DNA of 51,497 nucleotides, taken from a virus. Taxonomy: Duplodnaviria > Caudoviricetes. Location of the stretch: the IMG/VR virus record IMGVR_UViG_3300027887_000015, positions 1-51,497 of that record. One strand, 5' to 3'. A model generated the notes under the pieces. It worked only from the letters and a program-made list of their open reading frames with translations. It was not told the origin of the DNA and searched no databases. Positions 1 to 51,497 of this stretch are shown here, one piece after another (within the stretch, counting starts at the first letter, position 1; the number at the start of each line of letters is the position of its first letter). A program made the position numbers and the translations under genes.

Positions 1-189
1 AGCATCTTTGTGAGACTTGGCTTGGAGACTCAGCGTAGTCCCAGCCGGGACAGCCTCGATATGCAACAGACTGGGGGCTGGCATGATGATGGAGTGGTCT
101 TCGTCAGCACCGATCACCTGGGGATCAGCAGCAGTGTCATACGCCAAGTAGACGGGGAAGGTGGGCATGTCGATATTGGTAATAGCCAT
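1..189 (-). CDS. Hypothetical (probably virion-associated) protein, runs off the window edge
   Basis: ATG at 189 preceded by GAGGA; open frame MAITNIDMPTFPVYLAYDTAADPQVIG... to position 1; not in the ORF track, translated by hand. Confidence 0.65.
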   Translation of the reverse strand, partial: MAITNIDMPTFPVYLAYDTAADPQVIGADEDHSIIMPAPSLLHIEAVPAGTTLSLQAKSHKDA

Positions 190-240
190 TTGTCAATTCC
201 TCAACATTTAATCAGAGTTTGGAACTTCCTGTGCAAAGAC

Positions 241-459
241 TCAAACTTTGGGTGGTCTATTAGATGCTTTCTGACGGACATTCTCTACTACCAATCTTTG
301 ATACAAAGATTGTATTGAAACAACAGAAGCTATTTGTTCATTTGTCATAGCTTCTAATGTAGATTGTGCTGCCCGTAGATCAATTAACCGCTGCTCCAAA
401 GAAGAGATCTCTTCTTCAAGAGACTTTTTTGCAAGATCTTTCATAGGACCATTAGACAT
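241..459 (-). CDS. Small coiled-coil hypothetical protein
   Basis: AGGAG before ATG 459; heptad pattern LEEEISSLEQRLIDL. Confidence 0.55.
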   Translation of the reverse strand: MSNGPMKDLAKKSLEEEISSLEQRLIDLRAAQSTLEAMTNEQIASVVSIQSLYQRLVVENVRQKASNRPPKV

Positions 460-470
460 TACTGTAACTC

Positions 471-2312
471 CTATACATAACAAACTTTTGTAAGAGAACC
501 AGCTTTTATTTCAGAGAATCCACCAAACGGATTGTACGATCCATAGCGATATTTACCACATGAACCGGGCCATGCTGGAGCATCCACTGAAGCCCAAGAT
601 ATTTTACCTCTTGGTGATATTACAGCACCCCGAGCAAATGTAAGCAAAGGACCTTGTTGAACATACCAAGTCAAATAGGGTCCATCTACAGGGAAACACA
701 CATCAGGTTCATATTCGGCCCATTCAGTCCCAACTTCAAAAGGAGTAAGAGACAAAGAATAGCCATCACCAAAATACAGATCCGATATGAGATGGGCTTC
801 TACACCAAATACATTGTAGGCATATCTACGAAACATTGGTTTTATGTAACCGTTTGGACCACAGGGAAAGGCGTTTGGGAACCACCCAGGAAGATAGTTG
901 TCATCCCAAAAAATGAATTCCAGCCCCCAATTCCATACGATATTGTCGTCCCCGGTGGAGTTGTACACTAAACTGGAGTACCAATCTTCGTACCCTAAAC
1001 AAGGAGCATTACGAAGTCCACCACCCGAATCGCTACCTCCATATACATAAGTGGTAGGGTACACATCGGTCCCACTAAACGTCCATGTTTCTTCTGTATC
1101 CCATAGATTCTCCCAAAAAGGGGTACTACAAGTACAAGCTCCAGAATAATGATTCCATATCTCTCCGATAAAAGTTAGCTCGGTAGTTCTTCCATTCATG
1201 GTCACAGAAATACCTGATAAAAGCATGTCGTGACCAGATACATCATAACTGTTAGTAGCAACTTCTTCACGATTAAATGTGTAAACGGAGGCAGTCCATT
1301 TGGAAGCTCTAGCTTCTTTTAGGGTTTCATCTGATGGATCGTAATATAAAGCCACTAACAGATTGTCTATCCCGGAAGAACTTTCTCGGTAGTCATAAAA
1401 GGGAACTGGATTTGTTGTATCAATACAAAAGGTATCGGTGCCAGAATTATCATTTGGACAAGAGTAGGGGACTTCTAGAACTCGGTTACCAAGAGTCCCC
1501 CCTGTGTACCAATAATAGGAGGGAAAAACCTGTTGCAGATTACGCAATACCGTAGTAGATAAAATAGGAGGGTTATACGGTTTTCCTTTAGCTGGAGGAA
1601 GACCAGAAGAGACATTAACCCCTACATAGGTTACTGGAAATGGTCCCTCTAGATCGTTATGCCCAAGAAAAGAGGAGTTGGTAAATGCCATCATCAATAT
1701 GGCTTGACTGCCATTTCTCTTTACATCTACTTGGTACAGATTCAATCCACTCTCTGAAACCCAATAAGTATCACCAGGAAAAGCAAAATGGCGACCATCA
1801 TAGGTTTTACGATCAGCCATACCAATATCTGAGAGAACAAGAGTACCACTGTAACTCTTGTATCTAGCATTTGGATCAGCATTGACTATACCAAATTGAA
1901 TTATGGTATAAGGAATTGTTGCTGTATTAGAGTAGAGATTTATAGTTGCATTCGAAAGCTTTAATTGGATAAGCCACCTAATTTTTTGTCCGTCAGCAAA
2001 CACCCAACCATCGATGTTCTCCCCGTAAAGTTGCTGTCTACTTCCAGATAGAACAGCGTACTCCTTGTACCCAGCCGACAGCATCTCTTCACGTTTAATA
2101 GCATCATATTCATTAGGGAGTTTTTGTAGGGATACGCTCCCTGCTCTCCAGCCGTCACCAGACGGTTGTGGATACTCTTTTCCATCCGTTAGCAGTTTCG
2201 ATCCTTTTACGAATCCATGTCTGGTAGTACCAAAGTAGTTAACCTTCTGAAGAACATTAGATGTCTCTTCTTCTTCAGCCGGTATAGTTCCTAATTGCCA
2301 AAAAGGTATCAT
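471..2312 (-). CDS. Putative tail-tip / receptor-binding virion protein (613 aa)
   Basis: Distal end of tail module; rich in Y/W/G/S/T with several Cys; ATGA coupling to the upstream gene. Confidence 0.55.
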   Translation of the reverse strand: MIPFWQLGTIPAEEEETSNVLQKVNYFGTTRHGFVKGSKLLTDGKEYPQPSGDGWRAGSVSLQKLPNEYDAIKREEMLSAGYKEYAVLSGSRQQLYGENIDGWVFADGQKIRWLIQLKLSNATINLYSNTATIPYTIIQFGIVNADPNARYKSYSGTLVLSDIGMADRKTYDGRHFAFPGDTYWVSESGLNLYQVDVKRNGSQAILMMAFTNSSFLGHNDLEGPFPVTYVGVNVSSGLPPAKGKPYNPPILSTTVLRNLQQVFPSYYWYTGGTLGNRVLEVPYSCPNDNSGTDTFCIDTTNPVPFYDYRESSSGIDNLLVALYYDPSDETLKEARASKWTASVYTFNREEVATNSYDVSGHDMLLSGISVTMNGRTTELTFIGEIWNHYSGACTCSTPFWENLWDTEETWTFSGTDVYPTTYVYGGSDSGGGLRNAPCLGYEDWYSSLVYNSTGDDNIVWNWGLEFIFWDDNYLPGWFPNAFPCGPNGYIKPMFRRYAYNVFGVEAHLISDLYFGDGYSLSLTPFEVGTEWAEYEPDVCFPVDGPYLTWYVQQGPLLTFARGAVISPRGKISWASVDAPAWPGSCGKYRYGSYNPFGGFSEIKAGSLTKVCYV

Positions 2313-2647
2313 GTGGGTGCCGGATCAGGTTTGAAGAACATTTCACAAAGCTTACCGCTCTTATCTCTGAACTGAAGCTTCTTAATGGGAGTTACGTCAA
2401 AACTGAAAATTCCATCGGAGGAGTACACAACATTTTTGGTGTAGTACTGCCTAGCACCAGTAGAGGTTTCAGTTAGTGGAAATTGAGCCCCAGCCCCAGC
2501 CCCGGAAGAAGTAGCTGACCAACCCCCCACCCCAGCACTGGGTACAATAGATCCTTTCGGAGCCTTCTTTACTATCCCTTTATTAGTCTTACCTCTTCTC
2601 GGCTTCCACAAAGAAGAAACAAGATCTCGGGGGGTAGACCCAGCCAT
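2309..2647 (-). CDS. Small tail-module protein
   Basis: Coupled to both neighbours; C-terminal SSDGIFSFDVTPIKKLQFRD segment resembles small siphovirus tail-tip genes. Confidence 0.6.
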   Translation of the reverse strand: MAGSTPRDLVSSLWKPRRGKTNKGIVKKAPKGSIVPSAGVGGWSATSSGAGAGAQFPLTETSTGARQYYTKNVVYSSDGIFSFDVTPIKKLQFRDKSGKLCEMFFKPDPAPT

Positions 2648-3051
2648 CAGACAGCAAACTCCTTCGCATTAGAGACCTGTATTGATAGGTCTGTAGAAGA
2701 AGACGACCCAGATAAAGAATTAACAATTCGTACCCACACAGCGCGGGCATTAGCTACTCCTCCAGTAATAGTAAGCCCCAAATTTAGGCTAGCACCAGCA
2801 ACAGCTGAATCTAACCCTCCAGAGGTTAAAGCTAAGTACACCCAACTGTCTTCTGGTCCTGATCCTGGATTGGCATCTACAATGTCAACTGTGATTTGAT
2901 CTACCCCCGGAGAGGTAGCATTCTGGAGTTTCTTAGTGGCATTGGTGCTACCCAAGTAAAACACAGTATTAGTTGTCCCTTCGCCAATACCAACGCTCCC
3001 AGTCACAGGAGTTGTCAGTGAGGCATCAGTGTAAAATGCAAACGTAGCCAT
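2647..3051 (-). CDS. Minor tail protein (134 aa)
   Basis: MATFAFYTDASLT start, beta-rich, GAGG RBS, tail-tip position. Confidence 0.65.
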   Translation of the reverse strand: MATFAFYTDASLTTPVTGSVGIGEGTTNTVFYLGSTNATKKLQNATSPGVDQITVDIVDANPGSGPEDSWVYLALTSGGLDSAVAGASLNLGLTITGGVANARAVWVRIVNSLSGSSSSTDLSIQVSNAKEFAV

Positions 3052-3058
3052 AAGTACC

Positions 3059-6000
3059 TCATGCTGAAAGCGTCAAATCATCTTCAGGGATAGCTACATC
3101 ATAAACTTGTGATGCAGCTATAGTTACAGCTTGGGTGTGGGACTCATCAATAGTGGGACCCCTAATGATAAAGCTATAAGGGTACATCCTTTTTTCTATT
3201 TCAGGATTGAGTACAGGATTGGCACTCCAATTAGGCATCAATTTACTATCGAGGTAATTTGTCAAGAACCCCTCCCACTCCGTCTGAGCAGTCTCATCAT
3301 AGATGGGAGACTCCAATCGCCCTCCAATGTAGGTCCCTAGTGACACATAGGAGTCAAACTCCTCCTCCTCCGTGGGAGTGGGCTTCTCTACCGGGTCAAT
3401 GTCAGTGTCTTCTGCGATACCAGAGCCATTGTGCCGAGAAATAGCCAGGGTTATCTCAGTGGATGCTTCACCAGTCTCCAGGTCCCAAACGGACTTCAAC
3501 GCTTTCACCTTACCGGCTGCAGTAAGATGGGGCGTATCCACTTTAACAGTGTGCCCCAAAGTAACAGAAGGTTGAAATGCCACCTTAAATGACACAGTTG
3601 TTAATCTGTGAGCCCTAAGGATGTCTCCACGAGCCGCAGCGATGATAATTTGCTGTATATCATTGAACTCATCTCGATTCACAGAACCATCAGCGGATTC
3701 TTCGTCTCCATCAACATACGTATCACTGGGATCAGACCCTGGAACTTTTTTTGCCTCTTCTGGTTTTTCACTGCCATAAGGCACTACCGAATTTTCCCAA
3801 TCTGAGTAATCTATCTCATTACTAAGGGAATACTCTTCACTGGTAGCTACAACACCAATGGCTTCGATTGAATCAGGTGCTTTGATAACTATGTCATAGT
3901 TCTCTTCAACATCCTGAACCCATCTAGCCGCAGCCCTCCATCGAGCACCATTACAAAGATGAGAAGCATCAACTACGGCATCATAAGAAAACCCTTCATT
4001 TTCTGTTTGCTCTCCTGTAACAGGATCTACTGAAACTTCTTCGCCATTCACAAACCCACTAATAGTTCTGTAGTTCCATATGATTACATTTGCCCCTATT
4101 GGAGCACCAGGAGCACCGCCCCCAGGAGGAGGGCAATCGTATCCACCGGCTGCCCACACTGGATCATATTCAATCTTTGATATAGCTATCCACGTTCCAC
4201 TTGTAGCTGCAGACTCAACCATCGAGCGTTGACATAGTTGCCAATTCCCAGGCCAGCGCAAAAAAGCACAAGGAATATCAAAGTATTTTGTCTTCCAATT
4301 AAATGTGATTTCTTTGTGCCTCTTCCTAGCATAAGAATAAGCTAAAGCGACGTTAATTTGATTGGTCATTTCAGACCGTTGGGCATACGTAAGAGTTAGA
4401 GTTTCATGGAATCTTTCATTATCTTCAAATGTGAAATCAGGAACTATTACACCGGCTGAGCGTTTAGCCCTGATAGAAGTAACATTGATACGTCTATCCG
4501 CATCATGCCAAAGACAATCTTCCGTTGTAGACAATCTTTCTTGAGCATACGTCCATCCAGATTTATCATCCTCATCTGCCCACACTTCTGCGGAATACAA
4601 ACCACCAACAACAGCAGCAATCTCTTCTTTTGTCATAGCATTAAATTGAGCAGGCATCTGAGTGTCTGCTGATACTTTGATACTTCTTCTATCTGCATCC
4701 CACTCAACATCTGCTACAAAACCACTAAAATACTTACGCTCAAATTGTAAAGTCCCAGATACGTACTGCTGATACCAAAATTCCACTGGTTTTCCTACAT
4801 ACACTAAGGGATCTATGCTGCCTAGTGCAGGGGCAATAACAAAAGTGGCTACCAAAGAAGCATCTTCTTCAAAATCAAACTCCAAAGCCTTAACAACTTT
4901 AGCTGATATGTCTACGCTATCAAGAATAGTCTTTTGTGACCATGTAGCTTCATCCACCAAAGTAAGAGAAAGAGTTTTGTATAGTGAAAAAGGAACCGTC
5001 AGACCTGAAACAGATTCACCACTACCATAGATACTAAAAGGAACAGAATACGTAGGAGATGCTACGTTAATAGTAAAACCAACAGAGGGAGACACAGACT
5101 CCCCTGAGTACAAAACAAAAGGCAAACCATACGTCTCTGGAGTTGAACTACTATCCAATTGAAGATTGATAGTGATAGTTGTCTCTATTGCAGGGGGTAT
5201 GTAGTCGTATACCGCAAGAGGTTCGCTCTCACCAATACGCAAAGTAAAATCCAAATTATTAGGCCCGGAGTCTATCCCAAAATTGGTAGGATATGTGTAT
5301 CTTAACAACCAACCTAGATCACCATATATTGGGGGATACCCATCTAAGGTAAGTTCACTAGGGGTTATCAAGATATGTGGAACAAAAAACGTGTCCCACA
5401 ATACAACTTCAACTCCATAGGCAGGAAATTGTCCGGTGTAATAAGTAGGAGAGTCAAAAGATGCAACAGGATCAGCCCCTTGACTTGGCTCACTAGAGTA
5501 GGGGTTATGGGCTATGAGAACACCATCTATGTAGATTCTTACCCTATTAGCTTCAGTGGCATTATTCGAATCGAACAACACCAAAAGATAATAGTCTGTA
5601 TTATAAGAGATAGGAGAGGCACTTTCAGTTGACACGTAAAACACAGGGGAGTTGTCAACCTCAGCATCCACCCTGATACCTTTCCAGGCACCATTAAAAA
5701 ATCCGATACCAAGGTAATTCTGGTTTGGGACAATGCCAGTCTCTGAAAAGTTGTCAATGAGAAATATGAACGATAGAACTTCTGGGTAAGACAGAGTAGG
5801 AATTCTGAACTTTGTACCGAAGGTAAACGTGGTTAATGAATCCATAGAATAGGTTTTTGTAATGCCAGTTATCTCTGAATCGAAAGTTATGGGTACTGAT
5901 CCACCATTAGTAAAGTGGTTATCGTTACCACTGGAATCATTGGCATTACTATCAGTGAACCCAAGCTTAAAACCATGGGTTCCAAAAGGACCGGAATACG

Positions 6001-6955
6001 TATCTATATCAGCATCATCTACAATATACCCTTCTACAAACATGACATCTGATAACTTGCCATCCCAATTGTCTGTCCAAGTGGGATAACCAGACATATC
6101 ATTGTTTAATCCAGCAATAATTATGTAATCATTGTATGTACCATTGCTGTTGTAAAACGGCTCATTTTGAGTTGGAAAGCCGCTGTAAGTAGCTTGTGTT
6201 CCATTGAAGAACACCTTTAGACGATCAGATTCGGTGGCTTGAGTAGAATCGTATTGAACTAATACTCTGACCCAGTTATCTTCTTCGACACCATACTCAA
6301 GTGTGTAATCATCAAAATCATAAGATCCGTCAGCATAATAATGACCTACCCAAACTTGCCCATATGATCCACCAGTGCCAACATATGAAAATTCCTCTAC
6401 AGAACCGGTAGCACTGGCTGACTCAGCAAAATGGAAAATTAGAGGGTATCCTGAATCGCAATCAGGAAGTACTCGTATTTTGAAGAACAGCGTAAAAGTA
6501 GTAGTGTCTACTCCAGTTACATCCCGAATTAACCATTGAGTCCCGTTACTACAACCAGAACCATCAATATCATCACTGGCGGCATAGTAAATAGTGCTTG
6601 GAGTGCCGGAGGTCTGATAGGGAGTTTCACGATACAAAACAGATTGAGCCTCTCCTGAGTAAGAAATCTGATCCCAATGAATAGCTGGATAACTAGCATT
6701 GGGAGATCCATTCACTGTCCCGCCAAGTTTCAATCCTCCAGAAGCCTCATAATCTCCAATGGGATAAGGATACGTTATATAGGCGGCACCCCCTGCCTCA
6801 ATACCCCCAGAAACGGAATAGGGGTAAAGGTTAAGGCCGGATAAAACAGATCCGCCAGAGCCAACATAATCCCACCCTCTTCCGACGTTACCGGTAAGGG
6901 CTGCGGTTCCAACCTTGGAGCCACCAACTGCGGTGTAGTCACCTACAACAGCCAT
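3059..6955 (-). CDS. Tail tip/hub protein with two N-terminal LamG (concanavalin A-like) domains
   Basis: Two similar beta-rich segments (VQYDSTQATESDRLKVFFNG; VLFDSNNATEANRVRIYIDG); hub-like C-terminal half (FSGFVADVEWD, GHTVKVDT..AAGKVK); follows TMP and Dit-position gene. Confidence 0.65.
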   Translation of the reverse strand: MAVVGDYTAVGGSKVGTAALTGNVGRGWDYVGSGGSVLSGLNLYPYSVSGGIEAGGAAYITYPYPIGDYEASGGLKLGGTVNGSPNASYPAIHWDQISYSGEAQSVLYRETPYQTSGTPSTIYYAASDDIDGSGCSNGTQWLIRDVTGVDTTTFTLFFKIRVLPDCDSGYPLIFHFAESASATGSVEEFSYVGTGGSYGQVWVGHYYADGSYDFDDYTLEYGVEEDNWVRVLVQYDSTQATESDRLKVFFNGTQATYSGFPTQNEPFYNSNGTYNDYIIIAGLNNDMSGYPTWTDNWDGKLSDVMFVEGYIVDDADIDTYSGPFGTHGFKLGFTDSNANDSSGNDNHFTNGGSVPITFDSEITGITKTYSMDSLTTFTFGTKFRIPTLSYPEVLSFIFLIDNFSETGIVPNQNYLGIGFFNGAWKGIRVDAEVDNSPVFYVSTESASPISYNTDYYLLVLFDSNNATEANRVRIYIDGVLIAHNPYSSEPSQGADPVASFDSPTYYTGQFPAYGVEVVLWDTFFVPHILITPSELTLDGYPPIYGDLGWLLRYTYPTNFGIDSGPNNLDFTLRIGESEPLAVYDYIPPAIETTITINLQLDSSSTPETYGLPFVLYSGESVSPSVGFTINVASPTYSVPFSIYGSGESVSGLTVPFSLYKTLSLTLVDEATWSQKTILDSVDISAKVVKALEFDFEEDASLVATFVIAPALGSIDPLVYVGKPVEFWYQQYVSGTLQFERKYFSGFVADVEWDADRRSIKVSADTQMPAQFNAMTKEEIAAVVGGLYSAEVWADEDDKSGWTYAQERLSTTEDCLWHDADRRINVTSIRAKRSAGVIVPDFTFEDNERFHETLTLTYAQRSEMTNQINVALAYSYARKRHKEITFNWKTKYFDIPCAFLRWPGNWQLCQRSMVESAATSGTWIAISKIEYDPVWAAGGYDCPPPGGGAPGAPIGANVIIWNYRTISGFVNGEEVSVDPVTGEQTENEGFSYDAVVDASHLCNGARWRAAARWVQDVEENYDIVIKAPDSIEAIGVVATSEEYSLSNEIDYSDWENSVVPYGSEKPEEAKKVPGSDPSDTYVDGDEESADGSVNRDEFNDIQQIIIAAARGDILRAHRLTTVSFKVAFQPSVTLGHTVKVDTPHLTAAGKVKALKSVWDLETGEASTEITLAISRHNGSGIAEDTDIDPVEKPTPTEEEEFDSYVSLGTYIGGRLESPIYDETAQTEWEGFLTNYLDSKLMPNWSANPVLNPEIEKRMYPYSFIIRGPTIDESHTQAVTIAASQVYDVAIPEDDLTLSA

Positions 6956-7617
6956 TAGACTTCTTCAGCCTCTAGAGACCATGAGTACATAGCATCTGCT
7001 GACACAGATTCTTCTGGGGGATTGCAAATCACTGTGATCTTAGGATAGTAAATAACTTGATACCGAAGAGCCCCAGCTACAGCGGTGAGTGTGAACTTAT
7101 GGTGAGTAGAAGCCAAAGGAGGGTCGGCATCAGCAGAGGTGTATGTGGTGTACTGCCAATCGTTCTGATAAGACATGATTGCCCTAGCATAGGCAATTGC
7201 TCCAACCGGAGATCCATCGCCGTTTAGAGTGCCATCTGTTCTCCTAGCTTTGGGGACATTAATGGTAAGAGCCGTAGTTCCACCAACTGCCCTGGGAGCC
7301 ACACAATACAGGGTATGAGTGGTTGACCAATCAAAAGCAGAGAACCCAACCGGTATAACACCCTGCCCATCTAGCGTAGTTCCAACCTTGCCAGACCATG
7401 CAGTACGAATAATCATTGACCCGTTACCAGTTCTCATAGGGTAACGAGCTGCCAAATCACGATAGGTCTGGCTGATCTCTTGTGAAGACGAAAAGGGAAT
7501 GGTGATAGAGTCAATGATTAGCTCAGGGATGTAACCCATACGACCTCCAGCAGAGGCAATGACATCACCGTCTGCATAAACACCTCCAGAGCCAACCCAC
7601 TCACCTACAACACCCAT
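6955..7617 (-). CDS. Distal tail (Dit-position) protein
   Basis: Directly after the tape measure gene; ISQTY..L...RTGNG motif and C-terminal WSLEAEEV. Confidence 0.6.
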   Translation of the reverse strand: MGVVGEWVGSGGVYADGDVIASAGGRMGYIPELIIDSITIPFSSSQEISQTYRDLAARYPMRTGNGSMIIRTAWSGKVGTTLDGQGVIPVGFSAFDWSTTHTLYCVAPRAVGGTTALTINVPKARRTDGTLNGDGSPVGAIAYARAIMSYQNDWQYTTYTSADADPPLASTHHKFTLTAVAGALRYQVIYYPKITVICNPPEESVSADAMYSWSLEAEEV

Positions 7618-7621
7618 AACA

Positions 7622-10600
7622 TCACTTCCTGCCTCGCTTTAGATTCTCCTTAGCGAGATACCTCTTGAGACTGTCTACTTCCGACTGAGAGCCCCGCAGA
7701 TTTAGCGTTTGATCGGGGAACTGCAGGTACACAGGGGCAAGTGATGTTGATTGCACACTGCCGCCGCCCGCCAAGGCAGGAGCCATCACCATCACATCCG
7801 GAGGGGACAGCATAGAACTGAGCAGAGACGGCAGTTCTTTAACCCGCTCAACCAACCCACCCATGGCAAACCGAGGAAGCTTGCCAAACTCGTTGATGTA
7901 GTGCAGGGCACTCAGCCCATACTCGCGGATAATGTTGCGGACGCTAGTTGCCTTGATCACAAACTCATTAGGCGACAGGAAAGCCAGGAGGTTGTCACTG
8001 GTATCTGTACCAGGACCTTGCATCAATCCACCACTGGCTTTGTAGCGGTCTGGGTTCTGCTTTTTGAACTCAGCTAATATGTCTGCGTAAGACGATAAGG
8101 TAGTGCCACCAGTGGTAACCGCAGTTCCAGTACCGTAGTTGTTAGCACCAGAAGTCGGAGGAAGAACAACCGTCTGAATGGCAACCGTAGGACTAGTTGA
8201 CTGAATTCCATTGACGATTTCTACAACATCCGCTGCGGCACCTGTACCATCCGCTGCCGTGTTAACCGTTAACGGTTCAAGAGTGGTCTCTTGCTTCTTC
8301 AGATAAGCATTAAGCTCACCCTGGCCCTTACCCTCAACCTTCTTACCCGTCTCTTCACTTTGAATGGACCAAACAGGCTGCATGGGAGCCTTGATGGGCT
8401 CTACCTGTTTTTGCGCTTCTTCTGTTGCCTTCTTAACCTGGGTCTTATCTACATCAACCTGCAACTCTGCTCTTGGCTGTACAGCAGCACCAACAAACCC
8501 AGCCTCTTGCTTCTCCCGAGGACCGACGAAGCCGGGGCTAGTCTCATCACCCTCCTCAGAGGTAGAGGCAGTGATCTTTATCTTGATGTCCTTGGGGATG
8601 AGAGACTCGATGTAGTCCTTTGCCTTCTTGAACGACTCTTCATCCACATCCGCAACGAGAGTAGTGGTCAGCTCCTCAAGCTTCTTACTGATCAGCTCAC
8701 TTAGCTGCTTAAGGGCAGCCGTCAGCTCCTCCACCCTTTTCTGTTCAGCCTTCTTAACCGCCTCAGTAGCAGCCAGCTCTTTCCTCAGAATCTCGTCATA
8801 GACCTTGGCAGCTTGCTTGTACTGCTCTTTGTACTTATAGGTGTTAATGAAATCGTTTTCTTGCCTAGCCTTCTTGGCTAGATCAAGAGTCTGATTCAAC
8901 TGCAGACGATACAACTCCTTGGCTCTGGTGAAGTTACCGGCAGCAAGCTCTTCATCCGCTTCTTTCTTGCGATCCTGAATCTCCTGGTAGTCCAGCAGCT
9001 CTTGATAGAACTTGTCCTTACCTTGCGGGTCTCGGTCTATCTCACGAAGGTTTTTACGTACCTCAGTGGCGAAATCCTTGATCTCATTCTCAAGAGATTT
9101 GATCTTCTGAATATACGCCGCGTAGCGGTCCTGAGATGCCTTCAAAGAATCTTTGAGGGCCGTCTCCTTACGCAGAATGTTCTGTATAGAGAGCTTGGTG
9201 GTTTCCTCGTCAAGCTTCTTCAATTGCAGAGCAAGATTTTCTGAGCCTTCTTTAACGCTCTTGTTGTATTGGTCCTGCAAAGCTTCGATGGAATCCAAAG
9301 CCTCCTTCTTGCGCTGGATAAATAGGTCTCTTTCTTTCTGTAGCCTCTTATCTGTAACATCTATAGCTGCCTGACCAGCTATACTGGAAACACCACTAGC
9401 CTCTGCCGACAGAAGCCCTTCTTTACCAACCTTCCGGCTTAGATTAAGAGCGATAGCCTTTTCTGTTGTAGCTATCTCCTCATCAAGCTTTTTGAGCTTC
9501 TCCCGCTGAGCATTTACCTGCTCACCAAACCGATACTCGAAAGAGTACGAAGACTCGATCAGTCTCTTCTTTTCTGCGTGAACAGCTTCAATGCGCTTCT
9601 GCTCTCTATCGTAGACCGTATCGATAGAAGACATCTGCAGATCAGCTTTGGTCTGCTCAAGCTGCAAGATCTTTTCGAAGTTGCCTTCAGCCTGAGCGAT
9701 GGCTAGATTAAGGTCAGCAGTATCTATGTCCAGTCCGAGGGTTATGCCCTCCTGAGCCGACACCAATTCATTCAGCTCTTTGAAGGCATCTACCAGCCGC
9801 AAGGTAGAGCTACGCAGAGCCTCATTCTGCTTCTGGGCTAGGTCTGTCTTGTACCCATTGATCTGTTGAAGAAGGTCGTTAAACCTGTTGAGTATTTCTA
9901 CATCCGTGATGCCAACGGTAAGCCCTCTAATTTTTTCAGACAGAACATCGAGGTCCTTTAGGGACGAGGCTTTCTTGGTGAGGTCATCGAGTGCTTTAAG
10001 AACGGTGTCAAACGGAGCGATATTGCCGAAGTCCTTAAGCTCAGCTTTGGCATTGCGAGTAAGAGTAGTGATGCCGCCGAAGAAGGCGGATATTTCGTTG
10101 CTCACTCCCTCCTGATAAGTGCCAATATCGATCTTCAGCTTCTGCAAAGCGTCAGCTACTTCTTGCTGTGCCTTCAGTCGCTTTGCTTGCACCAATAGCA
10201 GTTGACGATCCGCCTCTATCGCCGCTTTGAAAGCTGCTTCTTGGTCTTCACTGAGCTGGCCTCTTAGAGCCATCTCTCTGATGATGCCTTTTTCCTTCTC
10301 ATTTTGGGTTCGTTGTAGAGTAGCCTGCCGCACGTACTCCTTCTTGACTGCGGCATCCTTTGTCTCCTCAGCAAGAGCCTCAAGACGAGTCTCCTCGATG
10401 AGCCCCTGGCGGAAATTCTCTATCCTATCTGTCTTGGCTTTCTCATCAATGTCATCCAGCTTCTTACGGTACTTATTCCAGGACTTTTCAAATCTGGAGA
10501 AGAACTTTTCGAAAGCCGCATCAAAATCAAAAGAAAGAGAAACCGCTTCTGTAAACAGATCCTTGATGAGACCAGCAACACCGAAGAAGACGTTCTCAAA

Positions 10601-12067
10601 CCAACTGGCAATGAGGCTTATTACAGCCCCAATCTTGGAGTCGGCAAAAATCACCTCACCGAACAGCTTCAGAAGATCGATAGCCAATAGAGCACCACCG
10701 ACTATCGGGATGAACTTCGTAGCTAGCCATTTTGCAATGGTGGTTACTGCTATACCTAGTCCGGTAAGAAACGCTCCGGAGAACCTTGCTATGAATGCCC
10801 CAACCGTTCTCGCGATAAACGCATCCAGAGTTGCGGACAAACCAAGAGAGAAGGAGGTTGCAAAAGTGGTAGACAGCCGTGTAGCTAGGCTTTGCAGTGC
10901 GCCTCCAAAGAAGGTCAACAAAAGGCCCACTCCCCTAAGAGCTGCTGCTGCACTCTTGGCGAAGTTTTCAATGACCCGACCCATGGCTAGTACTGCCCGT
11001 ATCATTTGAGAGAAAATGGCAACAGTAGCTATGGCTAGGAGGGTGTCCTTGAACTCCAGAAGGAAGCGAAGAATGTTGAAGAAGACGTTGGCAAGGCCCC
11101 GCACCGTCTGACCGAGAGCCTGGGCACCTTCACTGAACTTGCCCATGCCGTCTATTGATTCACCAAGCTCACTCAAGAACTTTGACAGCTCATCAACTAT
11201 GGCTTTGTACGCAGGCAGCAAATAATTGCCCAGCTTGACTTGCACCTCATCGATGTATCTGGGTAGTGAGGTGAGGGCTTTGCCCACATCGTTCATTGCC
11301 AGCTCGTAAATACCGGCGAGCTTAGTTGCCTCCTTTAGAACCGTGTTAGTGAAGGCGAGCTTCTCTTGAGACTGAGTGAGCCCCTGGCCGAATTGCTGTG
11401 TAGCTTCAGCGAATGCGCGGCGACGATCCACCAGGATACCCATGAACCGCAGTCCAAGGGTGTCCATTTGCTGGATGTTGATGATGAGTCGCTGGAAAGT
11501 CTGGGAGCTGTCCCACCCGGCAACGACTGCGAGATCCTGAGACGCACGAGCTAGCTTGGTGGCGTATTCTTCTACGTCATCAACAGGGACGATGTCGGCT
11601 CGGATGAAGTTAGCAAGAGACTCTCTTGCAGACGCAGCAGTAATGCCCAGCTTGCGAACTGCAGCTTCTGTTTTGGTTATGCTCTCTTCTGAGATGCCTG
11701 CGTTCTCGGCTACCTTTCTAAGAACGGTGCCCAGGACTTCTGTCCTAGCTGCTGTGTCAGCTAGGTTCTTAACAAAGGAGACAAGGAAGTAGCCGCCAAT
11801 AAACTGGCTCAGGTTTCGAGCACTAATCAGCAGAGATTCGAAAGAGCGAACAAGACCAACAGTCGCTTGATCGGTACTGTCTATATCCTTGGCAGTTTTT
11901 CTTGCACTCGTACCTACATCCTCCAGTCCATCGGAGGTTCTTTTGCTCTGATCACCAATACCCTTGAGACCATCTACAAGGGTCCGGAGATCATCAGCAA
12001 TTCCCTTGAGCGTATCAGTTACATCACTGAATGCTCGTATGTAGATATCAAGATTGGCTGTTGCCAC
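7622..12067 (-). CDS. Tape measure protein (1481 aa)
   Basis: Long helical Ala/Leu/Lys-rich ORF with central hydrophobic block; C-terminal GGLMQGPGTDTSDNLLAFLSPNEFVI motif; follows the chaperone. Confidence 0.92.
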   Translation of the reverse strand: MATANLDIYIRAFSDVTDTLKGIADDLRTLVDGLKGIGDQSKRTSDGLEDVGTSARKTAKDIDSTDQATVGLVRSFESLLISARNLSQFIGGYFLVSFVKNLADTAARTEVLGTVLRKVAENAGISEESITKTEAAVRKLGITAASARESLANFIRADIVPVDDVEEYATKLARASQDLAVVAGWDSSQTFQRLIINIQQMDTLGLRFMGILVDRRRAFAEATQQFGQGLTQSQEKLAFTNTVLKEATKLAGIYELAMNDVGKALTSLPRYIDEVQVKLGNYLLPAYKAIVDELSKFLSELGESIDGMGKFSEGAQALGQTVRGLANVFFNILRFLLEFKDTLLAIATVAIFSQMIRAVLAMGRVIENFAKSAAAALRGVGLLLTFFGGALQSLATRLSTTFATSFSLGLSATLDAFIARTVGAFIARFSGAFLTGLGIAVTTIAKWLATKFIPIVGGALLAIDLLKLFGEVIFADSKIGAVISLIASWFENVFFGVAGLIKDLFTEAVSLSFDFDAAFEKFFSRFEKSWNKYRKKLDDIDEKAKTDRIENFRQGLIEETRLEALAEETKDAAVKKEYVRQATLQRTQNEKEKGIIREMALRGQLSEDQEAAFKAAIEADRQLLLVQAKRLKAQQEVADALQKLKIDIGTYQEGVSNEISAFFGGITTLTRNAKAELKDFGNIAPFDTVLKALDDLTKKASSLKDLDVLSEKIRGLTVGITDVEILNRFNDLLQQINGYKTDLAQKQNEALRSSTLRLVDAFKELNELVSAQEGITLGLDIDTADLNLAIAQAEGNFEKILQLEQTKADLQMSSIDTVYDREQKRIEAVHAEKKRLIESSYSFEYRFGEQVNAQREKLKKLDEEIATTEKAIALNLSRKVGKEGLLSAEASGVSSIAGQAAIDVTDKRLQKERDLFIQRKKEALDSIEALQDQYNKSVKEGSENLALQLKKLDEETTKLSIQNILRKETALKDSLKASQDRYAAYIQKIKSLENEIKDFATEVRKNLREIDRDPQGKDKFYQELLDYQEIQDRKKEADEELAAGNFTRAKELYRLQLNQTLDLAKKARQENDFINTYKYKEQYKQAAKVYDEILRKELAATEAVKKAEQKRVEELTAALKQLSELISKKLEELTTTLVADVDEESFKKAKDYIESLIPKDIKIKITASTSEEGDETSPGFVGPREKQEAGFVGAAVQPRAELQVDVDKTQVKKATEEAQKQVEPIKAPMQPVWSIQSEETGKKVEGKGQGELNAYLKKQETTLEPLTVNTAADGTGAAADVVEIVNGIQSTSPTVAIQTVVLPPTSGANNYGTGTAVTTGGTTLSSYADILAEFKKQNPDRYKASGGLMQGPGTDTSDNLLAFLSPNEFVIKATSVRNIIREYGLSALHYINEFGKLPRFAMGGLVERVKELPSLLSSMLSPPDVMVMAPALAGGGSVQSTSLAPVYLQFPDQTLNLRGSQSEVDSLKRYLAKENLKRGRK

Positions 12068-12316
12068 CGCTTTCCTCCACCGCTCTCCAGATTTTCTGGA
12101 ATCCGTCCTTGTCGGCTTGTGACGCTCGTAAAAGCGTGAGCGTCATAAGGTGGTCCGTCCTTTTTCTCTCCTTGACCACCGAAAGCAAGGCGACAACCTG
12201 CCTGTAAGTGTATTTTCGAACCTCCGAAAGCGTATAGCCAGCCGATACCAGAAAGTCTGCTGCGATTACGAGAGACTCTTCGAAGCTTGCGAGACCGTCT
12301 CCGGCGGGGGCTTTCG
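12048..12316 (-). CDS. Tail assembly chaperone T segment (-1 frameshift extension, G/GT type)
   Basis: Open -1 frame with no start codon of its own, overlapping the chaperone end: ...FEESLVIAADFLVSAGYTLSEVRKYTYRQVVALL...GNSQS*; candidate CGA AAG shift site at 12311-12316. Confidence 0.7.
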
Positions 12317-12682
12317 AAGCTTCAACGCTTCGCCCTGTAATTTTTCGATAGCCCTTCTTAGTGCCAAAGGGTCTGGCACCGACAGTTCCCAGATGGCTGC
12401 GATAGCCACCAACTGAGTTGACGCAGGGATAAGCCTGACGTAATCCTCCTGACCAACAGCATCTGCTGCTAGAGCAATGATGTCAGTCACCATCTTAGGA
12501 GCAGTTGAAATGATGCCGGAGAAATCAGGATTATCCGACACAAAGAACAAGGCGAAGTCGTCTTTGTGCTTTGTCAAAACTGCCGATACGTCTTCAAGAC
12601 TAAGACCTCTAAGAGACAGAGTCCCGTTACCCACTGTAATAACAGCCGGAGGTGGAAGAAGGTCCTTGATGCTGACAGCCAT
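12266..12682 (-). CDS. Tail assembly chaperone (G)
   Basis: Between tail tube and TMP; GGAG RBS before MAVSIKDLLPP. Confidence 0.8.
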   Translation of the reverse strand: MAVSIKDLLPPPAVITVGNGTLSLRGLSLEDVSAVLTKHKDDFALFFVSDNPDFSGIISTAPKMVTDIIALAADAVGQEDYVRLIPASTQLVAIAAIWELSVPDPLALRRAIEKLQGEALKLRKPPPETVSQASKSLS

Positions 12683-12692
12683 TTTGCTCTCC

Positions 12693-12717
12693 AAAAAAAG
12701 GGGGGCTTTCGCCCCCC
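12693..12717 (-). terminator. Rho-independent terminator after the tail tube gene
   Basis: GGGGGGC-GAAA-GCCCCCC followed by T7 on the minus strand. Confidence 0.85.
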
Positions 12718-12740
12718 AATCTTACTCCTGCCCCATCACA

Positions 12741-13532
12741 TCATGCTAGCAGAGTCTGCTTGAAATACTTGGAACCAGAGGTCCTCAGGTTGTCAGCGAG
12801 GACATTGCCTTCCATCACAAACTGCTGGACACCATCCCCGATCAACGCGAGTTCCTTGAGCGGATCAACGGAGAACCGGAAGACCTCGACCACTACAGGA
12901 GCATTCTCGGCAGCAGTATTGAGACCCTCGAAACGGAGGTAGTAGTCGGTGGCTCCCTGGGTCAGGGCATCGATGACCTTCTGCGCCGAATAGGTGTAAT
13001 TGACGACCACATTGTCATTGTCCTGAATGGCAGTAGAAGGAGTAGCCGCCCACATCACGCTGCCAGCCTCCTCGTTGACCTTGTAGTCCCAATCACCATC
13101 TGCATCACCAACCGTGTACTCGACAAGCGTATCGGTGCCGACCTCAAGAGTAAGACCATCGATCTTGATGTGACCGAGAGCCATAACCTTGCCAAGCTGC
13201 ACACCAGCCGTGTAGGTAGTGTCGGTAACAGTGCCAGCGGTGACATCAGTTGCAGAAGCTCGCAGAGCAATGTTGAGGTTAGCCGCGTTGAAGGACTCCA
13301 TCGTCATGGTCAGAGAAGCCTTCGTCTCCTGAGTGAGACGAAGGTCAATGCTGCGCTGACCAGACTGCGACTCCTTATGCTCAAGGACCGAAGTCGCTAC
13401 TGCAATTCGCAGATCACTGACGTTGCCAACAGGAACCAGACCCGTAGGCAGACCGGTAAGGGTGTCACGAGTGCCGATCATAACGACACCCTGACCCGAG
13501 TAGTAAGTACTGACTGCGTCCCAAGTGCTCAT
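12741..13532 (-). CDS. Major tail tube protein
   Basis: YYSGQGVVMIG, VGNVSDL, EHKESQSG, LRFEGLNTA, P..ELALIGD motifs; followed by terminator and chaperone. Confidence 0.85.
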   Translation of the reverse strand: MSTWDAVSTYYSGQGVVMIGTRDTLTGLPTGLVPVGNVSDLRIAVATSVLEHKESQSGQRSIDLRLTQETKASLTMTMESFNAANLNIALRASATDVTAGTVTDTTYTAGVQLGKVMALGHIKIDGLTLEVGTDTLVEYTVGDADGDWDYKVNEEAGSVMWAATPSTAIQDNDNVVVNYTYSAQKVIDALTQGATDYYLRFEGLNTAAENAPVVVEVFRFSVDPLKELALIGDGVQQFVMEGNVLADNLRTSGSKYFKQTLLA

Positions 13533-13558
13533 AGTTGTCTAGCCTCCGAAAGGTGAAA

Positions 13559-14203
13559 TTATCGCTTGTTGAACCAGAACAGGATGATCTGATCCCCGTC
13601 TTGGTCAGCGTCAGAAACAACACCACCAGTAGCCGTACCACCCGACAGGGTTGCACCGGAGGCAGTGATCGTATCGTCACCAACAATGGTGATCGCATTG
13701 CCAGCCGTACCATCTGCATAAGCAGTGATGGTGACAGTGTCTGTGCCATCAGACTCAGCCACATACTGAATTGGGCTGGGACCTCCGTATCTCGTCTGGT
13801 ACGCATTCAACGTAGCCGCGAGATTGTCAGTAGTCTCCGCATCAGTGTCGCCCAGAAGGAAATGAGTGATGCTGGAAGGGGCTGCCTTGCAGGTAAACAC
13901 CACACCGTTGACCGTAGCGGTCTCGTTTGCGATGACCGTATCGAGAACGAGTGTACCGGTTGCCTTTGTGCTCACGATGGACATGTTTGCCGTGACATCG
14001 GAGATCACACCCGTCGCGACATTCCACGCCGAGAGGATGGTGTCCTCAGTACGAATCGCAGGGACCTCGATCTTGGTGTCTTTCTTTGCCCCGACCAGAA
14101 CATCAATTGACAATCCGGCGAGTTCACGAATGGCTCGCGGCATAGCGTTTTCAATGCCGGTGCCACCCTGGCCGAGGGTGTTGGGAAGGGTAGTCATCGT
14201 CAT
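13559..14203 (-). CDS. Virion structural protein (decoration-like, 214 aa)
   Basis: Thr/Ala/Gly-rich beta protein with VTITA..GTAGNAITI and TLSGG segments; in the head-tail region. Confidence 0.55.
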   Translation of the reverse strand: MTMTTLPNTLGQGGTGIENAMPRAIRELAGLSIDVLVGAKKDTKIEVPAIRTEDTILSAWNVATGVISDVTANMSIVSTKATGTLVLDTVIANETATVNGVVFTCKAAPSSITHFLLGDTDAETTDNLAATLNAYQTRYGGPSPIQYVAESDGTDTVTITAYADGTAGNAITIVGDDTITASGATLSGGTATGGVVSDADQDGDQIILFWFNKR

Positions 14204-14275
14204 GTGAGAAATCTCCCAGTTGAGTCGATCAAACGCTATGCGTTGTTGTCATCATTGACCTTCCTAACAGGCAGA

Positions 14276-14698
14276 TCAATTTGTTAGCACAACCACGCAC
14301 CTCCAAGTTTGGGTATACACCACCGCATTTCCCATCTGCCCACCCGCAGTTTCAGAAAAGAATCTCCAGTGGTGTCCTGACGGAGATCTTCGGTGCTTCA
14401 GCACCGCTCTGATCCCATCCAGAAGCTCTAAAGCTGAAGTCTGGGTGTTGAGATTACCAACCGTCTTTGCCTCCAAAACAATGGCGACAACGAAGACAGC
14501 CTCCGTCCCCAACCCACCACCTGGAAGTCCTTGTGAGGTAATGCCGGAATAGAAAACCCCCGCACAGGGGAGCTTTACTCCACGAGATTTGTCCAACAGG
14601 TCTTCTTCGGAGAAGATCGAAAAGATCTTGTTACGTACTCCAGGAAGCACACTGATCTGATCAAGGAGGTCCTGTTGACAATCAACAATGAGAGACAT
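14276..14698 (-). CDS. Tail terminator / Mu Gp37-like protein
   Basis: 140 aa, position before the tail tube, LPCAGVFYSG and LLDGIRAVL pattern. Confidence 0.65.
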   Translation of the reverse strand: MSLIVDCQQDLLDQISVLPGVRNKIFSIFSEEDLLDKSRGVKLPCAGVFYSGITSQGLPGGGLGTEAVFVVAIVLEAKTVGNLNTQTSALELLDGIRAVLKHRRSPSGHHWRFFSETAGGQMGNAVVYTQTWRCVVVLTN

Positions 14699-15159
14699 CA
14701 GTTGAGAGCCTTATCGATGAGGTTCTGCAGAACACGTTCCACTACCAGACCATCATTATCACTGAACCCTAAAAAGGGTCTGGCTATTTGCCCTATACCC
14801 AGTTGATGGTACTTGGCATAGGGAACATCAGTGGAAATTCTGACTTGCCCTGAGGAAGTGCTTACAGAGGGAGCAGGTTCAAAGTGCTCTTGGATGGATC
14901 GAAAAAGGCGACCCGTCTCAAACAGAGTCCCAGTGCCTAGGGTTGACCTTCGATGTACTGCTGCTTGAGAAGGAAGCCAAGGAACTTCATCCGGGTCTAC
15001 CTCTCTCAAAAATCTGGTTCTGATCCTAGCCAAAACGACAGTAGTCGCTTTTTCCAGAATGTACTGAGGATCAGTTACCGCTTCTATCCGCTTGAGTCTC
15101 TCAAGCAGTTTTGAGTAGTCAAATTTATCAACTTCAGTGAGAGATAGCGAAAGGTCCAT
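14698..15159 (-). CDS. Phage virion morphogenesis (tail completion, Mu gpG / P2 gpS-like) protein
   Basis: DPDEVPWLP, LFETGRLFRSI, VPYAKYHQLG, RPFLGFS motifs. Confidence 0.85.
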   Translation of the reverse strand: MDLSLSLTEVDKFDYSKLLERLKRIEAVTDPQYILEKATTVVLARIRTRFLREVDPDEVPWLPSQAAVHRRSTLGTGTLFETGRLFRSIQEHFEPAPSVSTSSGQVRISTDVPYAKYHQLGIGQIARPFLGFSDNDGLVVERVLQNLIDKALN

Positions 15160-15765
15160 TTACGTCTCTATTGGTTTTAGTTGCAGCCCATAGCCTCGAT
15201 AGAACGGCTGAAGGTGTACGCTGACTTGGTTGTACCCCTCCTTAAGAATCGACTGCCACTCTTCACTACGGTTGGTGATCTGCACGGTATTCATCACGAG
15301 CGGTATCAAGGAGAACATTGCCTCCTTGACCCCCTGAGGAGGCAGGTTGGCAGTGATACCAGTTGCACTCTTACGGAAGCCTGCCGTATACGCCACCGAG
15401 ACGTAGTAGCCCTCGTAAGAGGAGGGGATGTACACGATACCTTTACGCCGGTTGATCTGGACTTCGGTTGCCGACACAGAGGTGGTGATGTCGGAGATTG
15501 TGTCCCCAACCTTCACCACCACTGCATCGTCAGTAAGAAATGCCTTGGTAAGGCGCAACCGAAAATTGGAGCGGAAGTCAGGAGGTCTGTCGTTGGAGTC
15601 CAGGTAGAAAAGATCGGTGTGACTAGCAGAGTCGAAATCAGTTCCCAGCGAGGCAGACAGCATACTCGTTGCTGCGATAATACACGTTGTCAGCGTCGAA
15701 TCGACTTCTTCACTGTCATTCAGAGCCATGCGCTCTTTGATCTCTTCTACCGAAACTAGGTCCAT
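15160..15765 (-). CDS. Head-tail connector/adaptor protein
   Basis: LVSVEEIKERM start, V.YTAGF...P..VKEA motif. Confidence 0.75.
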   Translation of the reverse strand: MDLVSVEEIKERMALNDSEEVDSTLTTCIIAATSMLSASLGTDFDSASHTDLFYLDSNDRPPDFRSNFRLRLTKAFLTDDAVVVKVGDTISDITTSVSATEVQINRRKGIVYIPSSYEGYYVSVAYTAGFRKSATGITANLPPQGVKEAMFSLIPLVMNTVQITNRSEEWQSILKEGYNQVSVHLQPFYRGYGLQLKPIET

Positions 15766-15767
15766 TG

Positions 15768-16097
15768 TCAGACCTCTACTCCATGCTCTGCTGCGGTATC
15801 AATCTCGTCACCCCCATAAGCGGGAGAGCGAGTTGCCCCTGCACGCCTACCGCGTTTACGTGGCGGCTTTGGAAGAACAACACCTTTCTCAGCTAGCTCC
15901 ACATCTTCGCTTGAAGCCACTCTGAAAAATGGAATGCCAGCATCGTCGGCTCGACTGAGAAGATCTGTGGCCTTCTCTTGGTCAACTTCGTACACCTGAC
16001 CCCGACGATAAATCTCCTGGGTAGGATGGAATAGATAGGTAGTGACTCTTGTCAAACAGACTTTCACGGGGTTAGCTCTCCGGATAGTTATCGCCAT
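15768..16097 (-). CDS. Hypothetical protein following the major capsid gene
   Basis: YRRGQVYEVD..A..LL motif; position after MCP terminator. Confidence 0.6.
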   Translation of the reverse strand: MAITIRRANPVKVCLTRVTTYLFHPTQEIYRRGQVYEVDQEKATDLLSRADDAGIPFFRVASSEDVELAEKGVVLPKPPRKRGRRAGATRSPAYGGDEIDTAAEHGVEV

Positions 16098-16104
16098 TTT
16101 TAAC

Positions 16105-16130
16105 AAAAAAGGGGGGATGTGACTCCCCCC
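16105..16130 (-). terminator. Rho-independent terminator after the major capsid gene
   Basis: GGGGGGA-GTCACA-TCCCCCC followed by T6 on the minus strand. Confidence 0.85.
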
Positions 16131-16159
16131 TTTCCTCTACTGAGTCATCAGCTAACAGG

Positions 16160-17101
16160 TTAGCCGATATTGTTGTACTTCACCACTGCGTCCTCTTCCT
16201 CGATCTCGCAAGCAACACGAGTCGTCAAGACGATGATGAACTCACGAGTACGGATATCCTTATCATACTCAATGGTAACCCTTCTCTGAATTCCAAAAAT
16301 GAGGTTGAGCGGATTGACAAACAGACCCTTGGCAGCGGGCATCATCGGTGCGCCAAGAACCTGCGAGCCCCATGCGTACAGCGGGCCGAGTCCCTGCAGC
16401 ATCGTATCGCCAAGACCCGTCGCACGATCCGAGTAGGTATCACGCATCTCGGTCTCGTTGTCCACCGAGAAAAAGTGAACCAGCTCGCCACGATTCCGGA
16501 GGTACTTATCCGGCATCGCTTTGACGGCATTCTTCAGCAGGGTCTTGCTGATCGTAGCACCACCAGCATCAACAACATGCGTAGTGACCAGTTTCATCCA
16601 GCCGTCAAGAAGAGCGAGGTAGGGGTCACCGGAAATCGAGTCGCCCAGAAGAACCAGCTCCTCCAGATCGAGAGCGGCACGCTCAGCAATCAGAGTAACG
16701 ATGGTGCTATGCAGACCACCGGCACCACCAGACTCTGACGAAGCATTGATGTTGCCGCGCTCGATATTATCCTCAAGCACTTCGTAGGGGATTCTGACTT
16801 CAGCCATCACCTCTTCAGTGTTGAGCACAACCTGCGACAGATCAGGCTTCGCACGATCACTCGGATCAAGTGCCGTAACAGAGACTGCCGGGCGCAAAAT
16901 TCGACTACCGAAGCCGATCTTATTGATCTTCCTCGTTGGCGAATTCATGGTGACGACACGAGCACTGTTGAGAACAGTGGGGCTGTCAATCAGAGTGCGG
17001 ATGAAACGATCAGTCTGCTCGGGGTTGAGAAGACCACCATCGGACACGAGATCGCTAAGAGCGATGTCTGCCTTTCGAACAAGTTCAGCATTGCTGCTCA
17101 T
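16160..17101 (-). CDS. Major capsid protein (HK97 fold, PBSX XkdG-like)
   Basis: GGLLNPEQ..RFI, LEDNIE, DLEEL.L.GD, P.NLIFGIQR motifs; N-terminal LVRK/ADI probable maturation site. Confidence 0.92.
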   Translation of the reverse strand: MSSNAELVRKADIALSDLVSDGGLLNPEQTDRFIRTLIDSPTVLNSARVVTMNSPTRKINKIGFGSRILRPAVSVTALDPSDRAKPDLSQVVLNTEEVMAEVRIPYEVLEDNIERGNINASSESGGAGGLHSTIVTLIAERAALDLEELVLLGDSISGDPYLALLDGWMKLVTTHVVDAGGATISKTLLKNAVKAMPDKYLRNRGELVHFFSVDNETEMRDTYSDRATGLGDTMLQGLGPLYAWGSQVLGAPMMPAAKGLFVNPLNLIFGIQRRVTIEYDKDIRTREFIIVLTTRVACEIEEEDAVVKYNNIG

Positions 17102-17121
17102 GTGAGTGAACCTCCGTACAG

Positions 17122-18189
17122 TTAACGAGAACGCATTTTCTGGCGAGGCAGAAAAGCCGTGTCGAACAGACCAGATCGCGGATCACTGTCCGCTTTCTTC
17201 GTCGCAGTGGTAGGCTTGTCTCCGGGAGGGATAGAACCAACCACCGTGCCTTTGACGACAGCCTGAGCCGATTTAGCCATTTCCTTCGCCTCAGCCATCG
17301 ACGCTTCCAGAGATTCACTCTTTTTGCTGATGTCTGAGACTTTGTTGCCGAGATCCTCGATGCTCTTCACCACCGACATAACCTGCTCGGTGACGGGAGC
17401 AATAAGCTTCTCCGCAATCTTTTGAATTGCCTCTAGCGGCAACTCAGCTTGAACAGGAGCCACAGGCTCAGTAACAGGGGTCTTCTCATCAACCTTGTCG
17501 TCGTCCTCTTCCTCCTTTGCAATGCCCTCGACAACCGAATACACGTTGTCAGCAGCATTGACTAGCGAGGCCGGAAGAGCGGAAGCATAGTCCTTGATGA
17601 GAGCACCAAACGCAGCCAGTGCCTGCTCAGCCTTTGCAACCTTTTCCTCTGTCGGGCATTTGCCACAGGAGAGAATCTCCATAGTGGAGTCAAACATGTG
17701 CCCGAAAGCCAGATCGATCCCAGGAAGATAGCCGTCTGCCTTAGTGACAAACGAGGTATTCTCCGTAGGAAAATCTTTGACTAGAGCCAGGAGGTGAGAA
17801 TTCATCCGGATGATATCAGCACCCTCGGTATCACCCTGCTTGAGGATGATGGTTCCATCTTCCTGCTCAGCAGCATCATCAACGGAGAAGCCATTGTCCT
17901 TGAGGATCTCCTGCACCTTGGCAAGAGCCTCGGTCTTCTCGACTACGATACCCACGATGGTCGGAACAACCTTCTGCTCAATCTCAGTCTCAGGCGAGAC
18001 TGCCTTTTCGACTTTCTCGTCGGGAGCAGATTCCCGCTTGAAAATTTTCTCCAGATTGATCATGGAATCAGTCTCCCGTGACTGTTTGATAATTCGGAAT
18101 GGAATCCTATTAGCCCCCCTCTCGACTAGAGAGATGTAGCTGACGGAAGGATTCTCCAGCTTTACCGACTTGAGTTTTACCTTTGCCAT
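17122..18189 (-). CDS. Capsid scaffolding protein
   Basis: Between protease and MCP; ISLVERGANRIPFRIIK start; acidic and coiled-coil; many hydrophobic-x-K motifs. Confidence 0.75.
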   Translation of the reverse strand: MAKVKLKSVKLENPSVSYISLVERGANRIPFRIIKQSRETDSMINLEKIFKRESAPDEKVEKAVSPETEIEQKVVPTIVGIVVEKTEALAKVQEILKDNGFSVDDAAEQEDGTIILKQGDTEGADIIRMNSHLLALVKDFPTENTSFVTKADGYLPGIDLAFGHMFDSTMEILSCGKCPTEEKVAKAEQALAAFGALIKDYASALPASLVNAADNVYSVVEGIAKEEEDDDKVDEKTPVTEPVAPVQAELPLEAIQKIAEKLIAPVTEQVMSVVKSIEDLGNKVSDISKKSESLEASMAEAKEMAKSAQAVVKGTVVGSIPPGDKPTTATKKADSDPRSGLFDTAFLPRQKMRSR

Positions 18190-18228
18190 GAACCTACGGT
18201 AGCAGCACCTAACAAACGGAACAAATGG

Positions 18229-18825
18229 TCAAACTTCTTGAGGGACCAGTAACTCTATGTGAGAAAAGCGATGGTTGTGCTCGGAAACTGTGTCTGTGAC
18301 CGTCCCCTTTTTGATGGTGTGCTTGTGACCCTTTGCTTCGTCAGTAACCCCACCAAGGAAGTTTCCGTCTGCGTCGTAGGAAACGTAGAAGCGATGTGAA
18401 TGCCCATCGTCCGCTTTAGACGTAAGTCCCTCTAGAACAGGGGGGATGTCAATCTCCACCTCAGAGTTGGTCTTGGTGACGAAGGCTTCGATGGACAGAC
18501 CGTTGATCTTGCCACTCTTGATGGCAGACCAAGTCTCATCATCTGGAACGTGAATGCCCACCACCCAAGAACCGGGGATGGGAAACGTGTCGTCTCCCTT
18601 GCGGGAGATGAAGGACTCGACTACAGACGCACCAGGAACCAGCTTGTTGGTGTGCTGAACATCGATCTGGGAAACCTTCTTGTCACGGAGAAACTTGTAA
18701 GCCATCTCCCTAATGGAAACGGCATCCATGTGTTCACCGTCTGAATCTGGGATTCCGGGCACATAAACTTCTGCCCAGACAATGCGTTGTTCTTCTGATT
18801 CTGCAGCGAGTTTTAGCTCAGGCAT
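18229..18825 (-). CDS. Prohead protease, XkdF-like serine protease with His-rich C-terminus
   Basis: VWAEVYVP..PDSDGE, IDVQH, VVESFI, GSWVVG, W..IKSGKINGLSIE motifs. Confidence 0.88.
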   Translation of the reverse strand: MPELKLAAESEEQRIVWAEVYVPGIPDSDGEHMDAVSIREMAYKFLRDKKVSQIDVQHTNKLVPGASVVESFISRKGDDTFPIPGSWVVGIHVPDDETWSAIKSGKINGLSIEAFVTKTNSEVEIDIPPVLEGLTSKADDGHSHRFYVSYDADGNFLGGVTDEAKGHKHTIKKGTVTDTVSEHNHRFSHIELLVPQEV

Positions 18826-18849
18826 AAGGTCACCTCATTTGAGGCAACC

Positions 18850-19056
18850 TTACGACCTCCTAACGTACAGTGCAGTAGCTTGCTCTTTTGTCAGCCCGAG
18901 AAACTCAACGGCATAGCGTATAGTGGCTGCTTGAATCTCTGACCCCTCCCAGTCGTAGGAGGAAAGAATTTCTTCGTGCAGGGGCTCGTCGTATTTGACA
19001 TCTCCCTGAATAAAGAGAGCCCCTGGCTCTGGCAGCTTAGGGGGTGACGTAGGCAT
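18850..19056 (-). CDS. Small partner protein overlapping the MuF-GNAT gene end
   Basis: 68 aa, mildly acidic, overlaps the last 20 nt of the upstream gene. Confidence 0.6.
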   Translation of the reverse strand: MPTSPPKLPEPGALFIQGDVKYDEPLHEEILSSYDWEGSEIQAATIRYAVEFLGLTKEQATALYVRRS

Positions 19057-20308
19057 TGAATCGTGCCATGGCTAGTGGGTTAGAAAAATCCAGCACTCCA
19101 TCCCAATGAACACCCCGCAAAATTCTTGCCCCCCACTGTGGTATGTCCGAGATAGCCCACAGGGCTAACTGATCACCTTGCCTCAGGCGAGCTAGGGCGG
19201 CTGTGGCTACCTGCTTCACATCCGCCGGAAGCCCGAGACCCTCATTGATGCGCCAAGCTATCGTGTTGAAGAAGCTACCCCAGACCTCAGAAGTGATCTT
19301 AAGATCACTCGGTAGCCATCCGTACCTTGCCCAAGCATAGGCACCGATATCGATGTCCGCATTGAGCGTAATCTTCGTCACCCCCAACGACTTGGCAAAG
19401 TCCACCAAGGTGCTGATGACTTGCTTGCCAACACCCTTACCCTGTGCCGACGCAGGCAGACCTATGCCAGCAAGGTACAAGCTGCTGTCTGCTTTCAGGA
19501 GGAAGATCAGATCAGAAGATTCTTCCAGGCCAAACATTCTCCCGTTAAACCAGAACCCAAGATTCCCATCCATGCCTGAGCGCAGACCAAAATGGTATTT
19601 GCGGCTCCACTCCTCTAGATCTTGCTGAATCTCCCTGAACGAGACACCGGTCAACAGCTCTACCACCTCACGAGGATCACGCTTAACAAGCTTGTTCCAG
19701 GCATCTACAACCTTAGCCTCGGAAAATGTCTCGGGAAATGCTGCCTTGATGTCAGCGTCAGTGAAATTAGTGGACAAAGGCAACGGGAACGCTGCCTGCC
19801 ACGAAGCCGTCTGCTCAATGGTCGGGACCTTGTCCTCCGGGACCAGGATGCCTCGACAGTACGGATGATAGGGGGGGATGTGCCAGTTGCTGCGAATGAT
19901 ATCAATATCATCCATGTCCGCCAGGGCATCGAGAGAGGCTTTGTCCTTCTTCGGCCAGGGCTGCAAACTTCTTAGGTCGTCCGGATTGTCAGTGGCTAAG
20001 ATGATATCGAGTGCTTTACTGGCATCGGAGACAAAGAACACCTTGCCATGCATGATTTTGCAGACCGGGCAGATCTTGGTGTCGAGTTGCTCGCTCACTG
20101 CGTACCTCTGCACATCAGTGGCGTTAGCTTCCAGCGTGAAGCCATAGGCCGACACCCGAGAGGTGTGCAGACCTGAAATCATTTGCAAAAGCTTGTCGCC
20201 TTCCTTCCGGAAGCTCACGAACTCCTGAGCTAGGTTGAGCTTGGTCTCTGCCTTACGGATAGGAGACTTGGTCAAACACTCTGCGAGTTCAAGAGTCAGA
20301 TCAGCCAC
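19037..20308 (-). CDS. MuF (SPP1 gp7-like) head protein, C-terminal part, fused to a GNAT acetyltransferase domain
   Basis: LD.KICPVC..MHGKVF and PPYHPYCRG MuF motifs; QGKGVG acetyl-CoA motif and GAYAWARYGW; GTG start at 20308 after GGAGG. Confidence 0.85.
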   Translation of the reverse strand: MADLTLELAECLTKSPIRKAETKLNLAQEFVSFRKEGDKLLQMISGLHTSRVSAYGFTLEANATDVQRYAVSEQLDTKICPVCKIMHGKVFFVSDASKALDIILATDNPDDLRSLQPWPKKDKASLDALADMDDIDIIRSNWHIPPYHPYCRGILVPEDKVPTIEQTASWQAAFPLPLSTNFTDADIKAAFPETFSEAKVVDAWNKLVKRDPREVVELLTGVSFREIQQDLEEWSRKYHFGLRSGMDGNLGFWFNGRMFGLEESSDLIFLLKADSSLYLAGIGLPASAQGKGVGKQVISTLVDFAKSLGVTKITLNADIDIGAYAWARYGWLPSDLKITSEVWGSFFNTIAWRINEGLGLPADVKQVATAALARLRQGDQLALWAISDIPQWGARILRGVHWDGVLDFSNPLAMARFNAYVTP

Positions 20309-21482
20309 GATCCCTCCAAGCCTTAGTCTCTGGGTCGAAGGTAGCCACCGGCTCAACAGTCACAATCGTCACCTCTATAGGACCGCGCAAAGCATTCCAA
20401 CGATAAGTCTCCTTCCTGACACCTACCACCCGGAACCTTCCAGCAGTAATAGCTTCGTTGTACACGTAACCAGACTCTTTTGCCTCACTAGCCTTGTTCT
20501 TGCTGTACGCTACTATCGGAGTACCTTTGACAAACTCCAATACCGTTGGCAATCCTTCTTGATCCGATTCCTCACTACGAATTCCATACGAGGCAGAGTT
20601 ACCACCTTCTCCTGAAGTTGCTAGCAAAGGAACATCAAAAGTGTCCCCTATCTTCCAATCGATTTGCCGTATATTTTCAAACCCATGGTACAAAAGCTCT
20701 TCAGATCCAACCGTATCAGAGTGGATAGCAGAGAGCATCTCCTTAGCCACTGACGCTAAACCAGGATCGAACATACCACCAGATAGTCTGTACCCTGAGT
20801 ACCCAGGTATCGCCATCATGTCCGCAGCAGCGGTGGCTATGGTTCTGCTGTAGCTATGGGAATACCCCCAGGAATCTGAATACTTATGCCGAAAGATCTT
20901 ATGGCTAGAAGTATCTGGCGGTTTATAACCGGGAGGGCTGTAGTAACTGCTGACAAACAACTTCGGACCAGAGGTAGAACAGAACTGCCCTCCCTTAGGT
21001 GAACCGGTAGGCTCATGGCAAGGATTGCTCTTTTTAATCTCTAGCTTGCCATTAGACGGAGAGAGCGGCGTAGTGTCCTCGTAGAGCGAGTGCTTGGAGA
21101 TCAAGTCCAGGAGGCTGCGCCGGAGATCAGCCTCTAGCTGGTTGGTGACGTAGTTCTTGAGCAGAACAGTGGTGCGCTCGATGTGCTGATCCAGGTCCTG
21201 CTTGTTAAGGTCCGTCTTCTTCGGACTACCATTGGTTAAACGGGACGCACCAAAAAGTAAGGCAGCGGTGGTGTAGTACCTGACCGCTGCCTTGTTGTCG
21301 TCTACGATCTGATCTAGAGAGAGCCGATTGGCTAAGCGGGTCGCGGTTCCATAGTCGGAGTGGAATAGGGCTTTGCGTACTGCGCCCTCAGTCTCAACAA
21401 ATATCCTGTTCCAGGATTTCTGCAGGTTCTCGTACAGGGACTTCTCGATAGCCAAGAAGGCTTCGGCATTTACCATGGTCAC
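20301..21482 (-). CDS. Helical (probable MuF N-terminal) region + tag + ADP-ribosyltransferase-like domain
   Basis: Helical first ~145 aa; IKKSNPCHEPTGSPKGGQFC tag; LLYHG...LLATS...YNEAI.GRFRV ART-like motifs. Confidence 0.65.
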   Translation of the reverse strand: MTMVNAEAFLAIEKSLYENLQKSWNRIFVETEGAVRKALFHSDYGTATRLANRLSLDQIVDDNKAAVRYYTTAALLFGASRLTNGSPKKTDLNKQDLDQHIERTTVLLKNYVTNQLEADLRRSLLDLISKHSLYEDTTPLSPSNGKLEIKKSNPCHEPTGSPKGGQFCSTSGPKLFVSSYYSPPGYKPPDTSSHKIFRHKYSDSWGYSHSYSRTIATAAADMMAIPGYSGYRLSGGMFDPGLASVAKEMLSAIHSDTVGSEELLYHGFENIRQIDWKIGDTFDVPLLATSGEGGNSASYGIRSEESDQEGLPTVLEFVKGTPIVAYSKNKASEAKESGYVYNEAITAGRFRVVGVRKETYRWNALRGPIEVTIVTVEPVATFDPETKAWRDRG

Positions 21483-22789
21483 GCATCGAACTTGATCACT
21501 TTCTTCAGCTTAACAGCTTTTCCAGTGTGTGTTCGCCATTCCGACATAGAGTGCATCTGCACACCCTTTGCTCCAGGTACTGGCTCAAACTCCAACAGGC
21601 TTATCTGCTTCGGGTCTAGCCTAGCGAAGGCTTCAGTATCGTTGAAGATGAAGAGAGGATCTGTGGGTCCTCCGGCTGCTTCACGAAACCACAGCCACTG
21701 CTTCATAAACTCCATGCGATTGGAGAGCATTTCTTTCGGAGAGAGCTTTCTCTCGTAGGTAGCAGCCCAGCCTTCACCTTCATACCCAGGCAAATAACCT
21801 GTGCGCTTCCAGCCCTTGTCTGTCTCCAGGCTAGGGTCCTCGAAAATATCAGCCTGCTTAGTGCGTATCCCAGTACGCAATTCCTGCATCAACGCGGTGT
21901 CTCGGTCTGAGCCATCATGGATACCACCGTATTCCCGGATGTCCCTTATCCACCCCTTATCGGCCCCTACTCCACGAGTAGCTTGATCTAGGAGAGCATC
22001 CACATCAATCCGGCCATTCAAGAATGCGTGAGTGAGACGCATAGCATTGCGAATCTCCAACGCTACCTTGGGATCATCAGTGAAGGACACCGTAGTATCG
22101 TCCCCTCCACCAAGACCCAAACCACTTTGCTGCGAAAGCTCGTCACGAGACTTCAGCCCTTCCTCGACCACCTTATCTCTTGCTGTAGTAACGTGATACA
22201 GCGTGGCAGGGAGGTCCTTGTATCCATCAGGATTGCCAGAGTCTGAGCCTCTCCAACCAAGTTTCTCTGCTTCAGCAGCAGGAAGAGTGCCTAGCGATAC
22301 CGCTTCACCTATCTCACGATTCCATTGCCGTACCAGCTTCTTCTCTTCCTGGTACAGCCCCTCATTCATCTTGCCATCGGCACCAACCCAGTTGATTTCT
22401 GGCTTCTTGCCAAAACGACCAGCAGAGCAAAACTGACCTCCCTTACCACTACCCGCAGGTTCGTGGCAAGGGTTTCCTGAGCCCTTACGAGTACGAGACA
22501 GCCTACGCCCTTGCAAAGGAAAAAAATCAGTAGTCAAGCCCCCTGAATCAACATGTTGCTTTGGAATAAGGTCGAAAAAATTACGGTTCTTTCTAGGAGC
22601 TACAACCCTGCTCTTAAGAGGAGGGTCTATAGAATACTGTGGTTCACTGGTGGGCTCTATTTCATCATAGTATGAGTCCAAGCTATCCAACAAAAGATTA
22701 CGTCTACCGCGAATTTTTGACGCAAAAGTAAACCTCCCCTTAGCATCATGGTAGGGGTTGTATTTGAGGATGGTGAAGTATTCAATCAT
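21479..22789 (-). CDS. Doubly tagged protein with C-terminal ART-like domain
   Basis: ILKYNPYHDAKGRF and TRKGSGNPCHEPAGSGKGGQFC; LYHVT...GLKS...VSFT...SEWR. Confidence 0.6.
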   Translation of the reverse strand: MIEYFTILKYNPYHDAKGRFTFASKIRGRRNLLLDSLDSYYDEIEPTSEPQYSIDPPLKSRVVAPRKNRNFFDLIPKQHVDSGGLTTDFFPLQGRRLSRTRKGSGNPCHEPAGSGKGGQFCSAGRFGKKPEINWVGADGKMNEGLYQEEKKLVRQWNREIGEAVSLGTLPAAEAEKLGWRGSDSGNPDGYKDLPATLYHVTTARDKVVEEGLKSRDELSQQSGLGLGGGDDTTVSFTDDPKVALEIRNAMRLTHAFLNGRIDVDALLDQATRGVGADKGWIRDIREYGGIHDGSDRDTALMQELRTGIRTKQADIFEDPSLETDKGWKRTGYLPGYEGEGWAATYERKLSPKEMLSNRMEFMKQWLWFREAAGGPTDPLFIFNDTEAFARLDPKQISLLEFEPVPGAKGVQMHSMSEWRTHTGKAVKLKKVIKFDA

Positions 22790-23184
22790 CCTTCTTTGCC
22801 TTTACCTTTTGCTGACGCTTTCCTCTTGTCGTATTTGTCCATCAACTCCTTGGCTTTCATAAAGTAAGCATAGGTGTTGTCGAAGGTGTCCTTACGAGGA
22901 CCTAGTGCAGCAGATGCCCGTCTACGAATTTTAGCTCTAAGGTAGTCCTCTTTGTTTGGACCGTGCAATCGATCTAAAACCTCGTCAATCTCCCCCTGCA
23001 TACGTACTTGTCTAGCTTTCTTGTTTTCTGGCTTAGCATCTGCAGCAGAGTCTGTCTCTCCTGGTCCGTGTTTACCACTAGAACAAAACTGCCCACCATC
23101 TGGGCTACCTTTAGGAGCGTGACAAGGGTTTCCCTGGGCCTTCTCTACCTGGAACAAAATACCGGCACGGTGAAAGATGCTCAT
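22786..23184 (-). CDS. Small tagged basic helical protein
   Basis: VEKAQGNPCHAPKGSPDGGQFC followed by ~95 basic residues; coupled on both sides. Confidence 0.7.
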   Translation of the reverse strand: MSIFHRAGILFQVEKAQGNPCHAPKGSPDGGQFCSSGKHGPGETDSAADAKPENKKARQVRMQGEIDEVLDRLHGPNKEDYLRAKIRRRASAALGPRKDTFDNTYAYFMKAKELMDKYDKRKASAKGKGKEG

Positions 23185-23450
23185 TAGTCAAAATCCTCTG
23201 AGTTGACAAGCCCAGGTCCTAGGTAGTCCTCACAGGTCTTGTGAAAGTCACACCAAGTGATATTAGGATCACTGGTATCAGCCGCTGATCGATGCTGAGG
23301 ACAATCCCACTGCTCACACTCAGCACTGCAAAAAGTATCGTGGATCATTTCTTGCGCTTCTTCCAACAGTCCCAACAAACTATGCCACTGCTTAGAAGGA
23401 AAAAAACTCCTACTATGGCAAACGTCACCATCCCCCAGATTTCTAGCCAA
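23184..23450 (-). CDS. Small Cys-rich hypothetical protein (start may be the internal MIHDTFC)
   Basis: DTFC...C...C..H...C..H..C; stop overlaps the next ATG. Confidence 0.5.
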   Translation of the reverse strand: MARNLGDGDVCHSRSFFPSKQWHSLLGLLEEAQEMIHDTFCSAECEQWDCPQHRSAADTSDPNITWCDFHKTCEDYLGPGLVNSEDFD

Positions 23451-23501
23451 TAGATTTGGGCATCGATAGCAGCGTGTTGCATGTAAGCAAAATACAACCT
23501 C

Positions 23502-23714
23502 CTAACCCCTCGGATTAGAGGGTCCTACCCACTCATCATTGACAATCCAGCCTTTTTCAACAGCCGCCTTGTAAACCGGAAGGTGACGGAAGGTATCCAA
23601 ATCAGTAACAACTGACATGAAGGCCGGAGATTTGTAGGGTGGGAGATCCCAGGTCCTCTTGGTCCAATCTGCGTTATCCAAGTCAGCATCGATGTTATAC
23701 GCTTTACGAGCCAT
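23502..23714 (-). CDS. Small partner protein downstream of the JAB-ART polyprotein
   Basis: GAGGTG RBS; 70 aa, NADWTKRTWDLPPYKS...FRHLPVYKAAV. Confidence 0.75.
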   Translation of the reverse strand: MARKAYNIDADLDNADWTKRTWDLPPYKSPAFMSVVTDLDTFRHLPVYKAAVEKGWIVNDEWVGPSNPRG

Positions 23715-23722
23715 GACGCACC

Positions 23723-26518
23723 TCAGAAGGGTATGTCCTTATCTAAAGGAGATGTATATCTACCAGGATTCTCTTCAAGCATTCTTTTACGTGCTGCTTT
23801 TACCTCTGCTGTTACTGCTTCAGCAGTTGTCTCATAAGACCCATCCAATATGGCATTGTAGGCAATGAGGGCAGGCTGCGCTTCACGAGCAGTCTGATAG
23901 TTATCCCCTGTCATACCATACTGAGGATTCTCATCAAACTCTTTTCCAGCAATCGTTGCCTGTACCCGCTGCTCCTGCCTGTATTTATCTGCTGTCTCGG
24001 GTAGAGTAGCCGCTGTAATGCTCATTATCGGGTCCCCTCTACCACCATTAGCAGTCGTTGGTACAAGGGATATGTACTTGGCTTTCTGTACTCCTCCAAG
24101 TACCACAAACTCATCCTCTCCTTTGCACCCAAATCCCGTCTCACATGTAGACAATATTTTAGAGGCTGGAACCTTGATCATAAATACGGACCCAGTTTTG
24201 TTGTACTTTGAGTACTGGCTATGGGATGTCTCCGCTACAAATCCTTGGGCAGAATCAGCGGAGTAAGCAAAAGAAGACATAGGCTGAAGTTGAAACTCTG
24301 TCTCTCCCACAGAGACAGTATAGCTGGTAGACATCACAGGAAGATTACGATCATCAGTCCCAGGCACAGAGAAGGTAATCGACTTCTGTGCCTTTCCATA
24401 TTCTGACTGCGGAAGATTAACCCCCCTAAATAAGATCAGCTCTTTGATCCCAGCCTCGGCAAGAAGCTCCTGGGTCAGATCGTACTGAGCCCTAAGAAAC
24501 TTGCGGTAAAAAGTCTCTTTGGAAGTACCTTTACCATACAGAGCCCAGGCTTCATTGTATTGATAGTCATCCGGAGTATTTGAATGTAGATGACCCATAT
24601 CTGCCAGATCAAGACCAAACTCATCCTTTGCTGCTAGCTGCAGAACTATAGACCTGGCATCGTGGTCCCCAGAAGTATTTGCCCACCTATGAATTAACTC
24701 TCTTACCTCGTCGTACATCTTTTCATGTAGGTATTTTTCCTTCTCCTCTGCATACAAGTCTGGGTCTAGATTACTTAGTACCTCCTCCAACTTTCCTGTA
24801 GAGGAAAGCAAAGTAACCATATCCATCTTATCAAACACTGCTGGGTTGTCTGCGCTTACAGGACCTAAACGATTGGCTACCTCTTCTGTGTCTAGAGCAA
24901 GCATTTCTCTGTGGTTTACAATGTGCCCCTCAGGAAACACTTTATCTAACGCTTCCTTCATCTCCAACAAAGAAAGCCGTGAGGACAGCTTCATTAAAGC
25001 AGTAAAAGAAGTAAAGCCCTTATCCCCAAGATACCCTTCAAACGCTGTCATGGCTTCTGGGTCATTCAATAACTTGTTAGCCACCCTGGCTTGAACACGT
25101 ATCTTAGACTTTGCACCGGAGGCATCGTCATCATTTTTACCCCACCGAGTACCAAATAGCTTCTGTAGCTTCTTCAGGTCCTCTTGAGATCTTTGTATAT
25201 CGTTTTCCGATATCTTGCCTTCACTAGCCATCCCACACACAGACAGGGGGGCAAACTTTCCGCTCTTCGGATCGTGGCAAGGGTTTCCCTCTCCTTTAAG
25301 AATGGAGAGGAACTTTGTCACCTTGTCCTGCTTCTTCTTGAGGGCTTTGGTTAGCCTCTTACCCCACTTGTTAAATATGACAATCTCTCGATACAGCTTA
25401 GCCATATCTCTTTGCGCTAGGGGTACTTTGTTGAGGATGACCCCAGACTTGATGTAGGTCCTGGCTACCGAATCATCTATTAGCGGAAGGATGTACTTGT
25501 GCTCATCAGATATGACACTAGCAAACCCCTTTTGATTGGTGAGCACCCCCTGTATTTCCTTACGCAGAGACTCAAAACTCTGACCATCCTCTTCAAGGAT
25601 TTCATTTGCCCTTCTGAGATGATCACCTTCCTTGTGAATGGTAAAAGACTTGATGAAGCCAAAATCAGCTAGCACCTGGAGGGCTAAGGTACGCTCCATA
25701 GCCTGATAGGCTTTCTCACAATCAAACTGAGTGGCACACTTCTTAGAACCAACATGCCCCTGTGAAACACCCTCCAACATAGGAGCTTTGTACCGCAGGG
25801 TGTAATATGCAGCCCCCATAGCGGCATTGAATACTCCCTTCATCCAAATGAACGCTTCACTAGCATCTGAACTGTAGGCACCTAAATAAGCAGGATCGTG
25901 ATCCACCATGCCGTACCAGCCATCCGGCATAGTGACTCCCATCAACCCACCATCAGCACTGCAGGCGAGCATCTCTTTCGCCCCCCACAGTCCTGCTACT
26001 AAACAATCTCCTACCGACAACCCTGCTAGTTGATTGGGGTGGTTGTGAAGAACCACCCTTCCCTCAAGGTTTGCCAATTGCTCAGCAACCATAGGAACAT
26101 GATGTGCAGAGCCCTCTATAAACAGATCGTCAGCCGTACCATCCTTGGTTGCGAAGAGAGCTTCTGTAGTTTGCTTGCCAGCATTTTCGAGGTCAGCTTC
26201 ACGCTGTATCAGGCTCGACATCTTCTCCACGAGCCAGTCTTTTATCTCCAGCGAATGCTTAGGCCCGGCTGACCCCAAATTGCACACCTCTGAGGGCGCA
26301 AATTGCCCGCCCTTGCCTTCAGGAGCCCCGGCAGGGTGGTGGCAAGGGTTACCACTGGAATCGGCCTTAAAAGCCTTATTTGGGGTGAGAAACACTACAT
26401 CACCATCAGCAAAGATGACTTTGGCAAGCTCGTAATCCTGGTCGCTACACGGAGTGAAATCCCGCTTCATGTAGACTACGGTTGCGTCTCTACCGCTGAC
26501 AGTGGTGTTAACGATCAT
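23723..26518 (-). CDS. Polyprotein: ~50 aa leader + tag + JAB/MPN domain + tag + R-S-E ADP-ribosyltransferase
   Basis: E...HNHPNQLAGLSVGD (JAMM-like); LFRGV...QPMSSF...EDEFVVL (ART); two tags. Confidence 0.78.
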   Translation of the reverse strand: MIVNTTVSGRDATVVYMKRDFTPCSDQDYELAKVIFADGDVVFLTPNKAFKADSSGNPCHHPAGAPEGKGGQFAPSEVCNLGSAGPKHSLEIKDWLVEKMSSLIQREADLENAGKQTTEALFATKDGTADDLFIEGSAHHVPMVAEQLANLEGRVVLHNHPNQLAGLSVGDCLVAGLWGAKEMLACSADGGLMGVTMPDGWYGMVDHDPAYLGAYSSDASEAFIWMKGVFNAAMGAAYYTLRYKAPMLEGVSQGHVGSKKCATQFDCEKAYQAMERTLALQVLADFGFIKSFTIHKEGDHLRRANEILEEDGQSFESLRKEIQGVLTNQKGFASVISDEHKYILPLIDDSVARTYIKSGVILNKVPLAQRDMAKLYREIVIFNKWGKRLTKALKKKQDKVTKFLSILKGEGNPCHDPKSGKFAPLSVCGMASEGKISENDIQRSQEDLKKLQKLFGTRWGKNDDDASGAKSKIRVQARVANKLLNDPEAMTAFEGYLGDKGFTSFTALMKLSSRLSLLEMKEALDKVFPEGHIVNHREMLALDTEEVANRLGPVSADNPAVFDKMDMVTLLSSTGKLEEVLSNLDPDLYAEEKEKYLHEKMYDEVRELIHRWANTSGDHDARSIVLQLAAKDEFGLDLADMGHLHSNTPDDYQYNEAWALYGKGTSKETFYRKFLRAQYDLTQELLAEAGIKELILFRGVNLPQSEYGKAQKSITFSVPGTDDRNLPVMSTSYTVSVGETEFQLQPMSSFAYSADSAQGFVAETSHSQYSKYNKTGSVFMIKVPASKILSTCETGFGCKGEDEFVVLGGVQKAKYISLVPTTANGGRGDPIMSITAATLPETADKYRQEQRVQATIAGKEFDENPQYGMTGDNYQTAREAQPALIAYNAILDGSYETTAEAVTAEVKAARKRMLEENPGRYTSPLDKDIPF

Positions 26519-27501
26519 TGTTTGTGTGCTTCGTAGTAGGCTATCTGCCCAGCCAAATAGGCTTCCCGTATTGACTTATCCATCCATGAGCTTTTTACAA
26601 ACTTGAATAGGTCTGTCCACGAGGACCTTTCTGGAGTAGAAAGCCTAGATCTTCGAGCGGCATACTCTGCAAGAGTCTCCGTTACAGGAGAAAGAAAATC
26701 GATGTAAGTAGTGGTTTTACGAGATACGTAATCGTTATAGGCTTGCCACCACTTACTACTGTAAGCAGTAATCCCATCCTCTTTTTTCAGCCTGTCAAAC
26801 TTCGCAAACATGAAATTGTGAAAATTGTAGAGGTGTGAGTACTTGTCTTTGTACTTCTTATCCATCTTGGGCCATTTGCCGGTCTTGTAATCCATCATAG
26901 GATTTGCCCTTACCGGCATAGGCTCCCCTCTCCTCCTCCCTCCTTCATGCTCCCAATCGCTCCACGCACTTTGGTAGTCGTCCATGGCTTTTCGTTCTTC
27001 TCTTTCAAACGCCTCAAAAGTTGCACGAAACATATGATGCATTATTTCGTGGGATACAATGGAATTTACATCGCTAATGAGATTTTGCTCTGCGTTAATC
27101 CTGCGCCACTGATCACCAGAGGAATACTCTGACATAAAATCCTTAACCGTAATGGGTAAGTAAATGTCTATCTCCCCCTTTCTAGGAGTGTCATGGGTAT
27201 ACGCAACACCAGCAGCATCATGCGTCTCCCCATTAAGATCAAAGGTATACCCCTTATCAGTTACATGGATCAACTCTAGAGGGTATCCCAGCGTAGAGGC
27301 TACAGACTCAACTTGCTTAATAAGCAGCCTCTCAAGGGGGTGTAATTCCCTGTTTGAGTCCTGAAGATCAAGATGTATTTTGTCTCCCAAAGAATGAGCT
27401 ATGTCATGCCTAGACATTCCACAAGATGCCAAAGGAGCAAACTTGCCCGTCTTAGGATCGTGACAGGGGTTCCCCTCTCCTTTGAGAATGGCGGCAAACA
27501 T
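26515..27501 (-). CDS. Tagged zincin metallopeptidase
   Basis: ILKGEGNPCHDPKTGKF; HEIMH (HExxH) and downstream ETLAE. Confidence 0.78.
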   Translation of the reverse strand: MFAAILKGEGNPCHDPKTGKFAPLASCGMSRHDIAHSLGDKIHLDLQDSNRELHPLERLLIKQVESVASTLGYPLELIHVTDKGYTFDLNGETHDAAGVAYTHDTPRKGEIDIYLPITVKDFMSEYSSGDQWRRINAEQNLISDVNSIVSHEIMHHMFRATFEAFEREERKAMDDYQSAWSDWEHEGGRRRGEPMPVRANPMMDYKTGKWPKMDKKYKDKYSHLYNFHNFMFAKFDRLKKEDGITAYSSKWWQAYNDYVSRKTTTYIDFLSPVTETLAEYAARRSRLSTPERSSWTDLFKFVKSSWMDKSIREAYLAGQIAYYEAHKQ

Positions 27502-27680
27502 TAGGGGCCTATCTTGGTATCAGGGTTCAACATGTCCTTAGCGTCTTCCAGAGCCATCAACACCTCTGGATTAGCTGGCATGTCCTCAAGCTGACGAATC
27601 CAAGCTTCGATCTCTCCCTTTGAAGAGTACCTGGAGATAGGCGGATCGATCAGGTAGTAGCTATTGTTTTGCGGTTTCAT
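27501..27680 (-). CDS. Small acidic partner protein (59 aa, below ORF-track cutoff)
   Basis: GGAG RBS; MKPQNNSYYLIDPPISRYSSKGEIEAWIRQLEDMPANPEVLMALEDAKDMLNPDTKIGP*; TAATG coupling to the next gene. Confidence 0.7.
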   Translation of the reverse strand: MKPQNNSYYLIDPPISRYSSKGEIEAWIRQLEDMPANPEVLMALEDAKDMLNPDTKIGP

Positions 27681-27683
27681 ACA

Positions 27684-29897
27684 TCACTCCATGAAATCGA
27701 AGATCTTGCTGTTACGAATAGCTTCCTTAACCTCAGGGTCGGGATAGTACTTGATGGCATTCTTCACTCGTTTGACCATCGTATCCCTCAAGAGGTTAGC
27801 CATAGAACTTTCGTGCCGTCCATTGAGGTAGCCAAGCACATCTGGACCCAGCTTATACTCAAGCTTGATGAGCCCCAGCTTGTCCAGTGCCTGCACCATG
27901 AGGAGATTATGCGTGTACTGAGCTTCTGTAATTGATATGTCTCCTAGCATGATGGAGGCACTTAGCAGTTGGTACATGCCCTGATCCAACATCCTGTGTG
28001 TCTCTTTCAAAACCCCAGGAAGCTTGCGAGCATTCTCATTGATCGTAGCCCGATAGAACGAACCATCTGCACCCACGGCTTCCACTGCCCGCAGGTTTTG
28101 CGTAGTGGCAAACATGATGTCCTGGATTGACAACGCTGACCGGCTAGGATGGTTGTGGACCATCACCCAGGAGTTGTTGTCGGCTGCAGAGCCCTGAGAC
28201 ATCCGGGCCAAATCTTCCTCTGAGAATTCAATCTCAGTCGGAGATCCGGAGGTGCGCTGTATGACGCTCTTACCATTCCCGTCAATCAAGACCCCGTGCT
28301 CGTTACCATCCTCTTCCCCTAAGAACGACACCGCTTTCCTCGCTGCCTCGATGCCCGCCTCCTGCTTCTTGAGGACCTTGTTGAACTTTTTTGCAGTTCT
28401 TCCTCCCTTCAGAGGTAGTTTCAACTGCCTGGGCTCACCGAGTGAGCCACCCCCCTTCTTGCCACCACTGCAAAACTGCCCACCACCAGGACCAGCCGGG
28501 TTGTGGCACTCGTTACCCTTGAAGATCTCTTCGAACCGGCGGATAAGCTCTCGTACCCGAACCTCCAGCAGCGTCTTTCTTCCATCACTGATATCGAGGT
28601 GCTTGTCCTTGATGAAGTCGTCAGCAGACTTGCCATACGTCTCTGCCAACTTCGCAAACTGCTTTTGCCCAAGATCGAGGACCTTAGCTAACTCTTCATT
28701 GGCATTAGTACGAGTCACGTTAACGACTAGATGATCCTGTTGCCAAGACACCCCATCGTATTTCGTACCCACCATGCCTAACGTAAACTTAGGCAGCAGA
28801 CCGGACACCTCGGGCACTGCCTCCTTCAGCCGTGCCTTCACGGAATCAGTCAGATCTTTCTGGGCATCGATGTTGGCAATCATCCGCTTCTGCGCTTCGC
28901 TAACAGAGATCTTCTGCTGCGCCAGATCCACCAGCACCTTGGTATTGGACCCGACGTACCGGATCAACGGAGGCATCTTCTCCTTGTGGAAGAGAGCCAA
29001 GTTGTCAGAGGTGCTAAACGCTGAAAGCTCTGCCTCGGTTTCCCAGTTGATGCCAGTGACATCGTGAGAGTAAATGACCTGTGATGCTAATTGCACGAAG
29101 TCACGGCTGAAGTACTTCTCCATCATCGGAGCAACGTGTTCCTGGAAATACTGGGCCGACCAACGAGGATGGTCGGCATCAAGAAAGGCACGAGACGGAG
29201 GAGTCAGATACCCTGCGTCATGGTAGACCGCAGCAAGATTCATCAAGGCTTGATTAAGCGGGGTGTTGTGAGCCCCCGGCAAAACAGCAAGGATATCCCT
29301 GCTCATCTGAGCATCACCATACAGATGATGAATGCCGTGATCCCCTAAGGTCCTACCCTGAGACTCTATGTCCTGAGCCAACAAATGATCCGTGGCATCC
29401 ATCGAGATCTCACGAACACCCTCTTCAGAAACTCCGGCTGCCTTCAGGGAATCTTGCAGAGACTGCATCATGGTGCGAGCCAACTGACGCGCCTCCTCAG
29501 GAATCAACTCCACAGCAGAATCGATACGCTTGGAGATATCAGCCGCCAGATCCTTGGTATACGGTCTTTCCCCCAAACTGGCTAGCAGCTCATCCATGCG
29601 AGCCTTAACCGTGACACGAGGGTTGCCGTAAGCATCCTTTTCTTCACGAGACAGGCTCTTCCACTTCGCCCGCGACTCCATGAAAGGCTGCGCTTTCCAC
29701 TTAGCCGCATCAAAATCCGAAGGACTGGCAAACTCTTTACCGGGGGCTTCCCGAAGCTTCTTGCCTTCGGTCCCGTCTCCTCGGTAATGCGTAGCCTTGG
29801 GCTTTGATCCCGCCCCAGGCTTCTCGCAGAATTGCCCACCATCAGGCTTGCCCTTAGGCTGGTGACAGTCGTTGCCTTTGAGAATCTTGGCTAGCAT
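27684..29897 (-). CDS. Polyprotein: tag + HD-domain phosphohydrolase + tag + JAB/MPN domain
   Basis: Start at 29897 after GAGGTG; DHGIHH...YHDAGY...DH...SHD...SDN (HD); NEHG...HNHPSRSALSIQD (JAMM). Confidence 0.8.
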   Translation of the reverse strand: MLAKILKGNDCHQPKGKPDGGQFCEKPGAGSKPKATHYRGDGTEGKKLREAPGKEFASPSDFDAAKWKAQPFMESRAKWKSLSREEKDAYGNPRVTVKARMDELLASLGERPYTKDLAADISKRIDSAVELIPEEARQLARTMMQSLQDSLKAAGVSEEGVREISMDATDHLLAQDIESQGRTLGDHGIHHLYGDAQMSRDILAVLPGAHNTPLNQALMNLAAVYHDAGYLTPPSRAFLDADHPRWSAQYFQEHVAPMMEKYFSRDFVQLASQVIYSHDVTGINWETEAELSAFSTSDNLALFHKEKMPPLIRYVGSNTKVLVDLAQQKISVSEAQKRMIANIDAQKDLTDSVKARLKEAVPEVSGLLPKFTLGMVGTKYDGVSWQQDHLVVNVTRTNANEELAKVLDLGQKQFAKLAETYGKSADDFIKDKHLDISDGRKTLLEVRVRELIRRFEEIFKGNECHNPAGPGGGQFCSGGKKGGGSLGEPRQLKLPLKGGRTAKKFNKVLKKQEAGIEAARKAVSFLGEEDGNEHGVLIDGNGKSVIQRTSGSPTEIEFSEEDLARMSQGSAADNNSWVMVHNHPSRSALSIQDIMFATTQNLRAVEAVGADGSFYRATINENARKLPGVLKETHRMLDQGMYQLLSASIMLGDISITEAQYTHNLLMVQALDKLGLIKLEYKLGPDVLGYLNGRHESSMANLLRDTMVKRVKNAIKYYPDPEVKEAIRNSKIFDFME

Positions 29898-29905
29898 GGA
29901 GCACC

Positions 29906-31693
29906 TCAATGCATATGATCGGCACAGCAACCAGCAAGCTCGTTAGTCCCATCGAGCTTCTTGGCAACGAACGTCTTGACCGACAACATGTTGTCAAACA
30001 CGCGCCGATAAGTCACAGGCAGTGCATCCACCCGAGACAGCACCAACAGCCGCTCAGGGTCAGACATCGCACCATCCTCAAGACCCACGGCAACAGACCA
30101 CTTGAGTACTAGGTCGGCTATGTCCTCGGGGTGAACCTCCTGCTTCCCTACCGTCTGCCGACGATCAGGCTCCTGCTTCACCGGCTCAACATCATTGCGG
30201 ACGTTGTTCTTGCCCGTAGGAAGAGAACCCTCGGTGCCCATGAAGTTCTGGCTCTTGCCCGCCGGAGCAGCCATCTCCGCGTTCTTCTTCTCAGCCTCTT
30301 CAGAGTAGAGAAGATGCAGCGAAGCGATTTCATTGAGAGCCTTGATGAAGTCCTCACCAGAGATCTTCGGCATTCCTAGCTCCAGTGCCTTCATCTGGAT
30401 ATCCACATTACGCAGATTCACTGGGTTGGAGACATACAGATACTTCTTAGCCCCCAGCTCCGGGAGCAGCTTCTTGTTGATAATCTCGTCAAACTCCACC
30501 CGCTCCGGAGTAAACACCTGAGCCTCGGCAACCATGTAACTGGTCATTGCCGTGGCGAAGTTCATGTCGGAGGCTTTGCCCAGGAACAGGGTGGGAAGCC
30601 TAAACGCTACTCGGACATGGTCCTCGCAGTTCTGGTCATACCCCTGAAACATGCTGTCCTGGGACCGGAAGTCACCAAAGCGTTCCGTGGAAACCTTGAC
30701 CGAACCCGCTGAATCCAGCGTGCCTCCTGAGGCTTGCACCTCGACCACCGCAATACGATTCTTGGATTTCGCAGAGCCAGAAAAGAACGTCTGCAACTGA
30801 TCTCGTACATCCTCAGTCAACAGACCACCCTGCACGAAGACCACTGCCGGAGGAACACCACCGGAGTCGAAGAACTCCAGGTTGAATTCTTCTCCCTTGC
30901 GTGATCCCAGGATGCTAGGTAGCTGGTTGATCCAGCGAGGCAGACCATAGGCAGTGGTAGTGTCAGCGATGCAAGTGAAGTGCAATACCTCGCTAGCCAT
31001 ATCAGTCATTGCTAGCTTGCCCTCTGCCCATCTACCAGTCTCACGATTGAGGTCACGAGAGCAACCGAATTCTTTGAAGAAGATTGTCTTCGTGCCGACC
31101 TTCTGCGCGAATCTACGCTCGCGTGCCATGTAAGTGGCAGTGACGTTCTCTCCGAAGCGAACGATGGTCTTCTCTACCGACACAGGGTCATCGAGCATCA
31201 CCAGTCGCATTGACAGACCATCGAGATGACGCAACAGGAGTATCTTGCCCTCAGGATTTCTCATCACCTCCAGATAAGCGTTGCCAATCGTCTCCAGGTC
31301 ATACCGGAGCTTGCGGCGGATAGAGAGGAAGGACTCACCAGGGAAGGGCTCGTTGAAGAAAGCCTCAAGCCGCTTCTTCTCTTCCAGGTCATCTCCGCTC
31401 TGAGGGTCAGCCAAGGTGAGGGTGTACCCCGTGCCATCGATGTTGGTCTCCATGGCAAGGACACACTGCAGCAGGATATTGTTACGTTTGACTAACGCAG
31501 AGAGTGTAGACAGCGTGAAAGGCGGGGCAACAATTGCACTGCCGGGATTGAGGACCCCTTCTCCGTAGGTAGGCAGGAACTCGTCCTCTGCCTCCAGCAC
31601 CACGTTGACCACCAAGGTCTTGGTGTCTGCCTTGAGGACCTTCTTTGAAAGCGTAACATGGCTACGCGGAGGAATGATGTTGGTCTCTGGCAT
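29906..31693 (-). CDS. Portal protein (PBSX family)
   Basis: DLETIGNAYLEVMRN, YGLPRWI, N.EFFDSGGVP, AFRLP.LFLG...NFATA motifs. Confidence 0.92.
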   Translation of the reverse strand: MPETNIIPPRSHVTLSKKVLKADTKTLVVNVVLEAEDEFLPTYGEGVLNPGSAIVAPPFTLSTLSALVKRNNILLQCVLAMETNIDGTGYTLTLADPQSGDDLEEKKRLEAFFNEPFPGESFLSIRRKLRYDLETIGNAYLEVMRNPEGKILLLRHLDGLSMRLVMLDDPVSVEKTIVRFGENVTATYMARERRFAQKVGTKTIFFKEFGCSRDLNRETGRWAEGKLAMTDMASEVLHFTCIADTTTAYGLPRWINQLPSILGSRKGEEFNLEFFDSGGVPPAVVFVQGGLLTEDVRDQLQTFFSGSAKSKNRIAVVEVQASGGTLDSAGSVKVSTERFGDFRSQDSMFQGYDQNCEDHVRVAFRLPTLFLGKASDMNFATAMTSYMVAEAQVFTPERVEFDEIINKKLLPELGAKKYLYVSNPVNLRNVDIQMKALELGMPKISGEDFIKALNEIASLHLLYSEEAEKKNAEMAAPAGKSQNFMGTEGSLPTGKNNVRNDVEPVKQEPDRRQTVGKQEVHPEDIADLVLKWSVAVGLEDGAMSDPERLLVLSRVDALPVTYRRVFDNMLSVKTFVAKKLDGTNELAGCCADHMH

Positions 31694-31766
31694 GGGGCTC
31701 TCCTGTGCAATAGCTAGATCGTAGTGCCTCCGCTAATGTCAGACAATGGATAGAGTGATATTGAGA

Positions 31767-34157
31767 TCACTTGCGCTTTTTCATTTCCGCTAAATTCTGC
31801 CCGATTTCAGCGTCAACGCTGAAGGTTAGCTGTGGTTTCCAGCCAATAATCTCGAAAGGCAAATTCTCCATCACCTCTCGATTGCGCTGCTCCACTTCGT
31901 CAATCCTGTCTTCTGGAACGTATGACAAAAGCTGATCGTGGACCATTCCGATCACCGGAGCATCATGCAGCCAACCCCGTTTGTTGAACTCGGCAGTTGC
32001 CCACAACGACAGGTCAGACAGAGTGCCCTGCACAGGACTGTTGATGGCTTGCCTCTCACTCTTGGAACGGATGGCATTGTCACGAGAGTCGATGTGAGGA
32101 AGATGCCGCACCCTCCCCAACGGAGAGCGCACAGCCTTGTTCTTGTGAGCTATCGAGATGTACTTCTTGTGCCAGCTCCGCAAGGCCGGATAGGTAGCGA
32201 AGAACTTGTCCCACACCTCTTCGGCAGAGGAGAGTGTCAAATCCAAACCGTAGCCCGCCGCGTAATTCTGATAGCCGCCGGGACTCATCCCGTAGATCAA
32301 CCCGAAATTACCAGCCTTGCCTCCCTGCCGAACTTCCGCAGCCTGCTCCGGGTCATGCTCCTGCAGCTTCAGGAACTGCGCCCAGGTCAGCCCGGCTACA
32401 GAGGAGCCAGTAACTGCATGTAAGTCCAACCCGTGTTTGTACGCATCGATCATCCTGGTCTCATCAGCAAGACAGGCAGCAATGCGTAGCTCCCCCTGCG
32501 AGTAATCATGTGACAGGATCACGTAGCCAGGAGGGGCGACGATAGCTCGACGTAGCTTCTTTGCCCACTTCGTATGCTTAGGCAGGGTCTGGAAGGCAGG
32601 GTCCCGAGCCGACAGCCTACCGGTGATGGTGCCGCCGCCTTCATCGTTGTTGAAAAAGAAATAGGTGGGATGAAATCTTCCATCGCTTCTCAGGTGAGAG
32701 AGAAAGCCGCCATTGATGACTCCTTCTTTGCTCCTGCCAACAACGTAGGTGCTGAGAGCCTTGGAAGCTGAGGAGTAGTCCACCAGCAGATCTACGAACG
32801 GTTTGGCCTTTGGGTTGTTTCGAAACATCATCAGATGGTCCAGACCAACCACCGGCTCGTTCGACTTGGGGGTGAGTTGTAGCGGCTTGAGGTTCAACCC
32901 CAAGGGACTGAACATGTAATCGATGAGCAGTCGGGCCTTGAGAGGGTTCGTGTTGTTCTTGTGCTTCGCCATGATGCGCCCGCCGATCACCGAGTAGATC
33001 TTCTTCTCAAGGCTAGCCATGTAGCTCAAGATCTCTTGCTCCAGAGCCAGATAGTAGTCGAGGTCCACCAGGACCCCAGTGCGCTCCACCATCTCATAAG
33101 CCCTAACAGCGGGATGCAAAATCTTGGTGTAGAACGTCGCAAGCCTCTGGTCCTTGACCACCTCGTTCCGCATTAGCTTGCTTACCCTCAGGCACGCATC
33201 TGCGTCCCCGCACGCATACGGAAGGATGTCGTCCTTAGCAATCAAGTCCATCCTCCCCTTCTGCCCCTTGTACCTCCGATTGAACTCGTCGTCGTACCCG
33301 GCAAGCTCAGGAATCAATAGCTTGGTGTGGACGTTAAGACTGTTGCCTCGATTCTCATCCAGCAGAGACCCCAGCACCATGGTATCGATGTGGAAGTTGC
33401 TGCACTCCAGGCCAGCATGAAACCACAGCCACAGCAGATCGAACTTGAGGTTCGCTCCCCGCAGAGATGCTTTCTTGGTGCCAAGCAGCCATTGCAAAAA
33501 CTGACGAGTCTCAGAGTGGTAGGTAAAGCTAAACGCCTTTATGGCATCTTGTTTGGTGGCAAAGTGCTGAGCTACTGCCTTACCTTCTTGCCAAGACACC
33601 TGTACCGTCACTATCCACCCCTCGGGATAGAGGTAGTCGAGCCCTACCGTCTCAAGATCCAGCGAGACAGCAACCGGCTTGCCAGTGGCAGCGAACTGCT
33701 TTTCGATGTCCTCTCTGACTGGCAGAAATGAATCAACCCACTGGTAATCGCCCAGCTTGGGAGACCAACTGCCGGTCTTCACTCTTCGCAGAACAATGCT
33801 CAGATCGACAAGCAGCTTGACGTAGCTGGCATAGTTGATTGCCTTCAGAGCGGAGGATTCAGAGATGACCAGCTCAGCTCCGGACGGCAAGGTGTAGACG
33901 TTGGGGTAGCGGAGACTGGAGATGGTTCGTCCTTTATGAACCACCCCCAGCGTGCCAAGAACCTTAACGATGTGAGAGCCTAGAGCAAGGACAACGTCGC
34001 CCTTCTGAGTTTCAGGGAGATTGGGATTAGCCTCCAGCTTCTCCTTGTTCTCCACCCGCACCATGATCTCCCCCTGCGGAAGCTTCGCTGCCGTGAGCAT
34101 CTCCCCCAACCCCTCCATCAGGTGTTGGGAGGAATCCGTCGTCCAGATTAACAACAT
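31767..34157 (-). CDS. polA: DNA polymerase, family A, with 3'-5' exonuclease
   Basis: Exo DLET / NLKFD / YACGD; TGRLS; motif A DYSQGELR, B RQGGKAGNFGLIYG, C VHD. Confidence 0.95.
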   Translation of the reverse strand: MLLIWTTDSSQHLMEGLGEMLTAAKLPQGEIMVRVENKEKLEANPNLPETQKGDVVLALGSHIVKVLGTLGVVHKGRTISSLRYPNVYTLPSGAELVISESSALKAINYASYVKLLVDLSIVLRRVKTGSWSPKLGDYQWVDSFLPVREDIEKQFAATGKPVAVSLDLETVGLDYLYPEGWIVTVQVSWQEGKAVAQHFATKQDAIKAFSFTYHSETRQFLQWLLGTKKASLRGANLKFDLLWLWFHAGLECSNFHIDTMVLGSLLDENRGNSLNVHTKLLIPELAGYDDEFNRRYKGQKGRMDLIAKDDILPYACGDADACLRVSKLMRNEVVKDQRLATFYTKILHPAVRAYEMVERTGVLVDLDYYLALEQEILSYMASLEKKIYSVIGGRIMAKHKNNTNPLKARLLIDYMFSPLGLNLKPLQLTPKSNEPVVGLDHLMMFRNNPKAKPFVDLLVDYSSASKALSTYVVGRSKEGVINGGFLSHLRSDGRFHPTYFFFNNDEGGGTITGRLSARDPAFQTLPKHTKWAKKLRRAIVAPPGYVILSHDYSQGELRIAACLADETRMIDAYKHGLDLHAVTGSSVAGLTWAQFLKLQEHDPEQAAEVRQGGKAGNFGLIYGMSPGGYQNYAAGYGLDLTLSSAEEVWDKFFATYPALRSWHKKYISIAHKNKAVRSPLGRVRHLPHIDSRDNAIRSKSERQAINSPVQGTLSDLSLWATAEFNKRGWLHDAPVIGMVHDQLLSYVPEDRIDEVEQRNREVMENLPFEIIGWKPQLTFSVDAEIGQNLAEMKKRK

Positions 34158-34614
34158 CGATCCGCCTCCAGGGGTGTGCTTTCAGACCTTGGTCTCTCTT
34201 CTTGGTAAACGCTGCAACGACTGCCCGCCGATACTTATTGAGGAAGTACAGCGGTCCATAATCCCACGCAGTGTCTTGCAGCTCCTGCGTCTTGCTATTG
34301 ATCTTTGCTCTAGTCAGCAACGCAATCGACACATGCTCGCTAACCCGGTTGTAGTAGGCATACAGCAGGAGATCTCCGGCGACCTCAAACAGCACCGACG
34401 AAATTTCTCCCTGAATACGTGAGCCCATCACCTTAAGCCTCATAGGGACGCTGATGTCGCCGCACAAAGGCAGGTCCCACATTTTCATAGTGCTCTTGTT
34501 TCGCACGCGGCTAACCCCAGACGAGGAGTCGGCCCAAGGCACGAGAGACACTTTCAAAGCATCAGCTATGGGAGTGATGAGCGAGAGTTCTTTGGAAGTC
34601 AGAAAGTTTCCCAT
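34027..34614 (-). CDS. Hypothetical protein, 3' end overlapping the polymerase start
   Basis: GAAGGGG RBS; fills the gap between neighbouring genes. Confidence 0.6.
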   Translation of the reverse strand: MGNFLTSKELSLITPIADALKVSLVPWADSSSGVSRVRNKSTMKMWDLPLCGDISVPMRLKVMGSRIQGEISSVLFEVAGDLLLYAYYNRVSEHVSIALLTRAKINSKTQELQDTAWDYGPLYFLNKYRRAVVAAFTKKRDQGLKAHPWRRIDVVNLDDGFLPTPDGGVGGDAHGSEASAGGDHGAGGEQGEAGG

Positions 34615-34832
34615 GTCGCCCCCTTCTTGCCGGTCTTTGCCGACACTTGACCAATCATGGTATCGAAATAGATGAGGTCGAAGATGTACTCGTTGCCGTG
34701 GACCTCGACCAGTATCAGGCTCACCGGCTCGTCCGTCATGCCAGAAAAAATCTTGGCTGGCAGCACTAACTCGTTTCCCAGCGACAGGGTATCGAACCGA
34801 ATTCCAGAGAGGTCAGAGATAGTCTTGCTCAT
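34599..34832 (-). CDS. Hypothetical protein (77 aa)
   Basis: AAGGAG RBS and ATGA coupling at MSKTISDL. Confidence 0.65.
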   Translation of the reverse strand: MSKTISDLSGIRFDTLSLGNELVLPAKIFSGMTDEPVSLILVEVHGNEYIFDLIYFDTMIGQVSAKTGKKGATWETF

Positions 34833-35566
34833 GCTCCTTTCCCCTCGATCTTGTCCAATGCTGGAACTGGAGTTAAAAACTCGATGCCATCGGAAGCGAT
34901 AGCCGTCAGCACCGCACCGACTAGCCTCTGAGGAGTGGTGTTGTCGCAAGACAGATGCACCGACCAGTGACCCCCATCCTTGGCACCGAAGCCAAGGGAC
35001 TTCAGCGTCTTCTCTGTTACCGCTGTAGAAGGACCGACAACGCGGATAGAAACAGCATTGCCCAGGATGCGTGCCGCCACCTTAAGACCATCGGCGAGGC
35101 CCACCACAAAATACCTTGAGCCCCCAGAAGTACCGCGAACCGGCTGGTACAGAGCGGTAGCGTCATTCAAATCCACGATCTTCATCGTCAGCGGATCACC
35201 CTTGGTCGGGGCTGAAGTGAAGAGGCTTACATGAAGACCTTCCTGCCCCGCAACCGTCGCAGCCTTGTAAAGAGTGTGCAGCCCTTTGAGAACCTCAGCG
35301 GAGAAAAGGTTCACCTGCTTCGGTGGAGCTACTTTGCTCATCATACTAACGACACTAAGAGGACTGGAGGGTAGCTTCCACTGTGCCACCGGCTCGACAG
35401 CCAAGGTATCAGCAGGCCACACCCTCAGATACCACTCGGTAGTATCGAAGGTCTGTTCCTTGTCAAGGTAGAACTTGTAGCCTAACGCCACCAGCTCGCC
35501 ATGGAAATATTCGCACTCCTGGCCGATCTTGGTGAAGAGCATCTTCGGTGAGAAATTGATTGCCAC
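34829..35566 (-). CDS. Hypothetical protein
   Basis: GTG start at 35566 after AAGGAG and downstream of a promoter; LYQPVRGTSGGSRY motif. Confidence 0.7.
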   Translation of the reverse strand: MAINFSPKMLFTKIGQECEYFHGELVALGYKFYLDKEQTFDTTEWYLRVWPADTLAVEPVAQWKLPSSPLSVVSMMSKVAPPKQVNLFSAEVLKGLHTLYKAATVAGQEGLHVSLFTSAPTKGDPLTMKIVDLNDATALYQPVRGTSGGSRYFVVGLADGLKVAARILGNAVSIRVVGPSTAVTEKTLKSLGFGAKDGGHWSVHLSCDNTTPQRLVGAVLTAIASDGIEFLTPVPALDKIEGKGA

Positions 35567-35596
35567 GTTACCCACTCCTTTCTGACTGGCAGAGCC

Positions 35597-35626
35597 ATAG
35601 TAATAGTAGTTTGAGGTGCTTGTCAA
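35597..35626 (-). promoter_or_regulatory. Sigma70-like promoter
   Basis: TTGACA-N18-TACTAT at a gene boundary. Confidence 0.65.
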
Positions 35627-36312
35627 TCCCACGGTGGCATTCTGTCCCCCCAGACATGATCAACACCCAAGGGAGCTACTACATCGTCTCTCCCGTTGTC
35701 GAAGGTGTAGCCATAGCCGGAGTAGGAGCTGTTGTAAGTCGAAGCGTAACCCATCACCAGTGGCTTGGAAGAAGCCACCTTCTTGACACCAAAATGCTTG
35801 TTCAGGAATTTGACTTGGCTATCCGACTCCACCGACTTGACGCAGTAGTGCTCACGCACGTAACTGATGGCATCCACCTCGCCCAGCATCACCTTGACCA
35901 GGGCAGCGAATAACGTACCGGTACGACCATGCCCACCAATGCAGCCTGCGTGGACCTTGGACCCGGCTACAATTTGCTCAGCCAGATAGTCGATCAGCTT
36001 CGTAAAGCTCGCAACATCTTTGGGAGCAGAGTGATCGGTGATGGGATACAGCAGAGCAAACCCAGGCTCCCATGGGTATGCTTTCTCGATGTAGGTCATC
36101 GAGTGGTCCAAGCCAACATAGATGTCTGCGTCTTTAACCACAGGACTGTGGCAGGAGCCACCATGCACCACCAAGTCTCCAGTCAACTTGAGCGGCGGAT
36201 GAGACAGGTAGCAAGGGGTATACGCCTTGCTATCCTTCTCTAACTCAAACGGCATGGAGGTCTGCCCATTCAGAATCTGTCTGGACATTCTCCGCTCAGA
36301 TGCCTTCTTCAT
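35623..36312 (-). CDS. Protein-tyrosine/dual-specificity (CX5R) phosphatase
   Basis: YPITDHSAP acid loop, HAGCIGGHGRTG P-loop, VES.SQ. Confidence 0.88.
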   Translation of the reverse strand: MKKASERRMSRQILNGQTSMPFELEKDSKAYTPCYLSHPPLKLTGDLVVHGGSCHSPVVKDADIYVGLDHSMTYIEKAYPWEPGFALLYPITDHSAPKDVASFTKLIDYLAEQIVAGSKVHAGCIGGHGRTGTLFAALVKVMLGEVDAISYVREHYCVKSVESDSQVKFLNKHFGVKKVASSKPLVMGYASTYNSSYSGYGYTFDNGRDDVVAPLGVDHVWGDRMPPWD

Positions 36313-37334
36313 GCTGCTTTCCTCTTGTGGTCAACGACCACAGCAAATTCGTTATTGGTGACCCACACTCGATTGGTGGGCTTGGGCGGGGTCACATACG
36401 GTTTAGGACCATACGACATAGCGTGCTTCTGATACTCGTTGTCCTCATAATAGGTCTTAGCCACAGAGTGCTTAGACACCGCAGGCCAATCCACATGCCC
36501 AGCAAGCGTGGGGACCTCGTCCAACAGCTCGTGCAGGATCTGGAAATTCTCGGGGTAGGGCTCAAAAGGCCGCTCCACTTTCGTGTGCAGACCGTACAGC
36601 CACTGCGGTACAAAACCAGCTCTCTGCACATCGAGCACCTTAATCAAGGTGCTGGCAGAGGACATGGTAAACAGGACTCCCTTGTTGTACATCGGCCCAT
36701 TGTTGTGGGCCAAAGTGAATGCAGTGTCCACAAACGCCAACGGAGAAGCCTTACCCGACACCATGACAAGCAACGCATCAGCGATCTTCCCCCACGCCTT
36801 GCCACCGAACCCGGAAGAGAAGTGCCCGTGATGGAACACCTTCGACACGCAACGTAGGTACGAGCCCCACGAAAGATCCGGAGGAGATGTCAACAGGTAG
36901 TTAGCTGCCTCTTGAGAGGAGTGCGGGATTCCAGACAGCCACGGGTAGTAACCGGGATGCTCCTTGTCCAGCAAACCCTTCAGCTTGCTAGTCGTCCCTG
37001 CGTGCCTGCTCTCGCGAGTAATCACGATCAGTGTGTAGAAGGCTTGCCGCAAGAACAGATCGGCAAAAGCATTCTTGAACTTCTCCACCAGCCTAAGAGC
37101 GGAAGCGGGAAGCACCTCGTGCCGGTGATACTTCTGCTCCAACGAAAGCATGGCATGGTTCAGCAGATAGAACTGAACAGCCTCCTTCTCCACCGGACGT
37201 ACTCCACCCTGTGACAGAAACTTGTTGGTCGCAGCGACGACCTGGGTCATCGGCACCGTCAGGTAACCGTCGTAGGGGGTAAAGATCGAGCTGGCCTTGA
37301 GGTGCGCCAGGGTGTCGTCGCGGTAGATGTTCAC
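36309..37334 (-). CDS. Hypothetical protein with enzyme-like conserved motifs (341 aa)
   Basis: FYLLNH, TRESRH, FGGKAWGKIAD, VD..FTLAHNNG..YNK; GGAGGGAG RBS. Confidence 0.75.
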   Translation of the reverse strand: MNIYRDDTLAHLKASSIFTPYDGYLTVPMTQVVAATNKFLSQGGVRPVEKEAVQFYLLNHAMLSLEQKYHRHEVLPASALRLVEKFKNAFADLFLRQAFYTLIVITRESRHAGTTSKLKGLLDKEHPGYYPWLSGIPHSSQEAANYLLTSPPDLSWGSYLRCVSKVFHHGHFSSGFGGKAWGKIADALLVMVSGKASPLAFVDTAFTLAHNNGPMYNKGVLFTMSSASTLIKVLDVQRAGFVPQWLYGLHTKVERPFEPYPENFQILHELLDEVPTLAGHVDWPAVSKHSVAKTYYEDNEYQKHAMSYGPKPYVTPPKPTNRVWVTNNEFAVVVDHKRKAA

Positions 37335-37361
37335 TGCTCCCTCCTCGGAGACTCAACCAGG

Positions 37362-37391
37362 ATACTACTGGAGAGGTGTAGAGTTTGTCAA
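37362..37391 (-). promoter_or_regulatory. Sigma70-like promoter
   Basis: TTGACA-N18-TAGTAT in an intergenic gap. Confidence 0.65.
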
Positions 37392-37870
37392 GTCATTTGA
37401 CGTACTCGGGCGAGAATCTTTGCCCACCATACAGCCCACCGAAGTGAGGTTACATCAAACGATCTAAGATACTCCGCCTGCTCATATGTCTCCACGGCAT
37501 GGGACATGTAATGCTGCCGCACCCATAACAAAGGGGTCTGCCATCTCCTCTCCTCCTTACCCACCAATGCTTTGTAGAGCAAAGCGAGAAAAAGACCGGT
37601 CCTACCGATACCGCCTCGACAACCCACATGCACTACATTACCCAGTGCCATTTGATAGATCACACCGCGCAAAATCTCCAGAACCAACTCATCATTATCT
37701 GGAACTGAGAAGTCTGGAATAGGCAGATGCCACGTACAATTTTGCCTGTTGGTCTCAGTCAGATTGACACAGGGGACCTTAACATTACGGGCATCTAAAG
37801 GCCCAGCATTGATATGAAACCCCTTCACCGGAAAGGTCACTATCTTAGTCTGTGATCCATAGTAATTCAT
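37388..37870 (-). CDS. Second CX5R phosphatase
   Basis: LPIPDFSVP, HVGCRGGIGRTG, AVETYEQ; ATGA-coupled start at 37870. Confidence 0.88.
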   Translation of the reverse strand: MNYYGSQTKIVTFPVKGFHINAGPLDARNVKVPCVNLTETNRQNCTWHLPIPDFSVPDNDELVLEILRGVIYQMALGNVVHVGCRGGIGRTGLFLALLYKALVGKEERRWQTPLLWVRQHYMSHAVETYEQAEYLRSFDVTSLRWAVWWAKILARVRQMT

Positions 37871-38259
37871 CGAACCGCCCTCTTGCTTGGCTGGCAAGAC
37901 TGGCAAGGGATGTGTCTTAGCACCTCTCCTGTACCATCGCATCTATCACAACCTTCCCCAAGACAGGAGGTGCATTCATCGTAGACAACTTGCTTGCCAG
38001 TATCGTGGCAGTGCCAACATTTAAAATGCTTTCCCTCATCCACCACACCATAATCGACCACCGGATGTTCTTTGATGATAGAGGTGATCTGATTCCCTTC
38101 CATCACAAACAGGTAATCCTGCCATCGTCGTCTTGCCAGAGGATGAGTAGCCCTGGTCGAGTGGCGAATCATGTCTTTCAGAGACGGCAGGCTTATACCC
38201 ATATCCCTAGCCCGCCTCACGGCATCCATCGTCACACTAAACCGTCTTTCTGTGTCCAT
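37867..38259 (-). CDS. Protein with C-terminal DnaJ-type zinc finger
   Basis: CWHCHDTG, CTSCLGEG, CDRCDGTG, CQSC. Confidence 0.72.
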   Translation of the reverse strand: MDTERRFSVTMDAVRRARDMGISLPSLKDMIRHSTRATHPLARRRWQDYLFVMEGNQITSIIKEHPVVDYGVVDEGKHFKCWHCHDTGKQVVYDECTSCLGEGCDRCDGTGEVLRHIPCQSCQPSKRAVR

Positions 38260-38521
38260 AATTCTCGCGATTGATCTCGATATGTCTTGGTGCCTCAAAG
38301 TACAACCTGGGAAGAGGATGCACTCTCTTTTTAGAGGGGGTCCCTATGGAAACGAAAACCTGGGGATACACTTCAACAGAGAAATCCGGTGTCAACGAGT
38401 ACTCCATTCCGTTGATAGAAACACCGATTATGCTTACGTCCTCTGCTACATAAGTAACCTTGAGTTTTTGACCATCGATGTAGACCACCGACCCTTCGGT
38501 AACGCCTAGTGCTAATCCCAT
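38237..38521 (-). CDS. CsrA-like RNA-binding protein
   Basis: L.L....G..V.I start and RLYFEAPRHIEINRE end, matching CsrA termini with a central insertion. Confidence 0.55.
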   Translation of the reverse strand: MGLALGVTEGSVVYIDGQKLKVTYVAEDVSIIGVSINGMEYSLTPDFSVEVYPQVFVSIGTPSKKRVHPLPRLYFEAPRHIEINRENYGHRKTV

Positions 38522-38531
38522 ATACCACTCC

Positions 38532-38951
38532 TTAAAGATCTAATACTGCCTTTGCCGCTCCTGTGCATTGCCACGTTGAGCCTCCTGCACAGCCCTTTCG
38601 ATTTTCTGTTACTTCCACCAGACCCTTGTACCTGAGTACCGTTAGTTGGGAGGCTACGTCTGAAGAGGTCTGTTGCAGTCCTCCTCGTAGATTCAGACTC
38701 TGAGTTATATCGTGGGTAGTTGCCAGTTTCAGGGTCACCAGAGACATCAAACAATTCCACAGCTTCGTGCCCTGTTTAGGGAGTGACACCATGCTTCTGG
38801 GTTCAATATGTTCAATCAGTGTATCCCCGTATTTCGACGCAACCACCCGATAAAATCCACACAAGCATTTGAGAATGACTTCATTGTCATCCAACCTATA
38901 CCACGCAGTGCCGTGGCATTTTGGGCAACGAGTAGTGAAAGACATGGGCAC
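38532..38951 (-). CDS. Zinc ribbon + winged-helix protein
   Basis: CPKC...CLCG, then VASQLTVLRYKGLVE...GGSTW. Confidence 0.7.
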   Translation of the reverse strand: MPMSFTTRCPKCHGTAWYRLDDNEVILKCLCGFYRVVASKYGDTLIEHIEPRSMVSLPKQGTKLWNCLMSLVTLKLATTHDITQSLNLRGGLQQTSSDVASQLTVLRYKGLVEVTENRKGCAGGSTWQCTGAAKAVLDL

Positions 38952-39000
38952 CCCCTAACAGGATGCCCAGAATAGTAGAAATTGTTAATCGTTAAATCAA

Positions 39001-40965
39001 TCATGTAAAAGTAGCCTGGAGGAGTGCGATGTTTGACAAAGGGCTAACTCCCACAACCTTGTTATGAGAATAGGTCAGGGGGATGAGACGAGATGCAGAA
39101 GCCTTTTTCACTGTTGACAACTTGCGATAGAGAGGCAACAAACTAGGATCATCGATTGCCTGCACGGCATCCGACGAAACGATCTTAGCCACCTCGTTTT
39201 CGACAGACACCACTCGGAATCCCCGATTCTGCAGTGCCTCTTTGAAAGACCCATCCTCCTTGGACAGCACAACGTAAATCTCTCGACGCTTGACCGACAA
39301 CTTCTTCAGCCCATTGACAATCGTCCCGAGACGAACAAACTCTTGCGGGGATGTAGACCGACCAAAGGCCCCTCGCAGGAACGAATCGTACTTGTCATAC
39401 GCTACCACCCGTCGCAGATCGATCACCCCGCGCAACATCCTCTGCGCCACCTCCACCACCACCGCAGGAGTGTGCTCTCGGGCAAGGAAGATGGTGCCAA
39501 CACGAGCAACCTCATCAAGCTGAGCGGTCACCGACCACCCCTTCTGATGCCGACGCACCAGCTCCACCAGCCGAGTGATATCAGCATCACTACTGACCAG
39601 TGGCACCTCAGTGTCCACCCAAATGCGGCCCGACGCACCATCCAGCGTGATCATCTTACCGGCGAGAGCCGTGCCGTATAGTCTCCATCCAATCCGCTCA
39701 GAGAAGGTGAGCCCGTCGCAACCTACCACACAGACCTTGTTGAGCGACCTCGCCACCACTGCTGCGTGGCTGGTAGCTCCACCGGTCTGAGTCAACACCC
39801 CAACCGCAGCGGCGATGCCAGGAAGATCATCAGGACTGGTCTCCTTGCTGATCAGGATGCACGGGACCTTGCTGGCGATAGCTTCCTCAGAACTGGACAC
39901 CGCGATGCCCGACACCACTCCAGTGGAAGCACCGATACCGTAACCATACGGCTCCACATCGAAAGAAGGATCGATGGCAGGAGTAGCCGCCGCCAGGATG
40001 GTCTTAAGACTGAGGGTGCTAGGGAGCTGCTCGAAAGACAGCTCGTTGTCCTCCACCATGTCCACTGCGATTCTCACTGCGGCACGAGCGGTGCGCTTGG
40101 CGTTACGAGTCTGCAGGATGTACAGCATACCAGACTCGACGGTGAACTCGATATCCTGAGCATCGTGATAGTGCTGCTCCAGGTAGTCTGCCCACTTGAA
40201 TAACTCGGTGGCGTAGACCTCGGGAAGCTCGGAGATCGGACGACCCGCACGAATGCCCGCAACAACGTCCTCACCCTGCGCCATGTGCAGAAACTCACCC
40301 GTGTACTCGTTGACTCCGGTAGATGGATCTCGCGAGAAGAGCACTCCCGTATACGAATCGGTGTCTAGGTTACCGAACACCATCCGCTGAATAACGACTG
40401 CGGTGCCCAGGTCCTCAGGAATGTTGTTGAGCTTGCGGTACGTCTTAGCCCGCTCATTGCTCCACGAGCGAAACACCGCACGAATGCAATCGAGCAGAAT
40501 GATCTTAGGATCGAACTTGTACTCCAGCTCCAGCTCTTCCATGGACCGCTGCTCCAGCTCTTCTCTCGGCTCACCGTCAACCACATTGCCATACATGACG
40601 TAGAAGCGACGAAGAGAGTTGGTGTAGAAGATCTCGTTCTTCTCTTTCCAGTGGCTCTCCTCCTGATCCATGCCAAAGTTGAGGATGGTGTCCATCATGC
40701 CGGGCATCGAAAACTTCGCCCCAGAGCGAATCGAGAGCGGCTGAAAAAACTGCTCGTGCAGGTACTCCAGCATCGCCGGGATCTCTGCGGAGATCTCCGC
40801 TTCCACCGCATCAGACTCAACCATCCAGCGACGGCAGACGCTCGTGGGAATGATGATGCCCTTCGGCACAGGCAGACCCATGCCGTGCATCTGCGACAGA
40901 TGGAAACCCTTCCCCCCGAGTTCATCAAGGGAGAGGGAGGTGTCGAAAGTAGTCCAGAGTGCCAT
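39001..40965 (-). CDS. PPDK-like dikinase (ATP-grasp + phospho-His domain; lacks the PEP/pyruvate barrel)
   Basis: GGKG, SIRSGAKFSMPGMMDTILN, QRMVFGN, AQGEDVVAG, DIEFT, LQTR, GGATSHAAVVAR; only ~180 aa follow the His domain. Confidence 0.85.
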   Translation of the reverse strand: MALWTTFDTSLSLDELGGKGFHLSQMHGMGLPVPKGIIIPTSVCRRWMVESDAVEAEISAEIPAMLEYLHEQFFQPLSIRSGAKFSMPGMMDTILNFGMDQEESHWKEKNEIFYTNSLRRFYVMYGNVVDGEPREELEQRSMEELELEYKFDPKIILLDCIRAVFRSWSNERAKTYRKLNNIPEDLGTAVVIQRMVFGNLDTDSYTGVLFSRDPSTGVNEYTGEFLHMAQGEDVVAGIRAGRPISELPEVYATELFKWADYLEQHYHDAQDIEFTVESGMLYILQTRNAKRTARAAVRIAVDMVEDNELSFEQLPSTLSLKTILAAATPAIDPSFDVEPYGYGIGASTGVVSGIAVSSSEEAIASKVPCILISKETSPDDLPGIAAAVGVLTQTGGATSHAAVVARSLNKVCVVGCDGLTFSERIGWRLYGTALAGKMITLDGASGRIWVDTEVPLVSSDADITRLVELVRRHQKGWSVTAQLDEVARVGTIFLAREHTPAVVVEVAQRMLRGVIDLRRVVAYDKYDSFLRGAFGRSTSPQEFVRLGTIVNGLKKLSVKRREIYVVLSKEDGSFKEALQNRGFRVVSVENEVAKIVSSDAVQAIDDPSLLPLYRKLSTVKKASASRLIPLTYSHNKVVGVSPLSNIALLQATFT

Positions 40966-40967
40966 GG

Positions 40968-41309
40968 TCAGATCAGCGTACTGATTGCGTTGAAGACCCC
41001 GATCCCCGTGGCGAAGACACCGTCCTTCTTCGCCCACTTGAGGATCGTCTCAGCGATCCGGTGCTTGGGGAGCTGGTTGAACGGCAGCTCAACATTCACC
41101 GGCTCGTCGCCAATCCGCCCGTGGCAGTAGCTGACATCCCAGCAAGGGAAGCCAGGATCAGACACGAGACGCAGGCGCGTCACACGCAGACCCTTAGCAG
41201 TCCACGGCACGCTGCGCTCGATCTTATGAGTGACAGAGGCATGATACGCCTCAGGGTCAACGAGACCATTGGTCTCACCGGGATACGAACCAGGAAGGTA
41301 AGTGCTCAT
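40968..41309 (-). CDS. Hypothetical protein (113 aa)
   Basis: CAGGAG RBS; RLRLVSDPGFPCWDVSYCHG. Confidence 0.75.
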   Translation of the reverse strand: MSTYLPGSYPGETNGLVDPEAYHASVTHKIERSVPWTAKGLRVTRLRLVSDPGFPCWDVSYCHGRIGDEPVNVELPFNQLPKHRIAETILKWAKKDGVFATGIGVFNAISTLI

Positions 41310-41336
41310 CGTTCACTCCTGTCAGATGACGAGCAT

Positions 41337-41365
41337 ATTGTCCCTTAGACCTGGGACGATGTCAA
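41337..41365 (-). promoter_or_regulatory. Sigma70-like promoter
   Basis: TTGACA-N17-GACAAT; GTCCC-N8-GGGAC inverted repeat over the spacer and -10. Confidence 0.65.
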
Positions 41366-41397
41366 TACCCCCTAAGTCTTTGAATACAAAAAGGTTT

Positions 41398-41724
41398 TCA
41401 GCCTTTCATTATCTCTCGATAACCCTTGTACACGAACCGCTCCTCCCAAAAGTTCTCCGGGTCCCCTGGATGCCGGTAGCCAATGTTGTTCATGCGCTCC
41501 TGGTCCCAGGCAATGCCATCAGCGGTCTGGGTGCGCCAGTTGTTGAAATCGATCATCGCTTTGGTCTTCTGCAAGCTGAAGCCTGCAACCCCTGGACGCT
41601 GCACAACCTGCTTCTTCTGCATCCAGTCCTCTAGCGTGCGAATCAGTTTACGCACCTCAGCAGACGAAGGCAGTCGCCTAAGAGCGGCAAGAATTTCCGC
41701 AGGATCGTCAGACACCGGCTTCAT
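41398..41724 (-). CDS. Hypothetical protein
   Basis: Overlaps the acidic ORF end; last gene before the promoter gap. Confidence 0.55.
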   Translation of the reverse strand: MKPVSDDPAEILAALRRLPSSAEVRKLIRTLEDWMQKKQVVQRPGVAGFSLQKTKAMIDFNNWRTQTADGIAWDQERMNNIGYRHPGDPENFWEERFVYKGYREIMKG

Positions 41725-41905
41725 CGTCATCTTCCTTCTCGGGCCAATACTCCGAGTCCTCATCTTCATAGTCGTCCTCTGGCTCTGGAAATTCGCGCCA
41801 GTCTACCTCTTCATCATAGCCGACCTCTTCGAAGTGTTCGCGCATCAACTCTTCCGCTTCTTCTTCCGAGATTTGACCGTAAGGAGTTTTGCTATCGGCG
41901 ACCAT
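41708..41905 (-). CDS. Very acidic small protein overlapping the topoisomerase 3' end
   Basis: 65 aa dominated by D/E (EEEAEELMREHFEEVGYDEEVDW...). Confidence 0.65.
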   Translation of the reverse strand: MVADSKTPYGQISEEEAEELMREHFEEVGYDEEVDWREFPEPEDDYEDEDSEYWPEKEDDDEAGV

Positions 41906-42998
41906 ATGCTGGGGTCCACATAAGAGTTCATTGCCATGGTGGGGGTGTTGCCCAGAAAGTCAGAGACAACACGCAGCACCTCCTTTTTCACTGCCAACGC
42001 TTCGGTCTTCGTCACTGGCTTCGGAAGACCTTTCAGTGTCTTCCTGGCTAGAGCAGTCCCATACCAAGTGCGAAAGTCTTTAGGACTGAAACCATTGCCA
42101 GCAAGAGACTTGAATACTCTCTTTACTGTCGAGTAGCTGGCATCAAACAGTGGCTCTCCTTCTTTCTTCTTCTTCATCCTGCGCTCAAGGTAGCGAGCAA
42201 TACTACCGTCTTCAAACTGCTTCGTTTGCTGCACACCACTCTTGCCGGTGAAAGTAAGCGTTACCTTGTTGCCCTCTACAGAGACATGCTCCTTCTGCAA
42301 AGTGCCCGCTCCGAATGCCTCGACATCAGCTTGTGTATCGTCACCAGAACCAACACGCAATCCAGTCTTGGCAATGATGCTGATAATAGCCGCTGCATCT
42401 CTGGTGATGTGGTTCTCTCTACCGGACACCATCAAGTGATGAGCTTCTGACTTGATCTTGGGGATGATCTTGCCAAAGGCTTTAGCCCGAAAATACTTCG
42501 CCGCCGCTGCTCGATCTTTGTGAGACTGCAGGTAGTAGGATTGCTGACGACCTTTCGAATCCAGGCCAATCGCTTGTCGATGACCCTCAGAATCAGGATT
42601 CAACTGGACATCAGTAAGCCCAGGTCTAACCTTCAGCGCATTCAATCTTGCCTGGGACTCCGGAGGCAAAGGCTCACCATCAGGACCTACCCAAACCTTG
42701 TCGGAGTTCCTAGTTGCTCCTTTGCCAGGGACATGACAGAACTGCCCTCCACGAGATGATCCAGAAGGCTCATGGCACGGGTTTCCGCCACCGTTTTTTT
42801 TTGAGCCTTAAAGATCGCAGAGAGATCCGTTTTCGTAACGGTGTTACCAGTGCGACGTTGCAACTCAGCGATAAACTTATCCTTTGCGTCTTCCTGTTGC
42901 TTCGATGTCAATACCTCGCTGTACTGCAAGTAAGAGGCTATCCACCGTCGCACGAATGAGGTCACGTTCTCCTTGTGAAAGTCGTCTAGAAACTCCAT
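41845..42998 (-). CDS. Tagged DNA topoisomerase IB (bacterial/poxviral type), interrupted by a -1 frameshift at an A9 tract
   Basis: LDSKGRQQSYY, GLRVG (R), FTGKSG (K), PKDFRTW (R), LGNT (N), NSYV (Y); the frame extends upstream to GGNPCHEPSGSSRGGQFC and joins MEFLDDF...AIFKAQK via A9 at 42794-42802. Confidence 0.8.
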
Positions 42999-44397
42999 CG
43001 GATTCACCCTTGATAATTGATATACCGATATCCTTGAGAAGCTTGTTTGCTCTAGCAACAGCCTCAGAAGAAGTCACAGGTTCTGCTATAGCCTTGGCTA
43101 CTTCCTTGGTAACAGCCCAATTGTGATAACAACCACAACCCGAACCTTCACCACCATCGCACCTAGCACAGTTCCAGGTGCCTCTTTCAACCGGAGGAGT
43201 ATCCAGTACTAGCTTGGCTCTCCGAGTCTTAGAAGTAGTCGCACTGGACAATCTCTTTCCGGGCTGACCTTTCTGACCTCTAGCAGTAGTAGCTCCTGTT
43301 GCAGGATCGACATAAAGATTGGGACCAATAGAAACGGTTCCTCGGAGAAGAGGGCACAACTGCCGTTTAGCCCACACAGGCAACCCGCTAAGCTCCTGCT
43401 TTGAAAATTCTCTAACCGGAAGAATGACACCGACCCTAGACTCTCCTAGCTCAATTAGGTCCTTGTCGTCACTGCCTCCTTTATAGACATAAGCCACCTT
43501 AAGATCAGGGTTGGCTCTGGCTGCGCCCATGCTTTCTGCATCAACAGAAAGCAAACGCAGGTTCATAGAATTAACTCTCCTGAGAAGGTCCGGACGCTTA
43601 GAGAAAATGTGCATCTGTACCGGCTGTGGATTACCATCCCTACCTACTCGATTATTCAATGCCTCAATCATAGGCAACCACTCTTCATCGATGTCGCCTT
43701 TATCAAAGAGACGAAGTAGTTTTCCAGCTCGGTACTCTGGAAGAAGAGTGTACTCATCTCCGATCATCTGGGCTGCACGAAGAGGATCAGTCTCCACAGC
43801 CCAGGAAACCAACTCGGCCTTTACGAATGGACCGGTGCGCTGATAGTTGCCCTCGGTGGCATAACAATACTTGGCACAGCCCTCTGTAGGGTTGCAAGAG
43901 TGAAAAGAAGAATTCACTCCGTTAATTGGTTTCGAAGGCTCGCCAATCAACCCAGTCCTGTCGAGATACTCCCACGCCCCTTCCGCACCTTTCTCGGCAA
44001 TGATTGCTCGCAGTCCTTTCGTGGAATCACTATCCAGGTGGCTATGGAAACCAGGGGTTCTACCTGCGAGATACTCTTCCAATGCCTTCCTTACAAGAAT
44101 TCCTTCAACTGCTTGCTTGTGCCAGGGAGTATCGTGATGCCTGGAGAGGTTGTCCCAGATACGCTGAGCATCTTTTCTACCATTCACCCACTCAATAACT
44201 GCAGCCTTTTGGGCATCATCAAAATTAGTTCCGGCCAAAGCAGTTTCTGAGTTGCCATACACACGAGCCGGAGGTTCATGTAACGAGGCTACAGCAGTGC
44301 CTCCCTTGCCGGGCATGAATTGCCCACCTTTCCCCCCAGGAGTTCCAGCGGGCCAATGGTTGGGGTTTTCCTTCAGGATACGAGAGAGCACTGACAC
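42877..44397 (-). CDS. Tagged GP88-like (Cys-cluster, radical-SAM-related) protein
   Basis: ILKENPNHWPAGTPGGKGGQF; CNPTEGCAKYCYA, RLFDKGD, FSKR, LSVD, C-terminal CP...CARC...C. Confidence 0.65.
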   Translation of the reverse strand: MSVLSRILKENPNHWPAGTPGGKGGQFMPGKGGTAVASLHEPPARVYGNSETALAGTNFDDAQKAAVIEWVNGRKDAQRIWDNLSRHHDTPWHKQAVEGILVRKALEEYLAGRTPGFHSHLDSDSTKGLRAIIAEKGAEGAWEYLDRTGLIGEPSKPINGVNSSFHSCNPTEGCAKYCYATEGNYQRTGPFVKAELVSWAVETDPLRAAQMIGDEYTLLPEYRAGKLLRLFDKGDIDEEWLPMIEALNNRVGRDGNPQPVQMHIFSKRPDLLRRVNSMNLRLLSVDAESMGAARANPDLKVAYVYKGGSDDKDLIELGESRVGVILPVREFSKQELSGLPVWAKRQLCPLLRGTVSIGPNLYVDPATGATTARGQKGQPGKRLSSATTSKTRRAKLVLDTPPVERGTWNCARCDGGEGSGCGCYHNWAVTKEVAKAIAEPVTSSEAVARANKLLKDIGISIIKGESDGVSRRLSQGERDLIRATVDSLLLAVQRGIDIEATGRRKG

Positions 44398-44446
44398 TGA
44401 ATTCCCTCCAAGTTTTTGTCAGTGTATGTGCTCCTGTCAAAGTGAG

Positions 44447-45028
44447 CTACAGCTTGGACAATGCCTCGACTAAAAGAGAGTCTGCCTCGTGCTTTGTCAA
44501 AGAGGAGATATCCAGACAGTCAATGAAGTCGGTGCCACCGGCAGGAAGCATCCCACGCACACGAGCAAGAGCCTCTCGTTGCTCTGCCGTAATGGTCTCT
44601 AAGGTTTGGTGAACTGCGAACTTCTCCTCGTTAGGAGTAGGAGCCACTTTCTCCTTCGGCTTCTTCTCCCCGTTAACATCGGAAGAGTCCCCATAGAACT
44701 TTCCGAAAAAGTCGTTAGGGTCCACAGGAAAAGGTGCAATGAAGTCAGAAGCGTCTACCTTCTTCGGCTTGCCAGGAGTAACAAAAAGACTAGTAGAAGA
44801 CGACTGGGTGTAGTCCTCTGGTTGACCAATGACGCTGATCTTGTCCAAATCCACCCAGAAGAACTTGTCGGGGTCCGTCAGGAAATGAAGCTTGGCTCGC
44901 AGCCCAAACTTGGTCTTGCCCGCATAGTCGATCACGTACTCGTGACCTTTGTAGATGCAGTGCTTTCCAGAGTAGGGGGATGCCGCCTTAGCTACCAGCA
45001 TGGTGCCCTCCAGTGAAACTAAGTTCAC
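44447..45028 (-). CDS. Hypothetical protein (193 aa)
   Basis: SH3-like beta N-terminus; LTKHEADSLL C-terminus; GTGA coupling. Confidence 0.65.
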   Translation of the reverse strand: MNLVSLEGTMLVAKAASPYSGKHCIYKGHEYVIDYAGKTKFGLRAKLHFLTDPDKFFWVDLDKISVIGQPEDYTQSSSTSLFVTPGKPKKVDASDFIAPFPVDPNDFFGKFYGDSSDVNGEKKPKEKVAPTPNEEKFAVHQTLETITAEQREALARVRGMLPAGGTDFIDCLDISSLTKHEADSLLVEALSKL

Positions 45029-45183
45029 TCGTCAAGTCTACCGTTGCCCACTTCCAAAACCTCTAGGACGGCTGGGCAAGTCTTTGCCCGCTGCTTCATG
45101 GCGACCACTGCCGCCGAGAGCGTCTTGCGGCGAGCCACGATCTTCTTGGAGTCCTTGAGTCTGACTGCGTAGCGAGCGTTCAT
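45025..45183 (-). CDS. Small basic hypothetical protein (52 aa)
   Basis: GGAGGT RBS; MNARYAVRLKDSKKIVARRKTLSAAVVAMKQRAK...; fills the gap exactly. Confidence 0.65.
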   Translation of the reverse strand: MNARYAVRLKDSKKIVARRKTLSAAVVAMKQRAKTCPAVLEVLEVGNGRLDE

Positions 45184-45192
45184 GTTTACCTC

Positions 45193-45510
45193 CTAGTAAG
45201 GGGCGCAACCGTAGTACCCCGCCTCCGGGTACGGAGGCTCGTAGGGGTACTCGCTGCTCGTGAAATGCTCGTTGTCGAATCTCCGCTTGTGGGCAGTATT
45301 GTAGACCCGCTGATACTCGACTGGCGCGTCCTTCAAGAAGGTCCGCACCGCTTCGAACTGCGCCTCGCCTCTACGCCACACTCCGAAGTCGTCGGAGTAA
45401 GCGTAGTACCAGTCAAGCGACTGCTCCAGCCACTCAACGAACTGGGAGACGGTGTAGCTCTGCAGCACCGTCAGGTAGTTGGGCTCGACGTACTTGGTAT
45501 GAAGTGCCAT
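45193..45510 (-). CDS. Hypothetical early protein
   Basis: DWYYAYSDDFGVWRRG motif; GAGGGG RBS. Confidence 0.7.
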   Translation of the reverse strand: MALHTKYVEPNYLTVLQSYTVSQFVEWLEQSLDWYYAYSDDFGVWRRGEAQFEAVRTFLKDAPVEYQRVYNTAHKRRFDNEHFTSSEYPYEPPYPEAGYYGCAPY

Positions 45511-45511
45511 C

Positions 45512-45826
45512 TCAGTTCCCCCTCTGCCAGTAAGCAACGGTCTCAGGCTCTTCGCCCCACGGTGCGGTCTGCAAACGGACCTCGATCACCTTGCCGACAC
45601 GGGGCTCGACATAACCACCCTCAAGGCCAGGGTAGACCTGGACCCAACCACCACGAGTCACCTTGACCCAGGTGATCTTGCCGCGCAGACGACCCTTGTG
45701 CTTGCCACGCACGAAGCGGCCCAGCGACTCGATCTTCTCCTCGGGAAAGTAACGACGAGCCATCTCCTCACCAAAGTCGGTGAAGAGGAAGGCATCGCGA
45801 GTTGAAAATTCAGCTCGGTTAACCAT
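45512..45826 (-). CDS. Hypothetical early protein
   Basis: TAAGGAG RBS, first gene after a promoter. Confidence 0.72.
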   Translation of the reverse strand: MVNRAEFSTRDAFLFTDFGEEMARRYFPEEKIESLGRFVRGKHKGRLRGKITWVKVTRGGWVQVYPGLEGGYVEPRVGKVIEVRLQTAPWGEEPETVAYWQRGN

Positions 45827-45851
45827 CACACACTCCTTAGTGACTAAGATC

Positions 45852-45880
45852 ATGCTCTCACAGAAGGGAAAGATTGTCAA
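45852..45880 (-). promoter_or_regulatory. Sigma70-like promoter
   Basis: TTGACA-N17-GAGCAT directly after a terminator U-tract; weak -10. Confidence 0.5.
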
Positions 45881-45881
45881 C

Positions 45882-45911
45882 AAAAAAAGGCCGGGAGGGT
45901 TACCCCCGGCC
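45882..45911 (-). terminator. Rho-independent terminator
   Basis: GGCCGGG...CCCGGCC followed by T7. Confidence 0.8.
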
Positions 45912-46005
45912 AAAACGAGGAGAGCAATACGGGGTGGATGCAACCCCGCACCGGAGACTCTACCATTGGTTTGTGCTCCTGAGCCCTTGACAAGGCTAAA
46001 GACTT

Positions 46006-46302
46006 ATGTCTGTCATCACAAGAATAAAAAAGAGGCTGGACTACGGACCAGACACCTTTTACCCCTACCAGGACACCACCAACAACCACTTGGTGGAGGC
46101 TCTGCGACTCCCCGAAGATGCTCTCGTAGAGACGGACAAGGGCAGCCTCACTCTCATACCTCAAGGGTTCTACTTGGTACGCTCCCTGTCTGAAATGGTA
46201 GCGGTGCCTCCCGCGCAGTTTCTCAAAAACTATATCCCCATAGGGCATCGAGAACCTGCGCGGAAGAGCGGGATTAAGCCCTGTGTGCCCAAGCCACGAT
46301 AG
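46006..46302 (+). CDS. Hypothetical protein, the only plausible plus-strand gene
   Basis: Fills a gap in minus-strand coding; VETDKG....QGFYLV......V....F.KNY pattern. Confidence 0.55.
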   Translation: MSVITRIKKRLDYGPDTFYPYQDTTNNHLVEALRLPEDALVETDKGSLTLIPQGFYLVRSLSEMVAVPPAQFLKNYIPIGHREPARKSGIKPCVPKPR

Positions 46303-46483
46303 CCTCTCTCGCTCGACGCTTCGGTAACGGCTTCCATTTCGGAAACGTCGCCTCCAGGAAGGCATCCACCTCGGTCTCTGCCTCCCGCACAGAAGCGTAA
46401 GCCAGCGCATCCTCCTCAGTGTCGAACATCTTCCCGTCTACCTCGTAGCGAGTGACGGGGACCATTTTGATTTCCATGCTCAT
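46274..46483 (-). CDS. Hypothetical protein (69 aa)
   Basis: YEVDGKMFDTEEDALAY motif; GAGGT RBS, ATGA coupling. Confidence 0.7.
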   Translation of the reverse strand: MSMEIKMVPVTRYEVDGKMFDTEEDALAYASVREAETEVDAFLEATFPKWKPLPKRRAREAIVAWAHRA

Positions 46484-46668
46484 CGGTATACCTCTAGGGT
46501 CTTAGGGTTGGGGAGATACGGACTTGCGTCCGCTTGTTTTCGCCGCTCATAACGCGAGAAGCGAAGCTCGTTGCATCGGTCCTCCTCCTTAACCCTCTGC
46601 TCTTCAGAGGAGGGGGAGTACCACTTGCGAAAATCTTCGGAGGAACAAGTAAGCAGCAGCTCTTTCAT
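46480..46668 (-). CDS. Hypothetical protein (62 aa)
   Basis: GGAG RBS; coupled to the next gene. Confidence 0.55.
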   Translation of the reverse strand: MKELLLTCSSEDFRKWYSPSSEEQRVKEEDRCNELRFSRYERRKQADASPYLPNPKTLEVYR

Positions 46669-46713
46669 GCCATCACTCCACTCCTTTCGATGGCAGGAGA
46701 ATAGTCTTAGCTA

Positions 46714-47022
46714 TCAGTCTTTGTCAAGTGGAGGATAGTCGTTTGTCTCGCCAAGGTTGCCGTCAGCAGTGATTACTCTGCCCACGTAGTGGTTGTCATG
46801 CCACCCTCGCATCCACTTGGTCCCGTAAGGCCGAAGCACATCAGCCAGGGCAGAGACCACCTCTTCGGTCATCGTCAGTCTAGAGCAGGGCTCTACCCAG
46901 GCAGTATCGTCCGAATCGAAGGTCACCAGGATCTCGCCCAAACAAAACGGATGGGACAAAGAGTCCTTCTCCTCCATCACATGGAGGTGGAGGGTGTAGG
47001 GGAGCAGGGATAAGGATCTCAC
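46714..47022 (-). CDS. Hypothetical protein (102 aa)
   Basis: Abuts the upstream stop codon; fills the gap. Confidence 0.55.
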   Translation of the reverse strand: MRSLSLLPYTLHLHVMEEKDSLSHPFCLGEILVTFDSDDTAWVEPCSRLTMTEEVVSALADVLRPYGTKWMRGWHDNHYVGRVITADGNLGETNDYPPLDKD

Positions 47023-47427
47023 TTACTTGTGGTTTCCGCCTGTGCCGGAGACACAAGCCGAAACGTCGGTACATACCCTGTCAAAACGGCTTTCCAATGA
47101 CTGTACTCGGAGTCTTGTTTCGACACATCGCTCTGATACTCCAGCGACTGCTGTTTCGAGCTTCTCGATACGTGTTCGAAGTTCTGCGCCGTTTGCTGCC
47201 GTGAAGCGGTCTCCCACATTTTTGAAACCGTTGAATTCAGAGCGTAGCTCGGCGACATCGGCACGGATGCCATTGCGATCAAGCTCAGAAACAATGACAG
47301 AATCACGGATAGCCAAAGCAGTAGCCGAGACCCCAAGGATAGCGGCTGAGATAACAGCCGCCGAAAGATTGACTCCGAACTTTTTCGCGAAAAAGGAAAG
47401 CTTGGGTGTGTCTTCAGTGTCGCCCAC
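47023..47427 (-). CDS. Membrane-anchored coiled-coil protein
   Basis: One hydrophobic helix (GVNLSAAVISAAILGVSATALAI) then heptads. Confidence 0.6.
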   Translation of the reverse strand: MGDTEDTPKLSFFAKKFGVNLSAAVISAAILGVSATALAIRDSVIVSELDRNGIRADVAELRSEFNGFKNVGDRFTAANGAELRTRIEKLETAVAGVSERCVETRLRVQSLESRFDRVCTDVSACVSGTGGNHK

Positions 47428-47475
47428 ATCACTCTACTCCATAGTGTCTCTAGCCTAATTGTACAGGCTCCTCAT

Positions 47476-47501
47476 AAAGAAAAGCCCCTCAAAGAGGGGC
47501 T
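47476..47501 (-). terminator. Rho-independent terminator
   Basis: AGCCCCTC-TTT-GAGGGGCT followed by TTTCTTT. Confidence 0.8.
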
Positions 47502-47527
47502 AGAAACGCAGATTCAAAAAGTGCGAC

Positions 47528-47851
47528 CTACTTAGCACTTGCTGGATACAGAGAATTACGCACGAAATGCATCAGGCTATGCAGGTTTGGTTTGCCAGCT
47601 ATCTGCACAATAGCTGGAGGTACTGCGGGGCTTGAAGAGTAGTCTCCTGGAGAGACGATTGTCAGCATCTCGGTATCGGAATCGTAACGCGCAAAACACC
47701 ACCCAAGATCAGCCGTGTTGCGACGTTTGACAAACTCCCTAGGCTTAGGTGCCGCCTCTTCCTCATTCACAACCACCTCTACGTCTTCTGGGTTAAGAGG
47801 GGCATCGCTAGAATCACGGTGCAGAGTTTTACGCCTATGAGCATACGTCAT
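47528..47851 (-). CDS. Hypothetical protein
   Basis: ATGA coupling; ends before the terminator. Confidence 0.6.
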   Translation of the reverse strand: MTYAHRRKTLHRDSSDAPLNPEDVEVVVNEEEAAPKPREFVKRRNTADLGWCFARYDSDTEMLTIVSPGDYSSSPAVPPAIVQIAGKPNLHSLMHFVRNSLYPASAK

Positions 47852-48138
47852 TGTCCAGCCCTTTTCTTCTGTACCTTCTTGACTCTTCGGCTACGTGCAA
47901 GGATGTCCTGGTACTTCGGAAGAGTACGAAACGCATGAGCATCACGAGCAATAGCTTTACCTGCCTGAGTAACGCTTACGGTAGTAATCTCTCTAACCGT
48001 CTTAGCGTAGTCAATGGTAGCCAGCCCTCTGGCAGAGAGAGCACTGACCGTCAGGATATTAGTGTACAGCAAATCAACAGGCTTTTGAGATGCCTGCTCC
48101 AACAAAGACAACTGAGGTTCAGTCAAAAACATAGTCAC
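47848..48138 (-). CDS. Winged-helix-like hypothetical protein
   Basis: LTEPQLSLL...TVSALSARGLA...VTQAGK. Confidence 0.55.
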   Translation of the reverse strand: MTMFLTEPQLSLLEQASQKPVDLLYTNILTVSALSARGLATIDYAKTVREITTVSVTQAGKAIARDAHAFRTLPKYQDILARSRRVKKVQKKRAGQ

Positions 48139-48395
48139 TCCTTTCGTCTAATCCATGGTCTATGCAAGGCCAGCATTTCCATCTCGCTAGGAATAACCAC
48201 CTCCCTCTGCTTGAGCAGAGTGATGTAATGCTGCCTGCACGCATCTGACTTGCGCCGGAATCCAAACCCAGCAAGGTCCTTCGCCACCTTCACCCACTGA
48301 TTGACATGAACACTTGCCAACCGCATCAACAACGCATCCTCGTCTTCAGTCCATGGCATGTCCTTACCATTCCCCCTACCAAACCTTCCTCTCAT
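48135..48395 (-). CDS. Myb/SANT-like domain protein
   Basis: PWTEDEDALL...NQWVKVAK.L...RKSDACRQHY. Confidence 0.7.
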   Translation of the reverse strand: MRGRFGRGNGKDMPWTEDEDALLMRLASVHVNQWVKVAKDLAGFGFRRKSDACRQHYITLLKQREVVIPSEMEMLALHRPWIRRKE

Positions 48396-48586
48396 GCAGA
48401 GTCTTTCTCTCGATCAGCTAAAAACCAAGCCCCCCCGGAGGCTAGCCACGCAGTTTTGTACTCGTACCGCAAAAAGCGAACGACCTCAGAGAGTGGGTAG
48501 CTCTCGGAAAGAAGATGCAAGGCTCTCTCGAAAGCCCTCTCACACAGAACCCTCTCACCCTCAGCGTCATCATTACGAATCGACAT
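48392..48586 (-). CDS. Hypothetical protein
   Basis: In a chain of coupled small ORFs; RBS present. Confidence 0.5.
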   Translation of the reverse strand: MSIRNDDAEGERVLCERAFERALHLLSESYPLSEVVRFLRYEYKTAWLASGGAWFLADREKDSA

Positions 48587-48589
48587 GAC

Positions 48590-48802
48590 CTACTCCTTGT
48601 TAACGACCTCCTTATTTTCTCTACCAAGGTTGTCGCTGGCAACTTGTTTTTCATGCTCCGGGTGCCAAAAACCGTGAGCGGTATTCCAGCCAGTAAAGTA
48701 AGCTCTGTAGTTCACTGACTCTTTGTGGTCAGAGCTATAGCAGCCTGCCACCATGAGAGGTGGCAAGTAGTGACTGAACCCCAGCAAAACTTTCTTGGTC
48801 AT
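48590..48802 (-). CDS. Hypothetical protein
   Basis: ATGA coupling; YRAYFTGWN. Confidence 0.5.
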   Translation of the reverse strand: MTKKVLLGFSHYLPPLMVAGCYSSDHKESVNYRAYFTGWNTAHGFWHPEHEKQVASDNLGRENKEVVNKE

Positions 48803-49797
48803 ACGACCCTCACATCTCGTGGCTTCGCCGCACCTACGCCCACCAACGTGGGCTTGATCCAGATGCGCTTGTACTCACCAGTAGTCTTGTACGGTTGGTT
48901 ACGCACATGCCCTCGACGCCAGTGCGGCGACACCTTCCACCCCTCAGAGTGCGCTCGCTCGATGACCGCACGCACATGCTGTGGATGCGTAATGTTGAGC
49001 GTACGGTAAGGCGGGATGAGAGGCTTTCCCTTTGCTGCCCTCTTCTTGTTGAGCTTGTCTGGTGAAGGGAGCACCTCAATCGGAGCCTTAGGGGAAGAGA
49101 GGATAGCCAGGAATGCCATAGCGATACGCATCTCATCCATGACAGCAATGCCGTCTTCACGAGTAGTCTCCTTCTTGCCTATCTCAATAGGCACCAGGAC
49201 CGGCTCGTTGGGATACGAACCAAAGATGATGCCGGTGTCGTTCAGCCAGTGCTCGATGTTGTCGAGAGCAGTGCCTCCTATCCGCACAAAGTTCTGCCCG
49301 CAGATCCAGCCATTGGGATACCCTGGCATCAATGTCCTGGGGTCCTCAACCTCGTATTCCCAAAACGGCAACAGAAAGAAGTCACGATCCATGTCCTCAT
49401 CATCCATTAACCGTTGCAGGAGAGCCGTCTCTTCGTCCTCCTTTCCTGGGCTCATAGTCAGCTCTAGCAACGCTTTGCGCGTCACCAACAAACAGAAGCG
49501 ATTGCGGCACGGGTCTGCGTTCGTAGGGACCGGCAGCCCTAGCCGCTCGTAGTCAAAACGAAACTCGACCACCATGATCGGATAGGGCAGCGAGGTGCCT
49601 TTGAACACCTCGTTGCTGGGGAAGGTATTCCACACGAGATCCAAAGCATCGGGAGACAGACTCCAATGCACAGCCTCCGATAGCAGCCGCTGAAACACGC
49701 TCAGCATTGCCTGCGTGTGTCCAGGCTGCTCTATCTTTGTGGACAGGAAGCGCAATGCCTCCTGTGCATGAACAGTAAAGGCGCGAAGATTCTTCAT
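48799..49797 (-). CDS. Hypothetical phage protein with C-terminal SPHWRRGH motif
   Basis: KLNKKRAAKGK...SPHWRRGHVRNQ...IWIKPTLV. Confidence 0.75.
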   Translation of the reverse strand: MKNLRAFTVHAQEALRFLSTKIEQPGHTQAMLSVFQRLLSEAVHWSLSPDALDLVWNTFPSNEVFKGTSLPYPIMVVEFRFDYERLGLPVPTNADPCRNRFCLLVTRKALLELTMSPGKEDEETALLQRLMDDEDMDRDFFLLPFWEYEVEDPRTLMPGYPNGWICGQNFVRIGGTALDNIEHWLNDTGIIFGSYPNEPVLVPIEIGKKETTREDGIAVMDEMRIAMAFLAILSSPKAPIEVLPSPDKLNKKRAAKGKPLIPPYRTLNITHPQHVRAVIERAHSEGWKVSPHWRRGHVRNQPYKTTGEYKRIWIKPTLVGVGAAKPRDVRVV

Positions 49798-49973
49798 CGC
49801 ACAGTCACGTTGCCATGCTTATCGATCTTGAGACCGACTGCCTTCGCAGCATCGATGGCTTCAGCTTTCGTGTTGAACAGCCGCTGCCCACCGGCAGGAC
49901 CGTCAAGTGAAATCAATTGCTCGCCGAACTTGAAGACCCAGGCTTGGTTAACGGGAAGGAAGACCATCCTCAT
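49794..49973 (-). CDS. Hypothetical protein
   Basis: GGAGGAGGT RBS; MVFLPVNQAWVFKFG...F.TK.EA. Confidence 0.6.
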   Translation of the reverse strand: MRMVFLPVNQAWVFKFGEQLISLDGPAGGQRLFNTKAEAIDAAKAVGLKIDKHGNVTVR

Positions 49974-49974
49974 C

Positions 49975-50256
49975 TCACACCTCCTCCTGATTGGTGTCGA
50001 AGTCGCCCAGGATCGCATGGCCCATGCGCGTGTCTGGGGTGGACCCGTCATCGGTGACACACTCGGTGTCGATCACCGTGACGTAGTAGCGCAGCATCTG
50101 CCGAAGCTTCTCGACCATCTCCTGTGCTTCGACCTTGTCAACGATAGCGTTCTCAAGGTCCCGCATAAGAATGTTGATCTCAACATTCCGGTTGTCGATG
50201 ATCTTCTCCAGGCGAGCTGCCCGATTGCGCTGGAAGGCAAGTTCACGGTTGTCCAT
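49975..50256 (-). CDS. Hypothetical coiled-coil protein
   Basis: TAAGGAG RBS, first gene after a promoter. Confidence 0.65.
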   Translation of the reverse strand: MDNRELAFQRNRAARLEKIIDNRNVEINILMRDLENAIVDKVEAQEMVEKLRQMLRYYVTVIDTECVTDDGSTPDTRMGHAILGDFDTNQEEV

Positions 50257-50301
50257 CTCACACTCCTTAGAGAAGGGGGCTGGTGCCCCAGGAACATCAG
50301 C

Positions 50302-50331
50302 ATAGTCTCACGAGCCTAAGGCGTTTGTCAA
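50302..50331 (-). promoter_or_regulatory. Sigma70-like promoter
   Basis: TTGACA-N18-GACTAT in an intergenic gap. Confidence 0.6.
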
Positions 50332-50684
50332 GTTGGGAATAAAGTTCCTTGTGGAGACGGGGGCGGAAGACCCTCGAAATCCGCAGCCACCGGGCGAATG
50401 ATGAACTTGCCTCGTAGCTCCGGGTTGTTCTTCATTAGCTCACGGGCATAGTAGGCATGATGCGCGTTAGGCATCTTGATTTTCTTCGGAGGGCAAGAAG
50501 GATTCTCTGGGTTCTCCTCGGCAGCGGGAAAATGCAGAGTGCCCCGCACCTGTTCATACAGCTTTTTGATAGACAATCGAGTAGCACCTCTCCGCACTTC
50601 AGAGAGAGCAAGGTACTCCAACGCAGCGTACACCCAGGGATGCGTTGCGTGAAACGCAAGGAACCTCTCTCCCAGCGTGCTCAT
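50328..50684 (-). CDS. Hypothetical phage protein
   Basis: F..FH..HP.VY...N.H.AYYAR.LM...P.L.G.F pattern; start MSTLG at 50684. Confidence 0.7.
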   Translation of the reverse strand: MSTLGERFLAFHATHPWVYAALEYLALSEVRRGATRLSIKKLYEQVRGTLHFPAAEENPENPSCPPKKIKMPNAHHAYYARELMKNNPELRGKFIIRPVAADFEGLPPPSPQGTLFPT

Positions 50685-50767
50685 TTTCCTACCCCCATCA
50701 AGAAGCGCCAAAACTCGACAACCAAATACACCGTCACCACGATGCCAACAAAAATTGCCTCAGTCAT
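50681..50767 (-). CDS. 28 aa single-TM peptide
   Basis: MTEAIFVGIVVTVYLVVEFWRFLMGVGK*; overlaps both neighbours and fills the gap. Confidence 0.45.
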   Translation of the reverse strand: MTEAIFVGIVVTVYLVVEFWRFLMGVGK

Positions 50768-51026
50768 TGCTAAGTGCCTTGACCATAGAAGCCCGCAGCA
50801 AACGAGTAAACTCCTTGGACCGCATCACATCGTAGACAATGTCGTCCAGGTAATCCTTGTTCTGCTGCAGTCGTTTCAGCAAATGGTCCTCGACAGCAGC
50901 GAGCAATTTCGGGTACAGCCGGTCAGCCACTGCATCGAAGTCCTTCGCAGACATCTTCTTCTTCAGAGATTGGACGATGAGCGATTGAATCGCACCGGTC
51001 ACCAAATCATTTGGAGTAGCCATCAA
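50760..51026 (-). CDS. Hypothetical protein
   Basis: GAGGAG RBS; coupled. Confidence 0.6.
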   Translation of the reverse strand: MMATPNDLVTGAIQSLIVQSLKKKMSAKDFDAVADRLYPKLLAAVEDHLLKRLQQNKDYLDDIVYDVMRSKEFTRLLRASMVKALSND

Positions 51027-51490
51027 ACTTCTCCTCTGAGTTGCTCAAGCAAGCGTTTGTTTTCTGCATCACGAGCGGCAAGCACCTCGACGTAACCTGC
51101 ACACGCTCGTTCCCACGTAGCAATGGTATTACGCATACGCTTGATGTCTTCAACAGCAGCCTCCATTGCAGCACCGAGATCACCTTCCCAGGCAATGCCT
51201 TCAATAGATAACCAAGCCTTCGCAGCCCGGTCAATAACGCCCTCCAACCGAGCTATTTCTGCATTCCGATTTCTCACAATCGCATTGTGATTATCGAGGT
51301 GTATGCAATGCCCTAATTCAGAACGTAACCGCTCAACCTCAGCCTTCAGATCATCAACCTGCTCAACTGTTTTTCGCAGATCATCAATCCATCCATCCGA
51401 CGCATTTGCCTTCAACCACCCACGTTCAATCTCACGCAACCGCTCAATTTCAGCGGTCTTGCTTCTCTGATCTTCTTCTCGCAAATCCAT
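51023..51490 (-). CDS. Coiled-coil hypothetical protein (may start outside the window)
   Basis: Repeated AEIERL / AEVERL / AEIARL heptads. Confidence 0.6.
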   Translation of the reverse strand: MDLREEDQRSKTAEIERLREIERGWLKANASDGWIDDLRKTVEQVDDLKAEVERLRSELGHCIHLDNHNAIVRNRNAEIARLEGVIDRAAKAWLSIEGIAWEGDLGAAMEAAVEDIKRMRNTIATWERACAGYVEVLAARDAENKRLLEQLRGEV

Positions 51491-51497
51491 TGCAGCC

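Follow-up and report, generated by a model that had tools for sequence, protein, structure and literature searches.

In phage T4, the internal proteins IPI-III and Alt have the CTS (capsid-targeting sequence), which gp21 cuts (PMC9026906, PMC7411985). In HK97, gp4 (Peptidase S78) cuts the capsid protein at F-N-K103/S104 (PMC10275583), after Lys as the initial annotation of the present DNA had stated. The ejection proteins of SPN3US and phiKZ-like phages are cut by gp245 at A-x-E (PMC7411985). The major capsid protein (MCP) of 0105phi7-2, with I-E-K11-A-D near its start, occurs in virions without residues 1-10 (data obtained with trypsin, K11 being kept on a few peptides) (PMC10219371). Polyvalent proteins of phages are presumed to be packaged and injected; the available text proposes zincin self-processing and names neither a prohead-protease site nor a tag (Iyer et al. 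2017; PMC5512222). An open question is how the very large ones are packaged and then get through a narrow portal and tail.

The window analyzed here is a whole stretch of 51,497 nucleotides of viral DNA (Caudoviricetes; IMGVR_UViG_3300027887_000015), in which the minus strand carries all genes (Table 1). From its sequences, we propose that the XkdF-type head protease probably cuts at a hydrophobic-x-Lys before a conserved tag, which would free tagged modules in the prohead, and that this helix-loaded cargo would later enter the host with the DNA.

Table 1. Positions in the window of the head genes, cargo genes, tags, and candidate cleavage sites
Feature	Position	Strand	Match or remark
MCP, PBSX XkdG / SIO-2 / DLP5-like	16160..17101	-	phrog_1623 7e-99
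VRK/AD, end of MCP propeptide	17072-17080
Scaffold protein	17122..18189	-	17/36 Lys in [ILV]xK
Internal ribosome-binding site and Met43 (18061-18063), putative short scaffold start M-INLEKIFK	18037..18075	-
Scaffold residues 1-36, predicted protease-completing strand	18082..18189	-	S78 profile 125-144, E 0.006
IIK/Q, end of scaffold residues 1-36	18085-18093
XkdF-type prohead protease	18229..18825	-	PF14550 3.9e-21, 75.8 bits vs. cut-off 24
Ser111 of protease dyad	18493-18495
His58 of protease dyad	18652-18654
MuF C-half, LLK/AD, untagged GNAT domain	19037..20308	-	PF04233 E 0.0035, PF00583 E 1.8e-5
LLK/AD, MuF-C/GNAT junction	19493-19501
IRK/A, MuF C-half	20252-20260
LTK/S, MuF C-half	20267-20275
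MuF N-half (~150 aa), IKK, tag, ART-like module	20301..21482	-
Tag IKK-S-NPCH	21026	-
Cargo polyprotein: leader MIEYFTILK, tag; TRK, tag, possible ART-like module	21479..22789	-
Tag TRK-GSG-NPCH	22474	-
Tag ILK-Y-NPYH	22759	-
Short cargo ORF: leader with VEK at its end, tag, 100-aa module	22786..23184	-	no family matched
Tag VEK-AQG-NPCH	23130	-
Cargo polyprotein: 51-aa leader, AFK, tag, JAB-like; ILK, tag, ADP-ribosyltransferase-like	23723..26518	-
Tag ILK-GEG-NPCH	25285	-
Tag AFK-ADSSG-NPCH	26350	-
Cargo ORF: leader MFAAILK, tag, zincin-like HExxH module	26515..27501	-
Tag ILK-GEG-NPCH	27471	-
Small ORFs after three cargo genes	18850-19056, 23502-23714, 27501-27683		no Pfam family matched
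Cargo polyprotein: leader M..ILK, tag 1, HD-like; IFK, tag 2, JAB/RadC-like	27684..29897	-
Tag 2, IFK-G-NECH	28514	-
Tag 1, ILK-G-NDCH	29873	-
Portal protein	29906..31693	-	PF04860 8.8e-11, phrog_12
VLK/AD, portal N-terminal site	31631-31639
65-aa leader ORF ending IFK, A9 (42794-42802), then -1-frame tag and topoisomerase IB	41845..42998	-	PF01028 3.5e-27 (topoisomerase IB)
Tag IFK..NPCH	42783	-	outside 16160-31693; reached only via -1 shift on A9
Second cluster of cargo: leader with ILK at its end, tag, GP88-like module	42877..44397	-	PF17338 3e-6
Tag ILK-E-NPNH	44367	-	outside 16160-31693

Comparison with described systems

As in the available accounts of T4, a short N-terminal propeptide ends here in a hydrophobic-x-P1 site common to head proteins, an ADP-ribosyltransferase (ART)-like module is among the cargo, and the protease has the same fold, its model being nearest to gp21 (5JBL; Z 7.9, rmsd 4.0, 111 aligned). 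The model also matches herpes proteases (VZV protease, Z 5.9), and a Foldseek search with it gave no match. Unlike in T4, P1 is Lys and not Glu, a T4-type gp21 and gp22/gp23 core is not found, and the head is of the HK97/PBSX type of a siphovirus-like phage, with an XkdF protease predicted to be split over two genes, an XkdG-like MCP, and polyprotein cargo with internal sites. The site is followed here by a conserved tag, and none is described for T4 proteins in the available text.

The HK97 site F-N-K/S fits hydrophobic-x-Lys/small, and both proteases have a His/Ser catalytic pair and similar profiles. Unlike gp4, the present protease is of the XkdF type (PF14550) and misses the last strand; scaffold and protease have separate genes, the propeptide of the MCP measures 10 aa, and non-structural cargo is present. 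The 0105phi7-2 / PBSX XkdF-XkdG head module has a 46% identical MCP and an XkdF protease (PMC10219371). The scaffold region of 0105phi7-2 is also rich in [ILV]xK (21 vs. 9.2 expected), but there protease, completing strand, and scaffold form one chain, and the 12.9 kb examined hold no tags. With SPN3US and the phiKZ-like phages the locus would share processing of internal ejection proteins by a head protease, here predicted, whereas those are giant myoviruses with Glu specificity and no shared tag described in the available text (PMC7411985).

Like the polyvalent proteins, the head operon encodes multi-domain proteins with zincin-, ART-, GNAT-, JAB/RadC-, and HD-like domains, as well as MuF fusions (Iyer et al. 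2017; PMC5512222). The ORFs starting at 27684, 23723, 21479, 20301, and 19037 lie between portal and protease and qualify as such proteins, several of the domain calls being weak. The zincin-like module is a separate tagged ORF, not in a chain with other modules, and effectors are fused to MuF in two cases (MuF-N with the ART-like module, MuF-C with GNAT), nine other tagged modules showing no MuF fusion. Among solved structures, none was found for a close MCP whose mature N-terminus is established, the nearest being T5, and cleavage positions were not found in the literature on phiH1, ChaoS9, BF23, and ArV2.

The tags and the motif before them

The tag N-P-x-H..G-x-F occurs 11 times in the window, nine times within 16160-31693 and twice at 42.8 and 44.4 kb. 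An x-x-Lys precedes all 11 by one to eight residues (spacings of 1, 3, 5, and 8), with I, L, or V at P3 in nine. The first tally of these motifs (ILK five times, IFK twice, and AFK, VEK, TRK, and IKK) is exact for the whole window. The observation is confirmed, except that one ILK and one IFK fall beyond 16160-31693 and that TRK has no hydrophobic residue at P3; TRK and AFK are both poor fits. Because one to eight linker residues precede the tag, it would not always form the new N-terminus itself.

Among the ten in-frame tags, [ILV]xK ends at most five residues before eight (the nominal binomial p of 3e-8 overstates independence, these being paralogous copies). Across 24 related loci of IMG/VR, Lys stands two residues before the Asn in all 46 distinct tags and [ILV]xK is found at 42, against a background of 0.015 per position, these tags being again homologous copies and their counts not independent. 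P1′ at the relatives' tags is mostly F or Y (36/46).

The tags are homologous, and they also sit within protease-scaffold and MuF proteins, as would be expected if they had been copied from a head protein together with upstream residues and the motif were now a functionless passenger. We hold this to be highly improbable: P1 and P3 are kept constant where P4, P5, and the linker change, the Lys-to-tag spacing varies in the window, and P1 is retuned to the protease type of each phage (see below).

Pfam gave no relevant match for 27 tag stretches and NCBIfam none for 14, and motif searches of the literature did not find the tag described; short peptides easily escape such searches. Against 50,697 phage records, tblastn with a 48-aa tagged stretch returned nothing (such short peptides fall below its sensitivity), nor did blastn with a 3-kb tagged region. 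The head regions of five cultured relatives, inspected in part (DLP5, 0105phi7-2, RcZahn, L338C, and SIO-2), contain no tags. Tags occur in four of 20 MuF-bearing loci and in none of 32 others, a difference confounded by clade; the MuF profile behind these counts also failed to detect the MuF-like gene annotated in 0105phi7-2. MuF as receptor of the tag is a lead.

The motif in head proteins

The sites named at the outset in the MCP (VRK/AD), portal (VLK/AD), MuF (IEK/S, LTK/S, and IRK/A), and scaffold (eight sites) are all present. The IEK/S of MuF-N is not conserved, with Lys in only two of nine distinct homologues, and is rejected. Of 18 close homologues of the portal, 10 have a Lys site in the equivalent stretch, and the LLK/AD junction has a Lys site in 27 of 29.

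The suggested comparison of head with other proteins is borne out in the window: the six head proteins contain 16 [ILV]xK[ASG] vs. 7.7 in shuffles (p 0.004), with 13 vs. 11.9 in cargo ORFs, 13 vs. 13.5 in tail genes, and 12 vs. 12.6 in other genes. In head proteins, neither the Arg nor the Glu version is enriched ([ILV]xE[ASG], 7 vs. 8.6). Avoidance of the motif within cargo bodies was looked for and not seen (133 vs. 119, ratio 1.12), and the cargo ORFs of the window contain 52 [ILV]xK; thus the motif is not enough by itself to specify the cuts. The protease would cut only at sites in exposed linkers.

After Lys in the scaffolds, P1′ is mainly small (A 107, S 106, G 44). This dominance argues against cutting at the motifs before Lys (x-x/K) or in another register, as does, in the available sources, cutting of HK97 after K103 and of T4-type and SPN3US proteases C-terminal to their motif. 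A cut before Lys is allowed by the 0105phi7-2 peptides, obtained with trypsin and in a few cases keeping K11 (PMC10219371), and we judge it very unlikely.

Co-variation with the protease type

At 80 loci, the MCP site, the homologous scaffold site, and the scaffold body are K/K/K in 47 and R/R/R in 23. The switch from K to R has a single origin on the tree: in one sister clade the capsid, scaffold, and portal sites have changed jointly to Arg. In two loci outside that clade (L056 and L085), the MCP site alone has Arg. In 53 scaffolds of the K clade, [ILV]xK[ASG] is 3.35-fold over shuffles (reciprocal motif, 1.49), and in 27 of the R clade [ILV]xR[ASG] is 4.70-fold (reciprocal motif, 1.00); in K-clade tail proteins [ILV]xK[ASG] stays at 1.06-fold. 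The flanks examined of the Arg-clade loci hold no tags, and five complete genomes gave only chance H-D-x-x-G-R-F matches.

The tags themselves were compared in 44 distinct tag-bearing loci of unrelated phages with a protease gene in the DNA examined. XkdF loci have Lys at the tag in 14 of 14. At DUF2213 loci it is found in none of 16 (several being near-copies), with D or E directly before in 13 and Asp within three residues in three. The HK97-type S78 loci divide into six with Lys, four with Arg, and four with other residues, and the terminal site of the S78 protease itself, read by eye, matches the tag residue for Lys (5/5 readable) and for Arg (4/4). In one S78 locus (L200), most tags follow His or Leu, contrary to this pattern.

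If instead the polyproteins were processed by the zincin module of the phage or by a protease of the host, whether ahead of packaging or following ejection, there would be no reason for a motif common to MCP, portal, and scaffold that co-varies with the head protease family. Such processing is hardly to be expected, even though the cargo includes a zincin-like HExxH module and the available text of Iyer et al. (2017; PMC5512222) proposes such peptidases as processors of polyvalent proteins. Recognition of hydrophobic-x-Lys by the XkdF-like protease, with the tag junctions as sites, is well supported by the enrichment, the K-to-R switch, the tracking of protease families, the HK97 precedent, and the 0105phi7-2 MCP; from the co-variation and that MCP, we infer its Lys specificity.

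Predicted completion of the protease by the scaffold

The protease dyad and three HxH pairs in the C-terminal domain are invariant across 43 sequences. The last strand of the HK97-type fold is missing: only positions 5-115 of an S78 profile are matched, and the PF04586 (Peptidase S78) profile gave no match, so that the whole domain is not found in one chain. The first 36 residues of the scaffold, with a nearly invariant K35, are predicted to supply this strand, making a two-part enzyme. The predicted complex scores 0.73 and the best control 0.01. Of 157 solved pairs, 116 reach the mark, as do 2 of 215 mismatched ones, and likeness can carry the two halves of a split fold past it; at least 82% of contacts agree between runs, and partner pLDDT is at least 66. 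In 0105phi7-2 gp5 the equivalent strand is N-terminal, and in phiH1 it is in line. A strand lent by the scaffold would confine protease activity to the place of the scaffold, the prohead core.

The leader helix and possible loading of cargo

Five cargo ORFs begin with leaders of 7-15 aa ending in xxK, with a common pattern of an aromatic residue at P6, I or V at P3, and L or F at P2. The aromatic P6 occurs at 26 of 51 pre-tag sites vs. 10 of 370 other scaffold sites, and L/F at P2 at 31 of 51 vs. 47 of 370. The putative short form of the scaffold starts with a similar shape; a Shine-Dalgarno-like sequence stands ahead of the Met43 equivalent in 39 of 40 homologues, against 48 of 321 internal Met elsewhere. 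The helix preceding the site, and not the tag, may thus be the loading signal, as in T4.

Alternatively, the motif could be no more than the end of a helix that mimics the scaffold and binds to the core of the prohead, with cargo that is loaded and stays uncut. Pre-tag sites are indeed longer than the cut consensus (P6 and P2), P1′ at the tags is often a bulky F or Y and in scaffolds mostly A, S, or G, and phage N4 packages its virion RNA polymerase without processing (PMC5512222). We still regard uncut cargo as unlikely: the pre-tag residue varies with the family of the protease and with the terminal site of that enzyme itself, internal tags of polyproteins have the site too, and the T4 propeptide, in the available accounts, encodes targeting and cutting together.

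In the mechanism that we prefer, cleavage in the prohead, the amphipathic helix before the site would carry the cargo into the core by mimicking the short scaffold start, much like the T4 CTS; the cargo is thereby inferred to lie inside the prohead. The protease, completed by the scaffold and hence restricted to the core, would cut the tagged modules from their leaders and from one another. The tag would remain at or near the new N-terminus for a later step, either retention on MuF, portal, or DNA or ejection, and the freed ART-, JAB-, HD-, zincin-, GP88-, and topoisomerase-like modules would go into the host along with the DNA. The locus and its relatives thus offer a concrete alternative to zincin self-processing, with a head-protease cut, a scaffold-like leader, and a conserved tag. 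If true, module boundaries of hundreds of phage effectors would become readable from sequence, specificities of XkdF- and DUF2213-type proteases predictable, and T4-style protein loading extendable to siphovirus capsids. A broader, doubtful though possible extension is a portable cargo code of the HK97 lineage: a scaffold-mimicking leader helix would load the protein into the core, a Lys, Arg, or Asp cut site would be retuned per protease, a universal N-P-x-H-D-x-x-G-R-F / H-P-R-D-x-x-G-R-F tag would be unmasked as the new N-terminus and route the enzyme out via the portal, and the protease would be switched on solely by the long scaffold form, through the strand that this form lends.

Cargo modules

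The tagged units are 92-523 aa long, some with more than one region, and the GNAT of MuF-C follows LLK/AD untagged; the units are therefore not all single domains with a tag, as first described. The MuF N-half matches the N-terminal ends of MuF proteins that are in one piece in relatives. For the topoisomerase IB, an assembly error behind the frameshift is unsupported, the same A9 being present in four Logan assemblies, which may be the source of this same DNA.

The HD-like module of 27684..29897 matches Pfam weakly (E 0.041). From an HNHP..S..D motif read by eye, we take its second module to be JAB; this JAB/RadC-like module also matches phrog_10691 (E 2e-4). The zincin-like module matches DUF5700 (E 0.028) and the flagellinolysin HExxH (E 0.067). 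The ART-like module next to MuF-N is assigned by eye only, and that of 21479..22789 is a lead only (Atlas Arr-type ART, score 0.81). The ART-like module of 23723..26518 matches DRAT (E 0.14); among its 17 homologues, three carry PF07357 and five are fused directly to MuF (PF04233), which we count for the cargo reading.

The tags and the sites before them

In this 51.5-kb IMG/VR virus fragment (completeness ~53%), the DNA of which is present in soil and wetland metagenome runs, the tag N-[PDE]-[CYN]-H...G-[GKR]-[QKR]-F occurs 11 times at the start of enzyme-like cargo modules. The initial annotation placed the tags in 16160–31693, which holds for nine of them; two lie outside, at 44367 and 42783. 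The residues it listed before the tags are confirmed, with [ILV]xK at most five residues upstream in eight of the 10 in-frame tags. The enrichment it proposed to check is found in head proteins, with 16 occurrences of [ILV]xK[ASG] versus 7.7 in shuffles (p 0.004), but neither in cargo, tail or other genes nor for Arg and Glu versions of the motif. The feature is real and, in our judgment, its reading as putative protease sites before the tags is in its core probably largely right, with details corrected below.

The tag at 42783 reaches its IFK only via a –1 shift on nine A (42794–42802, minus strand), which joins a 65-aa leader ORF ending in IFK to the tagged topoisomerase IB. The run is identical in four Logan assemblies and is therefore genomic; programmed shift, polymerase slippage and lesion are candidate explanations of the frame break.

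Head-module features in the window
Feature	Coordinates	Strand	Remark
Portal	29906–31693	minus	Head module; then multi-module ORF block
MuF, two halves	19037–21482	minus	Head module, between cargo block and protease
XkdF-type protease	18229–18825	minus	
Scaffold	17122–18189	minus	
XkdG-like MCP	16160–17101	minus	

Every gene treated here lies on the minus strand. Among cultured phages, the closest major capsid proteins (MCPs) belong to Stenotrophomonas DLP3/DLP5 (64%), followed by Vibrio SIO-2-like phages and RcZahn (50–55%). Before the portal (35623–41037), two tyrosine-phosphatase-like genes, a PPDK-like gene and DNA polymerase A follow the gene order of RcZahn.

Among the cargo modules, topoisomerase IB, GP88 and GNAT score above Pfam cut-offs; the HD, zincin and ART-like labels rest on sub-threshold matches, homologues and motifs by eye, and the JAB label is tentative. 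Single-domain units each carrying a tag had been expected, but the GNAT module has a site and no tag, and the units span 92–523 aa. Avoidance of the motif inside the cargo bodies was not seen; since these keep it, folding must protect them. Small ORFs without Pfam match directly 3′ of cargo genes (27501–27683, 23502–23714 and 18850–19056) may, judging by their position, be immunity-like partners. The cargo are polyvalent proteins as described in Iyer et al. 2017 (PMC5512222), where self-processing by zincins is proposed. The tag matched no family in Pfam or NCBIfam, and no description was found in the open-access literature (subscription papers are mostly outside, and the supplementary domain alignments of Iyer et al. 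could contain the tag); no cultured phage with the tag was found.

Conservation and a Lys-to-Arg switch

In 24 related loci, Lys is at the same place in 46/46 tags, [ILV]xK in 42/46. P1′ at the tags of relatives is mostly F/Y, which complicates a simple reading of the sites. The MCP site noted initially is kept: among 86 distinct relatives, 55 have [ILV]xK/A and three another Lys, the remainder being almost all Arg. The scaffold site after residue 35 and the MuF-C start site (27/29) are likewise kept, but IEK/S of MuF-N, also proposed, occurs in only 2/9. The split of MuF falls at a conserved Lys site linking both halves in relatives, and each half carries fused cargo.

One clade of the MCP relatives has Arg at this site; its scaffolds carry Arg both at the homologous position and through the body of the protein, and its portal and protease have it near their N-termini. 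With three features scored in 80 loci, Lys is at all three in 47 and Arg at all three in 23. Lys-group scaffolds are enriched 3.35-fold in [ILV]xK[ASG] (reciprocal motif, 1.49), Arg-group scaffolds 4.70-fold in [ILV]xR[ASG] (reciprocal motif, 1.00). Such a concerted pattern in the sequences is what a changed enzyme specificity would predict, although the tree places it at a single event. There are no tags in the Arg clade; between portal and protease, MuF and tags are both mostly missing (L034, L038, L042, L045, L077–L082, L087–L117, L128).

Known head proteins offer precedents. The HK97 capsid protein is cut at K103/S104 (PMC10275583), where the sequence reads F-N-K/S. The MCP of 0105phi7-2 (46% identical) reads I-E-K11-A-D and is reported in virions without residues 1–10 (trypsin was used, and K11 is retained on a few peptides; PMC10219371). 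In the acidic XkdF protein of halovirus phiH1, Lys is, by eye, concentrated in x-E-K-[SAT] repeats.

Pre-tag residue and protease family

IMG/VR was scanned with the tag alone, blind to upstream residues, yielding 157 N-P-[NY]-H-D-x-x-G-R-F and 100 H-P-R-D-x-x-G-[RK]-F-T variants. Lys precedes 115 of the former, and most exceptions are uniform within their contig. The fetched DNA included a protease gene, assigned by profiles, for 44 distinct loci. In these, Lys precedes the tag in 14/14 XkdF loci and in 0/16 DUF2213 loci (an acidic residue instead); the 14 S78 loci have Lys (6), Arg (4) or others (4). The terminal site of the S78 protease itself, read by eye, agrees with the residue before the tag in the same phage (Lys, 5/5 readable; Arg, 4/4). 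In L200, an S78 locus, five of nine tags are preceded by His, three by Leu and one by Phe, so that its protease may have an unusual specificity. In L145, L148, L154, L160, L182, L189 and L214, the XkdF domain is itself a module within tagged polyproteins.

The protease and a proposed completing strand

His58 and Ser111 of the protease are invariant among 43 homologues. Its model (pLDDT 82) is nearest to T4 gp21 (Z 7.9) and herpesvirus proteases; Foldseek gave no match with it. The XkdF profile spans only positions 5–115 of the S78 profile, and the scaffold N-terminus matches 125–144 weakly (E 0.006). In 0105phi7-2 this strand is at the N-terminus of gp5, and phiH1 has it in line. In the predicted complex, scaffold residues 16–22 lie between protease strands 53–56 and 110–113 (score, 0.73 against 0.01 for the best control; contacts shared between runs, ≥82%; partner pLDDT, ≥66). 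The score mark is reached by 116/157 solved and 2/215 mismatched pairs, and split-fold halves can pass it by likeness. The model supports a scaffold N-terminal strand that would bind and complete the protease; if so, activity would be tied to the scaffold, which makes it more credible that the cutting takes place inside the prohead.

The C-terminal domain of the protease (18229–18460) has three invariant HxH pairs, probably metal binding, and a weak YmaF match; tags in the window often have two Cys and a His.

Leaders and a proposed loading signal

The pre-tag motif extends beyond the scaffold consensus, with an aromatic P6 in 26/51 pre-tag sites versus 10/370 in scaffold and L/F at P2 in 31/51 versus 47/370 (copies being related). 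A ribosome-binding-like sequence precedes the internal Met43 of the scaffold in 39/40 homologues, versus 48/321 other internal Met. The putative short scaffold would begin M-INLEKIFK; the cargo leaders M-FAAILK, M-LAKILK and M-IEYFTILK have this shape too. Because of this resemblance and the longer motif, the leader helix may be a loading signal, removed at Lys, by analogy with the T4 CTS, described as a loading signal removed by cutting (PMC9026906, PMC7411985). The tag would then act at a later step than loading. The system works like CTS/gp21 and yet is not a member, as protease, head type and P1 differ. In P0011 and P0019, homologues of the ART-like module, the leader ends in I-L-[IV]-K/A and is followed by another conserved peptide.

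Follow-up and report, generated by a model that had tools for sequence, protein, structure and literature searches.

A recurrent peptide behind a predicted head-protease site as a candidate address and tether for enzyme cargo in tailed viruses

The window analysed here is the whole 51,497-nt stretch of a tailed virus (Caudoviricetes; IMG/VR record IMGVR_UViG_3300027887_000015), and its minus strand encodes a head-gene cluster in which a block of enzyme-bearing ORFs sits between the portal gene and the gene of an XkdF-family prohead protease (Table 1). The cargo comprises three ARTs, two JAB-like domains, an HD domain, a zincin, a topoisomerase IB and a GP88 domain, the last two encoded near 42.7 and 44.3 kb, 11-13 kb away from the head cluster. 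A first-pass annotation made from the sequence alone had noticed nine copies of one motif at the starts of modules in positions 18850-29897, and all nine were recovered on the minus strand and in open frames. The strict pattern, N-P-x-H-(loop)-G-[RKQ]-F, gave 10 matches in six frames of the window, whereas 300 shuffles yielded none (mean 0.0, maximum 0); an eleventh tag was caught by a loose pattern only. The motif as first drawn was too long: the N-P-x-H...F peptide stands, but the hydrophobic-x-Lys in front of it does not belong to the tag; it is likely a protease site in its own right and lies 2-5 small residues ahead of the tag in this window.

Table 1. Head genes, cargo ORFs and tags of the window. 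Tags 1 to 9 run from Asn to Phe; a slash marks a predicted cut.
Feature	Coordinates	Strand	Evidence or remark
Portal protein	29906..31693	(-)	Pfam Phage_portal E 9e-11, PHROG 12
Two-module ORF: ILK, tag 1, HD; IFK, tag 2, JAB-like	27684..29897	(-)	
59-aa ORF without tag	27501..27680	(-)	ORF list; no family match
Stand-alone ORF: 7-aa leader ending ILK, tag 3, zincin (HEIMH...E)	26515..27501	(-)	
Two-module ORF: AFK, linker, tag 4, JAB-like; ILK, tag 5, ART	23723..26518	(-)	
70-aa ORF without tag	23502..23714	(-)	ORF list
132-aa ORF: VEK, tag 6, small basic domain of no known family	22786..23184	(-)	
ORF: ILK, tag 7, ~90-aa spacer; TRK, tag 8, ART-fold domain	21479..22789	(-)	additional VIK/F site at C-terminal end
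MuF N-terminal half (~150 aa), IKK, tag 9, VIP2-like ART	20301..21482	(-)	
MuF core fused to GNAT, without tag; GTG start 20308	19037..20308	(-)	TIGR01641 E 3e-6, Pfam GNAT E 6e-5; IRK/A site close to start
XkdF-family prohead protease, predicted to cut the sites before the tags	18229..18825	(-)	Pfam Peptidase_S78_2 E 4e-21
Likely scaffold, many hydrophobic-x-Lys sites	17122..18189	(-)	position and PHROG 27672
HK97-fold major capsid protein, VRK/AD at residues 8-12	16160..17101	(-)	
Distant stand-alone ORF: ILK, tag 11, GP88 (radical-SAM-like) domain	42877..44397	(-)	Pfam GP88 E 3e-6
Distant topoisomerase IB with tag 10 at head	41845..42995	(-)	Pfam Topoisom_I E 4e-27
Tag 1	29829-29873	(-)	
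Tag 2	28473-28514	(-)	
Tag 3	27439-27471	(-)	
Tag 4	26300-26350	(-)	
Tag 5	25253-25285	(-)	
Tag 6	23086-23130	(-)	
Tag 7	22730-22759	(-)	
Tag 8	22430-22474	(-)	
Tag 9	20982-21026	(-)	
Tag 10	42739-42783	(-)	outside block
Tag 11	44317-44367	(-)	outside block

Synonymous positions differ between the tags of the window (172 of 321 codons identical versus 144.5 expected), loop lengths vary, and the tagged genes overlap stop-to-start; the synonymous variation and the overlaps indicate that the tag is selected at the protein level. The leader of the topoisomerase IB, ending in IFK, lies in another frame, across a nine-A run upstream of tag 10. This run is indel-free in four other assemblies, which are possibly where this DNA comes from, and a programmed frameshift stimulator behind it was rejected (hairpin z -0.97, not significant).

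Among the domain labels first proposed for the modules, two ARTs are supported, namely the module at 20982 (ADPrib_exo_Tox, ESM Atlas score 0.95) and that at 22430, whose AlphaFold model (pLDDT 82) has a Tpt1/KptA-type ART as best structural match (Z 9.5, rmsd 2.6 over 85 residues). Foldseek searches against the PDB returned no match for the latter module and none for the XkdF model, with a herpes protease at E 1.6 only, while one MuF-containing protein was matched in a viral structure library. The HD (Pfam HD, E 0.04), zincin (DUF5700 peptidase, E 0.03) and third ART label (at 25253; DRAT, E 0.14, with R-S-E motifs) have sub-threshold Pfam matches and catalytic motifs only; both JAB labels have the E...HNHP motif and mutual similarity in their favour but no library match. 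A counterpart of the HD module, 46% identical, carries a different tag variant in another locus (L199). The MuF N-terminal half has BLASTP matches to the N-termini of intact MuF proteins including DLP5 gp3, and the XkdF domains share an invariant His and Ser (25 aligned).

About 500 distinct tag instances were found in the loci fetched, in many unrelated phages and one archaeal provirus, with up to nine tagged modules per locus. Tags in a Nitrososphaera provirus and one metagenomic myovirus were judged genuine; matches in Streptomyces (on the strand opposite to annotated genes) and Mycobacterium (a partial look-alike) were discarded. Tag queries of cultured phages gave 7 records from one and none from another. 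In RcZahn, a cultured XkdF-clade phage of Rhodobacter capsulatus, the portal gene is followed by the protease gene with none in between. The suggested tie to head genes held in 61 unique relative loci chosen by capsid protein similarity alone, with 67 tag matches on the portal side (376 kb; 4 of them false, arising from the XkdF His tail) versus 1 on the tail side (367 kb) and 0 in antisense. GTDB yielded 64 distinct tagged loci with flanking sequence, and a limited HMM set detected a head gene at only 33 of these; this speaks against the address role proposed below, as do tagged orphans situated outside phage loci.

The tag also proved portable, as had been proposed: 283 tagged modules fall into 161 BLASTP families, and a single topoisomerase family carries several tag classes, with tags in 9 of its top 23 matches versus 0 of 31 lower ones, many of which are named bacterial TopIB. 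A Pfam match was absent for 181 of 265 tagged modules; ART-PolyVal or PARP occurred in 13/265 and LPD3 in 1/265 modules elsewhere, and in none within the window. The further idea that the tag replaces fusion to MuF was only partly upheld. With the HMMs used, 163 of 223 tagged ORFs lack a head domain, and these, like the distant tagged genes, would need an address, but in the remaining 60 the tag sits on a fusion to portal, MuF or protease, and there an address would seem superfluous. The first tag lies more than 70 aa deep in 101 of 219 ORFs, so the signal is not confined to the N-terminus, and 49 ORFs bear two or more tags.

The residue two places ahead of the tag follows the family of the head protease, being Lys with XkdF and Asn, Asp, Ala, Glu or Arg with others. 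Tags are K-majority in 32 of 36 XkdF contig clusters but in 9 of 24 where the protease is a different one (Fisher p 4e-5), although these clusters, like the Cys-tags described below, derive from few lineages, so that p-values overstate independence. Within contigs, the pre-tag residue agrees in 334 of 416 tag pairs, against 222 (maximum 273) upon permutation. The same hydrophobic-x-K/A site opens the capsid protein in 119 of 120 homologues, and in other lineages fitting non-K sites are visible in scaffolds and capsid leaders. Enrichment in scaffolds is weak: 12 hydrophobic-x-Lys sites versus 9.1 expected here (p 0.17) and p 0.02-0.67 for single scaffolds, with regions and residue classes picked after inspection and a portal-core control excluded because it had been taken in the wrong frame. 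Judged by sequence, cargo, scaffold and capsid have a cleavage consensus in common; a protease site ahead of the tag is likely, and we consider it highly probable that cutting takes place there. Our literature search found no paper on XkdF specificity.

The tag had been likened to the capsid-targeting sequence (CTS) of T4, whose IPI-III and Alt proteins are CTS-targeted, cut by gp21 and ejected according to the accounts drawn on here (PMC9026906, PMC12373910). As far as these accounts go, both systems place a short common peptide on unrelated head cargo, share the protease site with scaffold and capsid and include an ART. The analogy is inverted, however, because the conserved peptide follows the predicted cut and positions P4-P13 carry almost no information (at most 0.22 bits in 245 K-type tags, with high values after the cut). 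The T4 signal is described as an N-terminal propeptide of 10-19 aa that is removed, whereas the tag would stay on the cargo, recurs inside polyproteins and spans unrelated protease families and an archaeal provirus. The possibility that sites are generally preceded by a conserved CTS-like leader was dismissed; F-x-x-I-L-K is present in a minority only. What survives of the portable packaging or ejection signal first envisaged is the head-gene link, the portability and the likely pre-tag site, but not a T4-like removable signal.

A Cys before the His is paired with a Cys at most 7 residues after the Phe in 27 of 28 tags, against 7 of 476, and from this pairing the tag likely folds as a small hairpin. 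Its pLDDT was about 40-45 in two AlphaFold models, one of them covering an XkdF domain together with the tag that follows it. Conservation inside the tag is partly set by the search patterns used. A profile search against PDB sequences gave no match, and at threshold Pfam assigned no family to 60 tag fragments (one unrelated sub-threshold match). We had presumed a likeness to small-terminase DNA-binding motifs; it was dropped, with 59 of 60 fragments lacking a Pfam family and no such motif beside TerL. A co-fold of the tag, as a 32-aa peptide, with two subunits of the capsid protein was uninformative (score 0.01).

Every enzyme module has a hydrophobic-x-Lys site and, behind it, a conserved N-P-x-H...G-[RKQ]-F peptide. 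We propose that the likely hairpin would bind inside the head during assembly, to shell lumen, portal or core, thereby loading the module, that XkdF would cut after the Lys, and that the freed enzyme would be held by the peptide until ejection with the DNA into the next host. Tagged proteins are probably present in virions, and delivery of the enzymes to the host appears reasonably likely; that the tag serves for both loading and tethering is slightly favoured. For the overall reading, an address-and-tether handle retained on the cargo, the chances seem about even.

The tag hardly varies while the capsid, portal and protease families differ widely, and such constancy does not easily fit a single protein pocket. 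It would be explained by a universal partner, DNA for instance, and the tag might act after the cut as an ejection pilot, its hairpin binding packaged DNA or the portal-tail channel, with loading by fusion or another signal. Within polyproteins the modules are tagged one by one, fusions to head proteins included, and a flexible Gly/Ser/Thr linker follows the tag, as would suit a pilot. P1 DarA-Hdf offers a parallel: in the sections of the report consulted, it is processed anti-defence cargo on the inner capsid surface that binds capsid and DNA and is missing from emptied heads, although it consists of dedicated structural proteins and not of a portable tag (PMC12810830). Yet the tag lacks a basic character (D and E are frequent, and E is tolerated at the R position), the terminase likeness was not found, and stand-alone tagged ORFs would be left without a loading route, so that we regard a pure pilot role as unlikely.

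Less probable still is that the tag belongs to an extended protease site as its prime-side half, serving as an exosite ligand that speeds or times release, and plays no part in loading or delivery. The spacing from tag to P1 is fixed in most cases and P1' is aromatic in 204 of 339, as this would predict; but the tag is absent at scaffold and capsid sites, the same tag stands behind sites of XkdF, HK97-type S78, DUF2213-like and ClpP-type proteases, and small residues separate it from the Lys in the window.

VENN or DPxG boundaries mark the toxin cassettes of CDI and Rhs systems, and the tag could likewise be a recombination junction through which silent spare cassettes swap into MuF or portal. 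In some other phages (loci L036, L067) copies of the tag, and of the 10-14 residues preceding it, are almost the same, and MuF is split here by a tagged insert at a Lys site shared with the intact DLP5 protein. CDI and Rhs cassettes show junction DNA homology and lack expression signals of their own, whereas the tags here differ in synonymous positions and loop lengths, tagged ORFs have coupled starts, and the cysteines covary at the protein level; homology may help shuffling but leaves the conservation unexplained, and we give this explanation little credence. Most doubtful is that the enzymes work in the producer cell or lysogen (competition or takeover of the host) and not as virion cargo, and that the tag binds a chaperone or host factor: tagged orphans situated among housekeeping genes (10 of 18 scanned GTDB loci lacking a head-gene match; alphaproteobacteria and others), a low-complexity Bacteroidetes protein with a tag-like repeat and the MuF toxin Bxa, presented as a lysogen fitness factor in the part of the study cited (PMC11699363), fit it, but the residue before the tag varies with the type of head protease, and tags occur on portal and protease tails, nearly all on the head side.

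The address-and-tether reading shares features with other cargo systems. Encapsulin cargo-loading peptides are short and portable and address unrelated cargo into an HK97-fold shell, but are not known to involve a protease site or ejection or to resemble the tag in sequence. MuF toxins occupy the same locus with overlapping effectors (ART, RelA/SpoT, glutamine deamidase, Ntox50) and small neighbouring ORFs, and the MuF-GNAT and MuF-N-ART fusions of the window resemble them; the five other tagged ORFs of the block and the two distant ones, however, carry no such C-terminal effector on MuF, most tagged ORFs overall are not MuF fusions, loci reach nine modules, and the sections consulted describe no common tag or protease-matched site (PMC3482391, PMC11699363). 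Polyvalent proteins are portrayed as multi-enzyme chains near head genes, predicted to be injected, with ART, zincin, GNAT, 2H, zeta-kinase and Nudix domains fused to MuF, portal or head peptidase; chains with at least two effector domains beside virion genes also occur here (the HD-JAB and JAB-ART ORFs, JAB by motif only), but the excerpts drawn on describe domains and possible metallopeptidase self-processing and no recurrent peptide at the junctions that the prohead protease would cut (PMC5512222, PMC9503650). Our literature search found no description of a tag-based cargo architecture.

More tentatively, and with the odds somewhat against it, the NPxH..GRF hairpin family may belong with GGPGSG, GHxFxGNQ, GAPxGNxNA, HxxHDQ and FGGDRS classes to a lineage-independent cargo code of bacterial and archaeal tailed viruses, in which each virus would adapt the protease site to the head protease it encodes, and one from a small set of interchangeable retained peptides would load, hold and deliver any enzyme. 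Such a code would make virion-injected proteins and prohead-protease specificity predictable from sequence alone, and the bacterial tagged orphan genes could hitch-hike into capsids. How phages choose the proteins injected with their DNA is known in few systems, e.g., T4; as the tag is portable, cargo selection becomes testable by reporter fusion. The tag also offers a sequence rule for mining injected counter-defence enzymes, and the specificity of head proteases yet to be characterised, XkdF and DUF2213 among them, could be predicted from the residue before it.

No family matched the small ORFs of the window, which are 59, 70 and 68 aa long. The 59-aa ORF may encode an immunity or accessory protein, and a homologue of the 70-aa ORF adjoins a related ART module in locus L218.

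On sequence evidence, the tag N-P-x-H-(loop)-G-[RKQ]-F is a real and widespread junction code on predicted phage head cargo. All nine motifs quoted in the first-pass annotation were found in frame on the minus strand, and the strict pattern gave 10 matches in the window versus none in 300 shuffles. Gene annotation also confirmed that the block sits between the portal on one side and the XkdF prohead protease, scaffold and capsid on the other. The window covers about half the ~100-kb genome of a tailed phage (longest contig, 100,504 bases); judged by capsid protein, the closest cultured relatives of this phage are Stenotrophomonas phages DLP3/DLP5 (64%) and Vibrio and Rhodobacter phages. Because the portal-protease interval holds one gene in DLP5 and none in RcZahn, we regard the 11-kb block as an expansion.

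The domain labels proposed for the modules fared unevenly. The tag 9 module is a VIP2-like ART (ESM Atlas 0.95). For tag 8, no clear match emerged from two Foldseek and two sequence searches; a structural model (pLDDT 82) then aligned with ARTs of the Tpt1/KptA type and others (best Z 9.5), suggesting an ART fold. The HD, zincin and tag 5 ART labels are based on sub-threshold Pfam matches plus motifs, and the two JAB labels on motifs. Of the two distant tags, one precedes a topoisomerase IB and the other a GP88 domain. A 102-aa leader ending in IFK lies upstream of the topoisomerase tag in a different reading frame; the run of nine A between them may be a slippage site or a natural lesion, and four assemblies that could themselves be the source of the window DNA agree on it. 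The MuF of the window is split, its N-terminal part continuing into IKK-tag-ART and its core restarting with an IRK site, whereas the DLP5 MuF is intact and has a VVK site at the corresponding linker.

Positions of additional tags and of accompanying features
Feature	Sequence	Positions	Strand	Remarks
Additional tag	window	42739-42783
Additional tag	window	44317-44367
Run of nine A	window	42795-42803	minus	before topoisomerase tag
XkdF C-terminal tail	window	18229-18450		His-rich repeats, weak YmaF match, common to the clade
50-aa N-terminal domain	window	26360-26518		ahead of tag 4; follows zincin-like modules; also opens tagged ORFs in loci L242 and L209
Gene cluster	window	35623-41037		two DSP/PTP-type phosphatases, 341-aa unknown, truncated PPDK-like protein; all upstream of DNA polymerase; also in RcZahn
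2811-aa polyprotein	L242 (tag-bearing locus)	4314-12746		>10 tagged modules
Low-complexity Bacteroidetes protein	L364 (GTDB locus)	1568-2545		QPRD..GRF and NPYHD..GRF, beside a DUF892 gene; also in L389

Three pattern scans of IMG/VR, the counts of which are lower bounds, yielded at least 385 distinct regex matches (at least 360 NPxH, 14 DPxQPR and 11 ExxHPR), and NPxH-type tags reached at least 504 once later loci were added. The suggestion that the tag is portable across unrelated enzymes is borne out by the 161 BLASTP families into which 283 tag-headed modules fell. Among 265 representatives, capped at 560 aa for the scan, 84 had a Pfam match, including 21 VIP2-type ARTs, 13 ART-PolyVal/PARP domains, nine zeta-like kinases, four topoisomerases IB, four zincins, and two each of glutamine deamidase, RelA/SpoT, GNAT, 2H and PI3/4-kinase-like domains. 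Portal tails, MuF and protease chains carry tags as well (60/223 tagged ORFs), the portal of a Nitrososphaera provirus included.

By HMMs, 163 of the 223 tagged ORFs stand alone, two of them in the window far from the head cluster. The sole element shared by such proteins, which would need a route into the prohead, is the tag; in polyproteins each module retains its own tag, suggesting a role after cutting. Since it fits both observations, we give an even chance to the tag being an address that stays on as a tether, with packaging, cutting and ejection of the cargo as predicted steps. A retained tag might instead be an ejection pilot, which we consider distinctly less probable.

The predicted cut lies just before the tag: Lys stands two places before the tag Asn in 245/339 tags, and P3 is hydrophobic in 86%. 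The pre-tag residue agrees within contigs (334/416 pairs; permuted mean, 222). Lys predominates in 32/36 XkdF clusters versus 9/24 clusters with other proteases, all nine HK97-type S78; for 52/112 clusters no protease could be seen. PHROG 760/DUF2213-like proteases are paired with Asn (3/4 clusters), DUF2213 with Asp, a second S78 group with Ala and PHROG 207 with Glu; HK97-type loci have Arg or Lys. Scaffolds and capsid leaders show lineage-matching sites too. Scaffold enrichment is weak (per-protein shuffles, p 0.02-0.67), and the tag residue ranks among the top 5 of 20 in 10/11 scaffold regions, chosen post hoc, versus 6th-16th in seven valid controls. The cleanest independent evidence for the putative site is the capsid N-terminus, with hydrophobic-x-K|A in 119/120 homologues. 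No measurement of XkdF specificity was found in the literature searched, and PMC7824862 proposes XkdF as a head-processing peptidase. That the tag is a protease exosite seems unlikely. Other short peptides occupy the tag's place after the Lys site. The classes GHxFxGNQ[WY], GAPxGNxNA, HxxHDQKTHG, VSFGGDRSEAG and GGPGSG follow a protease-like site directly (loci L454, L485, L491, L070, L183, L185, L028, L052 and L206).

Conservation upstream of P3 is almost nil, which rules out a removable leader of the T4 kind (as described in PMC9026906). Conservation within the tag is partly set by the search patterns, the free positions being the informative ones. The tag Phe is followed by T/A/S and a Gly-rich linker. 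A Cys before the tag His is accompanied by a second Cys soon after the Phe in 27/28 cases versus 7/476 otherwise, in few lineages; this pairing and the variable length of the His-Gly loop imply a hairpin with a fixed face. The window's tags differ in synonymous codons and their genes overlap stop-to-start, pointing to selection on an expressed peptide; that the tag is a recombination junction appears improbable.

The address-and-tether reading would resemble T4 cargo targeting, yet the tag falls outside the CTS class. Tagged cargo overlaps with MuF and polyvalent systems; encapsulin peptides, VENN/DPxG junctions and small-terminase motifs are further systems for comparison. The junction code is apparently unpublished: we found no description of it in a mostly openly available literature, polyvalent-protein supplements with possible motif lists being outside the scope, nor in the accessible parts of PMC5512222, PMC9503650, PMC9026906, PMC7824862, PMC11699363, PMC7302621, PMC12373910, PMC3482391 and PMC12810830. 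A search on the motif itself gave no phage paper among the matches listed.

When loci were sampled without regard to the tag, by taking the 80 best of 434 related by capsid protein (61 of them unique), 67 tag matches (four false) lay upstream versus one downstream and none antisense, in DNA of similar lengths. The proposed link to head loci holds in this sample and is incomplete in GTDB. There, among 112 loci, 64 distinct tag-bearing ones had flanks, and HMMs detected a head gene in 33 of these; several of the remainder resemble chance matches. Eighteen loci without a head gene were scanned; in 10 the tag had housekeeping genes around it, and in the other eight the neighbours were phage-like or unknown. 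These orphans partly bear out one refuting condition set in the first-pass annotation, tag homologues with no link to head loci. Tagged enzymes with a non-virion role would account for them, a reading we hold least probable of all; they may also be prophage relics or hitch-hikers. Tagged orphan ORFs amid housekeeping genes (L358, L373, L378, L353, L319, L391, L387, L388 and L395) may be relics, or cargo taken up in trans by prophages or gene transfer agents, and several carry E-x-K ahead of the tag.
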